In this document: positions 1 to 64,000 of the stretch, piece after piece
Numbering within the stretch: the first letter of the stretch is position 1
How the letters are laid out: every line of letters starts with the position of its first letter
Assembly: GCA_973895155.1 (NCBI GenBank)
Contig: OZ316893.1
Location: forward strand, 22,789,844-22,853,843
Direction: 5' to 3'
DNA length: 64,000 nt
Origin: Marsupella aquatica
Lineage: Eukaryota; Plantae; Marchantiophyta
Position numbers and translations under genes: made by a program
Notes under the pieces: generated by a model
What the model saw: only the letters and a program-made list of their open reading frames with translations
What the model was told of the DNA's origin: nothing
The model's database searches: none

Positions 1-822
1 AAGAAAATGTCAAAACATCATGTAAACCTTGTGCATAGGTTGCATGAAGCAACTTAAAGATGGATGGTATGGTAGAAATTCCAACCTGAAAATATGAACT
101 ATATTGTCTTCACTTAGGAGTTCGCACTTTGCAATGGTTGCCACTACTCCGCGGTTCCCCCTATGTGTACTTTGTCATTTAGCATGGCTTGACTCTAAAC
201 TTTATGGTAGCTCTTATTGGTGTTAATATCAAGCTGAAACTCCTTATAGGCACCTATACAAGAACATCTGACACAAAACTGCCAGAGGGGTCCTAGTTTG
301 TAACAAAAGTTTGGTAAGGGCCTACCAAGTAAATTTGTTTAGGCAGGGGTCCTGTCAAGCATATACCCCACAAAAAGAGGATCTAACTAGTGGCGCAAAG
401 GGCAACACCTTGGGGGGACTAAAGTTCAAAAGTGCCCAGCACAATCATAGGAGCCCTTTTTGAATTCCATTCACAAAGAGAGGATGGAACTAGAGGCCAA
501 AAGCACAACACCAGGGGGGACTAAAGGTCAAAAGTGCCCAACACAACCAGGGGGGCCAGCAGCAGGACAAACATCAAGCTTTTCAAACAAAAGTCAGCCC
601 AAACAAGCTATTTAACTACTGAAGCAGGAGAAGCACACTCTATAAGACTGGCCACTGCTCAGGATCCAGCATTATAATATTTCTCCTTCCTTACATATTT
701 GTGTGGACAGTTTTACATCTCATTCCTCTTAAAAGGCAGAAAACACACCAATTTTACTAACAACAGCCAAACAAAGTAAACAGTGTTAACAAATTGGGTG
801 AAATAAAAGGTCATAGCTGTTG

Positions 823-2225
823 TTAACCCAAAGTAGAAGTAAATTCCTGAACCCACACAAGGTTGATGCATGAAACTCTTTGGAGGTCCCCGTGGAGATC
901 ATGACACAAGGTTGATTCATGAAACTCTGAGGAGGTCATCCGGTAGTGCTGTGAATTCAATGCTGTCTTACTCTGGTAGTACTCCAAGAGAACTGTGGAT
1001 GACTTAGTCGAGCAACACACATCCCCAACCCCTAGCCTTCTGGCAATTTCAGTCCCCGTATATATTACAATCCTGAATAGTTCAACTAAGAGATGATGCT
1101 CACGCACCTTGGATCCATGCCTAAATAAGACTTTACTCACCTTGATTTAGCATCATTGCAAGCAATCATTCTTTGGGCTCTCATCTGTATCTATTTGGAG
1201 GTGGGAAGTTAGTGTCAATGATTTTGTTCATATCACTGCAGCCCCCTAAAAGGTGAACTCTAGGGGGTTGTTATTACGGAGAAGGGAATCAAATCAAAAT
1301 TTTGCATGACTATCAATTCACTTGATGGTGATTGAACTGATAAGTATTAGCACCAAGAGTTGGAAAGGAAGGAATATCGGTTCATCCTTTGGGCTCTCAT
1401 CTTATATTGCTCTAGGGGTGAACTCAAGCAGCCTGTTTAATCTGGATTTTCAGCTTGTTGCTGATGGAAATGATGAGTATTTTAATGGAGGGTTTCAAAG
1501 GAAGGAGAAATGTGGTATTACTGGCTTTACTGGAAAGTAGGTGCAACTCTGAATGATGAAAAATCAACCAGGCTTTACTTCTTCTCTTGTGGTGGGAAGT
1601 ATGGTACTGATGCCAATTTTACCGGAAGAAGAGGATTTTTGGAAAAAGAAGCCTGGATAGACCATTTGGAGAGAGGAATTCCAGGCCAGATCTTGTGGGC
1701 TTTATAAGAGAGTGAGGCCACAGGCCTATCACTTGTGTTAGAGTACCTGATCCACAGGTCCATTGACATGCTTCCTCGCATGCTTCCTCGTATGCTTCCT
1801 GACCAAAAATAGTGGTCATGTAGTGCATTTAATACTTCTTTATGACACAGGGATGTGCGTTGCCTTGTGGTGACTGGCTGCCTGGATTGCCCACTTCCGG
1901 ACAGAATGAGAGGTCCTTTCAAAGTACCACCCCAAGAGGTGGTCCAAACTTTGACCCAAACTACACTGTCCCCATAAGCATTTTGGGGACCCACTCCATG
2001 TAGGATTGGGATATTTCTTGCACCTCTCAATTTCATGTATAGCAAAAGTGGAGTTATGAATTGACATGAACAATCACAATGGAATCTATAAGTAAACTTC
2101 TGGATGGACTGGTCTTCACTCCAAGTCCACATATTTGTACCTCTCAATTTCATGTAGAGCAAGAATGGACTGGTCAATTGATATGACGGGTCACGGGCAG
2201 ACAGAATGGTCTCTCCAAATGACAA
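823..2225 (-). pseudogene. Possible highly degraded DNA-transposase (MULE-like) remnant
   Basis: Broken minus-strand ORFs. Joining frames gives AIQAA..ATHI/LCHKEVLNALH, loosely like the MULE AI..VFP...H.LC.WH motif. No intact domain is visible. Confidence 0.2.
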
Positions 2226-2760
2226 AATTTTATTTTATTTTTGTCAATGAAGATAAATAATTTTGTTTGGGTCCACTCAATGTCCATTTCTTTCTCTGAT
2301 GTGAGTCCTGGTAGAATACTGTACATTGTGTGAAAATTGTCTAACCTGTGGTTGTGGGTTAAAGATGAATGGCCAGGATTGGTTCTTGAGTGCGTTGTTG
2401 AATGCATGCTTGCAAATGCTACAGTTTGACTGGAGTTGGGGGCCACCAATGTGGTCCCATTAGGGGGTCCCAAATATTTGTCTGGAGAGTTGGTTTTAGA
2501 GGATGGTGTAGTTAAATGTGCAGATGATCACCCTCAGCCTAGCCCACACACTCCTCCCAGTATGGGATTTTATCATTTCCCAGGCAGTGATACTTCTTTA
2601 TGGTCGGTCTACTGGCCAAATTTGAACTCAAACCATGCAGGGCCTTGTCGGCTCACTTTTCTTTATGAGTGCTCGGGGGAGAGATATAGTTGATGAACCC
2701 CCAAAATGAAAAATGCTACTTGATGGACCCCATGAGTGATCGAGATAGTTGATAGACCTT

Positions 2761-5434
2761 CCTTGAAAGAGACCATTTTATAAATTTTGATTGTTTCCCC
2801 CGCGAAAAACCCCACGGGAAGGGCGAACAGAGAAGGCCCAAAAAGGCCAGACAACAGACCCCGCCACAGGGTAACCCCCACGAGTGTAGGGGCAGACCAA
2901 GGGCACAGGCCCAACAAGCACAAAAAAGCACAGGGAAAAAGAGCCACATCAACCACCTACACATCACATGGGCAATGAATCACATCACAAACACCAGCCA
3001 GTCACATCCCAGTGACGATGCAGCCGCTGCCAAAAGAGAGCCAACCCCTACGCCTCTCATCAATCCAGGCTTTGGCCCTAAGAAGTCTGGTGCATTTCCT
3101 ACCCAGAAGAGAACGGCGACTAACCGCATACAGATTCTCAACCGCCTCAGTAAGAACCAGGCCCAAATCAAATGAGCGTCTGTCATGCAATTGGAACATA
3201 TGTGTGTTCCGCCCCATCCAAAGCAGCCACAGAATTTGATGCAAAACAAAAAGTTGTGCAACCTGCTTCTCATCTTTCCCACAAGCAGCCTCCAACAAGA
3301 CATTCAGACCACGACCGAATGGCATACCCAATCCACTAAGAAAAGCATGACATATGCTCCAGCTTCTAACTGCATGTGTACATCTGAAAAAAATATGGGG
3401 AATAGTCTCCAATACCCTGCAGCAAAGTTTGCAATCTCCATTGCTTACATCGATTCTGAGCACACGCTCTCCAGAGAAAAGACCCCCAACAATAGTTCTC
3501 CATATAAAGGTCTTGCCTCTGACTGGCAAATCAGAGCTCCATAGCTTGGTCCATCCCACATTCCAAACCAGCTCCGGTTGGGAGAGAGACCAAATCCTGT
3601 TAAGCCTCTCATGAGTAGAGGTCTTGGGTCTCAAAAAATCATATACTCGACAGTTCTCAATCCTGAAGTTCCTCAGACTGACTCCCGCGTTGTCACTCCA
3701 GCGCCATTGCTTGGCATACAGGAAGTATTCAGTACAACAGAAATTTGTGCTCCACAGATGCTCCAAGAAAGACCTGGCCAACAGCCAATGGTCAGCCGAA
3801 ATATTTCGAATGTTGTGCCATCTCAAAGGAAGGTCCTTCCAGCATCCGTCCTCCGCCGACCTCGGGGGGGTCACTATATGGAGGGTCATACATCGCGTGC
3901 GACGTTTTAGGGTTTGACCCCCCTAACTTTAAAGTGAAAAATATTTTTTTGCAAAGCCCTTTCTTTCTTAAAATTTTGTCATTTTTTATTAAAAAACCCC
4001 TAAAAACTTTATAGAAAGTATTTTTTGCAATTAAATAGGCCTATGTGTTCTTTAAAGTCGACCAATCAATAAAACATGCCCTATGTGTTCTTCCACCAAA
4101 CTTTGGAAGTCTTCCGCCACACCCATTTAAATGGGCCTATACTTCGTCGCACGTGATGTGTCACTTCCGTGGAAGTGACCCCCCCGAGCCGCCGACCATC
4201 CATCCCCAACAGTCCTCATTCCCAGTCTGCCACAAATCGCAGCAATAGTCGTAATAGTCGCATTGGGCAGCGAATTGAAGCCAACCATGCATCTAAGAGT
4301 GTCAGTGATGCTCCACCTCGCTGGCGGTCCCATTCGTCCAGGTTCAAATGAAAGATGAGCCCTAACCAGTTCCCAACTCTTCCACAAACCTGCCGTGTAA
4401 GGTAGACCACTAAATGAACGAGGTGAACAGAGTAAGAGTTGGTCTTGGAAGGAATAGCCATTTCTTCTAATAACCTTATAGTTCATCCATCCCATCAACG
4501 ATAAGTTTGCTGCCAACATCCGAGACCATTCCAGCTCCGGGGAATTAAGTGCCTTAGTGAACCATTGTGAAAGCAGAGCATCAGAGTGGCTACGAAAATC
4601 CCTGAATCCTAGTCCACCCTCCACCCTTGGACGTGCCATCCTATCCCAAGCCACCAGAGGAATTTTCTTGCTAATCCAGCTGAGGCTTTGCAGTACATAA
4701 CATGATAAATAGGGATAACAAGCAAGACTTGCTTCACAAGCAGGGAACATCCGGTGAAAGAGAGTAACTTGTTTGACCATGCTGACAGCCTAGAGCTGAT
4801 CTTATCGAGGCAGAACTTGTGGAGTTGCTCTGAACGCAGCCCCACTCCCAATGGAGCACTAAGGTACTTTTGAATCTCCCCTCTCCCGCTAATAAGGCAA
4901 CCTGTTTTTCTCAGCCACTCTGGTACAATCTCCATAGCCAAGGGAATCACCACTGATTTCTCCAGATTCAGCTTCACACCGGTGGTTGTCTCATAGCATT
5001 CCAGGGCAGTTTTTGTATCCTCAAAATCCTGTTTTGTAGCCGGGATAAACATCCCCACGTCATCCGCAAAGAGTCTATAGCAAATCTTGAAATCCTTTGT
5101 AATCTGCAACCCATTTAATCGTCCTCCTTCCATCTCCGCAGCAAGAAAATCCATGAGTGGCTGCGTGGAAATCACAAAAAGCAGCGGCGACAGGGGGCAG
5201 CCCTGTCGAACACCACGTTTCAGCTCAAAGGGGTTAGAGAGGAAGCCATTCACCAGAGCACGAGAAGAAGCCTGTGCCAGCAACGCTTTTACTAACATAA
5301 TAAATCGTCCACTAATCCCTAACAAGTGCATGCAATCCCAAATATAATCCTGACAAACTCTGTCAAACGCCTTCTCAAAATCAAGCTTCAAGAACAAGGC
5401 TTCTCTCTTCCGGTTGTGCACCCAATCACAGTAC
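2761..5434 (-). mobile_element. 5'-truncated L1-type LINE retrotransposon (partial ORF2: RT + zf-RVT), frameshifted and interrupted by a MITE
   Basis: ORF 4609-5463 has the RT motifs FLKLDFEKAFDRV, RGVRQGCPLSPLLF and YRLFADDV. ORF 4127-4780 has VAWDRMARPRVEGGLGFRDF. ORF 3002-3889 has the zf-RVT motif CKLCCRVLETIPHIFFRC. Short A-rich tail near 2776. Candidate 12-bp TSD TTGATAGACCTT at 2749-2760 and 5435-5446. Confidence 0.9.
3861..4188. mobile_element. MITE (328 bp) with CTCGGGGG.. TIRs and an 8-bp TSD, inserted in the LINE
   Basis: Ends are CTCGGGGGGGTCACT and AGTGACCCCCCCGAG. TSD CCGCCGAC at 3853-3860 and 4189-4196. A related copy lies at 31126-31422. Confidence 0.92.
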
Positions 5435-5616
5435 TTGATAGACCTTAAAATCAACTTACCCAAAACCTCATGGGTCTGTCAAGTATACCTTTTGTGGTTG
5501 GGGCATCCTTCAATAATCAGGGACGTCACTAAATATATGATAAGATTCTATCACCACCCGCGACAGCCGTTGAAGTTACAAATTAACAGCCAGGCTTAAT
5601 TCTTGAATTAATAATA

Positions 5617-5981
5617 GGGCATCTCAAATATAGTCCCTGGGTCTCATGGCAGTACGAGTGTAGATTTGGAGGGGCATGTGCAAAAAATGTGTAGCACTCC
5701 CTGAGCCTAGCCCGCACCCTCATGGCCCCAGGATTTCACCATTTCTTGATAGCCAGTTCCCCCCAACAGCGGCCTGGCTGTCATGGGACCAGGCACGGGA
5801 CTGAAAAACAATTACTCCAAAGGCCTCTAGACAAATCAAAACATCATCCGCAAACAAATTAACTCAAACAGTCTCTACACCAATTGAAATCATCCAGGGT
5901 CAAGTCCATTGCGGGCACTGACCCTATTTTACTAGATTATAGCAAAATGGGTCTATATTGGGGTCTATATTTGAGACTCCC
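5617..5981. mobile_element. MITE (365 bp), PIF/Harbinger (Tourist)-like
   Basis: Left end GGGCATCTCAAATATAGTCCC. Reverse complement of the right end is GGGAGTCTCAAATATAGACCC. TA on both flanks. Confidence 0.7.
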
Positions 5982-6279
5982 TACTACATGGTAGGCATGG
6001 GTGAGGCAGACCTCAGTTTGAGCCCCCTAATTTTTTGGGCCCTACTTCTACAACCACTTTTGTGGGTCAGCTCTCGCCACCAAAAAATAGAAGCTACCAT
6101 TAGAATCTTTCAGCTAAGACCGTCGATAGCCAAGATGAACGGCGAGGATGTATTGCTGAAGGTATGCTCGTCAAATGCGACACGAATGACGGGAGTTGGG
6201 GCCCACTCTTCTGGGGGGCCCCGTAACAAAGGAAGACCAGCTATGGAGAATGGAGATGGCGGTTCATGAAGTTTGACAG

Positions 6280-6357
6280 TTTCGGGAGGGGGAATTGGAG
6301 GGGACAGGTGACACACACTTTCGGGAGGGGGAATTGGAGGGGACAGGTGACACACAC
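6280..6357. repeat. Perfect 39-bp tandem duplication
   Basis: TTTCGGGAGGGGGAATTGGAGGGGACAGGTGACACACAC twice (6280-6318, 6319-6357). Confidence 0.9.
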
Positions 6358-6975
6358 GCAAGAGACGCATCAACTGATCAACATTGTTTAGATCTGCGGG
6401 AGAGAGCTACAGTCCTCATCCACTGCACTTGACTTGACTTGAGGTTTCAGTTAGTGCAAGCAACGCCAATTCAGCAGGACTGGACGCAAGACTGAGCAAA
6501 ACTGTGGTCGCTGGACTGACTGCTGAGCCCAGAGTCCATAGTGGCACAGGCTGGCTTCTGCAGCTCTCTCCCGCAGATCTCTCTGCTCTTTTTGGTGCGG
6601 ATTTTGAGCTGGCGCAGGACGTGGACTGGTGAAGAACGGTTGCTTTGAAAAGTGGTGGGTGAGTTGTGCAGCCAGTCGATTGTTTGTTGGTTGCTGCCTT
6701 TGAGCTCCGAGGGGGGCACCACCACCAAATAACGAGAAAATCAAGGTGGAAGGAAACGATTTGCCGATAGTTGGAGTTGGTCAGTGACAGGGATTCCGTT
6801 GCAGGAGAGGTTCTCTCACCAAGTGGAAGGAAGGACTCGTTAGGATTTGGGAATCAAGAGCTCGAATTGGAAGTCAAGTGGGAGGACGTCAGATTGGAAA
6901 GACTAGCTGGTGGCCCGCTGTTGCGTTTGAATAAGATACAAAGGGATTTCCTACAGGACGGAAAGGGAAGGGAAG

Positions 6976-7401
6976 ATGGGACGTTTTGGGATGCAGAGAT
7001 GTGCCGGTTTCGTGGTGGTGCTGTCGCTTTCAATGTTGGTGTTCTTCAATCAGCACTCTGCCGCCTTCGACTGGACAACAACCTCTTCTTCTTCAGCCTC
7101 TCTTTCCATGGCCGCCGGCTCCAATTCCTACGGCATCGAAGGTCTGCATCAAGGTAATATGGTAGTTGGTGAGGAGACGAAGAGGAGACGGCTACAGCAG
7201 GTAACCCCTGCTCCTGCTCCAGGACCTTCAGCTGCGGGCAGTGGACAATACATCGGTTATGGTGTGCTAACAGCAGGTTACGTCCCCTGCCCACCTCAGA
7301 CCGGACGGTCCTACTATACTTCGTCTTGCCAGTCTGCCTCTGGACCAGTCAACCCTTACACTAGAGGCTGCTCCACCATCACCTTGTGTGCAAGGGGTTA
7401 G
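6976..7401 (+). CDS. RALF: RALF-like (rapid alkalinization factor) peptide precursor, 141 aa, intronless
   Basis: Hydrophobic signal peptide and basic RRRL processing site. YIGYGVL (YISY-type motif) and a four-Cys domain VPCPPQTGRSYY..C....PVNPYTRGCSTITLCARG. Confidence 0.93.
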   Translation: MGRFGMQRCAGFVVVLSLSMLVFFNQHSAAFDWTTTSSSSASLSMAAGSNSYGIEGLHQGNMVVGEETKRRRLQQVTPAPAPGPSAAGSGQYIGYGVLTAGYVPCPPQTGRSYYTSSCQSASGPVNPYTRGCSTITLCARG

Positions 7402-9855
7402 GCGTACCCACTGGGTCGGATCATTTTTTCGTGTGTAATGTATGGAGTAGGGATGCATATTTCTTCCTCTCCATGACATTGCAAAGTCACGCATCATCAG
7501 CATGATCGTTGGACTGCGTTTGTGCTTCGAAGCTCTCCTTCTTGGTTATGATTGGATTCGTGAGCTACATGATGTCCCATGAGCTTTTAGGTGCTGAGCC
7601 ACTAGCTGAGTCGCTATACAGTATGATCATACTTAAGAACTTATATCCATCGATCGATGGACATGCAGCCGAGGGACTTGCCTCTGTTTATGGGATCCCA
7701 TTATTTGCGAGGTTATCTAGATTCGATAACCTTGTTGGAGGATTAGTTCTGTGAAGGAAAGCTACTGTTCTTAAATGTTGTGAACGCACATGAATGATGA
7801 TGGTGCCAACGATTTTTTCAAGTTCAGTGAGACAAATGAAAATTCCAATTGAAATTATGGTGGGTTGTGGAGCACGGCTTTGTCTTCTGCTATTGGACAG
7901 TCCTCGGTGCCGTAGCGTACCCATCGGGCCTGCATGTTGCTAATTTGTTCATAGTAACTATTCAGGCAGCCTTAAGTAAGCCTTAGCTATAGTTGGAGAT
8001 AATGGTCTTAATTAGCTAAGGTCCTCGTCAATCCCTGAAGCAATACTTTGATCTACGGTTTAAAGTGCTCACTCTAGAAATCCTTTCTCTTAAAGGCAAT
8101 AGGTTCTATTCGTTTGGATATGCATCAATGAGAGTGTGTACTGAGGTTGACTCGAAAAGGATTGAGAAAGGGTTCGAGAAATTTGCCTTGAGCTGTTGCT
8201 GGTCTACAGGTGAATCCCCCTTTACAGTTAGCCATCAGAATTGCACTAAGGGCTCTTTTCTTCTTATCATTCCTGCTGCAGTTGGCTTTACCAGAATTCA
8301 GGGGCCCATTTAGGTATAGTGTCTACGGATCCAACAAGGCAAGTAGCTGGCCCAAGTAAACGCTGAATGAAGTTCTTTATCCTGTCTTTAACATAGATCA
8401 ATTTAGACCACTTCCAGAAGTGGTCTAAACATTTCCAAACTTAGCTTCCTTCATACAAAGGCATACAATGAATGTTATTTGAAAAGATTATGGGTCTGGA
8501 GTCTGTCCTTAGAACAAGAAGTGGCCCTCCAGTTTTCTTGCCTCAAATCGCAGTGTCAGTTCTCTTTTTGAATATTTGAAACCTTTTCCACAATTGGTTG
8601 TTGAAAAGAATCTTCCTTTCCGTGAGTAGTTTATTTTATAGACGTTCTCTTTCCAGGGTCTCAATAACCACACTTGGGCTGCTGGTTTGGGAGTACTTTC
8701 ATGCGGTAATTGTCGCCATGGCTCGTTGGTTTTCTTGAAGTTCATGATTGTTACATCACACCTTTCGACGGGCCCACATAGTGATGGAACACCTGACATT
8801 CATGAAGGAGAAAGAAAACCTCTCAAGCAGAGACACCTAAGCCTCAATGATGGAAAGTTGAAAGTCAGGAGGATACGGGGCCCATGATTTGAACGTCTCC
8901 TTCGAAAATCTATTTTAATATTGTTTTGTACTAGTGACGATCGTCTGGTCATGTCATCAGTAGCGTGAAAACCTGTTTGCATGGATGTCTCGGTCTGTGT
9001 AGTGGTCTGTTTCGTATCTAGCTTGAAGGGTTTGTAGGGCATCTAAGTCACTGAAATGACTGTTCACATGCACTTGATCTTCTGTGCGAATAAACGGTGA
9101 CGTCATCCACTTTCCATGCGACCAGTTAGTGTCATGAATGTGTTACCTGTGGCCCGTTCACCAGAGCACCGAGTGAAGACTTGGAACGGCTTGAAAACCT
9201 GTCTCAAGTATTCCTCAAATTTGTAGGACGAAAGTGGACAATACACATTTCTTGAAGCGAAAAACGGATTTCGCATTATGGATCACGCGAATGAAAACAG
9301 GTTCAGGATTTTCACATGCTACAATTCCTCATTTCTATGTAGCGCAGTAGTCAATCCCAAAATTAGACAACACAGGCAGCAGTGACTGTACTCTGTGTTT
9401 GGCATTATCAAGCTTGAATCATGGAGCCTGAGATGGGTACAATGTGTGGACCGATCCCATCTATTTAAAGCTTCAACCTGGTACGTCTCTGATGAAACCT
9501 TCACTCCTGGTCGACCAAATTGTAAAGTGATCATGAATTCACATTTGGTTCTAGAGAAATATTAATCCGACTGAAGGCAAGGCAGTACTGTACCGATCTT
9601 CCCACAAAACCCATTTAACGTATGAAGTTTGCTCCGAGACTCTTTCTGTAACGGGACTACCGGTAGTCTGGATGTACATTATCTTTTGCTCTGGATCAAT
9701 TGGACCCTAGATCCCATCTAGTTCTGTCATGTCCAGATCTTTGGAATGTTACAAAATCTGAGGGTAGACGAGAGTATGAGTGGGAGGCCACTTTCTATAG
9801 GGTTTCGCCAAGTAGGGTTGGCGAAAGTTGAAATATGATGTTGGGAGATATAGTA

Positions 9856-11141
9856 GGGTGTCTTAAAACCGGCAGTGGTTGGAAGCTCTTAATTTATGTC
9901 TATTATGTGACACTCTTTATAGGACCAGTTAAAGATTTCAAAAATTGGGGTAGGCAACATTGACCTGCCCCATAAGTTAGGGGTTACATAACTAATATCT
10001 CTTTTCTTTTATTCTTGGTTAGTGGCCACCCCAAATACACCAGCCAGCACCACATCAGGCCCAAACCAGCCATCACTACATCAGGTCTAAAGCCCATGTA
10101 CCTTCATTGGAGCTTTCTGGATTTCCGGGTTTGTACCTAGAGTGATAGAAAAGTTGTTAGGTTATCGTTCAAATGTGAGCGCAGGTCTTTCCTTACTGTT
10201 GTGGAAGATCAGCTTCCACAACTTCTATGAGAGTTCCCATAACTCTTGTAACTAAGACATTATCCTGGTGTATCCTTACTGTTGTGGAAGATCAGCTTCC
10301 ACAACTTCTATGAGAGTTCCCATAACTCTTGTAACTAAGACATTATCCTGGTGTAGTTGAGCTTCGAGATTCCCTAGTAGGGAGAGGTGTGTCTAATTTG
10401 CAAAGTTAGATCATCCTGGATTTAAGGAATACTATTGGATTTGGCAATGAGGTTCTCAAACAAGTAAAATGCCGGAATTATTGAGTACAATTGTAGTTGG
10501 CAATGAGGTTGTCAAAAAGTAAGGAATGCGGCTAATATGGTTCAATCATAAAATCTCATCTGTTTTTCTTTACAAGGTAGCAACCAGATTTTGTGGATTT
10601 GGCAAAAATTCACAAATAAATGATAGGCCAGGTGACTTCTTTGTTATTAAGAAGTATTCTTATACCAAACTGAGCCAGGATATTATCTGGGATGTCTCCC
10701 ATTTAGAAAAACTTTTTCCTGTCTGTGAGTCTTTATAATCATTTTTCCTTTATCAATATTCAAAACCAAACAAAAATCAATGCTAGTAGTAAATATTGTG
10801 TACACATCACATATCTAACTCTGTGGCTGCCACCCTCCCACCACCGCCCCCCCCCCCCCCCCACCCCACCCCAAATAAAATAAATAAAAATTAAAATAAA
10901 ATAAAATGTGGTGTGACATTTGACTCTACTCCCATTTACCAATTATTGCAGTGGTGATGGTTTCCTTCAAGAATTGTTGATGCCCTTCAAAAGAATGACG
11001 GTGGTACCCATCTCAAACTGAAAATCTCTGGGCTAAGTCTGCCCCAATGTTGGCTTTTGGTCAGGGCCATGGACACAATTTACAAATTATTCATAGGGGT
11101 TGACAGTAAGAAATCCGGGAAAAAGCTGGTTTGAGACACCC
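9856..11141. mobile_element. Non-autonomous TIR DNA transposon (~1.29 kb)
   Basis: Left end GGGTGTCTTAAAACCGGC. Reverse complement of the right end is GGGTGTCTCAAACCAGC. TA on both flanks, no coding capacity. Confidence 0.55.
10190..10355. repeat. Perfect 83-bp tandem duplication, each unit containing a 10-bp-stem hairpin
   Basis: Units 10190-10272 and 10273-10355 are identical. Each holds GTTGTGGAAG-atcag-CTTCCACAAC. Confidence 0.9.
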
Positions 11142-11339
11142 TATTTTAAGAAGCTTTGCTGCGGATATGAAGCTGCCTGCTGGCCTGCCAGCCAGCCAAT
11201 TAGCCAACCGGCCAGCTACATCAAAGAGCATAGACTGACCACAGGGTCTGACCACACAAGATGGACAGAGCAACTTTTGAGACCTATACAATTGAAAGAT
11301 ACTATAAGAGTTCACAGCAATCTTTTAAAAACAGTCCAT

Positions 11340-12042
11340 CCAGACCACGTGGGAGAAGGTCCATTCAAGTTTCCTGTCAAATTTTGTGATCCATTTGGGC
11401 TTCTTAATATTCCAGACCACGTTGTTGTGGTTCATTGAAGATTCCTGTCAAATATTGTGATCCATTTGAGCTTCTTAATACCAGACCACTGTTGTAGTGG
11501 TCCATTTAAGTTTCCTGTCAAGTATTGTGATCCATTTGGGCTTGTTAATTCCAGACCACGTTGAGGTGGTTCATTGAAGTTTCCTGTCAAAGATTGTGAT
11601 CCATTTGGGCTTCTTAATTCTAGGCCACATTGTAGTCGCCCATTAAAGTTTCCTGTCAAATATTTGTATCCATTTGGGCTTCTTAATATTCCAGACCACA
11701 TTGTAGTGGTCCATTCAAGTTTCCTGTCATATATTGTGATCCATTTGGGAGTTCTTAGTATTCCATACCACGTTGTTGTGGTTCATTAAAGGTTCCTGTC
11801 AGATATTGTGATCCATTTGGGCTTCTTAATTCTAGGCCACATTGTAGTCGTCCATTGAAGTTTCCTGTCAACTATTTGTATCCATTTGGGCTTCTTAATA
11901 TTCCAGACCACGTTGAAGTACTCCATTCAAGTTTCCTGTCAAATTTTGTGATCCATTGTGGCTTCTTTAATATTCCAGACCACGTTGTAGTGGTCCATTC
12001 AAGTTTCCTGTCAAACATTGTGGTCCATTGGGGCTTTCTTAA
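11340..12042. repeat. Tandem minisatellite, 10 units of 69-72 bp
   Basis: Consensus CCAGACCACGTTGTAGTGGTCCATTCAAGTTTCCTGTCAAATATTGTGATCCATTTGGGCTTCTTAATATT. Unit starts are about 11340, 11412, 11481, 11551, 11620, 11691, 11763, 11832, 11903 and 11975. Confidence 0.95.
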
Positions 12043-15000
12043 TTTTTCCCGATCCCCTAAAGAGCTTCGGAAAAGCGTCTGTCTGATCATTCGATCTTCG
12101 AAGAAAAGATCATGACGTCGAGTGCACTCAGTCCAGACAGAGACAGTCCGTCAGTTCGAGTCTCCAGAGCGCGTCAATCAGACTGACTCCATTCCTCATC
12201 TATCTATGTCATTCTGCCCTGGCGAATTCGGTAGACTGTAATAAGTTGCTCCTTTGATCGAGAGCTACTAATAAATAGCTAGGCTCTTATATGATCTCTC
12301 TCTCCATCTCTCTCTCTCTGTGTCCTCAGCAGCGAATGGAATGCTGCTCTCACCAAACTCATGATTATGTCGTGTGACATCGTGGTGTTTGTTCATGATC
12401 CGTGAAGGTTCATAACTCCCCCAACGGCCCCTTCCTCTACTCCTCTGTCGGGCGGATTGCCTGCAAAATTCGAATCATGTCCCTCACTCAGTGACGACCC
12501 AGTCCGACCCAGCTGCAATGCTGCTGTTGCACTAGTACCTTAGTCCTCACTTTCGCGGTCTTCAACAGCGAAGAATTAATTAAATCTTCTTCGCAGCAAC
12601 TGCGATATGAATGCAGAATATTAGAGCCAAAATGTCCAATGAGAGGAGTGTTCCCCATCTGCAGCCAAAACATTTTGCTGATTTCATATTTCAATTGAAA
12701 AATGCGTGTTCCAGAGCATTTCGCCATGTATACCTCTTTAAGGCTGTTTCGTATGGATTTTAATTTCTTCTCAATCTCACCAAAAGACGGTAATGACCAG
12801 CATATTCAAGGCCAGCACAATCATTCTCCCAGGCTGACGCAACTGAAACTTTGAATTTATGCATAGGGCGCCAGAACACATTAATTAATTGTTTTATGAG
12901 CGAACCTAATTACTAATATGGTAGGTGAAGGCGTAAGGATTACCTGGCAGGAAGATACATACTGTGAGCTCTCACTAAGTTGACGGTCCATAAGTGCAAA
13001 ACCTGGGTAACTGCACACATCCTGCTCTTCCCTGTTTTCCATCCATTTGGTGAGTTTTTTCATTTTTTTTAAGTGCAAATAGGGCTGCTCTTGACTACAA
13101 ATATCTAAGCACAAACCCTCTATAAAGTAAGGGTTCATGCACACTTATCAGAACACATACTATTTTTCTTTTGGTTTGTGCTTATTGATAAGTGCAAGTC
13201 AATTCTATGTAAGTGCACAGTTGTACAACATACAAAGCAAGTCACAACATACAAGCAAGGCAAATTCTAAGTTGTTGCATTTATCGTGTGGTACAAACCC
13301 CAGTTAAGAAAGCACGTTTGGAATTATAGAGGGCAATATCCTGAATCCTTACTTACACCTCACCCTCTGCTGGTTTTTTTCTTTACATTATAAAATAATG
13401 TGGCTAAATGGACAAGAGCACACAGTCTATGCTCTCACTAGCCAGCAGTGCTAGGCTTTTCCTTTTTCAGCCCACCCACTCCCACTTAGCCAAAGCCCCC
13501 AGTCTCCACCTTCCTTACCTTGGGCATTCCCCATCACCCCCTGCCCTCAGGAAATGCAGCTGGGATTTACCTCCCCACCTTGTATGGCCCTTATCTAGTA
13601 GTTGGTCACTCACTCAGCCAGACCTTATACTGACTGTTTGAACTTGCCGCAATAGTAAAAAACTCGGATGAATATTTAGTCCCCTGATCCTGATGTTGGG
13701 ACATTTGCTTGGCAAAATTAGATCCTGGGCAGGGGAGAGATTACCACCCTCTTAAGAGATATATGGTTCCATGAGGTAGCCACCGTCCTGAGCTCATCCA
13801 ATGGGTTGTCGCCACTGTACGTAGCTAACTGCCCTAATTTTAATTAAACAAACTGGCAGTAAATGTGGTTCTTTACAATGAGAAATATATGATATAGTTC
13901 AAGCAAGTTTTGTAGTAAATACACATGACATTAACAAAGGACTTGATGGGGCCCCTCGAGGGAAACAAACCCCCAACGAGGCTGGGAACAAGCAATATAG
14001 GCTGGGGAATGCATGTGGGGCCCCACTACCATGATGCTGGAGTTGTGATGTGCAGTGACAGCTATGCCGAGACGAGGGAATGGGGGCTCTAGCAGGTGAT
14101 GTAAGGGGTGGCAGAAAAAAGCCCCACTTTCACCTTGGGGGGCGGGGGGTTAGCTCACTTTCAAAAGAAGGGGTCCTGCCACATGATACACACATCACTC
14201 CCTTTAGCTAAATCCTGAAGTATGATATGTATCGTGGAACAAGAGAATAATTTGTTCTTTCTTACTACTGATATTCATTTACGTCTTCCAATTCGGAAGA
14301 CCTCCTATTCAGGCTTCTGAGCAGCAATCATGTCACAAACCGCTTTCCAACTACCGTACTATCGATATCCCAAAGTGATGTCTCAGGTTGTGATTTCTGA
14401 GTCTTTTGACTGTGCGTGTCAGGACTGCATATGACTGAGCTGTGAGCTGCTGCTTCAAATTCTAGGGTCACCGACCAAGACTACGGTAGCGACGTGGGGT
14501 ACAGAAAGGATTGTAGGAGTACGTACATGCGTAAATATAATACATCCGCTCCGAGTGCTGAAGACATACTAAATTCTTCTGGATCTGAACTTCTGAAGAC
14601 TGCGGATCTATAGCGATCTGGATCGATGTCACGCCTTTCGAATTGAAGGCTATGAACGGTTATGAACTTAGCCCCAATATCGTGCGCAGTTCCAATGCTC
14701 TCGATTTCGTGTAGTTGTATGAGTCAAGCGTTTCGAGTCGACGGCAAGCGTTATGGACATCGCTATAGGGCTTTGTTATGAGAAGACAACGGCATACTTT
14801 GGGACATAATGATCATGAGATTGCATGAACACCCTACTGACTAGCAGCGCATTTGCTGTACATCTTCGAAATCATGGCGCTGTCACATGAGAGATGCAGC
14901 ACGGTACGTGAGAATGAATGCGTGGCTGCATGCCGAAAGGGCTGCATTGGTGAACAGGCGCGATACATTCTAGCTGTGTACGGCGATAACTCGTTCGCAC

Positions 15001-16367
15001 ATGCGCGACCACCTGCTATGTACGTCCCCCCACTCCCATTTCCTGTTATCTCTTCAGAATGGTGTAATGAACTTTGCAACAGGCAAGGGAGCTTCTCGAA
15101 CGGGTCGATCTTGAAAGTTCCTCATTTCTGCCTCGATAGATCTCTTTGTCAAGCACTAAAAAAACCAGCTCTTCCTCTCCAGACCAGACAATACGTAAAA
15201 TGTCTGTACGTAAGTAACGGCTATGAGAGTTACCCACTTTTTGAACCCTTTGCACGAGAATTTGGGTAATGTTTAAAGTTCATAAGAGGGAAAGTGAATG
15301 TTAGCGAAGTGACAAATTTGATCCCGAACTAGCAGCTCGGTAAAAGTAATCCTCGTGCAGATCTTCCGAGACTCTTGACTTGGTACCGAAACTCGATTGC
15401 CATGACCCCGATCCCGGCAGCATGATCTGAATTCTGCCCCAAGTACAAATAAACTATTCTCCAATATTCATGATTGTATCTCCTCGACGAAAAAATGTCT
15501 GCGATGAGCAAAGATGACATTGGAAAAGGATCATGGAAAGATCGAAGAGGACTCACGGCAAAATAATATAGTGCACATCTTGCCTCTTCATTCATATTGC
15601 CATTTGAATGCTTGCGATAGACTCGTACAGTAACCGCTCAAGCTTTTCGTTTCCTACTATCAGGGGGACACCACAGAGCCAAGGTAAGGAGAAAGCTGCA
15701 GTGGGTGAAAGTTTCATTGATACGAATGTTTAGAAGACCATCTCGTCCAGGTCAGGCAGAAATGCCTGTAGCTATCTCTTTTCGAAGAACATTGAGGCAA
15801 TGTAGGGACTGGTCTTTCTTGAAACCTTACCCTTTCCTTCACGGAGGAATCATTCAAGAAACAAGTCTGCCTACCTACCCAACATTTCAATTGGAATCCC
15901 ATCCGGATCCAAGGACCATAATGTCGGCATCGGTCTATCGATTGATAGACTCTCGCCTACGAAAAAAAAACTTTGAAATGGTAAACCAATAAGTCCCTCA
16001 GGTGGTGATTGCAAGCTCTCCCGATCCTCGATCATGTTGGTCAGGAGTGGTGGATTCAGAACGACGAAGATTGATGCATGCACCCAAATATTGCTCGATC
16101 TCAAGGACGAGCTCTAGCCAGCGGCCGAGCTACCTACTCTAGCAACGATCCCTTCTCATCCCGTAATAATCGGAAGGGGAATGACAAGAAGATCCAACTT
16201 TTATTGTTCCTGATGAAACGGAGTACGGAAGCAACTTCGATAAATCGCTACTGTAGCCACTCTCTTCAACGCGGGACGCTTAATGGGTGACAACGTTCCA
16301 TGATATAAATGTACTGCTTGCTGATGTCAAACAAGGAGTTGTGGCGCCTAGCCAGCAAGTCAGCCAG

Positions 16368-16784
16368 CTAACCCCCCCTTGCACATCTCGTTATGGTGGA
16401 GCAGCCTCTAGTGTATGGATTGACAGGTCCACTTGCAGATTGGCAATTCGGAGTGTAGTAAGACCTGCCAGACTGAGGCGGACATGGAACGTTGTCGCCC
16501 GTTAGTGCCCCATAGCCAATATATGGGCTGCCAGACTGCAAAAGTCTTCTTCTCAACTGGGCGCCGCCAGAAAGAGTGGCCAGCCTCAGACGTCCGATGC
16601 CGGTAGAAGAAACCTGATGCGAGGTGATGCTACTGCGCGCCCCAGTAGTAGTCGGTTTAGATTTGGTCAAGGAGGTCGCCGCCACGTCTACGGGCCCGCC
16701 ATGATTACTGTTGTTCAGAAGGTAGAAGACGGAAAACGAAAGAAAAATAAGAAATGCTACGCTTTGCATTCCGTTACGATCCAT
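16368..16784 (-). CDS. RALF: RALF-like peptide precursor, 138 aa, intronless
   Basis: Signal peptide and RRRLL site. YIGYGAL, then VPCPPQSGRSYYTPNCQSASGPVNPYTRGCSTITRCARGG with four conserved Cys. Confidence 0.93.
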   Translation of the reverse strand: MDRNGMQSVAFLIFLSFSVFYLLNNSNHGGPVDVAATSLTKSKPTTTGARSSITSHQVSSTGIGRLRLATLSGGAQLRRRLLQSGSPYIGYGALTGDNVPCPPQSGRSYYTPNCQSASGPVNPYTRGCSTITRCARGG

Positions 16785-17642
16785 ATCTCTCCTGTTGTAG
16801 ATCGTGCCTTTGGTGGGACTAGGCGCCGATTCTCCCTATTTCCCAAGCGCCTCCTCCGCTTACCTCAGCTCGTCTGAATAAAGAACTAGCAACAACTAGT
16901 GTAGCTGTTTTGCTCCGCACAAAAGTGGGCTAGCACGCCTTGAAGACCGCTTCATATTCTTGCACCTGGGAACGGATCTATGAGTTCACTCTGCACATAA
17001 GCTCCGAGGCATGTCACAGTCTATGAGCACTGCATTGTGGCGGTCAGCAAGAACCTCTGTCTCCAACTTCAGAGCGCAGTTCTGGGACAGGCCAACAACA
17101 AACTCAAAGCCGAATCATTTCCAATGCTCCACAGGCGGAACAAATCTGATTCCTCCAATCCCAGCTCTCTCTGAAAAGCCTCAATTCTGTCGTCCAAGAC
17201 TGACTCGACGCCCATTACCAGATCGACCATTCAATTCATGAAACGCCTCATTTTCCCCGACCAGACTCTACAGTGATCTGCATTGCCAAATAATCTGCCG
17301 ACTATCAGCTCTCCCCACGCTCGTTCCTCTTCTGCTCACTCCTGGCTCTCGTCTCCTCTCAGTCCGATGCCGACCGTTTCCTCAAGGTGCTCTTCTAGCT
17401 GCTGCTCTCCAATGGTACTCGAACCATAGATTGAGAGGAACCATACATTATCGAGAGTGCCCACTAGAGGAGTGACCTCTCAACGAGGACAGGTCGAGGA
17501 GGAAGCATCATAATACCAAAACAGCAGCAGTCGAGCCTCGTCTCGACTCGACGAAGATGGCACGACCACGTTCTCTTGAAGGCAGAATGCACTGTGGATT
17601 CGTTGCTGATGAGAGCAGTCGCTGGAGAAGACCACCTCTTCA

Positions 17643-17741
17643 GAGAAGACTCATCAGAGACTCAACAGAGACTTGGACTCGAGAAGACTCATCAGAGACT
17701 CAACAGAGACTTGGACTCGAGAAGACTCATCAGAGACTCAA
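17643..17741. repeat. 38-bp tandem repeat, ~2.6 copies
   Basis: GAGAAGACTCATCAGAGACTCAACAGAGACTTGGACTC starts at 17643 and 17681, with a partial copy at 17719. Confidence 0.9.
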
Positions 17742-18649
17742 AGAAGACTTCTCTCTCGAGAGAGAAAGAGACGATAGTGGAGAAAACTGCTGTCCTCTCT
17801 TTTACTCGTGTTGCCTTTCAGCTCACTCGCATCCGTTCCAAAAGTGGAAAGGGAAAGGTTACCTATAGTACGCTGTACGTGGTTTACCCGAGGTTAGGTT
17901 CGGTTTGGGTCGGTTACTCGGTTGGCTGGTGTCCGCTGTCGGGTACGGAAGCCTTCGGCCGTTTCGTCCCTCGCTCACGGCCCCTATCGCTCAGCCGAGC
18001 ATATTCTCTCACATTCCCTCGTTTCTTGATCGTGGCCGTATAGATTACGCGATCGACCGCGGTGGAAGCCAGCCTGTGATTCCCGTAACGAACGGAGGAG
18101 TCCTTCGGGAACCGTACTTTTTATGGGTCTCATCTCGGCCGTAGCTTTGATGCGATCCACCGTGCAATAGAGTCAGCATGGGGTCCGTACTTTATGAGTG
18201 GGACCGTGCCCGGACCCCAGCCCCGTCCCTCTGGCACGGACTTGACTGGTACCCTGGTCTGGTCTATTCTGTCGTGTGCTGTACCTTATAGTACCTGATA
18301 TAGTACTGTACCTAACGGTACAAACCGTACGGGACTGTTTCTTGCCCGCTCCCGGTTTCCCCTCTTGACAAGGAGCCCTGGATAGTACTGTCTAGTACCG
18401 GGCCTGTCCCGAACCGGAATTCTGGCCCGGCCCGTTGCCCTGGGTAGGGTTTGTGCTGGTCGGTGGCTCGGGAAACTGCTCGAGGGACAGTACAGTCGAC
18501 CTCGTCTAACTGCACCGTTTATAAGTGCATTTCGCGGATAATTGCAATGGACTTGTAGCAAACCCTGTCTAAGTGCACCTTCACCAGGCTCGTGACCAGC
18601 CTACCCGCTCATAAAAGCCTACAAGGTCATCATAGTCTAAGCAATACAG

Positions 18650-21050
18650 TCAGATAATATGGTGTACAATATAATCTCAAATATGCTATGTGGTATGGTG
18701 TACCATATAATTTCAAATATGCTATGGGGCCATTAAGGGTTGTACGATATTTTTAACGGCTCTTAGCTTGCCACATAAGTACCTTTAGGTACAATACTGT
18801 GTCCAACACAATTTCAAATAGGTTATGGGCAACTTTTTACAAAATGGGTTCTGACAGTACCTTCCTTACCATGTTCGGCCAGCCACCTGTTACTGCAACT
18901 TCAGCCCATAAGTGCAATACTTAGATAAATTCCCAGGAAGGAGCTTCTTCTCTTATTTTGCCATGTGAGTACACTTTTGGCAGTTTACAAGAGTGAGAAA
19001 AAAGCCCACTATTGCACAATTTTATGGGTTCAATATGTCTATAAGAGTCAATTTTTCTGTACTCCATAAGAGCAAAGTTTAGGATGTGCTCACATGTGGT
19101 GTGTGAAGGGATTCATGCACCAGGGACCTGACTTCTTCACTTTGTTTCCTTTATTCAAAATATTGCATTTTACTGATACTCTCATTGTAGAACTGACTTA
19201 TCCAATTGTCCATAGTTGTTCAAATCGCACTGGTGTGAAATACTCTAGTAACTCATTATACCGATACTCTAGTTCTATAACTCACTTATTTTCCATCAAT
19301 GCATACTTTTCCAAATTGCACTTGTAATTCATACTCTAGCGACTCTTTGAAACAAGTTCAAATACATTTCTTCTGAATTCAAATTGTGAAGTAGCTGTGT
19401 ATCACCCTTTTAATGGTACCCCAGATTTAGAACTACAAAACATCCAAATGATTGAATCATTTGATTTAGAAAAGTTGGAATGCCTACAAATGTAGAGAAT
19501 ATTTTCTCGGAGACCTAGGATAATCAAATCACAGAGATGTTAAACATTGTCAAACAATTGCAATTTATAAGTTTCACAAATTAGAGCAATGGCTTCATCT
19601 TCTCGTGGTGAGAAAACCAATCACTAAGTCAATCCTTTTTTCGATTTGCAAAGTAGCTGTGTATCACCATTTGAATCATAAACCCCAAATGTCGAACTAA
19701 GTAACATGAAAGAATCATGTGATTTAGAAAATTTGGAACAGCCTACAAACATAGAGAATTTTAACGTAAGATATTTACAAGACACAGATGTTAAACATTG
19801 TCAAAGGATCACAATTTATAGGTTTCACAAAAGCATTTGCTTCACCTTTCCAATCCTGAGAAAAACAATTGACAGGTGTAGAGGACTGAAATTGGTCAAC
19901 TGGCCCTGTCCCATATCACTCCTGCTCCTCTACTTTTTCTGCTGGATTTGCAGTACTACAAATGGATGTCTGTTTCTTGATCAGGATACCATCTTGTCTA
20001 GGAATCTTTCCGCCCACAAGTTCCCGGGCGAACTGAACATAAAGAGATACCGGCACCTCAGTAATTTTGCAGCCACAAAATGATCCCTAAAAATCCACAT
20101 CCTTACCGATGTTCCTCGTTCCCTATAAATTTGGCCTACTAAGAAAGAGTTTTACTATAAAACACACAAAGTAACAGGCAAGTGTAGTTCGAGAACCACT
20201 ATCAGCTAACCTGCAAGAACCAGGCAGCCCTCGATTTTCAATCCAAATCCAAATAGTTTCTTCAGACATAACCTTGACGTGTCAATCTGATACCTTGAAT
20301 AGCAACCTGGCCTTTCACCAGCGAATTAAAAGTACAAAGAATCATAGAGAAGTTGACTAGCTGGATGCGGGAAGACTCGAGTGATGAGATTGTGATTACG
20401 ATGGGGATACTAGCTACAGTCTGTACCTCCCGAATCAGTGGCTCAAGTTGAGTCTTCAGTAGGACTTCTGAAACTGGAGCTGAACTGGACTCGCATTACG
20501 GTGTCTAATGTCCTGTTTCCCGTTTCTACATTTCAAATGCCAAACAAGTTTCACACAGTCTCAAGTAGCTAAAACAGGAAATGACATAAAACTCCACATA
20601 CATATACAACATCCAAAGACGTCCCTAACCCTCAAGTTCTCTCTCTTCTTCGGACCCCCGTTCGGACCGAGGGAGCTCGGGCAAGCGCAGCTACTGTAGT
20701 TTCGCAGTGAGATCGTTGTTCCTTTGATAGAACCTGCAACAATCTATCAACGCAAATTTTCTCTTGAACAGATGATGAGAGCAGTTGACCGTAACACGAC
20801 AGAGTCCAGGTTGTGTGCGCAGCTTGCAAGGAGAACGTTTCCGTAAATGATGTCCAAGGAGGAGAGTTTCCGTCCAAAATCCACATCGAAGGCAGCCTAA
20901 TTGTCCTGAACTGGACCCAGACTAATTGATCGAGGCAGGCTACAGGGGAATTCGAAGGACTGCATGACATAGAACCCCGCATAGAACAGTTTCAATGATG
21001 ACGGCGATGTGCGGGTTTCCTTACCAAGCATTCTGTCAGCTTCAAATCGA
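18650..21050 (+). repeat. Segmental-duplication block, copy 1 (non-coding)
   Basis: Colinear by eye with 47830-49610 (shared TTTTGGCAGTTTACAAGAG, CTCCATAAGAGCAAAG, CCAAAATCCACATCGA) and with 36470-37435 (shared ACTATCAGCTAACCTGCAAGAACCA). Confidence 0.8.
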
Positions 21051-21065
21051 GTAACCAAAGTCTTA

Positions 21066-21496
21066 ATACTTGTATGGTGGGATCACCCGAAGGCTTGTGA
21101 AGCTCGTAGGGGGAGTCATATCACGAAGACAGGATTGCAAGTATTGATTATTGGTTATCATACTCGATCTTGTTTTGACAAAATTCTACAACAGTAGAGA
21201 AACTCAGAGATGTTTCTATCAACTTCATTACAGCTTTCTCTGACGTTGGCGGTTTTAGAGTTCAGGATCGAATTTAACAATAGTCAATCCACAGAATGTC
21301 ACTAACTACGGTAGAGACGAGGGACCGTATGGAAGGCCTGACGAGCTTGCAGATTCCATTGTTGCACCTTGCTGCGGCGCCGATTAGTCACAACGGGTCT
21401 CAGGAAGAAGCAGCCAAGCAGAGAGCAGAAGAGTACAATAGACAATTGGGCTGCAAATCTTGCCGAGGTTACGAAAATCCAATTGATCGCACCCAT
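21066..21496 (-). pseudogene. Deleted paralog of the hydrolase-NLR: exon 1, intron 1 and the start of exon 2 only
   Basis: MGAINWIFVTSARFAAQLSIVLFCSLLGCFFLRPVV matches NLR exon 1 MGAIDWIFVIWARF...AQLSILIFCCLLGFFFLRPVV. GGTGGGATCACCC..GGCTTGTGAAGCTCGT matches 56669-56700. The splice sites are lost and the rest of the gene is absent. Confidence 0.85.
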
Positions 21497-21956
21497 GGCG
21501 AGCCTCGGAGAAAGGCGATCTCTTGTCGCCCTTAGGAATTGGGCCCTTCGAGTCCAAAATTCTGCAACTAGCCCTGGAATGGGCAAGTGGTCAGTTCCAT
21601 CCTCGTCATGATTTCAGACCACAATAATTCAAAATAGTGTGGGCTTTGAATGAGGGAAAGCACAAGGTTGCGCTGTGCTCCTCCTCGAACAGTTCTCTCT
21701 CAAATGCAGCGAGGATGTAGCTGCTATATGGTGAATCTACCTTTCACATTTTGTCTTATTTAAATTTTGTGTCATATATTTCTATTTCAATGTGGCTTAA
21801 CAAGGGGCAGCCTTTGTATCATAGACATTTTAAATTAATTTTTAGACCCCTTTTATTTTAGGTATTCTAAAGTATTTAAACTTCTTTTGGCTGCCCCCTT
21901 ATAACTTTTAAAGTTAGTGATCTATTAGAGACTAGCCCAATGCCCGTGCGTTGCAC

Positions 21957-23680
21957 AAAAGATGTCGAGTTGAAAAAAGACGTCGAGGAGAGAAAAGATG
22001 TTGAGGTGAGCAAAAGATGTTGAGGTGATAGAAGATGTCGAGGAGAGAAAAGATGTCGAGGAGAGAAAAGATGTCAAGGAGCAAAAAAATGTTGAGGAGA
22101 GAAAAGATGTTGAGGTGAGAATAATGTCGAGGTGAGTTAAGATGTTGAGGTGATAAAAGAAGTAGAGGTGATAAAAAGATGTCAAACTAAGAGCAAAAAA
22201 TGGTCCAAATGATAAACATACGTCCAGGAGAGAAAAGATATTGAGGAGAGAAATAGATGTTGAGATGAGAAAAAACTAGAGGAGAGAAAACATGTCTAGG
22301 TGAACAAAAGATGTTGAGGAGAGAAACATGTGCAAAGGAGAGAAAAAGATTTTGAGTAGAACAAGAGATTTTTTTAATTTTTATTTTTGAGCAGAAAAAG
22401 ATGTAAAGTAGAGCAACAGATTTTGAGGTGAGAAAATAAACTTGACACTTTTTCCACCCCTTACCTGCGACCGGATGGGGCAAGATGAAGCCTCTCCCTC
22501 CCTCTTTTCTCATCCATGTGCCCCCCCTTCCCCTTTCTCCTTGCCTCTCCTCCTCTTTGCTTTGCTTCCAAGGCTTTCTTTGGGACAATAAAAGTCAAAT
22601 TTTGTGAGACAATTGTGATGAAAAACCATAGAAATATTTGTTATAGTTTATGGGTGTGAAGTCTCATTATTTTGGCACAATATATATATATAGAAATAGC
22701 CTGATGCCCATGCGTTGCCCATAAGATGTTGAGGTGAGAAAAAAACATTGAGGTGAGGAAAAGATATGGAGGAGATAAAAAGATGCTGAGATGAGAAAAA
22801 TATGTCCAGGAGAGAAAAAGATGTTGAGGTGAGAAAAACGTTAGAGGAGAGAAAAAAATGTCAAGGTGAGAAAATGATATTGAGGTGAGGAAATCATGTC
22901 CATGAGAGAAAAAAATGTGAAAATTATGAAAATATGATGCTGAGATGAGTAGAGATGCCAAGAAGAGAAAATATATCAAGGTGCATGAGAAAATGCTGAG
23001 GTGATAAAAGATGTTGAGGAGAAAAAAGTGCAGTGAGAAAGGAAAGATGGCAAGATGAAAAAAAGATGTCAATGTGAGATTGAAAAGATAAAAGGTATCA
23101 AGCTGCGGAATTAACACTTTTACACACTACATGTAAGAAAATGTGTATACCAATGCCTCGAATGGTAACATACCATCCTTGGGTGATACAAGTTGTGGGT
23201 TTGGATCCCACTACTCATAAAAAAACATGTAACTAAAAAGTGATTGAGAGATCTTTTTCGTTAATCTTAGTAGAGATGCTTTAGCAGGACTTCCTTAAAA
23301 CCCTATCTAAGCATATATTCCTATCTATTCCAAGAATGATTATCCGGAACCAAGTAATTTTTTTGCAGTTCCCATATAGAAGCAAAATGATAATAATTTT
23401 CGAAATAGTCTAATTATTTTCATGAGTTTGGGTTGGCACCGGTAAAAATCTGTAAAAGTTGAGATAGATTCAAAAGCTCGTGTGGCAGACAGAATCTAGT
23501 TGGTAACTAAATATTAATATGTATCTATATTTATATCATTGGGGTTAGGAAAATATCTCAAGGAGAGAAAACATGTCAATATGATAAAAAGTAGTTGAGG
23601 AGATAAAAGATGTCAAGCTGAGAAAAATATGTCAAGGTGAAAAAAATTGCCAAGTTGAGGCAAAGATATTGAGGCAATGT
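21957..23680. repeat. Degenerate 18-bp purine-rich minisatellite arrays inside the Helitron
   Basis: AAAAGATGT(C/T)GAGG(A/T)GAG units at about 21957-22430, 22723-23100 and 23560-23680. Confidence 0.85.
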
Positions 23681-24745
23681 ATGTCCCAAGGTGCTATTGT
23701 GAAAGCAATGTTGTGGCAAGGGTGAGAGCATGGGATCGAGGGAACGCAAGACAGGGGCGGCTGGGGTGTTACAGGGTCAAGTGTGGTCGCCCTTAGCTAT
23801 ATGGAGGGAGATAAATTCACATTTTTTTCCTTTTTTCTTCAATCTCCTCTTCTGTGCCCTTCCTTTCTCTCCTTCCAGTCTCCCATCCTGGCTCTTTGGC
23901 ACCCCCCTCCCTTTCCAACATGATTAAGAAAGAGAAGAAGAATCAACATGCATGGAGCAAAGATAAATGATCTCTCAGAAAAATGAAAATTTCTCTTCTC
24001 CTTAGCAAAAAAACAAAACAAATCTGACACCAATGTTATGCACATGTCATTTTTGAAAGTAGTTAGCCAGCACATGTATTTTGTAAACACCTACTTTAAG
24101 AGCAAAAATATCCATGGTATTCACTCTCATAGGTGATGATCCCTTTCACTCAATCCAAGGGTGTCAAAATCATTGAAATATATTGATGGTATTGGTTTGT
24201 TCCTTCCTTTTCCACTTTTGTAGATTGCACCAACTCTTTGAGATGGGATAGTTTTTTATAATGTGATTTGAAATATGACATATATAGAAAGTAACCCATT
24301 GCCCTAACTTTGCATTGCACATTTGTCCTTATAACCATTTTATTGTTACAATCATTTATCACTCCGGCCATTTCATTGTTGGGGCCATTGTGTCTTGGGT
24401 CAATAAGGTTATTGTAATAAAGAATATAGGATTGAATGTTAATGTAACCTGGAAAAAGTACTTTCACTACTCCTAGTAGACTTAATTTTTTCCACTTCCC
24501 TATAAATCATCCCTTTTGAACTCACAACTTAATTTGTATTGTAGGTTGCCTATACTTCTTACTTTACGTGAATGGGGCAATCATGTGGGGTCTACTTAGA
24601 TTTTCTTGTCAGACCCATCTACCCATGAAAGCCACATGTCAACTCAATTCCCAATAACCTTTGTATAGATGTTTGTATATGAGTCTAGGTGTGGGTGGAA
24701 GCCCATGGATCCGTGCCTCAGGCTAGGACAAGCTCAGTCTTTATT

Positions 24746-25090
24746 TGTTAGGATTTACACTTAGGTCTAGAGTTACGAATGTACCGTAGTTAAGACTAAC
24801 CTTAGTCGCAGACTTGGTTAGGTTAGTCATGCTGTGCACACTCTATAACCAAGCGATGTTTGCTTGGAGAGGTGGAACTCAGGCTCATTGTTACGGAGCC
24901 AGTTGAGAGATAGGGAGAGCTTGTGCTGTGGATGCTTGGTATGGCCGGTCGGCCTAGAGTGCAGTAAAGCTCTTGTGTGTTCCCGTGGATGTAGCCTCAT
25001 GTGGAGGTGAACCACGTATCTCTCTGTGTCGTCTATTGTGCGTTGGATGGTTCAAGGGCTTGCCGTTGCGATCGTCGTCTATGCTCAACA
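24746..25090 (+). repeat. 5' LTR (345 bp)
   Basis: TGTTAGG...CTCAACA. About 8 substitutions versus the 3' LTR, counted by eye. Confidence 0.95.
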
Positions 25091-26659
25091 ATTGGTATCA
25101 GAGCATGCCTGGGAGGTGACGTGTGTTCGTGACAGGATTTCGTGACGGTTTTTTCCAGTGTTGAGTGTCGGTGGATTTCCCGGAGTTCCGTCGCATGGAA
25201 CTTGGAGTTTATGGGCTCAACGGATAGATCAGGGCAAGAGCTTTCTAACAGTGTGAAGAAATCGCTGAACGGAGCTCGTGGTGCAGAGAGATCTAAGTTT
25301 TTGGCGTTCTAGATTTTGTGATGAAAGTTGGCAACATTCATGTTCGACGGTTTTTCGGAGGAGGGACCAGAGTTTGTTTTCTCGACGGTTTGAGCTCTAC
25401 GGCGAAGGAGGCATCGCATGCTATAGCTCTGCTTGTAGATTGGGATGAGCTGTTTGTTTTGGTAGCTGATTTGTTACCAAGTGTGTACCGTGTGCGACGG
25501 GACGAGCAAAAGAAGCATTCTGATTTTGTGACCGGCTATGGAGTCCTCTTTTGCCTGATCGGGGTTTCTTGTCGTGGCAATCGACTCAGAGGGAGAAGCG
25601 TCAAGTGTTTTGACTCAACGGAGAGATTGAGGCAAGACGATTGTTTTGAGTCCGGGATTGGCTCTTTGATGCGAAGAGGAAGGCTAAGCAAAATCAATTA
25701 CCTTGTTGGACTTGGTGACGGCACCAAGTGCAATTCATCAACATTCGTTGTTGACAAGGTACCATTTCTTCTCTTTGAAAAACTGATTCGAAATTGGCTA
25801 TGGCAATTGAGAGAAATCTGTCATCTTTACCAATTTTTTTCTCCCTCTTTCTTTCCTCGTTTTGGGTGCTTCTTATATCGATCTTCATCGCCTCGGAGTC
25901 TAGTTTCCAAATCTGAAATCAGATCTTGATTTCGTCAAAACCCGAGTGAGATATCTTGCGTTTGGTGTCGAGGGGTACATTCTGCCGTGTGTATTTTCTG
26001 CGCGCGCGACCAGATTTCGACGACGAAGGGTGGTAGGGGGTTTTGGGGGTTCGAGGACACGTGTCAGCCCCTCGATTGTTCTTCCAAAATTCCCACAGGG
26101 CTTGTACAAGGGTCATAAAATATTCCAAAAAACCAGAGAGCTATTTTTTGACCGTCCGACAAAGATTTCGTCCGCCGAATGGTAACCTTTTTGGTTCTTT
26201 TTCGGCGAGGTCGTAGCCATTGAAGTTGGCAACGCGGCGCACCGATCACATCGCAATTCCGACGACGGGTTATACTTGGTATTTCGGTTATTCCCTGAGG
26301 TGGTCAAAACGGGGGAGTTTCCCAAGGTTTTACCCACCTCGACCAAAATTTGAATAACTTTTCCGTCAAATTTTTATTTTGATTTCGGTTTTCAGTATTG
26401 GACTCCTAGCTTTGTGGGCTACACGGCGGTGTTGGGTTTTGAGTTTTTTGAGAAGTTGTGAAAAACGACAATTTTTGTGATTTGCTCATATTAGTGATTC
26501 GAAGGAGTTTTTCGAAGACGTGGAACTTGAAGCACAAGGATCACCACGGTAGTTTGAGGGGCAGAGAGAGGAGCAGGAGGAAGAGCACGTGACACCGATA
26601 CCATCACCGGTGCGGCGTGTGGTGGAGGAAGCAGTACTACTACCGGAGCTCACGGTAGT

Positions 26660-29600
26660 GCCAAAGAAGAACTTTCAAGCTTGGGGGACCCAAGTATGAA
26701 GTGACAAAGTATGATGGATGCTCTGATTACTTGCTATGGAAGAAGCAGGTGAAGGGAGTGCTCTATGCGTCAGGGATGGGCCAACTACTGAGCCCTCGTG
26801 AAGACGATGTTGATGAGAAACGATGGGACCGCATGCAGGAGCAGGGAGTGTGGTGTGTTACACTCTATCTCATGCCTCCCATCATCAAACAGTTAGGTGC
26901 ACATAAGGACTGCATGTCCTTGTTTGTGGAATTGCAGAGCAAGTATCACCGCAAGGAGTTGTCGAACCGACTCTACACTTCCTACAAACTGATGAGTTCC
27001 AGGATGAAGGAATCCGGTACGAAGTTGCAAGACCATGTGGATGCTTTCAACGACATGGTCGTTGACTTGGAAAACCTTGAGGAGACTTTGATTGATGAGA
27101 CGAAGGTTCTGCAGCTTCTTAGTTCATTGCCTCCATCTTACTAGTCCCTATCACGAGTGTTGTTGCATCGTGATAGGGATACCATTTCATACAATGACAT
27201 GGTAAGTTCTCTGCTTAGTGATGATCTTCAGCAGAAGATGCACATCATGTCACAACCTTCATCATCTGGTGCTGCCCTCAATGTTAACCGTGGGAGGAGT
27301 ATGCAGCGACCAACTGGGGACCGTAAAACCCAGTTTAGATCTAAATCCAGATCTAAGTCCAGGGGTAAATCCCCTCAGAGGAGGCAGGTGACATGTTGGA
27401 AGTGCAACCAAGTTGGACACTTCAAGCGAGACTGTAAGGGAAAGGCAGCGGAAACTTCATCGGCAAATGTGGCTAGGGCTGATGGAGAAGTTGATTTACT
27501 CAATGATGAGTATGTTTTATGAAGCCGGGGGTATGCTCTGTGCACGTCATCTAGGAGAGCAGATGATGTGTGGATTCTTGATTGTGTTTGCTCTTTTCAT
27601 ATTTGTTACGTTCATGAGTTTTTCAGTTCTTACTCTGTTTCAAACGGTTCAGTTCTGATGGGAAATGATCACTCCTATCAAATTGAGGGAATTGGGTCTG
27701 TGAAGATTTAAATGTTTGATGGCGCTGTGCGCACAGTGTCCGGAGTCAGGTATGTACCTGGCATGCGTAAGAATTTGATTTCACTCGGTGTGTTGGATTC
27801 AAATGGTCATCAATGAAGCGTTATTGATGGTGAACTTTAAGTCAGGTCGGGAGAGACAGTGATTTTGAAGGGGAGCAGACAAAAAAAATTGTATGTATTA
27901 CAGGGCAATACTATATGTGGAGAGGCCAATATAACCAAGTCTCACGAGGAGATGACTCAACTGTGGCATTCACGGCTAGGCCACATGAGTGAGAAGGGTT
28001 TGGCTATCTTACGGAAGAATGGATTCATTTCTGATTTGCAATCTTGTAAATTAGAGTTCTGTGAGCATTGCATTCTTGGAAAGCAGCATTGTCGTGCTTT
28101 TGGTGTTGGAACTCATCGTTCCAAAGCGGTTCTGGAATACATTCATAGTGACGTGTGGGGTCCATCCCCGACTCCCTCACCCTCTGGAAAGTTGTGCTAT
28201 GTATCATTTATTGACGATTACTCAAGATTTGTGTGGATCCTACCTCCAAGATCGTCTTGTCCATTTTTAAGAAGTGGAAGGCCCAGGTGGAGAATCAGAC
28301 TGGAAACACGGTCAAGTGTTTGGATACAAGGGTGAAGAGTCTGATGTCAGACAACGGCAGGGAGTACACTTCAATGGAATTCGAAGAGTACTGTTCAGAA
28401 TAGGGGATAACTCGCCATCTCACCACAGTTTATACTCCGAAGCATAATGGTGTCGTTGAGAGGCTCAATCGGACACTGTTGGAGTGGTCACGGAGTATGT
28501 TGAGCCAATCAGGTTTACCATAAGAATTTTGGGTAAAAGCTGTCAATATCGCAGCTTATTTGGTAAATCTTTCTTCTTCTAGTGCTATCAATTTCAAAAC
28601 ATCGTTTGAGATGCACTATAAGCGGCAAACAGACTATCATGGCTTGGTAGTTTTTGGAAGTGATGCATATGCTCTCACACCAAAGCAGAATAGGACCAAG
28701 TTGGATCCTACCTCCAAGAAATGTGTTTTTCTTGGGTACCAGAGTGGTGTGAAAGTCTATAGGCTATGGGATCCTATTGCCTGTAAGCTCGTTGTCAGTA
28801 GGGATGTTTCCTTCAATGAATCCAAATTATTGAAGGAGGGGGAGAATACTCAGGTCTCCCGTACTGACAAAGGAAAATCTTCTATCCCAGATCTCGTTGA
28901 GGGGGAGATTGGTTATGAGGTGCATGACCGGAGAGAAAGAGTTGCTCCAATTATGGAGCTGGGTTGCTCCAATTATGGAGCTGGTTAAATCCTGCCACAA
29001 GAACCAGAGGAGTTTGTTGATGCTGATGAGCAGCAAGGGTTTGCTACTGAGCTTCAAATTGTACCAGCACACGTAGATCAACCGGAGTCATCGGCTAGAA
29101 GAGCATCTGGTCGCACTGTACGCGCTCCACCAAGGTATGGACAGTGGGTTGATTCATCTTAGTTGCAAGAGGAGGATTTTGTTATTGACGATGAGGATGA
29201 TGCGTTGATTTTGGAAGAAGGTGAACCTTCTTCATTTCATGAAGCAAGTGCTTCAAAGGAGAAGCAGGAGTGGACTACAGCAATGCAAACGGAGATGCAG
29301 TCACTGAAGGACAACAAAACTTGGGAGCTTGTCAAGCTGCCTAAAGGACAGCAAGTGGTGGACAGCAAGTGGATATACAAGCTAAAGGATCAGTCCACAA
29401 GAGGTGGATCGAAGGTCTACAAGGCTAGGTTGGTAGCCAAGGGATTCACACAGGAAAAATGTGTGGATTACAATGAGATCTTCTCACCAGTTGCTAAGTA
29501 CTCAACAATACGGCTATTGTGTGTGCTTCTTGTTATGTTTGGTCTGCTGCTAGATCAGATGGATGTTGTCACAGTTTTCCTCTATGGCACCTTGGAAGAG

Positions 29601-30820
29601 GTGATCTTCATGAGACAGCCGCTAGGTTTTGTGAAGAAAGGGCAAGAGGATTTGGTTTGCAGATTGCTGAGATCCTTGTACGGGTTGAAACAGTCACCAA
29701 GACAGTGGAATAAGCGGTTTGATGATTGGATTCGTGCACAAGGCTTTCACAGGAGTGTGTTTGACCCATGTGTGTATCTTAAACCGGTGAAGAATGTTAT
29801 CTTTGGGTTCATTGTTTTAGTACTTTATGTGGATGACATGCTAATTGCAGCCAAGGATAGGTCTGAGATTGTTAAGCTCAAGGCATTGCTTAGTGCAGAG
29901 TTTAAGATGAAGGACTTAGGGCCAGCTAAGAGGATTTTGGGTATGGAGATCTCGATGGAGATCACTAGGGACTTGGAGGCTGGCAAGCTATGGTTGACGC
30001 AGAGCAGTTATGCGAGGAAGGTAATTGCAAGGTTCAACATGGGGCATAGCAAGCCAGTAAGTACCCTGTTGGCTCCACACTTCAAGTTATCATCAGCGTT
30101 CTGTCCTACGGATGACACAGAGAAGGGGTTGATGTCAAAGGTTCCGTATGACAGGCAGTGGGGAGTCTTATGTATTTGATGACTTGCACTAGACCTGATC
30201 TTGCCATGGCTATGGGCAAGGTGAGCAGGTACATGTCGAATCCAGGGAAGGTACACTGGGAAGCAGTGAAGTGGATTATTCGGTATTTGGAGGGTACCGT
30301 GGATCATGGTCTATTGTTTGATGCACATGCTGATAATGCTAGATCATTGATGGGCTATGTAGATGTTGACTATGCACAGGATCTGGATCGGAGGAGGTCA
30401 ACAACAGGTTATGTGTTCACACTTGGAGGTTGATGCATAAGTTGGAGGTCTACTTTGTAGAAGTGTATTGCTCAGTCTACTACAGAAGCGGAGTATGTTG
30501 CAGCAGCGGAAGCAACAAAGGAAGCGATTTGGTTGGATAGACTTATCAGTGAGATGGGATTGCCACAGGGGAATGTGAAGCTCCATTGTGATAGTCAGAG
30601 TGCACTCCACCTTGCTGTGAACCAGGTGATGGACAACAGTGTGAAGCACATCGACGTTAGGTACCATTTTATCAGGTAGGCTGTGTCTGATAATATGTTT
30701 GAGCTAGTCAAGATTGATGATAAACTCAACCCGGCTAACGCTTTTACCAAAGTGATTCCTTTGGAGAGTTTTCTAGACACCGTGATGCGTTGTAGGTTTT
30801 GCAATTGCCTCACAAGTAGG
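26660..30820 (+). pseudogene. Copia gag-pol polyprotein with many stops and frameshifts
   Basis: Zinc knuckle CWKCNQVGHFKRDC; degenerate protease WILDCVCSFH; LWHSRLGHMSEKG and YIHSDVWGP (GAG-pre/integrase); RT YKARLVAKGFTQ, LYGLKQSPRQW and LYVDDML; RNase H region with in-frame stops. Boundaries are approximate. Confidence 0.92.
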
Positions 30821-31010
30821 GTTACTTAACATTTGTGTAGATACTGAGATATGCTCTTGCTCATTCCTTGTATAGGCTACGACTTAGTTTTGGTCTACTC
30901 TCGTATAAAGAGGGAAAAACCGGTTTGGTTTTTCTTTCCAGAACTTCCCGCTGAGCAGTCATATTGGTAGCAGTCTTTACCCTCCCCTAGACCAGAGTCA
31001 AGGGGGAGAT

Positions 31011-31660
31011 TGTTAGGATTTACTCTTAGGTCTAGAGTTACAAATGTACCGTAGTTAAGACTAACCTTAGTCGCAGACTTGGTTAGGTTAGTCATGTTGT
31101 GCACACTCTATAACCAAGCGGTGTTCTCGGGGGTCTCACTATATGGGGACCTCCCCATCGCCTGCGACGTTTTTAGGCCTCGGACCCCCTAAAATGTAAG
31201 AATTTATTATTATTTTTTAACCCCTATAAAGTTGGAATATTCTTGGAATATTCTAAAAATTGGATTAAAAAGACCCTAATGTTCTTATAAGTCTCAAAAT
31301 TGAATTTAAAAAACCCTATTGTTCTTCTACAAAAATTCTTAAGTCTTCCCTTAGAACCAATAAAATGACCCTATCCTTCGTCGCACGTGATATGCCATTT
31401 TTGTGGAAGTGAAACCCCCGAGGCGGTGTTTGCTTGGAGAGGTGGAACTCATGCTCATTGTTACGGAGCCAGTTGAGAGATAGGGAGGGCTTGTGCTGTG
31501 GATGCTTGGTATGGCCGGTCGGCCTAGAGTGCAGTAAAGCTCTTGTGTGTTCCCGTGGATGTAGCCTCATGTGGAGGTGAACCACGTATCTCTCTGTGTC
31601 GACTATTGTGCGTTGGATGGTTCATGGGCTTGCCGTTGCGATCGTCGTCTATGCTCAACA
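31011..31660 (+). repeat. 3' LTR interrupted by a MITE
   Basis: 650 bp = 345-bp LTR + 297-bp MITE + 8-bp TSD. Confidence 0.95.
31126..31422. mobile_element. MITE (297 bp), same family as 3861-4188
   Basis: Ends are CTCGGGGGTCTCACT and AGTGAAACCCCCGAG. TSD GCGGTGTT at 31118-31125 and 31423-31430. The 5' LTR shows the empty site. Confidence 0.95.
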
Positions 31661-32500
31661 TTATTCTTCCTCACACAGATATGATGGGCAGGAAAATTTA
31701 AGTTTTAAATCCAATGGTCATAATGAGTTCCCTCCAAAAGTGAATTTTGTAAGCGGACGATGAGCACAAAAAGGCGGGATTGTATATTATAGTAAGTAGA
31801 TATGACACCAAGGGCTCCACCACTTGAACAAAGTATTCTTGTGAGTGAGAGAAATGATTTTAAATAACATGAACACATAGTGTCTTAAGTTCCACTCATG
31901 TCTTTTTTTCCTAAGTTTATGGTTTTTATTGAAATGTGTGTCATTCATATTCATAAGGCACATTGAATAAGTGCACATCATAGCATACTTGTGTCATAAA
32001 ACTTTACTGTACTTTTCATTGGTCAGTGTGTTTTTCTTCGCAAGTACTTTACTGGCATTATTTTATCGTTCTTATTATGCTCTCATATTTTATTTACTTT
32101 GAGATCACTACAAGACAAAAAAACCGAGCATGTTCCAGGAGGAGCATGCTATATCCTAAATTGAAAGGCTGAGGGAGCAGCTTTATTCCCTACCCTAAAT
32201 TCTGTGCCAAAACTCCCTAAATGCATTTTTAACTCTACTAAGAATGGGCATGCATTTAATGCAAGTTCATGGTGTTGTGCATTTACTGCTAAGTGCATAT
32301 AGACGCTTATGTTGGGTTAGCTAGCGCTTTACAAAGTTGTTGTTCAGCCAAATGAAGCTAGGCCTGTGTGTGCTTAAAAAATATGCTTAAAAAATGCTTA
32401 GTCCTGTAAAATAAAAGGGAAGAACAGGATGCCATGCATGTGAGCTTAGAAAAGGTGCTTACAAAGAGGTTAATATTTGGTGTAAAATAGAAGGGAATAT

Positions 32501-32800
32501 TAACAGGATGCCATGTGCTGAAAGGGCCACTGTCCATGACAAACCTAGATTCACCAGGTTTCACCATTTTTAGTACCTTTTTTCTGAAATTGTGTAACCA
32601 AATTCTCACCCTAGAGGAGAGGAATGGGACAAAGTGAATAACAGGATGCCATGTGTTTAAAGGGCTATTGTCCATGACAAACCTGGAAACACTAGGTTTC
32701 ACCATTTTTAGTACCTTTTTTTCCTGAAATTGTGTAGTAAAATCTTGTGTAGCAAAATCTCACCCAAGCAGAGAGGAATGGGAGCTACTGTCCATGACTA
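32501..32800. repeat. ~138-bp tandem repeat (about 2 copies plus fragments)
   Basis: TAACAGGATGCCATGTG..TGTCCATGACAAACCT..CACCATTTTTAGTACC at ~32501 and ~32639. Confidence 0.8.
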
Positions 32801-35233
32801 AAGAATGGGACTGAGGGACAAATTTTGGACACTTCTCCTTTTTGGACACTTCTGTTTTATATGGCCAGTGGTGGTTTATCTAGGTAATGCGATGTAATGC
32901 GCTTATGGAATCTGAGCTTAGTCAAAACCAACTTTAGAGGATCCAGTCTCATTGGTGAATACCATCCAAGGATTTTGAAGGCTATGTGCATTTTGTTAAG
33001 AACACTCTCTATGATGTGTGTATGAATCAACTCTGCAACATTGTCTTGTTCTTTCTTTGGACTATTGATCACACATGCTCCTGAGTAGATCGTCAATACT
33101 CTGTTGGATGGGGATGGGTCTACTTTTGGTTAATTTAAAGACACACGAAAAAACTGAGAACCTAGGGCCCTCCAGGGAGAAAACTGGGGAGTATCGGTGA
33201 CAAGATGAAACTTGCATGCAGCAACCAAGGCACAAACCTGGAACCTAAATAACGTCTTTCCTGGATGAAGTTGATCGACAAGAGTGGAAAAATTAAAATA
33301 TTTGCCGATCTCGGAGATTCTGTCTGATGCGTCTTCCCGGTGCGTCTTTGGAATCGGCTACGATAACCTTTTGATCTATGCGAAAAAATGGCAGCTGGAA
33401 TACACCGAATTCGAATAAGATGATTTCCTTTTATTTAGTGAGAAATTTGTAGAGACGCTGTGACACATATTTTGTTAGTTTATTGCCTTTACGTCTTCTG
33501 GACAGTGGTTTGAGAATTTTATGTTTGGTCGCTCTTCGTCGATTCTGTGACTGATACCCTAGCAGGGCTGCTTGCGTCCTTGAGATGCTGAAGTTTTGTT
33601 AAGTAGGGCCAGTTCAATAGGTATGCTGGAGAGATCAGTGTCGTGCTCTTCACAGTGTTGCCTTCAATCGATTATGTAGTTTCTTAGCAGAGCTGGCTGC
33701 CTCCTCGAGATACTGAAAGTTTGTTGACGAGGTCCACTCAAATAAGGGATGGGAGCTTCGAGCAGCCAGCTGCGAGGACATGCAAAAATGACATGCTTGC
33801 TACTCTGTCTAGTAGCAAGTAAAATGTGTGCTGCGTGAACACTGCCCGGAGCGCTGCAGTTATTCATAAATAGTTCATGTTTGGAATTGCATAGAAAATG
33901 CTTGTCACTTCTTTGGTACATGGCGAGCCACGGCTCAATATGAGATTCTTGATAGACATCCACGAATTTTGTTGTGAAGCGCGTGACCTGCTGCCGTTAC
34001 TCTTCTCAAGTCCTTGTTCCCGTTATGGAACAAAATTCGGGGATGAGAAGATCGCGGTCAATGTAGCAAGTGCTCGATCACGGATGAGAACCAAAGGTAG
34101 TCCAAGCTTTTCCATCCCTCTTCAAAACATGAAGAACAAAAGACGAAGGGCAGCTCTCTTGACTAGTCACCACGCTGAAGAAGTGTAAAACTTTTTTACT
34201 TTCCAAGTCCTCGATTTAGGCAGATCACTAACAGAAGACGAACGATGTCGGGATCAACGGGTGGGTTGTGTACTTCCTATATATCCAGAATCCAGGACCT
34301 ACACCAGCATGAGCACTTGATTGGGGAGTTAGAGCACGTCTACTGTCTTGCAGTCTGTAGGTAGTCTGTACCAATACTAAATTGAAGATCGACTTGACTG
34401 AGGTCCTCATAAATTGGAACATGAGGGGTTTCCATACGGTTTCCACACCAGACAGTATGGAAAACCCTCATGACCCCGGCTTGTCTCCCCGATCGAGTTA
34501 GTAAACAAACCTTGTACCAATAACGTGAAAGTCTCCGAGGCTATCTGGAAGAAATCTCCTGACCATGAAGACCATTGCACCCAGATGTCTAATTAAAGCT
34601 ACACAAGCACCGTCGAAGCTTGGAGACCAGGGCAGTATGGGAAGATTGCCTTGGTTCCGTCACTGGGTTTAGGTCTTCCAAAATTGTCGAAGATTTGCAA
34701 ATCAAATCCACCACCTGGAAGAGCTCTTAATTAGACAATTGCAGCCCCCACTTTGAACGCCAATTAAATGCTCAAGCTTCTCATATACGCTATCTGGAAG
34801 ACCATCTAAATTAGGCCAATCCCGTATATCCTACGTAGAGTTGTGATTTGTGTTCGTAGGCGGAGCCCTCTCTGTGGACGACAGTAGTTCTGTAGGTGGC
34901 TCTTGTTGTTTGACTGTTTTATCATATCCAGCTGTTCTAAACAGAAAATGCCTGTGACTACGAAATGACCCTTAAGATCGCTGACTATATATTCTTAAAC
35001 ACCCTCGAGATCAATTCAGTTTCACTAGCGCCCTGTCTACTGCACTGGGTCATCTGGGTAGATTTTCAATTACACCAGGAGAAGGTTTTGGCAGCGAGTA
35101 GCTCCCTTAGACATTGCATGGTTGTCTAGCCGAGCCAACATTGTAGTACACGGGGGATTGTGGTAGATTGACTGCTTAGAAAGGTCAGAGGAAATAGTTA
35201 AGGCAGCCACTCCAATTGCATTCGGAGAGAACG

Positions 35234-36448
35234 ATGACGGCAATTTGGGGCACTCCAGCCCATGACGCATCATTAGATGCACCTGCAGGTGATCAACTTC
35301 TTCTTCCGGGGCTCCCGGATCACATCACGTTGGAGGAGATAGTCCCCAGGTTAATGTGGAGAGACTTTCACTTCCTGAAACTGGTCAGCCGCGGCTGGTG
35401 TCATGTAATCCGAACTCGACAGACATACAGGGCAAGAGTTCGTGCTCACACAACAGAGACTTTGGTTATCTATGACCACTTCATCGAAGATTCGGATGAG
35501 TATGATCAGAAGGCAATTGCTCTCTATTCGTTGAAAACGAGCGGGTCTTATAAGCTTCCACCAACTCCAAATGTTGACAAAGGGATCCCATTCGGTTGTC
35601 GGTGGGCAGCTGTTGATGGAAAAATATATGTCGTGGGTGGATGGGTGAACCATTATATAGTTGGCAGTGTGTACATGTTGGATCTGGCCGCCGGAAGACC
35701 ATGGAAAGTGTGTGCAAGTATGCGACAGCCAAGACAAGAGTTTGTATGTGGTATCCTGCACGGGAAGATTTACGTGTTTGGGGGATTAGACGGCGCCAGA
35801 GAACTTTCTGGGACGGAAGTGTATGACCCCAAGGAGAATACTTGGACTCCGATTATTCCCATAAAGTCTATGGAATATCCTGAACACTTGCCGGGACACT
35901 TACGAATAGTTGGAGAAGAGATTGTCTTACACGACCAGAAGCTTCGATGCCCACAGACCATTGTTGACTGCACTAATGCCGAAGTTTTTGACTGGGTTAT
36001 GTCGAGCGACCCACGGTCTTTGAAGTTTTATAATCCGGTGAAAAATGAGCGGAGAAAGATTGAAAGTTGTCAGATGCCCGCCGGAGTAGGATTTCTGGTG
36101 CGGGGGAAACTCTTTTGGTTGAGTGAAAGTGCAATTTTTGTTTATGATGTTAGTACCAGTTCATGGATGCAGTTGCATTCATGTGAGTTTTTTGGGTTTG
36201 AGTCAATTGAATACGTGTTGGCAAACGCAATTTCTGTTGTAGAGATAGAAAATGGTGAGCTTTTAGCGATACTTGAAATGTACACACAAGATGACCACGA
36301 GAACGTCTTCTGTCGACATGTAGTTGTTCAAAGCAATGGCCACGGTAACAAGAGTCAAGAGACAATTTCGTGGCATAGGAAAGATCTCGAGTTTCTAGAT
36401 TGGCCGGATGATGACATTCTTCAGTACATGTATCCTATCCAGCTATGA
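35234..36448 (+). CDS. F-box/Kelch-repeat protein, 404 aa, intronless
   Basis: F-box LLPGLPDHITLEEIVPRL..LKLVSRGW. Kelch repeats AAVDGKIYVVGG..W and ILHGKIYVFGG..EVYDPKENTW. First ATG is at 35234; the ORF track starts at a TTG. Confidence 0.92.
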   Translation: MTAIWGTPAHDASLDAPAGDQLLLPGLPDHITLEEIVPRLMWRDFHFLKLVSRGWCHVIRTRQTYRARVRAHTTETLVIYDHFIEDSDEYDQKAIALYSLKTSGSYKLPPTPNVDKGIPFGCRWAAVDGKIYVVGGWVNHYIVGSVYMLDLAAGRPWKVCASMRQPRQEFVCGILHGKIYVFGGLDGARELSGTEVYDPKENTWTPIIPIKSMEYPEHLPGHLRIVGEEIVLHDQKLRCPQTIVDCTNAEVFDWVMSSDPRSLKFYNPVKNERRKIESCQMPAGVGFLVRGKLFWLSESAIFVYDVSTSSWMQLHSCEFFGFESIEYVLANAISVVEIENGELLAILEMYTQDDHENVFCRHVVVQSNGHGNKSQETISWHRKDLEFLDWPDDDILQYMYPIQL

Positions 36449-36469
36449 GGAGAAACATGGAATATCATC

Positions 36470-37435
36470 ACATGTCTTGTGTGTGAAGGGGATCTTGCAC
36501 CAACGACCTGATGTCTTTGCTTTGTTGTCCTATACTCCTAATATTGCACTATACCGGTGCTCTACAGTAGTTGAAGAACTGAGTTATCCGTTAATGCATA
36601 AGTTTTCAAATTGTACTTATGATTGATACTCTATGGACTCCTTGAAAAAATAGAAACCACCTGTACGTAGCCTTGGACTGCCTGTCTGAACTTCTAAATT
36701 GTGTGAAACTATGTAAACTTGTGACGTCTCACCTCTATTACGCTTGAATTCCATCTAGGTTCAAATCCATCTAGACTCAAGTTCATGAAACACATCGCTT
36801 TCTGTGTTCAATTTGTGAAGTACCTGTGTGTCACCATTTCAATCATAATCCCCAGATTTCGAAATAAATAATATCCAATGATTGAAGCATTTGCTTTAGA
36901 AAAGTTGGAATGCCTACAAATATAGAAAAAAAAATCTCGGACACATAGATGTTAAGTATTTTCAAATCATTACGATTATAAGTTTCACAAAAGCATTTGC
37001 TTCATCTTATTTCTGAGAAAATCAATTAATAAGTTAATCCTGGATTCGATTGTAAAGTTACTCTGTATCCACTTGAATTCTAATGCCCAAATGTCGAACT
37101 AAATATCATCTAAAGAATCATTTGATCTAGAAAAATTGGAACCAGCTTACAAACATAGAGAATTCTAACTCGGAGACGTAAGAGATTTGCATGACACATA
37201 TGTTAAACATTGTCGAATGATCACAATAATTTAGAGTTTGCCAAAAGCATTTTGCATCATCTTCCAATCCTGAGAAAAACAAACAACAGGTGTAGCGAAA
37301 GGCTGAAATTGGTCAAGTTCCTCGTTTCCTATCGATTTCGTCTACTAAAGCAAGATTTTTCCTCTAAAACACAGTCAAAGGAAAGGCAAGTGGAGTAAGT
37401 TCGAGATCTACTATCAGCTAACCTGCAAGAACCAG
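36470..37435 (+). repeat. Segmental-duplication block, copy downstream of the F-box gene
   Basis: Colinear by eye with 19090-20225 and 48440-49200. Confidence 0.8.
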
Positions 37436-38266
37436 CAAGCCTGTCAGGACAGTATAAAAAGACGTCTGACTAACATGGACGGCAAGGTCTTTGCTATCCA
37501 GATGCTTACTGTAAGTAGTCAAGAAATCGTGACGTTCTTCCTTAGGTATAAAATCTCGATAAGGTTCCCAAAATACACACCATTTACGCAAAGAACAACA
37601 ATCTTCAGGAAGGAGACCAATTCTATCCTGCTGCTAAGAATCATGATTGAAAACAGAAAACCTATGCTCCCCACTTGTACATCGGCACTGAAGTTGGCTG
37701 CAATTACGACTGTTCGTCAACTTCAATTTCTCTCTTTACTACTCCAGGAAGCAGAACCTGGACAACGAAACCAGACTAGACATTTGGAGATTAAGTTACG
37801 AACCATCCCTTGATGCAATAGCCACTTTCGAAATGATCTTCGTTGCCTCCTCTCCTGGCTGTTGTTTCTGTTGTACATGACCATGAGCACTTGCCATCCT
37901 CGATCCAGACGCCAGGAGAATGGATTGAAACCTTCAGCCACGATTTCCCTCAAACGACGACTTTCTGAGAGCTTGCAGATCAGATTCGAGTCGCATGGAG
38001 GAGCATTGTGCTAGAGATGCTCCAATTCCCTCACTAAAACCGTACTACTCCAAATCCCTTTTGATTCTTCACCTGAAAGAGTTTGTAACAAAACAGTTCT
38101 GGTGACGAATGAATGAACTCACCTCGGAATGACAGTACACTAAAATGTATGAAATCTCACATGATAATCCTGCCGGCGGGGAAGAAGGTAGCGATTTAGC
38201 GAAACATGGAGAGAGCACAAGGATAGATGAATACTAAATTTGTGACATAAAATGTTACCGCGATTT

Positions 38267-38338
38267 GGGGCATTGCGAGAATCGAACTCGCGGCCTCTCG
38301 CACCCGAAGCGAGAATCATACCACTAGACCAAATGCCC
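38267..38338 (-). tRNA. trnP-CGG: tRNA-Pro, anticodon CGG
   Basis: Minus strand reads GGGCATTTGGTCTAGTGGTATGATTCTCGCTTCGGGTGCGAGAGGCCGCGAGTTCGATTCTCGCAATGCCCC (72 nt). Acceptor, anticodon and T stems pair. TATA-like sequence ~30 bp upstream and T4 downstream. Confidence 0.96.
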
Positions 38339-38477
38339 TCGCATGCCCATTTGAGTGTTCATACGTTATTTATACAATTATTTGAAGACTCAAACTAGGA
38401 ATATTCTTCAACCGATATGTGTTTTCTTTTTCGTTGGTGAAAAACAAAATCATCCCAAGGGCTTTAGAAATTGGGCC

Positions 38478-38732
38478 AAAGATGTTGCTAAGTGAAAAGA
38501 TTAGCTGCATCAATGATGTCCTTAAGTTGAAGATCTCATCTTAAGTAAAAAGATGTTGTGTGAAATAAGTTGATAATTAAAGGGATGTTGTTAGTAAAAG
38601 ATGTTGTGGAGTAAGAGAATGAATGAAGTTGTTACTAAAAGATATCATTGAGGTAACATAGGTTGTTAACCAAAAGATATTGCCAAGTAAAAGATGTCGT
38701 TCTGTAAAAGATGTTGTTCCGTAAAAGATGTC
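38478..38732. repeat. Degenerate AAAAGATGTTG minisatellite related to the Helitron-internal repeats
   Basis: Recurring (GT)AAAAGATGT(T/C)G motifs resembling those at 22-23.7 kb. Confidence 0.55.
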
Positions 38733-41700
38733 AGGGGCAAGTCAGGTGTCAAGGTGAAGAGAGGCGAGGAGGACGGCAAGGCAAGGGGTGAGACGTAGTC
38801 AAGAGGAGGGAGTCAAGTGAAGCAAGCATTGGGCCGGCAAGGGCTTCTCGACTGGGGAGGGAGTTGGGTGGTCGGCAGTAGGGGTGACTGAGGTTGTGGC
38901 AAGGAGGCAGTCAGGGCTCAATTGGGGCTCGGTTGCTGCAACCTCCATATGCCATATACTCAGACACAGCCAATGTCAGGGCCGTGGCAATTTTTTTTGT
39001 GTGGCTATCCGTTCATTTTTTCCCCCTTTGGTGTTTTTCCCCTCAAAAGTGCCAGCCATATTTGAATGATGACCACTTCAAAAAAGGGCACAACTTGTTA
39101 TTCTAGTTTTTGATTTTATACTGCTTTCAAAGGCAAGGGTCAAACGCTTGAATATATACAAAGGATTCCTTGAACACTTCGCTGAATGTTCATGAAACGT
39201 TCTCCGGTTCATGTTTTTCATAGAAGCCATTGCAATAAATTTAGTATGTCATATTCAAAAACAAAGTGTTTGTAATGCTAAGGTTTTGAGGCTGAGCGTA
39301 GACAAAATCATGTAGTAACAAACCAAAACCCTGACTTAAACAACACGGAGTACTTGGTTCACAAGGCAAATTAAAGCAGATATGCCTTCCACCATTTACA
39401 GCTAAGATTTGTTTGCAAGAGCCTGATGATCAGTTTGCATTGTGTCCTCTTCAGTTTTGAAATTTTGTTACAGAAAGCCATTCCCTGTGTATCCACCAGA
39501 CTGTAGAGAAAGGAGAGCAGCTGACATTGGGAAAATGTACTCTGAAAGCAGAGCCCAATGACAAATGTTGCCACCCTGGAGTATTGACTGCTGAGTTTAC
39601 GTCAAAACTGAACATATTCACCACTGATGACATGTCGGTGAATGTCTTCACAAGAAAATTGAGGTGGGCTGAGTTCCGTGAGGGGTTCCATCACATTTCT
39701 GTTAGTTGCCGCCCAAAACTCTCGGAATGAGGGGGTATGAGGACCAATTTACTAAGAAGGGGCCAAATAATAAAGTAGAAGAAAAAAAAACCCGTCCAGA
39801 GAGGACAACCATTGAGAAGCGATCACCCAAACAAGACACACCCAAAACTCTGTCAACAACATTAGTGAACCGGAGCAACATTTCACATAGAAACGAGAAG
39901 TTGTTTTGTAAGAAGTGGGCCCTAGGTGAAAATACAATGCAAAAGAGCATTGCATTCAACAAACCAAACAAAACAAGCCAAACAGGATCCCAAAGGAGAC
40001 CCAATAAAGGAGGAAACACACAGTTGTCCATAATGCCCCTACGAGATGCGGTACAGATTTTTAACCTTTGTGTCGTCTCCTAGGCTTCTCCTAGAGTCAG
40101 AAGTTAGAGACTGATATATATATATAGTTTTTTTAATCCAATGCTTTGAGAATTATAAGAACTATAGAGATTTTTAATACCAAATTTTGAAATATTTCCA
40201 GTATATTTCATGAAGTTAGGGGTTAACGATGAGTAAATAATGACTTTATTTTATTAAATTTTAGGGTGATGATTACTTGAAAACTTTGCTAGTGTGATAT
40301 GGGACCTCCCTTGGAATGAGGCCCCCAAACATTGTGTTTTCTCCAAGGCTTCTCCTGGAGTCGGATTAGTGCGCTGTATATTAGTCTGCAGTCAGCAACG
40401 GGGCGCGGTGCTTTTTGGACAGTACCAGTCAACAACCAGGGCGGCATGGTCTGGGAGCACTAACCAAACTCTGGGCACAGTATTCCAGGGAAGGACCTGC
40501 TCAGCTAAACCCTCCACAAGTTTAGGGAGGTTTCCAACAATGGGTTGTGTTGTATTACTGTCCATATCCTTCATGCTCTCCTCAAATAGCAGTTTTGACG
40601 AAGCATGTTTCTTTGCTTTTGCTTGCTGCATTGGTCGGAACAAATAGGACGTGTTGGATATTTTGACCACACTTTTTACTTGCATGTGTGATTCATTGTC
40701 CATGTTTATATACATTGTTCTTCTACTATCGACTAAAGATATGTGAGCACTACAGTCCTCTGGGCATTTTCCACTGTCCCCATCTGCACCTGGGATGAGA
40801 TGGAACCTTTGCCTTCACAGTTTTTCCTTGCATATGATTTAAGGATGACCATGACGTCTAGAGAGAAAGACTGTGGGATGCATTTTTTCTAGTTTTAGTT
40901 AAAGTGGCGTTGTATAGAGGATAGCACTAACATTTGCGGGGCTCAATTTCATTCAGAAAACCTGGAGTTAGTGAGTCAACGTGGGCGGCAGTTAGTTTGC
41001 TACAGGGTATTGTTATGTGATAGATATCTTGGAGCTTTGAAGCTATTGTTGTCGAGCAATACCATATGACAAGCACTGAATGTTCTGACATATGGAATAG
41101 AAGCAGTCTTTGTATCCCACGCAACTTGAATATGTATGGGTTCAAATTTACGGTGACTTTGAGTTCAGCTTTTATGAGAATGAGAATGAATTTTTATTTG
41201 TTTAGAGAGTCCAATTTTTCTTCGTTGACTCAACAAGAGACTTGTTGATGCAATTGTTAGAGGATTGTTGGTTTTTGAACATTCACCTTGCTTATTCGTG
41301 TTAAGTTGACCGCAGATATGTTTCCAGCCGGAGATAATGTGGGCTAACTAATGCTTATGCGCTGCTTCTCAGAACTACTTAGTTTGTGTTTCTGTTAGGT
41401 AGTTCTTAATCAACTTTACAAGGTCCAATCCAATGCTATTTGACTGTAGTCTGAGGCTTATCCGTTAGAAAATGAAGTTGTGTTACCTTGGAACTGAATT
41501 GCAGATGAAATCTCTATAGTTGCCTTCGAACAAGGACTGCAGTTAAATCAAAGCAAACTTAGATAGTCGTTCCCTCCATCCATATCTCTGTCAGCGAAAT
41601 GTACAAAATGACAGCAGGCTCAACAATAGTCTGCGAAGGACTCATTTATGTACATAACTAAATGCTTACATATACAAATTCTTCTCGTGTCTCGAGTTAT

Positions 41701-41867
41701 TCAAATTTTCGACCTGGAAACAATCAACCTCCAGCCTGTTCGAGCTGGAAACAAAAACATTGCAGGAACCCAGCAGGATTGTTTCCTTCTAGTGCACCCT
41801 GTTCCAAACTTTGGGATGCCCAACCGTGACAAGCTGATTTGGCAAAATTATCAAGCTACAAGAAAGA

Positions 41868-44800
41868 TTACTGCGTCCTGACTTTGGAAGTAGGAAGTCT
41901 TCCCACGTCAAATAACGTGTGAGACAAGAAACCTGCAGGGCTAACGAACTTTGGTATCGCAATATTGTCTCTGATGTATAGAACTGGTGCAAAGTCAATT
42001 GACAACAGAAATCCCATAATGAAAGATCTGACTGTCAGTGGAAAAGTTCTTTGCTGCCTCAATTCTGCATACTTTTCTAACGCCTTTTTGATACGTTCAG
42101 CGTCACCATCTTCAGAAATAACAACACCCAGAGTTTGAGCTAAGACGACTGCATCCTCGATAGCAGTACATCCACCTTGGCCCAAATTAGGGGTCATAGG
42201 ATGCATGGCATCACCTCCCAAAACAACCCCTTCGCCGATGAGTGCAGGAGTCACACCGGGTATGTTCCATCTGTCACCTAAAGCTGCCCGGGACAGATTT
42301 TGGACAGGAGTTTTGTTCACCAACTCTGTCATCCTGTCTGGCCAGCGGCCATCTTGCATTGCGCGCAGGACCTCTTCCTTGACAAGGTTTCGATCAGTAA
42401 CCTTCGGCCCTGGAAACACACTCAATTCAAACATGTTATAGAAGCAATGATGTTAGTAAAAATTATAAACTTACCACTTGAAGCAGTTTTAAGTCCATGG
42501 CCAACTCTCCACATTGGTACACTAGGGAAGAGAACCGATGGCTGAGTACAGTACCTGGAGACGAGCTGTTAAACACATAAAACCAGTACACCTTCGAAGC
42601 TGAGAATGGAAATATGCCACAACGTGCCCCACTTCCCAAAAACTGAAGGCCGGAAATATCAAAATCATGTCCATCGGAATACTCTGCAACTCCACGAATT
42701 CCGATTTGCCCAACAAAGCGAGTGGGTGGGAACCCCATCCATTTTGCTACCACTGAATTTGCCCCATCACAACCCACCAAGACCTGCATACGTGCCACCC
42801 AAAGACCTAGAAAACAGATCAGGTCACTGTTCCTCGTTCTACAACGCAGCTATGTCGTCAAAAAAGAACATTAGGGTTTAAGCCTCCTACAGAAATTCTT
42901 AGTCTACGTGTACAAAGTACGAGCTCTCCCTCCCAAGAAGCCTTGCATTGACAGTTGCTTCTTACATCAATCATACTCCGCTTCAAGAAAAAAAGTATTG
43001 AGGAAAAATTAGGAATGAAAAATCAGCCATCCAACACACAGTGGTTCCATTTGTTCGTAAAGCGACGTTCAACACAGTTTTGGCTTAGGTTTTCCTTCCC
43101 AAAGTTACAAGAGTTGTACACGTTGGATGAATTGCGGTGCCATGATGTAAAAGGAAAGATTGTCAATTAAGACGAACGTAACCGTCCCCTATATTACACA
43201 CCTTGGTGGATATGACGGACCCATCCTCCAGCTCCAGCTTCGTCAACCCGTCTCGGGGTTCCTTACGAATGGCACACACTCTGGAATTAAGTTGGAGTGT
43301 CCCTGGTGGCAACTCCGCCGCGAGAGCCTCCACTAAGGCTTTGCGCTCCACTCCGCGTACCTCATGTGGCCTGCGAGAGAATCGGCGAAATCAGGCAGCG
43401 CCCTTGAGCTCCATACATACAACCCGTTGTTTCTCTTCGAACTGGATGCATTCTTTGTAGGTCCCGATTGTCATTTTCAATCTTGTGTTGTTCCTTCAGT
43501 TAGCTCTGCTCTGCTCTGAAGAACTATCTCCGTTTCCTAATTCCATAGCACTAACTCAATTCAATTTTCATACCCAGGACTAGAGATACAGTCCACCACA
43601 GCCGTTTGCTTCACAACCGGAATGAAAATTATGATCAGCTGTAGACAAAGATTCCTAGGTGGGAAAGTTACCTACCCTCCTGCACACTCCCTGAATTTAA
43701 GTTTTGTTAGCAATTTTGTCCCAGAACGGTCATACAAGTCCATCCTGCACGCATCCAGTAGCCAAGGCCGACAATCAATGGTCAAGACTGGTGTAAAACA
43801 GTCAAAGAGGTTCTAACCCAGATACCCAATTGTCCCAAAACTCGCAAACTAGCCGCATCTCTCAATCAGCTATAGAAGGTTTGATGCTCACCCAGTCAGT
43901 AGGTCAAACAAGTGAATGAGATACAGTCATAGCTCACTCGGTACGAAATTCAAGGCGAAGCAATCTCCCCTGTTCCTACACTGGATTGAATGAGCTGTCC
44001 TTGACGTCGCCTAATCTAGAATCATTCCCGAATCGAAAAGAACTCAGCCGGCACAGGTCCTCCAACTAGGGAAGAATTGGGTCCCTTACTCATCAACTTG
44101 TAGGTGGGTTTCTCGGAGGATATCGGCAACACCCAGAGAGTCTAGAGCCCGCCAAGCATTTCCCCAGAGAAACAGAGAGGCCCCTGACGCTCTGATGGAT
44201 GGAGCTCGTTCCAGCACAAGAACCTTGACTCCAACCCTGAGCTCAAATCATCAACGAAACACAGGTCACACAATCTCCACCTAAACAAATTCCATATCGG
44301 CCTTGACAGGATCTACACCAATGCATCCAATATGCCAGATTATTCCTCTCCAGTAACCGCCACCTTCGTGGCTTATTTGAACTGAGTCCACAATTCCAGG
44401 ATCCCCTTTGGTCCAAGACTGTGTTCCACGACATTCAATTCAACCCACATATGCAGAAATCATCCAATTTCTATTAATTGTTCCGCTACCTCAGTGGAAG
44501 GGAAGCTTCCAGCTAGTATGGCCACAGAATCAGCACTGACCTGTGAAGAGCAACGGCAGCAGAAAGACCTGCAATGCCACCACCGACGATGACAACCTTG
44601 TGAACCAAATTTTCAGCCTCAGCGTTTTCCACTTGAGGAGCTTCCACATCTGAAACTGTCTGGCCCCTCGCCACCGCCACTCCATGCCTCCCACTCCTGA
44701 CCAATTTGCAAGAGGACCCCTCCTGAGCCTGAGTCACCGCATGTGCACTCGACGAAAGGCTTCCTGCTGCACTCAGCCTTTTGAATCTGGCGTGCACTGG

Positions 44801-44887
44801 TGATCCGCTTACATTCTGGTTTTGTGGCACAGCCAGATCACAATGCAAGCCCACCGAAGCCAGGGACGTCGTCGTCAGAGCGGCCAT
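41868..44887 (-). CDS. FAD-dependent monooxygenase (FAD_binding_3 family, monooxygenase-2/CTF2-like), 500 aa, 6 exons, probable plastid transit peptide
   Basis: GT-AG exons 44887-44541, 44236-44090, 43744-43676, 43370-43202, 42783-42555 and 42409-41868 sum to 1503 nt in one frame. Motifs VVIVGGGIAGL (GxGxxG), LVGCDGANS (DG) and GDAMHPMTPNLGQGG (GD). Ser/Ala/Thr-rich N-terminus. Confidence 0.93.
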
Positions 44888-45783
44888 GGTGGGCAAGACA
44901 ATTCAGAGGCAACAGCAGCAACGTCGTGGAATGTAAAAGAGTTTATTGTACAAAGATTTGCTTGAGCTGACCCTGAAATGATGCCAACCAGTGCAGTCCA
45001 GGCTAAATATGTGAGTATTCTCAGTAGATGAGGAGGGTCACCTGTTAGCTCCAACCATACCAGAACTGACACTTCTCCTGAGCATACTGGGTATGTCTAT
45101 AATAAAGACTTGGTAATTTTGTACAAGTTCAATTATTATACAAGTTTGAGAGAATCAAGAGTAGTGAAATACATTCAGAGTGTGTTTTGGCTCCATGTTC
45201 TCTTTATTATATAGTTGTTTAGAGTGTGTTTTGGCCCTAAGTTCTCTTTACTATATAGTGTCAAAGTGGTCAAATAGGAGGTACGGTACGGTAACAGCTT
45301 CATTTCATATAATTGATAATTCCAATTACACAATGCCAATGAAACAGAACACAGATTCCCACTGTCAATGTCCTTCACTAGTCCCTCCTTCTCGCACTGA
45401 TGACTGATCCGCCTCCTTCCATCATGGTGGTCTGGTTGGGGGAGACTTTTTCTCTCTTCTCTGGGTGCGCTCCTTCTATCAGCCCCCTTAATTGTCTTTT
45501 TTCCCTTCTGCCTCCTTCTCATAGGAGGTTATTGTTGTTTTGTCTTTTGGAATAAAGTTTCTCGGGGCAGTGTTCCCTTTAAAATAAATTAAAATTAAAA
45601 ATAAATGTCCTTCACTAGTGTACACCAGTGAAATAGAGCAGCATGGGAAATAGCTTGTGCCTTTTCCCATATTTGTTGTTAGGTCACAACAGTTGGACTC
45701 ATCATACCCTCAGCCCTCATAGTGGTGGATTCAATTGATAAGTGCATGAAACTATTTTATGGAATTGTCAGCTGAACTTATCA

Positions 45784-46483
45784 ATATAGCATGCTCATCC
45801 TGGAACATGGTTTACTTTTTGTCTTGTAGTGATATTAAGTGGACAAAATTAAAGAGTAAGACTAGAATACATATTAAATGTGAATGAAATCAAATAATAT
45901 AAATAAAGTACATGGCACATAGTGACCAATGGAAAGTACAATTTTATTACACAAAGTTGCTACGAGTTGTACACAATGCAATCAAATAATATAAATAAAG
46001 CACATGCAATAAAAGCACATAGTGACCAATGGAAAGTACAATTTTATGACACAAAGATTTTATGACACAAAGATGCTAAGACTGGTGCACATATTCAATG
46101 TGTCTTATTAATGACTCTTATTTTAATAAAAACCATAAACTTAGGAAAGAAAGCCACAAGGAGAGCTTAAGAGAGGATGTGCTGACATTACTTAGAATCG
46201 TTCCTCTCACTCATGAGTATATTTAAAAGCATAGAAAGTGAAGCCCTTAGTTTCTCTCTAGGACTTAACAAAGTTTAAAAATTAAGGGGGTTGCCAAAAT
46301 AAATTCAAAATACTATAGGATACCAAAAATTTAAAGGGGTCCAAAAATGAATTAAAAGTCTATGTGATACAAAGGATGCCCCTTGTTAGGTACATTCAAA
46401 TAAAAATTCATGATACACAAATATGAATAATACACAAATATGAATAAGACAAAACATGAGAGTTGGATTCACCATATATAGCA
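45784..46483. mobile_element. ~700-bp non-coding element with terminal direct repeats ATATAGCA (uninterrupted copy)
   Basis: Inverted homolog of 21722-21930 plus 31801-32154. ATATAGCA at 45784-45791 and 46476-46483. Also flanked by a 25-bp duplication at 45762-45786 and 46490-46514. Confidence 0.7.
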
Positions 46484-47382
46484 GCTTCAGAATTGTCAGC
46501 TGAACTTATCAATAAATGTTTTTGATGCATTCATTGTAACAACTGATAAATGCATACATACACCTGCAAACAAAAATGCACTTATTTATGTGTGGTCTAG
46601 TTCCATTATATTGTAGTTTAGTTAGGATGCACATGCATTTATGCATACTGCATGTTTTGCCCATTTACAAACGAAATCCCCCGTTATAATAGGCCAATAT
46701 CTTGTTTGCGTGCATGATTGAGCTTACCCGAATGAAATCACAGCTGAGTCACTTGCTGTCCACATCCACACATTCATCACCACCTTGCAGCAGGCCTACA
46801 CCACAAGCTATACCTCTTGCAACTCTACCATATCTCCGTGAAATCTGAAAGATCGAAGACCAGCTCAGTTCGATGTTCTGCATGACCTAAGGTCCTGTAC
46901 AGCGACAATCAATGGAACCAGAAGCGAATCGGATCAGAACGACGACGATGATGATTTCACTCACACACTGTCTTCAAATTATGGCACGGTAAACATATAA
47001 GCAAATAGCCGACGCTGCTACGATCATTCACTCGATGTAACAAAGGCCGTCCCCTAGAGATCATCCGACCAGGAAGAAATTGGAGCTTGACCAAAATACC
47101 TCAGCAAATTCCGGAAAACAGAGCACGTAGACAAAGAGGACACAGTCGCCAAATTCACGAGCACGCACCACTCTGATCGACAATACAATCAATGAATGCA
47201 CGATGCAAGAGAGATTCATTTGGGAAAAGGAACATTACCCGAGGAAAGTGCATTTGTGGGTCGATCGATTCCTCCTCAGCAGCAGCTCCTCCCCTCAGTC
47301 TCCTGATGACGAGTGACCCACCTCGAGCTTTTGGTGACTCAGCTGTCACCTTTTCTTTCCACTGCTGTGTGTGAAATCTTCA

Positions 47383-47630
47383 CCAGTCCAGTCGAGATCA
47401 CTCTAGGTCTACATCGTCTCATATAATACACATACAAAAGCCACATATACTCTAATATCACTTATAATCTAATATACTTTATAAATGATGTGAAAAATTA
47501 GTCCCAAAGCTCTACCAGCAGTCAAGATCACTCTAGGGTTACATGGTCTCATATAGTACACATATAAAAGCCACATATACTCTAATATCATTTATTGTGT
47601 GACAAATTAGTTCCAAAGCTCTACCAACAG
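47383..47630. repeat. ~130-bp imperfect tandem duplication
   Basis: AGATCACTCTAGG..AAAAGCCACATATACTCTAATATCA occurs at ~47395 and ~47525. Confidence 0.75.
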
Positions 47631-47846
47631 TTTCAGTTTGTGGCTCAAAATAGCTTCAGTTCTTTTGAAGTTGGGGGCCCTTGGACTTTTTGTCTCTTTG
47701 GCTCTTGGTTTTTCCTATTTTTTCCCTGGTTCATATAATTTCCACGCTTATTGGGTTGTGGCCTTTGAGACCGTGTCTCCTTGGAAAGGGTCTTGTTTCT
47801 TTGCATAACTTACTACATATGTGAACACTACTATTATGATAATACA

Positions 47847-48082
47847 CGAGCCTTATGCCTGTGCGTTGCGCGGCGCAAGGAAGGCCAGCCCATAGGGAGT
47901 AGGGCCGAGGCATTTATGGGGCAGCAGGAAGCACATATGTGATAGGGGTGCACATTTCTTCCATCAATGGTCAGGGAAAATAGTCAATTGAATCCAATGG
48001 CTATGGATCTTTCCCACCCAAGAGCGTTTTTGTATTGGGACGAAGAACGAAAAAAAATGAAATCCCTTATTATAGTTGTAGA
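47847..48082 (-). mobile_element. Mini non-autonomous Helitron (236 bp)
   Basis: Minus-strand 5' end TCTACAACTATAATA and 3' end ..GCGCAACGCACAGGCATAAGGCTCG, at an A|T site. Removing it restores ATAATACA|TCTACAACATAGTTTCAAATATG, which matches the neighbouring repeat at ~48150. Confidence 0.75.
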
Positions 48083-48089
48083 TCTACAA

Positions 48090-49610
48090 CATAGTTTCAA
48101 ATATGTTCTTGGGTCCTACCAGATGACAATGATCTGAACAATGCTACTATGATAAAACATGTACAACATAGTTTCAGATATGTTGTTGGGCGATTATCTA
48201 CAATGCATTCAAGTTCAGCCAATAAGGGGAGCACTTGGATATTTGCAGGGAGGAGCTTCTTTCATGGAAATTGCATTTATTTTTTTGGCAGTTTACAAGA
48301 GACGGTGCACAAAAGAGGCTCATTATCCACAGATTTATAAGTTTATAACCTATGTAAGAATCAATTTTCTGTGCTCTTATTTATAAGTGCAATACCTCTG
48401 TAAGAGTCAATTTTTTTGTTCTCCATAAGAGCAAAGCTCCGATGTCTTGTGTTTGTAATCATGGGGATTCTTGCACCAAGGACCAAAATGTTGTGTAACT
48501 GACTTATCCATTCGTGAATAATTTTTCTATTTGCACTTGTGGTTGATACTGTAGGGACTCTCTGAACAAATCATAGAAACCATCTGTAACCTTGGACTGC
48601 CTGTCTGAATTTCTAGATTGTGCGAAAGTGTGTAAGCTTGTGACGTCTCACCCTGGTGAAGCAAAACCAGGCATCCATCTATGTACGTTCAAATGTATGT
48701 AGACTCGATTTCATGTAGCACATATCTTTCTGTACTCAATTTGTGAACTAGCTGTGCGGCACGATTTGAAACATAATCCCCAAATCTCGAACTACATAAC
48801 ATCCAATGAATCATTTACTTTAAAAGTCCCAATGCCTACAAACATAGAGAAATTTTTCTCGGAGACCTAAGCTATTCACATCAGAGAGATGTTAAATATT
48901 GTCAAAGGATATCAACTCTGTATAAAATCCTGAGAAAATCAATCAACGCGTCAATCCTGTATTAGATTTGTGAAGTAGGTGTGCAGTACCATTTGAGTCG
49001 TAATCCCCAAATTTCGTACTTATTATCGAAACAATAATTTGATTTAGAAAATTTGGAACAGCCTACAAACATAGAGAACTCGGAGACGTAAGATATTTAC
49101 ATGACAGAGATTATAACATTGTCGACCGATCACAAATTTGAGTTTCACAAATTGGCTTCATCTTCCGATCCTGCGAAAAACAATCAATAAGGCAATCCTG
49201 TATTCAATTAGTAAAGCAGCTGTGTATCACCATTTGAATCAGTCACCAATTTGATTCGAAATTTTGTGAACTACATAACAGCGAAAGAATCATTTGATAT
49301 AGAAATTTTGGAACAGCCTATAAGCAGAAAGAATTTTCACTTGGAGAAGATATTTACATGACAGAGATGTTAAGACACACGACAGAATATAGAAGCCCAG
49401 GTTGTCCTGTGCGCTTGCAAAGGAGCAAGTTTCCGTAAATATTATCTGTGGATAGTTTCCTTCCAAAATCCACATCGACGGTTGCCTAATTGTCCTTACC
49501 TGGACCCAAACTGATTGAGGCAGGCTACAGGTGAATTGACTGGAATGCATGATAAAGAACAGTTTCGGTGACAACGGCGTTGTTCGGGTTTCCTCACCAA
49601 GCATTGGATG
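48090..49610 (+). repeat. Segmental-duplication block, copy on the 3' side of the NLR
   Basis: Colinear by eye with 18650-19870 and 20800-21035. Confidence 0.8.
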
Positions 49611-50079
49611 ATCATAAAATCCAAAGAGACACTGACACCGGTACGTTCGACCTGCACTTTGAGGAGCATGACAAATCATTCTTATAATTAGTTGAATTCT
49701 CAGAATGGACCGTAACTTTTAAGTCGACTAATAATAAGGCAGGAAATAAGAGACAGTATGAGCACCCATACCATGGTGATGACACAATGATCAGTGTGTT
49801 GAGAATACTTGTGATTCATTTCTGCAAGCTGTCTTCACTTCCCAACTTCGGCTCGCGAAGTCTGAACCCATCTTAGCATCTTAGCAGGCGCTTCCCCTTT
49901 TTGGATTAATATTCATATCTTCTTCTGGCCTTTCCATGCCCCAGACACCGAGTTCACCTAAATCTTATTTTGCCATATGAAGAGATGCAGCGGAAGCTAT
50001 GAGCACTAATCTCAGTGGGACCTGATGGAGGACAAAGCTCAGAACTAGAAACAAGCAAACATTGGAGGGAGGGCAATTC

Positions 50080-52530
50080 TTAAAGCTGAAACTCCGGAAA
50101 AGCTACAGGAAACTGGACCAAATAGTTGTAATCTCTCGAATCTGCGTGTTTGAGGCCCAGAGCTGAGCATCTTTCGGCATCCTTTCGCGCTCCGTCTGTG
50201 TCCCCCAGTAAGAACTTGACATAGCCCCGGTGCTTCAAGCATTCATAGTCATCAGCGGTAATTTCCAAGGCTCTTGTCAGGTCTTCCAATGCTCCGTGGA
50301 GATTGCCTGCCATGCGCTGTAGTATTCCCCTTACTTGCAAGAAGAAATCCCTATCATTGTAGCCATACACACTGGCGTCGAAATCGTCCCAAATTGCAAG
50401 GGCTCCCAGAAATTCCTTCTCCTTTACTTTCTCTCTAACTTGCTCATGCGACAACCTGAAACGTTCTCCCACCCAATGCTCCCGTCCCTTTAGGCTGAAC
50501 TTCAGAAATGCTAGGGGTAATTGCACCACAGGATCCATTGCTATGCATCTTTCTGCATCCCTTCGCGCTCCACTGTCATCCCCCATCAAGTATTTGGCAT
50601 AACCCCGTTGCTTGAGCAGGTCATAATCGTCGTCGCCTATTTCCAAGGCTGCTGTCAGGTCTTCCAAAGAACCATGGAGATCGCCTGCCATTCGCTTCAC
50701 TATTCCCCTTTCTTTCAAGAAGAAAACAGTATCATTACAGCCACACACGCTTGCGTCAAATTCATCCCAAATTGCAAGGGCTCCCAGAAAGTCCTTCTCC
50801 CTTACCTTCTCCATGACTCTCTCATGTGACAACCTGAAAAGATTTTCCAACCAATGCTGCCTTCCCTTCAGTCTGAATTTCAAAAATGCTACGGGCAATC
50901 CTCCCAAACAATCCCACCCAAGCACCACAGGATCCATTGCCATGCATCTGTCTCCATCCTTTTGCGCTCCACTGTCATCCCCCATCAAGTATTTGACGTA
51001 ACCCCGATGCTTGAGCAGCTCATAATTGTCGTCGTCTGCTTCCAAGGCTTGTGTCAGGTCTTCCAAGGCTCCATCGAGATCGCCTGCCATTCGCTTCAAT
51101 AACCCCCTTTCTTGCAAGAAGAAAACCCTATGATGATAGCCACCCACCCTGGCGTCGAAATCGTCCCAAATTGCAAGGGCTCCCAGAAATTCCTTCTCCT
51201 TTACCTTCTCCATCACTTTCTCATGTGAGAACCTCCAAAGATTTTCCTCAAATCGTTCACTTCCCTTCAGTCTGAACTCCAAAAATGCTACAGACAATCC
51301 TCCCAAACAATCAGGCAAATCCACCACAGGATCCATTGCCATGCATTCTTCTGCATCCTTTCGCGCTCCACTCTCATTTCCCATCAAGTATTTGACATAA
51401 CCCCGATGCTTGAGCAGCTGATAATTGCCGTCGACTGTCTCATATTCAGAGTCATCACCGGAAATCTGCAAGGCTGTTGTCAAGTCTTTCAACGCTCCAT
51501 GGAGATCGCCTGCCATTCGCTTCAGTATTCCCCTTTCTTTCAAGAAGAAAACCCTATCATCATAGCCACACACCATGGCGTCGAAACCGTCCCAATTTGC
51601 AAGGGCTCCCAGAAATTCCCTCTCCTTTACTTTTTCCATGACTTTCTGATGTGACAACCAGAAAAGATCTCCCAGCCAAAACTTCCTTCCCTTTAGTTTG
51701 AACTCCAAAAATGCTACGGGCAATCCTCCCAAACAACCGGGCCCATCCACCACAGGATCCATTGCCATGCATCTTCCTGCATCCTTTCGCGCTCCATTGT
51801 CATCCGCCATCAAGTATTTGACGTAGCCCCGGTGCTTGAGCAGCTCATAATTGTGGTCATCCATTTCCAAGGCTGCTGTCAGGTCTTCCAGCGCTCCATG
51901 GAGATCGCCTGCCATTCGCTTCAGAATTCCGGCTTCTTGCAAGAAGTAAACTCGATTATAAAAGCCTAAGACTCTGGCATCGAAATCGCACCAGATTGCC
52001 AAGGCCCCCCGGAAGTCTGAAATTGTGCCCTTGTCTATCACTTGAGACAATACTGACTTCACTTGGTTATCCTCCTCCTCTATTTCTCTTTGTCCTGCCA
52101 GCCTGAAATGCATATAAGATACTGTTTCGTTCGTGAACGCTGAGGTGAGCAACCATCCATGAAAATAATTTCTGCCCCGGTTTGTGCAAAGAAGTTTCAA
52201 GGCATTCGCGCCATCATCTTCTGCACGACCGAGATCCTCCAACAAGAAGTTCACGTAGCCTCGGTACCTCCAACACTCATACAGGCTGCGGTACTCATCA
52301 GAATCTGCATGATCAGGGATTACTTCCAATGCGGCCGTGAGATCTTCCAAGGCTCCCTGGCGATCTCCCGCCTTACATCTCAATATGCCCCTCTCTTGCA
52401 AGCAGAATCTCAGGAACGCGGGTTTTACCCCTTGGAGGTTTGCGGGACACATATCTACTAGAGCTCCCTCATAGTCATGTTCCGACACCTTCTCCATCGC
52501 ATTTTTGTGGATGCTCGTCATGAGCCATTG
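50080..52530 (-). repeat. Intragenic tandem array of six TPR-like units (periods 378-426 bp among the conserved units)
   Basis: The anchor AAATTGCAAGGGCTCCCAGAA (or a one-base variant) is at 50391, 50769, 51168 and 51594. More divergent units lie near 51995 and 52460. Confidence 0.9.
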
Positions 52531-55500
52531 TGGCGGTACGATGTTGGAGTCCTCACCGGTCAAAGAGAAACGCTTATCCTGTACCTGAAAGATCTTGCGT
52601 GATGAGGCTAGAGGGGCCGCACCAGCGTCTCCCAACCAAGTAGGCACTTCCTTGACGTATGGGAGGACAGAGAGCTCCAAAGTGCGCAAAGACAGCATAC
52701 TCTTCATGAAGTCAGGAATGCTCCTTATAGAAAGCCGCGAAAGAACGAGACGAGTAAGCGCCTTCAGTTTGGCAAGAGAGTCGGGCAGCTTCTTGATCGG
52801 AATAAGACTTGTGTTTCCACTGATTTCCAAGTTTTCTAACTGCGTGAGTTCGCCGAAGGGAAATACTGAGAGGATATTCGAAGGACAATCTGTCAGCTCA
52901 AGGCGCTTCAAACTGGATAGTTTTCCGAAAGAACTCACGACGGTTTCGAAGTGAAATCCTTGCAACTTGAGGTCTTCCAATGCTAATAGGTTTCCAAAGG
53001 AGTCGGGGGCTCGTAAGTCGCGACAACCACGGATTTCTAGGTTCTTCAAGGCAGACAGGTGTCTAAAGGAGTCGGGCAAGGCTTGCAATTCCCAACAGTC
53101 AGTGATTGCTAGGTGCTCCAAGGCGAACAGGTTTCCAAAGGACTCGGGCAGAGCACGCAACTTCCAGCATTCCCGGATTTCTAGGTGCTTCAAGGCAGAC
53201 AGCTCCCCAAAGGAGTCGGGCAAGGCTTGCAATTTGAGACGCCTGATTTCGAGGTGCTTCAAGGCAGACAGGCTTCCAAAGGAGTCGGCCAAGGCTTGGA
53301 ATCTGTCACAATCATAAATTTCTAGGTGCTTCAAGGCAGACAGGTTTCCAAAGAACTCGGGCAGGGCACGCAAGTCCCAACAACGACTGATTTTTAGGTG
53401 CGTCAAGGCAGTCAGGGTTCTAAATGAATTAGGTAGGTATAAGAAGGCACAACCAATGAACACAAGACGATCGAGTTCGGATAGATTCCCGAAGGTGTCA
53501 GGAAGGGAACCTAAGCCACCGCACTGCTCAAATTCAAGATCCTTCAACTTGAATAGAGCACCCAATTCCTCGGGCAGCATACGAAGTCGATGGCAATACC
53601 TGAATTTTAGGTACCGCAGCTGCGATAGTTTGTAAAACGTCTCAGGCAAACTGTTCAGATCGCAGTTCTCGAATTCCAAATGTTCCAACTGGAATAAATT
53701 GCCGAATTCATCCGGTACAGAGTGCAAGAATTTACAGATAAAGATCCTAAGAGCTAATAATTTTCCAATAGATCTGGGTAGGACCCCCACACGGTCTAGA
53801 TACAAAACCACGAGACGGTCTTGAAGCGCAAAGTTGAAAGTATCAAGGCGTCCAACACATTTGAGTACGACAAGCTTACTCGGGAATGATCTCTCTTCCT
53901 CAACACCATCAATGAAAAGCGGGCCATCCACTTCCAGATACTGCAATTTCTTGAGTTTGTGAAGCCTGCGGCTTGAAATGTGAATTTCTTCACTTGAGGA
54001 AGCATCACTTGAGGACATCCCGCTGTTGGACAACCGCAAGGCATGAATATCCTACAATGTCATACCACCTCACCATTTAGTTTAATCTCATCACTTCAGC
54101 GCTAGTTGAGGACTTTCAATACATACAATTTACACAACGACTACTGCAAACGCATCTAACTTGTTGTCATTCCTGAAACCCTCGTATACTGGACTGCGAT
54201 AAAATGCTTCGCAATGTTACATATGCCTCAAACTTGACACCTGACCACCAGAGAGTTTAATCTCATCAATGTAGAGCTCACCTGATTCGCCAACTCCTCA
54301 TTGTCTTGTAGTAGCTTTAAAGCAATTTTCTGATCCCATACTCTGGACATTCCACTGTTACTCAGCTCAGCAGCTATTTTTTGTCCCAGACTTAGAAGTT
54401 GGTCATGTATCTCAATAGGTTCATTCTCCTCCACATGATAAACAAGAGACCTGTCCACCAAGGTTTCCCATTGTAGGGTCTCGTACTCCGTCTCATATGC
54501 TGTCCTCCAAGCTGCTTTTGCATCGCGCAAACACCAAGAACGCCCTTGAAAGAAAGTTGTGGCATCTAGGAACATTTTCTGCTCCACCTCGTCAAGTCCG
54601 TCGTAGCTCACTCTCAACTTTGCCCACAATCTCTTGTCAAGATCTCGAATATTGTCAGCCTTTATCACAGCTTGCAAAGTTTGCTGCCAAAACTTGCTAT
54701 CCTGTTTGAATTTTAGGTGATTTCCAAGAACTTCAAGCGTAAGGGGCAGCCCAGAACACTTCTTCACTATCGAAACCATATCACGTTTCAAGTTTGCGGG
54801 TAACGTTTCAGGCTGTGGGAAAGCATGGCTTAGGAACAGCTCTTCTGAATTTTTTTGGTCCAAAAATGGGACTTTAAAAATATAAATACCGGCCACGCGG
54901 ATGAGAATGTCCCTATCGCGAGACGTAACAATGAACCGACTGTTTGAAGAGGGACCATCAACCATGTGCGATAATACGGTTATATCAAGATCATCACTGA
55001 TATTATCCAAAACAAGTAGTAGTTCCTTCTCAATCAAAGCAGACCAGTCCTCCTTGTCTTCAACCTTCCTTCCAAGGCGGTGCAAATGTTTCCACACTAC
55101 CTTCTTTACCTCCTCAATGCCCCCTCCTTCCACCTTGAGATCAGGGACAAAACAACTGTACTCGTATGCGGGACTTAGTTCATTGAATACCGCCCGTGCG
55201 AGAGTGGTTTTCCCAAGCCCACCCATGCCCACCAAGCCCAGCGTTGTAAATTTCTGAAGCCTCCTTTTAACCTCCTGTACGAGAACGTCCATATTGACCA
55301 TGTGCTTTGGCAGAAATTCCCGATTTTGACGAATAGCTTGCCTTTCAACCACGGCTCTTTCTTCCTAGATTTGCAACAAGAGCAGGTTAGAAAAACAGCA
55401 ATCCTAAAGTTTTGATATGAATTTTGACCTTTCATTTGAGAAGACAGGACACAGGATGTCACTGGAAAACAAGGACATGCTGTTGTTGCATGAAATGACT

Positions 55501-57126
55501 AGTTAATTAAAGTAACGCCCTTCGCTGAAGTTTGTTTCTGGGCAACCTTTGAATTGTCGCAAACGCTGCTGAGGAGTGTTGTGAGGGCGGTGAACCTTCT
55601 GGAGGTTCTCTTCTTAGGTCTGCAAACGGAGAAATGGTCTGCGTCCTCATCAACATTAAAATACATTCCATCTCTGGCAGAGGCTTCTTCTACTACGGTA
55701 ATACCTTGGAATATGCCCTGCAAGACCACAGAGAAGATGTCAAATTGATGTAACGAAAAGGCAAATGGACATCGCTTTACCACTGGTGAGGCTTGTACTC
55801 AATAACATTTCAATAGTTGAGAGACTCGAAGTACGGACATTTATGTAAACTACGGTACATGTCTTGGTACCATATATTCAGAAAAATCAAACTCTACAAT
55901 CCAGATGAATATGCTTAGAAAAGATAACAAAATTTGTGCTTGGCCGAGACTTCCCCGTTTAAGCTCATCAATACACTACAGCGCCCAATTTTCAATTGAC
56001 CCGTCAAATGACTGGCCAAATTCATGACAAGACTTGCTACACTCTGAACCAGCTAAAAGAAAGGTAGAGTATGAAATCATCTGAAAGGATAGCAGCTGTA
56101 CCGTTTTCACAGCGCACATTTCCCCCAATCCTCCGATTTCCCACTTTCCGTAACGCGTGCATAAATTTTGGAAATCGAAATTCAGCCGGACCGTGCGTTC
56201 ATTTAGAATGGTGAAATAATCAAACAAACGGCGGCTCAAGACGCCTCTTGCTTTTCCTATATCAGCACAGCCGCGATGAGGGGTACTGTAGTAAAATACC
56301 CCTCTCAAATTATCAAGGAATTTCTCAACCTTGACCGCGTTCATGCTAGGCTTGGATGTGGCGTCTGCACGACGACACAGTTCCTTGATGACCAAACCCC
56401 CAAAAGAGTGGCCCACCAAGACCACCGGGCAGTGAGGCGTCTGACCAATGTTTGCCTGCATCAGATCACTGATCAAGTTTTCGCTAATTATGCGCATGTC
56501 AAAGTTCTCAGCAGAACGATAAGAGACAGCCAGGATATGTGCGTCAGGGAACTCCTCCGCGAGCCAGGACTTCGGCCAAATACAGCTTCCATCCCCACTT
56601 ATCCAGGTAGATAAGTGTGGTTCTGAGGATTCCCCAAACGGAAGCCCATGGAAGAATAAGACTTCTAAGGTGGGATCACCCTGCGGCTTGTGAAGCTCGT
56701 GGAGGGAGTCATTCACCTGAGATATCACGAACACAAGAAGCCAAGTGTCATTGGTTCATCATACTCGATCTGGTTCCAGAGAGTGCTGCAGTAGAAGAAA
56801 AACTCAGACATCCTAATACATTTTCTTAACAGCTTTCTCTGAAGTTGACCGTTTGAGCCAATTCAGGAAAGAATGTAAAAACGGTCAATCCACAGAGTAT
56901 CACTAAGGTAGAGATGAGGGGCCGTATGGATGATCACCTCCGGAGCTTGCAGACTCCATTTTTTTTCCACCTTGCTACGGCCTCGATTAGCTACCACGGG
57001 TCTCAGGAAGAAAAAGCCAAGCAGACAACAGAATATCAAAATAGACAGTTGGGCTATTTCGTCATTCGCCACTAGAATCGGAGAAAACCGCGCCCAAATT
57101 ACAAAAATCCAATCGATGGCACCCAT
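50080..57126 (-). CDS. Alpha/beta-hydrolase-NB-ARC-LRR (HNL-type) NLR immune receptor with N-terminal hydrophobic segment and C-terminal TPR-like repeat array, ~2009 aa, 5 exons
   Basis: Phase-0 GT-AG exons 57126-56938, 56716-56102, 55717-55547, 55364-54282 and 54051-50080 join with no stops. Hydrolase motifs VLFFHGL, GHSFGG, STPHRG and DADHFSVCRP. NB-ARC motifs GMGGLGKTT, LLLVLDNI, FIVTSRD, GLPLTL and IHD. 24-aa LRRs (LQALPDSFGxLSALKHLEI), then six ~130-aa repeats containing GALEDLTxALE..YELLKHRGYVKYLMGD. Confidence 0.92.
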
Positions 57127-60100
57127 GGCGAGCCTCAGAAGAAATACGACCACTTGTCGCCCTCAAGCATTGGGCCCTTCGAGTCCAAATCCTGCACCTA
57201 GCCCAAGAATGGGTCAACTGGTCAGTTCCATCATTGTGACGCCAGACTACACTAATTCAAGAAGCACTGAAATCGGAAGGCTAAACTTTTTCCATTACAA
57301 AGGGTAACGAGAACCGCTGATCAGGTACCTTCAAAATGTTCAATATTATCCGATGTGTTTTTCGTACTGCAAACATCACTCTCATATTTTTTATCGTATA
57401 GACTTCGATGCGCGCGGATTAGCAAACTCGATTGAATGAGGGAAAGCACATGGTTGTGCTTCGCTAACACTTTCTCTCGCAACTGCATTGATGTAAGCAC
57501 GCATATCAGAAAGGAAGATAGATCTACCGTAGTTCGTCTTGAGCGCAGATCAGTGAATATTATGACAAAGAAAGTCAGTGGGAGACTTGGACAGCCGTAG
57601 AACGATCATCCGTGCTGCGCACTCATGAGGTGAGCAGCTATCATTCGGGCCATCGTTGTAGCCACATCTGACAGTAGCTAGCCGATTTACCACGGAATGA
57701 ACTCTCCTCAGCGGCAAAACAGATAGAGTGACTCAAAGCAGAGGATTGGAAGCAGTGCAACAACCCAACTCCAAAGTCGAAGTACAATAGAATCTGAGAG
57801 TTTGTGATGGATCGTCAGTGCCTTCACTTTCCGACAACTTTGAGAGTAACTGGGAGAATACCTGTCCGATTCAGGAACCATGTGACGTTGCCTGCCAACA
57901 CACATAACGCATCTGCAGAGCGAGGACATACATTACAGAGCTCATAGAAACAACGCAACTGCCTGTAGTGAAGAACAGCAAAGCGAGCATACTGTGTGCG
58001 TACCTTTCTGCCTGGAAGGTATGGCGACGGCAGTGGATAGATTCAATCTGGGGAGCGCGAGTCTCGGTCCTGCACCTCAATCTCGGCCATCAGGAGATCC
58101 AGGAACCGAGCAAGCGACGATAACTAGTTCAAGTGGAGCACTCAGAAACTCGGCCCTGAATGGTTTAGCAAGGCCACGCCAGATTCGAAATTCAGCGTCG
58201 CGTATCGAACAGAATCTGCCATCAGGGCCACCGGTCTTGCTTAGAACGCAGCTGGTCTGGGAGGGAGTGTGGTCCGATGTCAAACGGAGCTGCGCCCAGA
58301 AGTCTTCCCGATCGAAACAATAACATCACGAAGGAATCCTGTGATGTAAAGTGACACTACAGTATTCTATGCAGAACCGAAAAGCCTAAGTTACTGTGTT
58401 TTAGCACGAGCGACTCAACGAGGATAGTCGGGATGGACACTTCTCGTGTGAGCTTTGATTTTTGGTTCGAGCCCTAATCTATAGTTCGATGGCGTTCGTA
58501 CAACGCGGCGAATCCATATCACGCGGCGTCCAAACCGACTTCCACTTGCGAACCTAATTAATAATGTTCTACTTCCGTCCAGGAACCCGGGCGGGAACTT
58601 CATAAGGAGGAACGACAGTCAAATGAATGCATGTTTTCTGCTAGAGAAGTCATCAGGAGATAATTTTAAAGAGCCTACAAAATCTTACTCACGAGCAGAG
58701 CGTGGGTTTAGACTGACAATAAAATAATGTTCTTCTGCTGCACGTCCGTGCACGGGGAAATCTCGGGGGGGAGGGAGAAAACTCGGGTCAAGAAGGGAGA
58801 GAGCCAATCCAGGTTTGTTCGGCCCCGATCTCCATCCTGCACTGCCGCACTAGGTTTGTCTGGAAGGGACAGTAGGAAGCTGGAAGGGAGGCCGGCCTTA
58901 GACGGTCATCGAAGGAAATAAATGGAGTCAAGCTTTGATTAAAGTTCCAAAGTTCCACTTGATTTGCGTTTCTCAATGATGGCCTGGACATTAATGATGT
59001 GCGTTCAGATTCTAGAGAAGTAATTTCAGGATTAGGAGAATGGTGTTCCGAATCTATCGAGGAGAGAAAATCATAGAGAGACCTTGAAAAATCGTTGTGC
59101 TCGTCTGTGAACAAATCTTTCCAGTTCCACGCATTGTTGTGCATAATGACTAAGAACAAATCACATCAAATCTTACAACAGCTCAGATTTGCTATAGAAT
59201 TGAAGGGCGACACACCCTGCGGTTAAATAAATCACATTTTGGAATCCATTCAAATCAGCTGAGTTCCGCTAGTGAATCTCATCCCACACACGTCCATGCT
59301 TGTCCGGATCCTCTCAAGTGAAAGTAATGTACAGATATAGTTCCAACATAAAGCCTGTTAAATGGAAATTGACCGGAAGAAACTTCGTCTCAAAATTCAT
59401 CTCAAATGACGGAGATTTCAATCCCCAATTTCCACAGAATGTAATCTGCCCTATGCTGACTTTCAGAATGGTCAGAGGAGCTTAACTATAAGTTTCAAGT
59501 ATCTTTTATGTCCAGTCTGACCAATGATGCTGCCCCCATCAATCTTGTATCCTATAAGCGCCTTGAAAAGCAAGAACATGGTGACGCTGCTACTAAGATC
59601 AAGAATAAAATCCTTCCTGGATGCAATTGATCGACAAAAACAAATCTCCAAGCTCGAAGATTCTGTCCGATGTGTCGTTTGTGACGACTACTGACAACTT
59701 TTCAAACTATGCAAAAACTAGCAGCTGGAATCATGGAATTCGAAGAAGACGATTTCCATTGCTGGAATTGTCAGTTGATCACATCATCGGTGTTAATCTA
59801 TAGATCAAACCATTTCAGAAGTCTGTAGAAGAGAAGAATTCAGCATTACTCCGTCACAGATTTGTGCAGCTTGCACTGTATGTATCGAGTCCTCCACCAT
59901 CACGCCAACCCTACTCAAGAGATCCATGCAGTACGTACACTTCTCTAATTTTGATTCAATGTCCACTCACTCAAGCCACGAGCTTGAATTCTGCTAATAT
60001 TGTACATTGGAATTTTCAAGGCTCCAGATGTGTTACTACCGCTTCCTTCACGTTTTCTTTAACTTGTTCAATCAATCCCTTGATATCAATCAGTTCAAAA

Positions 60101-61054
60101 AAGTTCAACTGAGACAGCCTAAGTTCGGACGACCCTGACGACCTCTGTTCTTGTTTATTATGGTTTGATCGTGCAAAGCTAGCACGTTGCAAAGGGTAGT
60201 GCTTGGAAAGTGGCTAAGGATGCTTATGACGGTTTTATCCAGCTCCGAGATGTGGGAGGTACATCGTCTGTCTTAGCATCTCAGTTGATTGTTGTCGTAT
60301 ATCGCTATCAACTTGCAAACATTCCACATACAACTCGGGCTTGAATTCGGATTTCAATTGTTCGAAGCAAATAGGTTTGATGTTCGGGGGAGAAGTAAAA
60401 GATGCGTCCCCATCGATCCAACAGACTTCGGTATTTTGAAACTGAATTATCTATCACTCATCCTCTAGCACATGAGTTCACTGACAGACTGTTCTTGCAA
60501 GGGAAGGGACGGAGAGAGATAGGGATCGATGTGCCAGGGCAGTCACTTCCGGGGGACTGTGTAAGATTTTCGATCTTGGGCTTACCAAGGAATTGTACAT
60601 TCAAATTCCCGTGCATGAGTTGCTTTTCACTGGCATTGGAGACGGCTGTTGAGAAGCTCGTACCGTATGGAGGACAGTAATATACATTCAACTATTAATC
60701 GCGCGCTGTTCATTGTAGCAAGGGACGTGACTTCAGGGTGGTGTAAGCTTTTCATATTCTTAGGCAGGCGTTTTGAAGATGACGAAGAGTGAACGTGGGT
60801 CGAGCATAGCTTTAGCGATTGACAGCTCTTTGCAGAACCAGCGCACTCTAAATCAGCATTCGAGATCGCTACTGAAGCTGCGACTTTGGCAGGAGAACCT
60901 CTGACGGCAGTGATCTCTCCGCCATCCGTATTGGACTGGCCCTCATTAACAACAAATTCAGCATCTCGACGAGGCAGCCAGCTCTCCTAAGAAACCACAG
61001 ATTCCGTCAAAGGCAGCACTATGCATGCTGTTGGTAGCTGTTGGTAAAGAATTA

Positions 61055-61245
61055 TGGACGAAGTTGCATTCATGTGAGCTTTATGGGTTTGAGCCAGTTG
61101 GAATAGGTGTTAGTAAAGTAACTCGGTAGTTGGACTAGGTGTTAGTAAACTCGGTTTCTGTTCTAGAAGTGGAAGATGATGAGCTTGTAGCAATGATTGA
61201 AATGTAAAGAGAAATGACCAACCAAAGAAGTCATCTGGACTATGG
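61055..61245 (+). pseudogene. 3' fragment of an F-box/Kelch paralog
   Basis: TGGACGAAGTTGCATTCATGTGAG..GGGTTTGAG..GATGAGCTTGTAGCAATGATTGAAATGTAA aligns with 36164-36320. It has an internal duplication, and TAC has become TAA. Confidence 0.8.
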
Positions 61246-61632
61246 TACACGGGATGGCCTCTGGCACATTCAAGAAGAGATACTCCAAGTTCAGCCAGTC
61301 CCACCACCTCCACCATGAGCCCCTCTCTTCTGCAGGTTTTGAGGCTACACTGCTGTTAGTTTCCTTCTTATCGCGGACCCACTGTATGGGACCTTGCCGG
61401 TCCTTGATCACTGGCCCGTCTTTGGGAGTGTGCTGCTCCTGTAGTACTTTCCAAATTTCTTGTTTGGCTGCCCTCTCGGAGGCTTAGCTTCTTATTACCT
61501 GGTACCAGCTTCACCAGTTGCGGCACGTCGACCATTGGTCCCCCTGGGTTGGTGTCCAGTCTTGGGCCCCCTTTTTTGTATGCTCACTACTTGAATGAAA
61601 TTCATTTAGTTTTTTCAAGGCCAAAAAAAAAA
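61246..61632 (+). mobile_element. Probable 3' end of a truncated non-LTR retroelement
   Basis: Abuts the F-box remnant and ends in TTGAATGAAATTCATTTAG..CCAAAAAAAAAA (A10 tail). No recognisable domain or TSD. Confidence 0.35.
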
Positions 61633-61689
61633 GGTTTATGGTCAAAATATGCTCTTGTTCAAAGCCAACTCTTGCTAGAAAGAGTTTAA

Positions 61690-62436
61690 GAGCATCTCAA
61701 GCACTGAGGTCAAATGCACCTCTAAAAAGAACATATGGAGGTTGATTTTGGAGGATGGTTTCTATGTTGAACTATGACGTCTTCCTTCATGACGATATGA
61801 TGATGACTCATACCATGCTCACGTAGTCAACACAATCCATACGTGGTTCACCTCTTCTCCAAGGCTACGTTCACACGAAAACTCCAACTTTACTTCAGAG
61901 TAGTTGAACACACAAGCTCTCTCTCTTTCTCAAGTTGCTCCGTTACAATGAGCAAACACACCGTACCAGCGGCTTACACTAGCCCTGGTATATGCAAGGT
62001 CATACATGACTAACCTAACCTCAGCTAAGTCCCTAAATGTGGTTAGCCTAAACATAGTATATAACCTATGAGTCACAAGACTAAGAGCAATCCTTAACAT
62101 TCTAGCCTACGGCCCCTATCCTAAAATAAATGGCAACCAGCCTCCATTTTCACAACCCCTCACCCCCATATTTGGTAGAAATGGCAGCCAGGAGAGACCT
62201 CTATCTTGACCTCTATTTCCATCTAGACAGAGATTCCACCACAAGTCACAAGATTCTAGACATGCTTGAGATTTTGAACCTGTGTATGACAACACATCAA
62301 TTTGGAGGGATAGAGGTTAAATAAATTAAGGGGGGACTAAATTCAATATGAGGGCTTTTGTTATTTCTAGGCCTCCAAACGATGGGCTACATTTTGAGTT
62401 TGGGGGTCATTGACCCCTAACCCACTGGAGATGCTC
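61690..62436. mobile_element. Tourist/PIF-Harbinger-like MITE hosting a solo LTR
   Basis: Ends are GAGCATCTC and GAGATGCTC. TAA on the left flank; the right flank is TGT, so the TSD is imperfect. Confidence 0.6.
61765..62099 (-). mobile_element. Solo LTR (335 bp) related to the Copia LTRs at 24746/31011
   Basis: TGTT..AACA ends with a perfect 5-bp TSD TTCTA (61760-61764, 62100-62104). Its reverse complement shares GGTTAGGTTAGTCATG, GCTCATTGT(A/T)ACGGAGC and GAGGTGAACCACGTAT with the Copia LTR. Confidence 0.88.
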
Positions 62437-62750
62437 TGTTTTCTCAAAACTACGGCAAAAGCATTATTTTCTTTCCTTAAGAGACTATTTTGTGGCAACA
62501 AAAAGATTCCTGAGTTTAGTATCTCTTCTCATCCACGAGGCAGACTTTGCATTGACATCTAGCTTTGAGAAATGGTAGTAAATTATTGTTCTTTTAGGTT
62601 GGTTAATTTGTTCCCTTTTGGGGGTTTTAAAAGAGGTTTGGTGCCCTGTTGGAGGATTTTGGTCCAAAGTAATTTGTGCATGACCCTTGTTGTCAATTGA
62701 CTAAGTATATCTATATAGTACGAGTCCTGTTTAAAGGGCATTATAGGATA

Positions 62751-63130
62751 CGAGCCCTATGCCAGTGTGTTGCACTGTGCAAGGAGGGCCAGCCCATATT
62801 GGAGGGAGCATTTGCAAGTGGGGATTGTCCATAATGAAGGGAGGGAGGGAATTGCTAAGGTCAAGGGGATTTGCAAGGGAGGGAGGGGATGATGAGGCAC
62901 AGAGGGGAGGGGTTCCATAATTAAGGCACGGAGGGGGAGGGGACAGGACGGACTGACGGAGGCATGGGGGGAGCATTCGCGAGGGAGGGAGGGAATGATG
63001 AGGCACTGAGGGGAGGGGGAATGATGAGGCATCGTGATCCCCACATTGATGACGACGCAAGGCACGTATTCGCGAGGCAATTATTTTTGAGGTAGGCATA
63101 GAGGGACCAAATGGTATTGTCGGGAGTGGA
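62751..63130 (-). mobile_element. Helitron 3' terminus; the element extends rightward and its far end is not located
   Basis: A|CGAGCCCTATGCCAGTGTGTTGCACTGTGCAAGGAGGGCCAGCCCATA closely matches the terminus at 47847, followed by G-rich repeats. Confidence 0.6.
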
Positions 63131-64000
63131 AGTCCTCGCAAGTGAATCAAACAAACACAATAAATCCACTCAAATATCTAACGGCCAGTTTTTATTGCCA
63201 TCGATATTGGATTTTGTAACGGGATGAAGGACTAAAATGGTGGGATTGTCTATTATAATTGTAGATACTGCCTCCAAAAATGAGAGCTTCAACTCAATTT
63301 TGGAGGGGCTACTATTTCTTTGGAGGGAATGTAGAGGGAATATGGTGCTAGACATTTTGAGGTACTCACATTCTTTTATGCCAAAATTACAGTTGTCACA
63401 ATTGTTTTCAAAAAGCTTCCCACTCTCATCCTTCAACATTAGGATTCATACCTTTCACTTGGGTCATTCATGAAGTGCATTAGGTATTTAAACTAATGAG
63501 TTCAGTCTATTGTGACAAACCTCTCTTTGGTCACTGGCCTAATTTATTACAATCCAGGGTCATAACTAATCAATGGCCAGAGTACTTAACAAAGTTGTGC
63601 ATTGATTTGGAAAGTCAATCTCGTCTTCTGCTGACCCTTTCCAGCTAAAGTCCAAGTCTTACAAGCTTGGACAACCCCAAATCTTGAGTAATTCAATATT
63701 TATTCCATGATCACTTCTCATTGATCTGGTCAAGGCAATGACTTTTCTTCATACAAATCACTTAAGCCGCACTGTAAAATAATCGTTCATGTCGCGGTTG
63801 GCATTCAACAGCCTTCAAGTCTTGGTTCACGTGACACATTTTCATCATAAATGGAGAGATCAGTGAGTAGGATTCTTTCGGTCCAGGTAACTGCACATCA
63901 AAATATGACATATACGGTGTACGATATTCCTCCTTACCATTATAAATCTTGTTATTTTCTTTAAATCAACTAGTGCACACCATATATATCACATTTTGAT

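What the first reader, a model, noticed from the sequence alone, without database searches (positions are those of the whole stretch)
50080..57126. NLR with two tandem sensor scaffolds: anchor-hydrolase-NB-ARC-LRR followed by six TPR-like units
Seen: five phase-0 exons give an uninterrupted ~2009-aa protein. A full LRR domain is followed, in the same exon, by ~800 aa of TPR-like repeats. Established: hydrolase-NB-ARC-LRR (HNL) receptors are known from liverworts and other non-flowering plants. NB-TPR receptors are typical of fungi, algae and bacteria, where TPR normally replaces the LRR rather than following it. Inference: this is a hybrid NLR in which a plant LRR and an expanding TPR array (an integrated sensor or decoy) control an enzymatic effector. 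I do not recognise this four-domain architecture as described, but cannot confirm novelty without a search.
Basis: partly seen in the sequence, partly recalled or inferred. Interest (0 to 1): 0.88.

Follow-up and report, generated by a model that had tools for sequence, protein, structure and literature searches.

The report
Liverwort NLR with captured TPR tail
This is an intact liverwort-type plant immune-receptor gene (enzyme head, nucleotide switch, leucine-rich sensor) that ends in six tandem copies of a protein-binding module likely taken from a different family of moss and liverwort proteins, where the copies would likely serve as bait or a docking site rather than as a second variable sensor.

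Summary
Five GT-AG phase-0 exons give an open 2009-aa protein: hydrophobic N-terminus, alpha/beta-hydrolase (Ser167, His296), NB-ARC, LRR, then six ~133-aa units, each predicted to fold as a three-TPR domain. It has all three class-defining introns of liverwort HNLs.

The architecture is not unique. Four full-length Calypogeia fissa proteins share it, with 1-3 units. None of 36 Marchantia/Riccia HNL relatives carries the unit.

The unit is the conserved C-terminal domain of bryophyte ARM-TPR and NB-ARC-(ARM)-TPR proteins (40-48% identity). It was likely captured once, fused after the LRR's C-terminal cap, moved between two HNL lineages, and re-amplified by unequal crossing-over. Its predicted groove is conserved, dN/dS between units is below 1, and it lacks the Hsp90 clamp. 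That fits an integrated bait or docking domain better than a diversifying second sensor.

No transcript evidence was found. Nine literature searches did not show this architecture; one relevant supplement was unreadable. The scan earlier reported a Sphagnum hydrolase-NLR, with no TPR tail noted, and holds no look-alike of this array. Verdict: new variant of a known NLR class.

The parts
56938..57126 (-). Exon 1: Met-Gly start and hydrophobic segment (aa 27-45), putative membrane anchor
   Evidence: Kyte-Doolittle peak 2.38; colinear with the N-terminus of C. fissa P0004 at 27%; anchor role inferred
56102..56716 (-). Exon 2: most of the alpha/beta-hydrolase domain, nucleophile Ser167 (56407-56405) in GHSFGG, conserved Glu262
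   Evidence: Pfam Abhydrolase_6; alignment of 53 rows; coordinates
55547..55717 (-). Exon 3: end of the hydrolase with conserved Glu279 and His296 (55636-55634)
   Evidence: His in 51 of 53 aligned rows
54282..55364 (-). Exon 4: NB-ARC with P-loop (55229-55203), Walker B reading D-N (Asn446), GLPL and IHD (54410-54402)
   Evidence: Pfam NB-ARC 2e-26; motifs
52681..54051 (-). Exon 5, first part: LRR domain, including a block of 72-bp repeats
   Evidence: Pfam LRR_14; TRF period 72 at 52988-53424; model
52546..52680 (-). LRR C-terminal cap ending in a predicted beta-hairpin; the TPR array is fused just after it, with no intron
   Evidence: Strands in model; a similar motif lies near the C-terminus of 9 of 57 HNL relatives without TPR
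52099..52500 (-). TPR unit 1 (divergent; likely a chimera of C. fissa position-1 and position-3 unit types)
   Evidence: HMM 72 bits; half-unit scores
50494..52044 (-). TPR units 2-5 (52044-51694, 51645-51268, 51219-50869, 50820-50494), young copies of one unit type
   Evidence: HMM 152-173 bits; one clade with C. fissa P0021 unit 3, SH-aLRT 98; coordinates
50080..50442 (-). TPR unit 6 with the terminal tail, and the stop codon
   Evidence: HMM 169 bits; model

Best explanation
The gene encodes a hydrolase-NB-ARC-LRR immune receptor with six tandem three-TPR modules after the LRR; the modules were likely captured from the C-terminus of bryophyte ARM-TPR / NB-ARC-ARM-TPR proteins and likely act as an integrated bait for whatever binds that conserved domain. 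Shown: open gene, domain order, intact nucleophile and His, homology of the unit to the ARM-TPR terminal domain, fusion directly after the LRR cap, unit-number variation (1, 2, 2, 3, 4 or more, 6). Inferred from NLR biology: the hydrophobic N-terminus tethers the receptor to a membrane; the ADP-bound NB-ARC is held off; binding of a pathogen effector (or a modified host ligand) to the TPR modules, with or without the LRR, releases it; ATP binding and oligomerisation cluster the hydrolase domains, which execute the response. Extra units would raise avidity or reach. The ligand and the hydrolase substrate are unknown.
For: Unit HMM scores 60 bits or more per domain in 42 fetched proteins besides the window's own, of 316; all of them that carry a source name are from Calypogeia, Marchantia, Riccia or Sphagnum, and the best generic TPR protein reaches 55.8. 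In the ARM-TPR and NB-ARC-(ARM)-TPR proteins it is a single C-terminal domain ending in the same tail motif; window units 4 and 6 are 40-48% identical to five of these. One carrier class lacks NB-ARC (M. polymorpha P0236, ARM+TPR) and is conserved (last 120 aa 76-97% identical across Marchantia and Riccia versus 70-94% whole protein), as expected of a host target. The 26 units from the window and the C. fissa LRR-type set fall on one side of a branch (SH-aLRT 95, quick tree). Groove-position residues are shared by both families (Gln36 25/25 and 24/26; Glu37 25/25 and 22/26; Lys70 25/25 and 24/26; His71 22/25 and 21/26). Groove pN/pS among window units is 0.25-0.40 versus 0.57-0.61 in loops. 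Two Marchantia hydrolase domains trigger HR-like death in N. benthamiana, and integrated domains occur in Hyd-NLRs (PMC11218826 passages; preprint passages).
Against: No transcript, protein or phenotype data. A conserved groove fits a constitutive docking site equally well. Known integrated decoys often diversify at the binding face (recalled), which is not seen here. The unit tree is unrooted, so the direction of capture rests on distribution, and C. fissa is the only named source of LRR-linked units in the databases searched. The Walker B reads D-N where 52 of the 53 relatives with a motif match have D-D, which could alter switching. dN/dS among the youngest units reaches 0.67-0.75, consistent with relaxed constraint on extra copies.
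Confidence: 0.45

Rival explanations
1. The TPR modules are a constitutive docking or regulatory domain: they bind the same conserved host partner as the ARM-TPR proteins (or pair with those proteins) to localise, stabilise or auto-inhibit the receptor, while the LRR alone does the sensing.
For: Strong conservation of groove and tail across liverworts and Sphagnum; the most variable LRR positions show pN/pS 0.95 versus 0.25-0.40 in the TPR groove; the same module ends several different NB-ARC architectures.
Against: Most HNL relatives lack it (57 of 58), so it is not needed for HNL assembly; copy number varies from 1 to 6; the LRR figures rest on 7 short repeats near saturation.
Confidence: 0.27
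2. The array is a second, diversifying recognition solenoid like the hypervariable repeats of fungal NLRs, generating new specificities by repeat shuffling.
For: Active unit turnover: a chimeric unit 1 and four young copies; variable loops; several paralogue-like contigs in the same runs.
Against: All 10 pairwise dN/dS values are below 1 (0.27-0.75); groove positions are nearly invariant; units model as separate domains rather than one superhelix.
Confidence: 0.13
3. The array is a near-neutral passenger of recombination among clustered NLR genes, or is removed from the main transcript, and contributes little to function.
For: No RNA support either way; relaxed dN/dS in young units; a collapsed paralogue relic lies 35 kb away; many C. 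fissa relatives are annotated as fragments.
Against: 806 codons stay open; dN/dS below 1; the fusion is kept in two organisms whose closest proteins are 43% identical and on two NB-ARC lineages.
Confidence: 0.11
4. Each unit is a built-in Hsp90/Hsp70 co-chaperone clamp that recruits the chaperone by its EEVD tail.
For: Closest folds include the three-TPR domains of PP5, Hop, FKBP38/51, SGT and UNC-45 (Z 15-16, rmsd 2.0-3.3); UniRef auto-names the ARM-TPR relatives 'unc-45 homolog'.
Against: 0 of 5 clamp residues (K5 N9 - N6 - K2 R6, PMC2939883) are present: units 3-6 read H, M/R - E/V - E/Q/D, H/Q, and the Tom70 clamp Asn, Lys, Arg align to E, E, H.
Confidence: 0.04

Closest known systems
Bryophyte HNL / Hyd-NLR (Xue et al. 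2012, PMC3352924; Chia et al. 2024, PMC11218826)
   Same: Hydrolase-NB-ARC-LRR order, three phase-0 introns at the class positions, NB-ARC nested among liverwort HNLs, intact nucleophile elbow
   Different: An 806-aa post-LRR array of six three-TPR modules; neither paper's main text contains 'TPR' (0 occurrences)
Calypogeia fissa unnamed proteins P0004, P0005, P0006, P0219 (NCBI)
   Same: Same four-domain architecture and same LRR-cap/TPR junction; P0004 also shares the hydrophobic N-terminus
   Different: 1-3 units instead of 6; P0219 has Cys at the nucleophile position; annotated only as 'unnamed protein product'
Bryophyte ARM-TPR and NB-ARC-(ARM)-TPR proteins (e.g. M. polymorpha MPTK1_3g10370, MPTK1_5g10840; Riccia; Sphagnum)
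   Same: Same terminal TPR module and tail motif (40-48% identity)
   Different: One terminal copy; ARM repeats or other sequence instead of LRR; a distant NB-ARC clade or no NB-ARC
NLR-IDs and the post-LRR C-JID of RPP1/Roq1 (PMC10586772 passages)
   Same: An extra domain directly after the LRR that may bind ligand
   Different: TPR rather than jelly-roll; tandemly multiplied; apparent donor is another NLR-like or ARM family
TIR-NB-ARC-TPR (TNP) and fungal/bacterial NB-TPR receptors
   Same: STAND NTPase with TPRs at the C-terminus
   Different: There TPRs replace the LRR; generic TPR proteins score at most 56 bits per domain against the unit HMM; TNP sequences were not compared directly

Membership tests
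HNL / Hyd-NLR | N-terminal alpha/beta-hydrolase domain | tested here: met
   Pfam Abhydrolase_6 above cut-off; Ser167, Glu262/Glu279, His296 conserved
HNL / Hyd-NLR | NB-ARC with P-loop, kinase-2, GLPL, MHD, grouping with liverwort HNLs | tested here: met
   sister to P0004 inside the HNL set in both trees; kinase-2 reads D-N
HNL / Hyd-NLR | C-terminal LRR | tested here: met
   Pfam LRR_14, model; here followed by the TPR array
HNL / Hyd-NLR | Phase-0 introns within the hydrolase, between hydrolase and NBS, and between NBS and LRR (PMC3352924) | tested here: met
   Introns 56101-55718, 55546-55365, 54281-54052, all phase 0; predicted from DNA, not from cDNA
HNL / Hyd-NLR | Cell-death or enzymatic activity of the N-terminal domain | not testable with these tools
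   Reported for two Marchantia domains
NLR with integrated domain (decoy) | Extra domain homologous to a domain of non-NLR host proteins | tested here: met
   Unit is the terminal domain of ARM+TPR proteins without NB-ARC such as P0236, P0017, P0247
NLR with integrated domain (decoy) | The integrated domain binds an effector and is needed for activation | not testable with these tools
   No ligand known
Carboxylate-clamp TPR co-chaperone domain | Three-TPR fold | tested here: met
   Z 15-16, rmsd 2.0-2.4 over 115-124 residues to PP5 and Hop TPR1
Carboxylate-clamp TPR co-chaperone domain | K5 N9 - N6 - K2 R6 clamp residues | tested here: not met
   0 of 5
TNP / NB-TPR receptors | TPR in place of LRR, TIR or other head, distinct NB-ARC clade | tested here: not met
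   Full LRR present and HNL-type NB-ARC
Hypervariable-repeat NLRs (fungal type) | Diversifying selection at ligand-facing repeat positions | tested here: not met
   dN/dS 0.27-0.75 over 10 pairs; groove pN/pS 0.25-0.40; small sample from one gene, so a few selected loop sites are not excluded

The most novel reading that the evidence does not exclude
Leafy liverworts built a receptor class by capturing the terminal domain of another NLR-like family as bait: a mobile 'last LRR + cap + TPR' cassette that jumps between hydrolase-NLR lineages and is tuned by copy number, so that one NLR class guards, or pairs with, another through a shared, undescribed bryophyte TPR-plus-tail module.
Probability: 0.25. 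Interest if true: 0.8.

Novelty: new variant of a known kind. Interest (0 to 1): 0.58.

Why it matters
Hydrolase-NLRs are the major NLR class of liverworts and nothing is known of what they detect. This family names a concrete candidate: whatever binds the conserved terminal TPR domain of bryophyte ARM-TPR and NB-ARC-ARM-TPR proteins. That domain has single-copy carriers in the model Marchantia polymorpha, so the ligand can be sought there. It also gives a traceable case of domain capture, cassette exchange between NLR lineages and tandem amplification of an integrated domain.

Tried and rejected
No whole genome is held for this window, so paralogues could not be counted. Sequencing-run search: no RNA holder listed; laid contigs showed no intron-skipping joint; neither bears on expression. 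Joints between repeat units may be cross-mapping and were not used for copy number. A complex prediction of the unit-6 helices with their own 30-aa tail gave no verdict (score 0.01, alignment not used), so the idea that the tail folds into the groove is untested. The wide VIA fold search could not be run; the second-look search was used. The ESM Atlas returned only generic TPR clusters. PDB sequence search gave only weak generic TPR hits. The supplement of PMC11218826, which lists integrated domains, could not be read and may record LRR+TPR proteins. LRR-versus-TPR selection contrast is suggestive only (7 repeats of 14 codons, pS near saturation). The careful 76-row NB-ARC tree did not finish; the quick tree and a careful 30-row subset were used; six proteins without a P-loop match were skipped. 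The hydrolase was not folded. Rejected: assembly artefact or two fused neighbouring genes (single ORF, homologous junction in C. fissa, bridging contigs); bacterial origin of the array (bacterial multi-TPR proteins rank only by summed weak matches); a Ceratodon kinase-TPR protein (P0232) did not reach 60 bits per unit; linkage with the nearby RALF genes as a duplicated block (no shared flanks).
Full report
Observation. On the minus strand, enumeration of all nearby GT/AG sites gave four open five-exon models, all phase 0; the longest has 2009 aa, with introns of 221, 384, 182 and 230 nt. Exon 5 is one 1323-codon ORF holding both the LRR and the repeats. Pfam finds Abhydrolase_6 in exon 2, NB-ARC in exon 4, and LRR and TPR families in exon 5. 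The repeats have a 399-bp period and resolve into six units at aa 1204-2009. The model aligns from residue 1 with Calypogeia fissa P0004 at 43% over 1694 columns; by region, hydrolase 69%, NB-ARC 62%, LRR 58%, cap 69%, unit 1 51%. Contigs with 5-33 mismatches bridge the LRR-cap/TPR junction in 4 of 4 laid runs from 3 studies, so the junction recurs in related copies. Splicing is predicted, not observed. The source organism is not given; the closest named relatives are liverworts.

It is an HNL. Xue et al. (PMC3352924, passages) define the class by a hydrolase head and three phase-0 introns: within the hydrolase, between hydrolase and NBS, and between NBS and LRR. All three are present. In an alignment of 53 rows (those of 63 proteins with a nucleophile-motif match), Glu262 and His296 are kept in 51 and the window retains Ser167 in GHSFGG; which acid completes the triad is not settled. 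The NB-ARC is sister to P0004 among liverwort HNLs. Its Walker B reads D-N, the only such case among 53 motif matches.

The architecture is a small family. A search with the repeat region returned C. fissa P0004, P0005 and P0006, each with hydrolase motif, NB-ARC, LRR and TPR units. A search with the P0004 hydrolase-NB-ARC region returned 60 proteins of 7992 candidates scored, 58 of them new; one of these, C. fissa P0219, has a unit, and none of the 36 from Marchantia or Riccia does. A full HMMER scan added C. fissa fragments with LRR plus units or units alone. Unit numbers are 1 (P0219), 2 (P0005, P0006), 3 (P0004), at least 4 (fragment P0021) and 6 here.

Where the unit comes from. A profile of 13 units, searched against longer proteins and then per domain over 316 fetched proteins, scores 60 bits or more in 42 proteins besides the window's own; the best generic TPR protein scores 55.8. 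Nine non-window profile inputs include four ARM-type carriers, so those four are circular, but they were first found with the window sequence alone and the other carriers were not in the profile. Carriers outside the LRR set are ARM-TPR proteins without NB-ARC, NB-ARC-ARM-TPR proteins, and NB-ARC proteins with no ARM match, from Marchantia, Riccia, Calypogeia and Sphagnum. In them the unit is single, sits at the extreme C-terminus and ends in the same Leu-Gly...hydrophobic tail. In a quick tree of 53 units (four short fragments and a duplicate left out), the 26 units from the window and the C. fissa LRR-type set, which includes three fragments with no LRR in them, lie on one side of a branch with SH-aLRT 95. 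The tree is unrooted; capture from the ARM-TPR side is inferred from that side's wider distribution.

How the gene was built. The LRR ends in a cap with a predicted beta-hairpin. A similar motif lies within the last 120 residues of 9 of 57 relatives without TPR, so the array was likely appended to the natural end of an HNL; there is no intron at the junction. TPR-bearing HNLs fall in two NB-ARC lineages, and an AU test on 30 of the 76 rows rejects their monophyly (p 1.6e-52). Yet the seven best matches to the window's 45-aa cap among 65 proteins are all TPR-bearing, from both lineages. This points to exchange of a last-LRR-cap-TPR cassette between lineages; repeated loss elsewhere is the alternative. 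Within the window, unit 1 scores best against C. fissa position-1 units in its first half and position-3 types in its second, and units 2-5 group with one C. fissa unit type: loss and gain by unequal crossing-over is the likely cause.

Structure and constraint. AlphaFold models of LRR end plus units 1-3 (mean pLDDT 80.9) and of units 5-6 (87.6) show six-helix units joined by linkers under pLDDT 50, pTM 0.59 in both. Whole models match TPR proteins only with rmsd 11-28 A, while one unit matches three-TPR domains such as PP5 and Hop TPR1 at Z 15-16 and rmsd 2.0-2.4. The array is therefore predicted as beads on a string, though shallow alignment of linkers may cause part of the low confidence. 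The Hsp90 clamp (K5 N9 - N6 - K2 R6; PMC2939883 passages) is absent. dN/dS between units 2-6 is 0.27-0.75 over 10 pairs; groove positions, assigned by TPR numbering recalled from general knowledge, give pN/pS 0.25-0.40 against 0.57-0.61 for loops, and key groove residues are shared with the ARM-TPR family. This argues for a conserved ligand and against a hypervariable sensor, on a small sample.

Mechanism. Most likely (0.45) a membrane-tethered hydrolase-NLR whose TPR modules are an integrated bait for a binder of the conserved ARM-TPR terminal domain, with activation, oligomerisation and hydrolase output inferred from NLR biology and from the cell-death activity of two Marchantia hydrolase domains (PMC11218826 passages). 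A constitutive docking or inhibitory role (0.27) fits the same conservation. A diversifying sensor (0.13), a passenger (0.11) and a chaperone clamp (0.04) follow.

Literature. Nine searches were run, seen as listings with abstract starts. Term-matched passages were read in 10.1101/2022.10.19.512840, PMC7145615, PMC11218826, PMC12512272, PMC9825502, PMC10952240, PMC10586772, PMC3352924, PMC2939883, PMC12787737 and PMC13765792; none was read whole. None of these passages describes hydrolase-NB-ARC-LRR-TPR or this module. [quoted passage not shown] The supplement of PMC11218826 was unreadable and subscription papers are not covered. The scan's own records hold no look-alike of the array and, by words, two Sphagnum NLR notes, one a hydrolase-NLR.

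Verdict. A real gene and a real, apparently undescribed variant of the liverwort HNL class, with a traceable donor domain and a testable ligand hypothesis. Interest 0.58.

Noticed in passing
window 20803-21632 (-): Collapsed paralogue of the NLR: promoter, exon 1, intron 1 and the start of exon 2 (73% to 56657-57260) run almost directly into sequence matching the gene's 3' flank (76% to 49394-49605), as if about 7 kb were deleted.
   Followed up: partly
window 6931-7401 (+) and 16368-16835 (-): Two convergent RALF peptide genes (Pfam RALF E 1.5e-16 and 5.7e-22), 75% alike over the mature region.
   Followed up: partly
window 35198-36448 (+): Intronless kelch-repeat gene with an F-box-like N-terminus (kelch by Pfam; F-box by eye); a short related piece at 61054-61117.
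   Followed up: no
window about 41868-44902 (-): Exons of an FAD-dependent monooxygenase gene.
   Followed up: no
window 3002-5478 (-) and 26659-30179 (+): Broken LINE-like reverse transcriptase and Copia-like retrotransposon reading frames, recognised by eye from translations.
   Followed up: no
window 19353-19899, 36577-37316, 48497-49373: A shared non-coding repeat of about 230 bp, in tandem copies, lies downstream of the NLR, downstream of its relic and downstream of the kelch gene.
   Followed up: no
window 55002-55004 (-): Walker B second acidic residue is Asn; 1 of 53 motif matches among relatives. Could slow ATP hydrolysis (inference).
   Followed up: partly
proteins P0013, P0174-P0177, P0182, P0183, P0185: C. 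fissa has a hydrolase-NB-ARC-ARM-TPR protein (P0013), and several C. fissa and Riccia HNL relatives have two P-loop regions.
   Followed up: no
protein P0219 and several Riccia HNLs: Hydrolase nucleophile position is Cys (P0219) or Gly (e.g. P0215), suggesting non-catalytic or altered heads.
   Followed up: no
window 11339-12044 and 21957-23658: A 69-70-bp minisatellite of about 10 copies and a long 18-19-bp purine-rich satellite.
   Followed up: no
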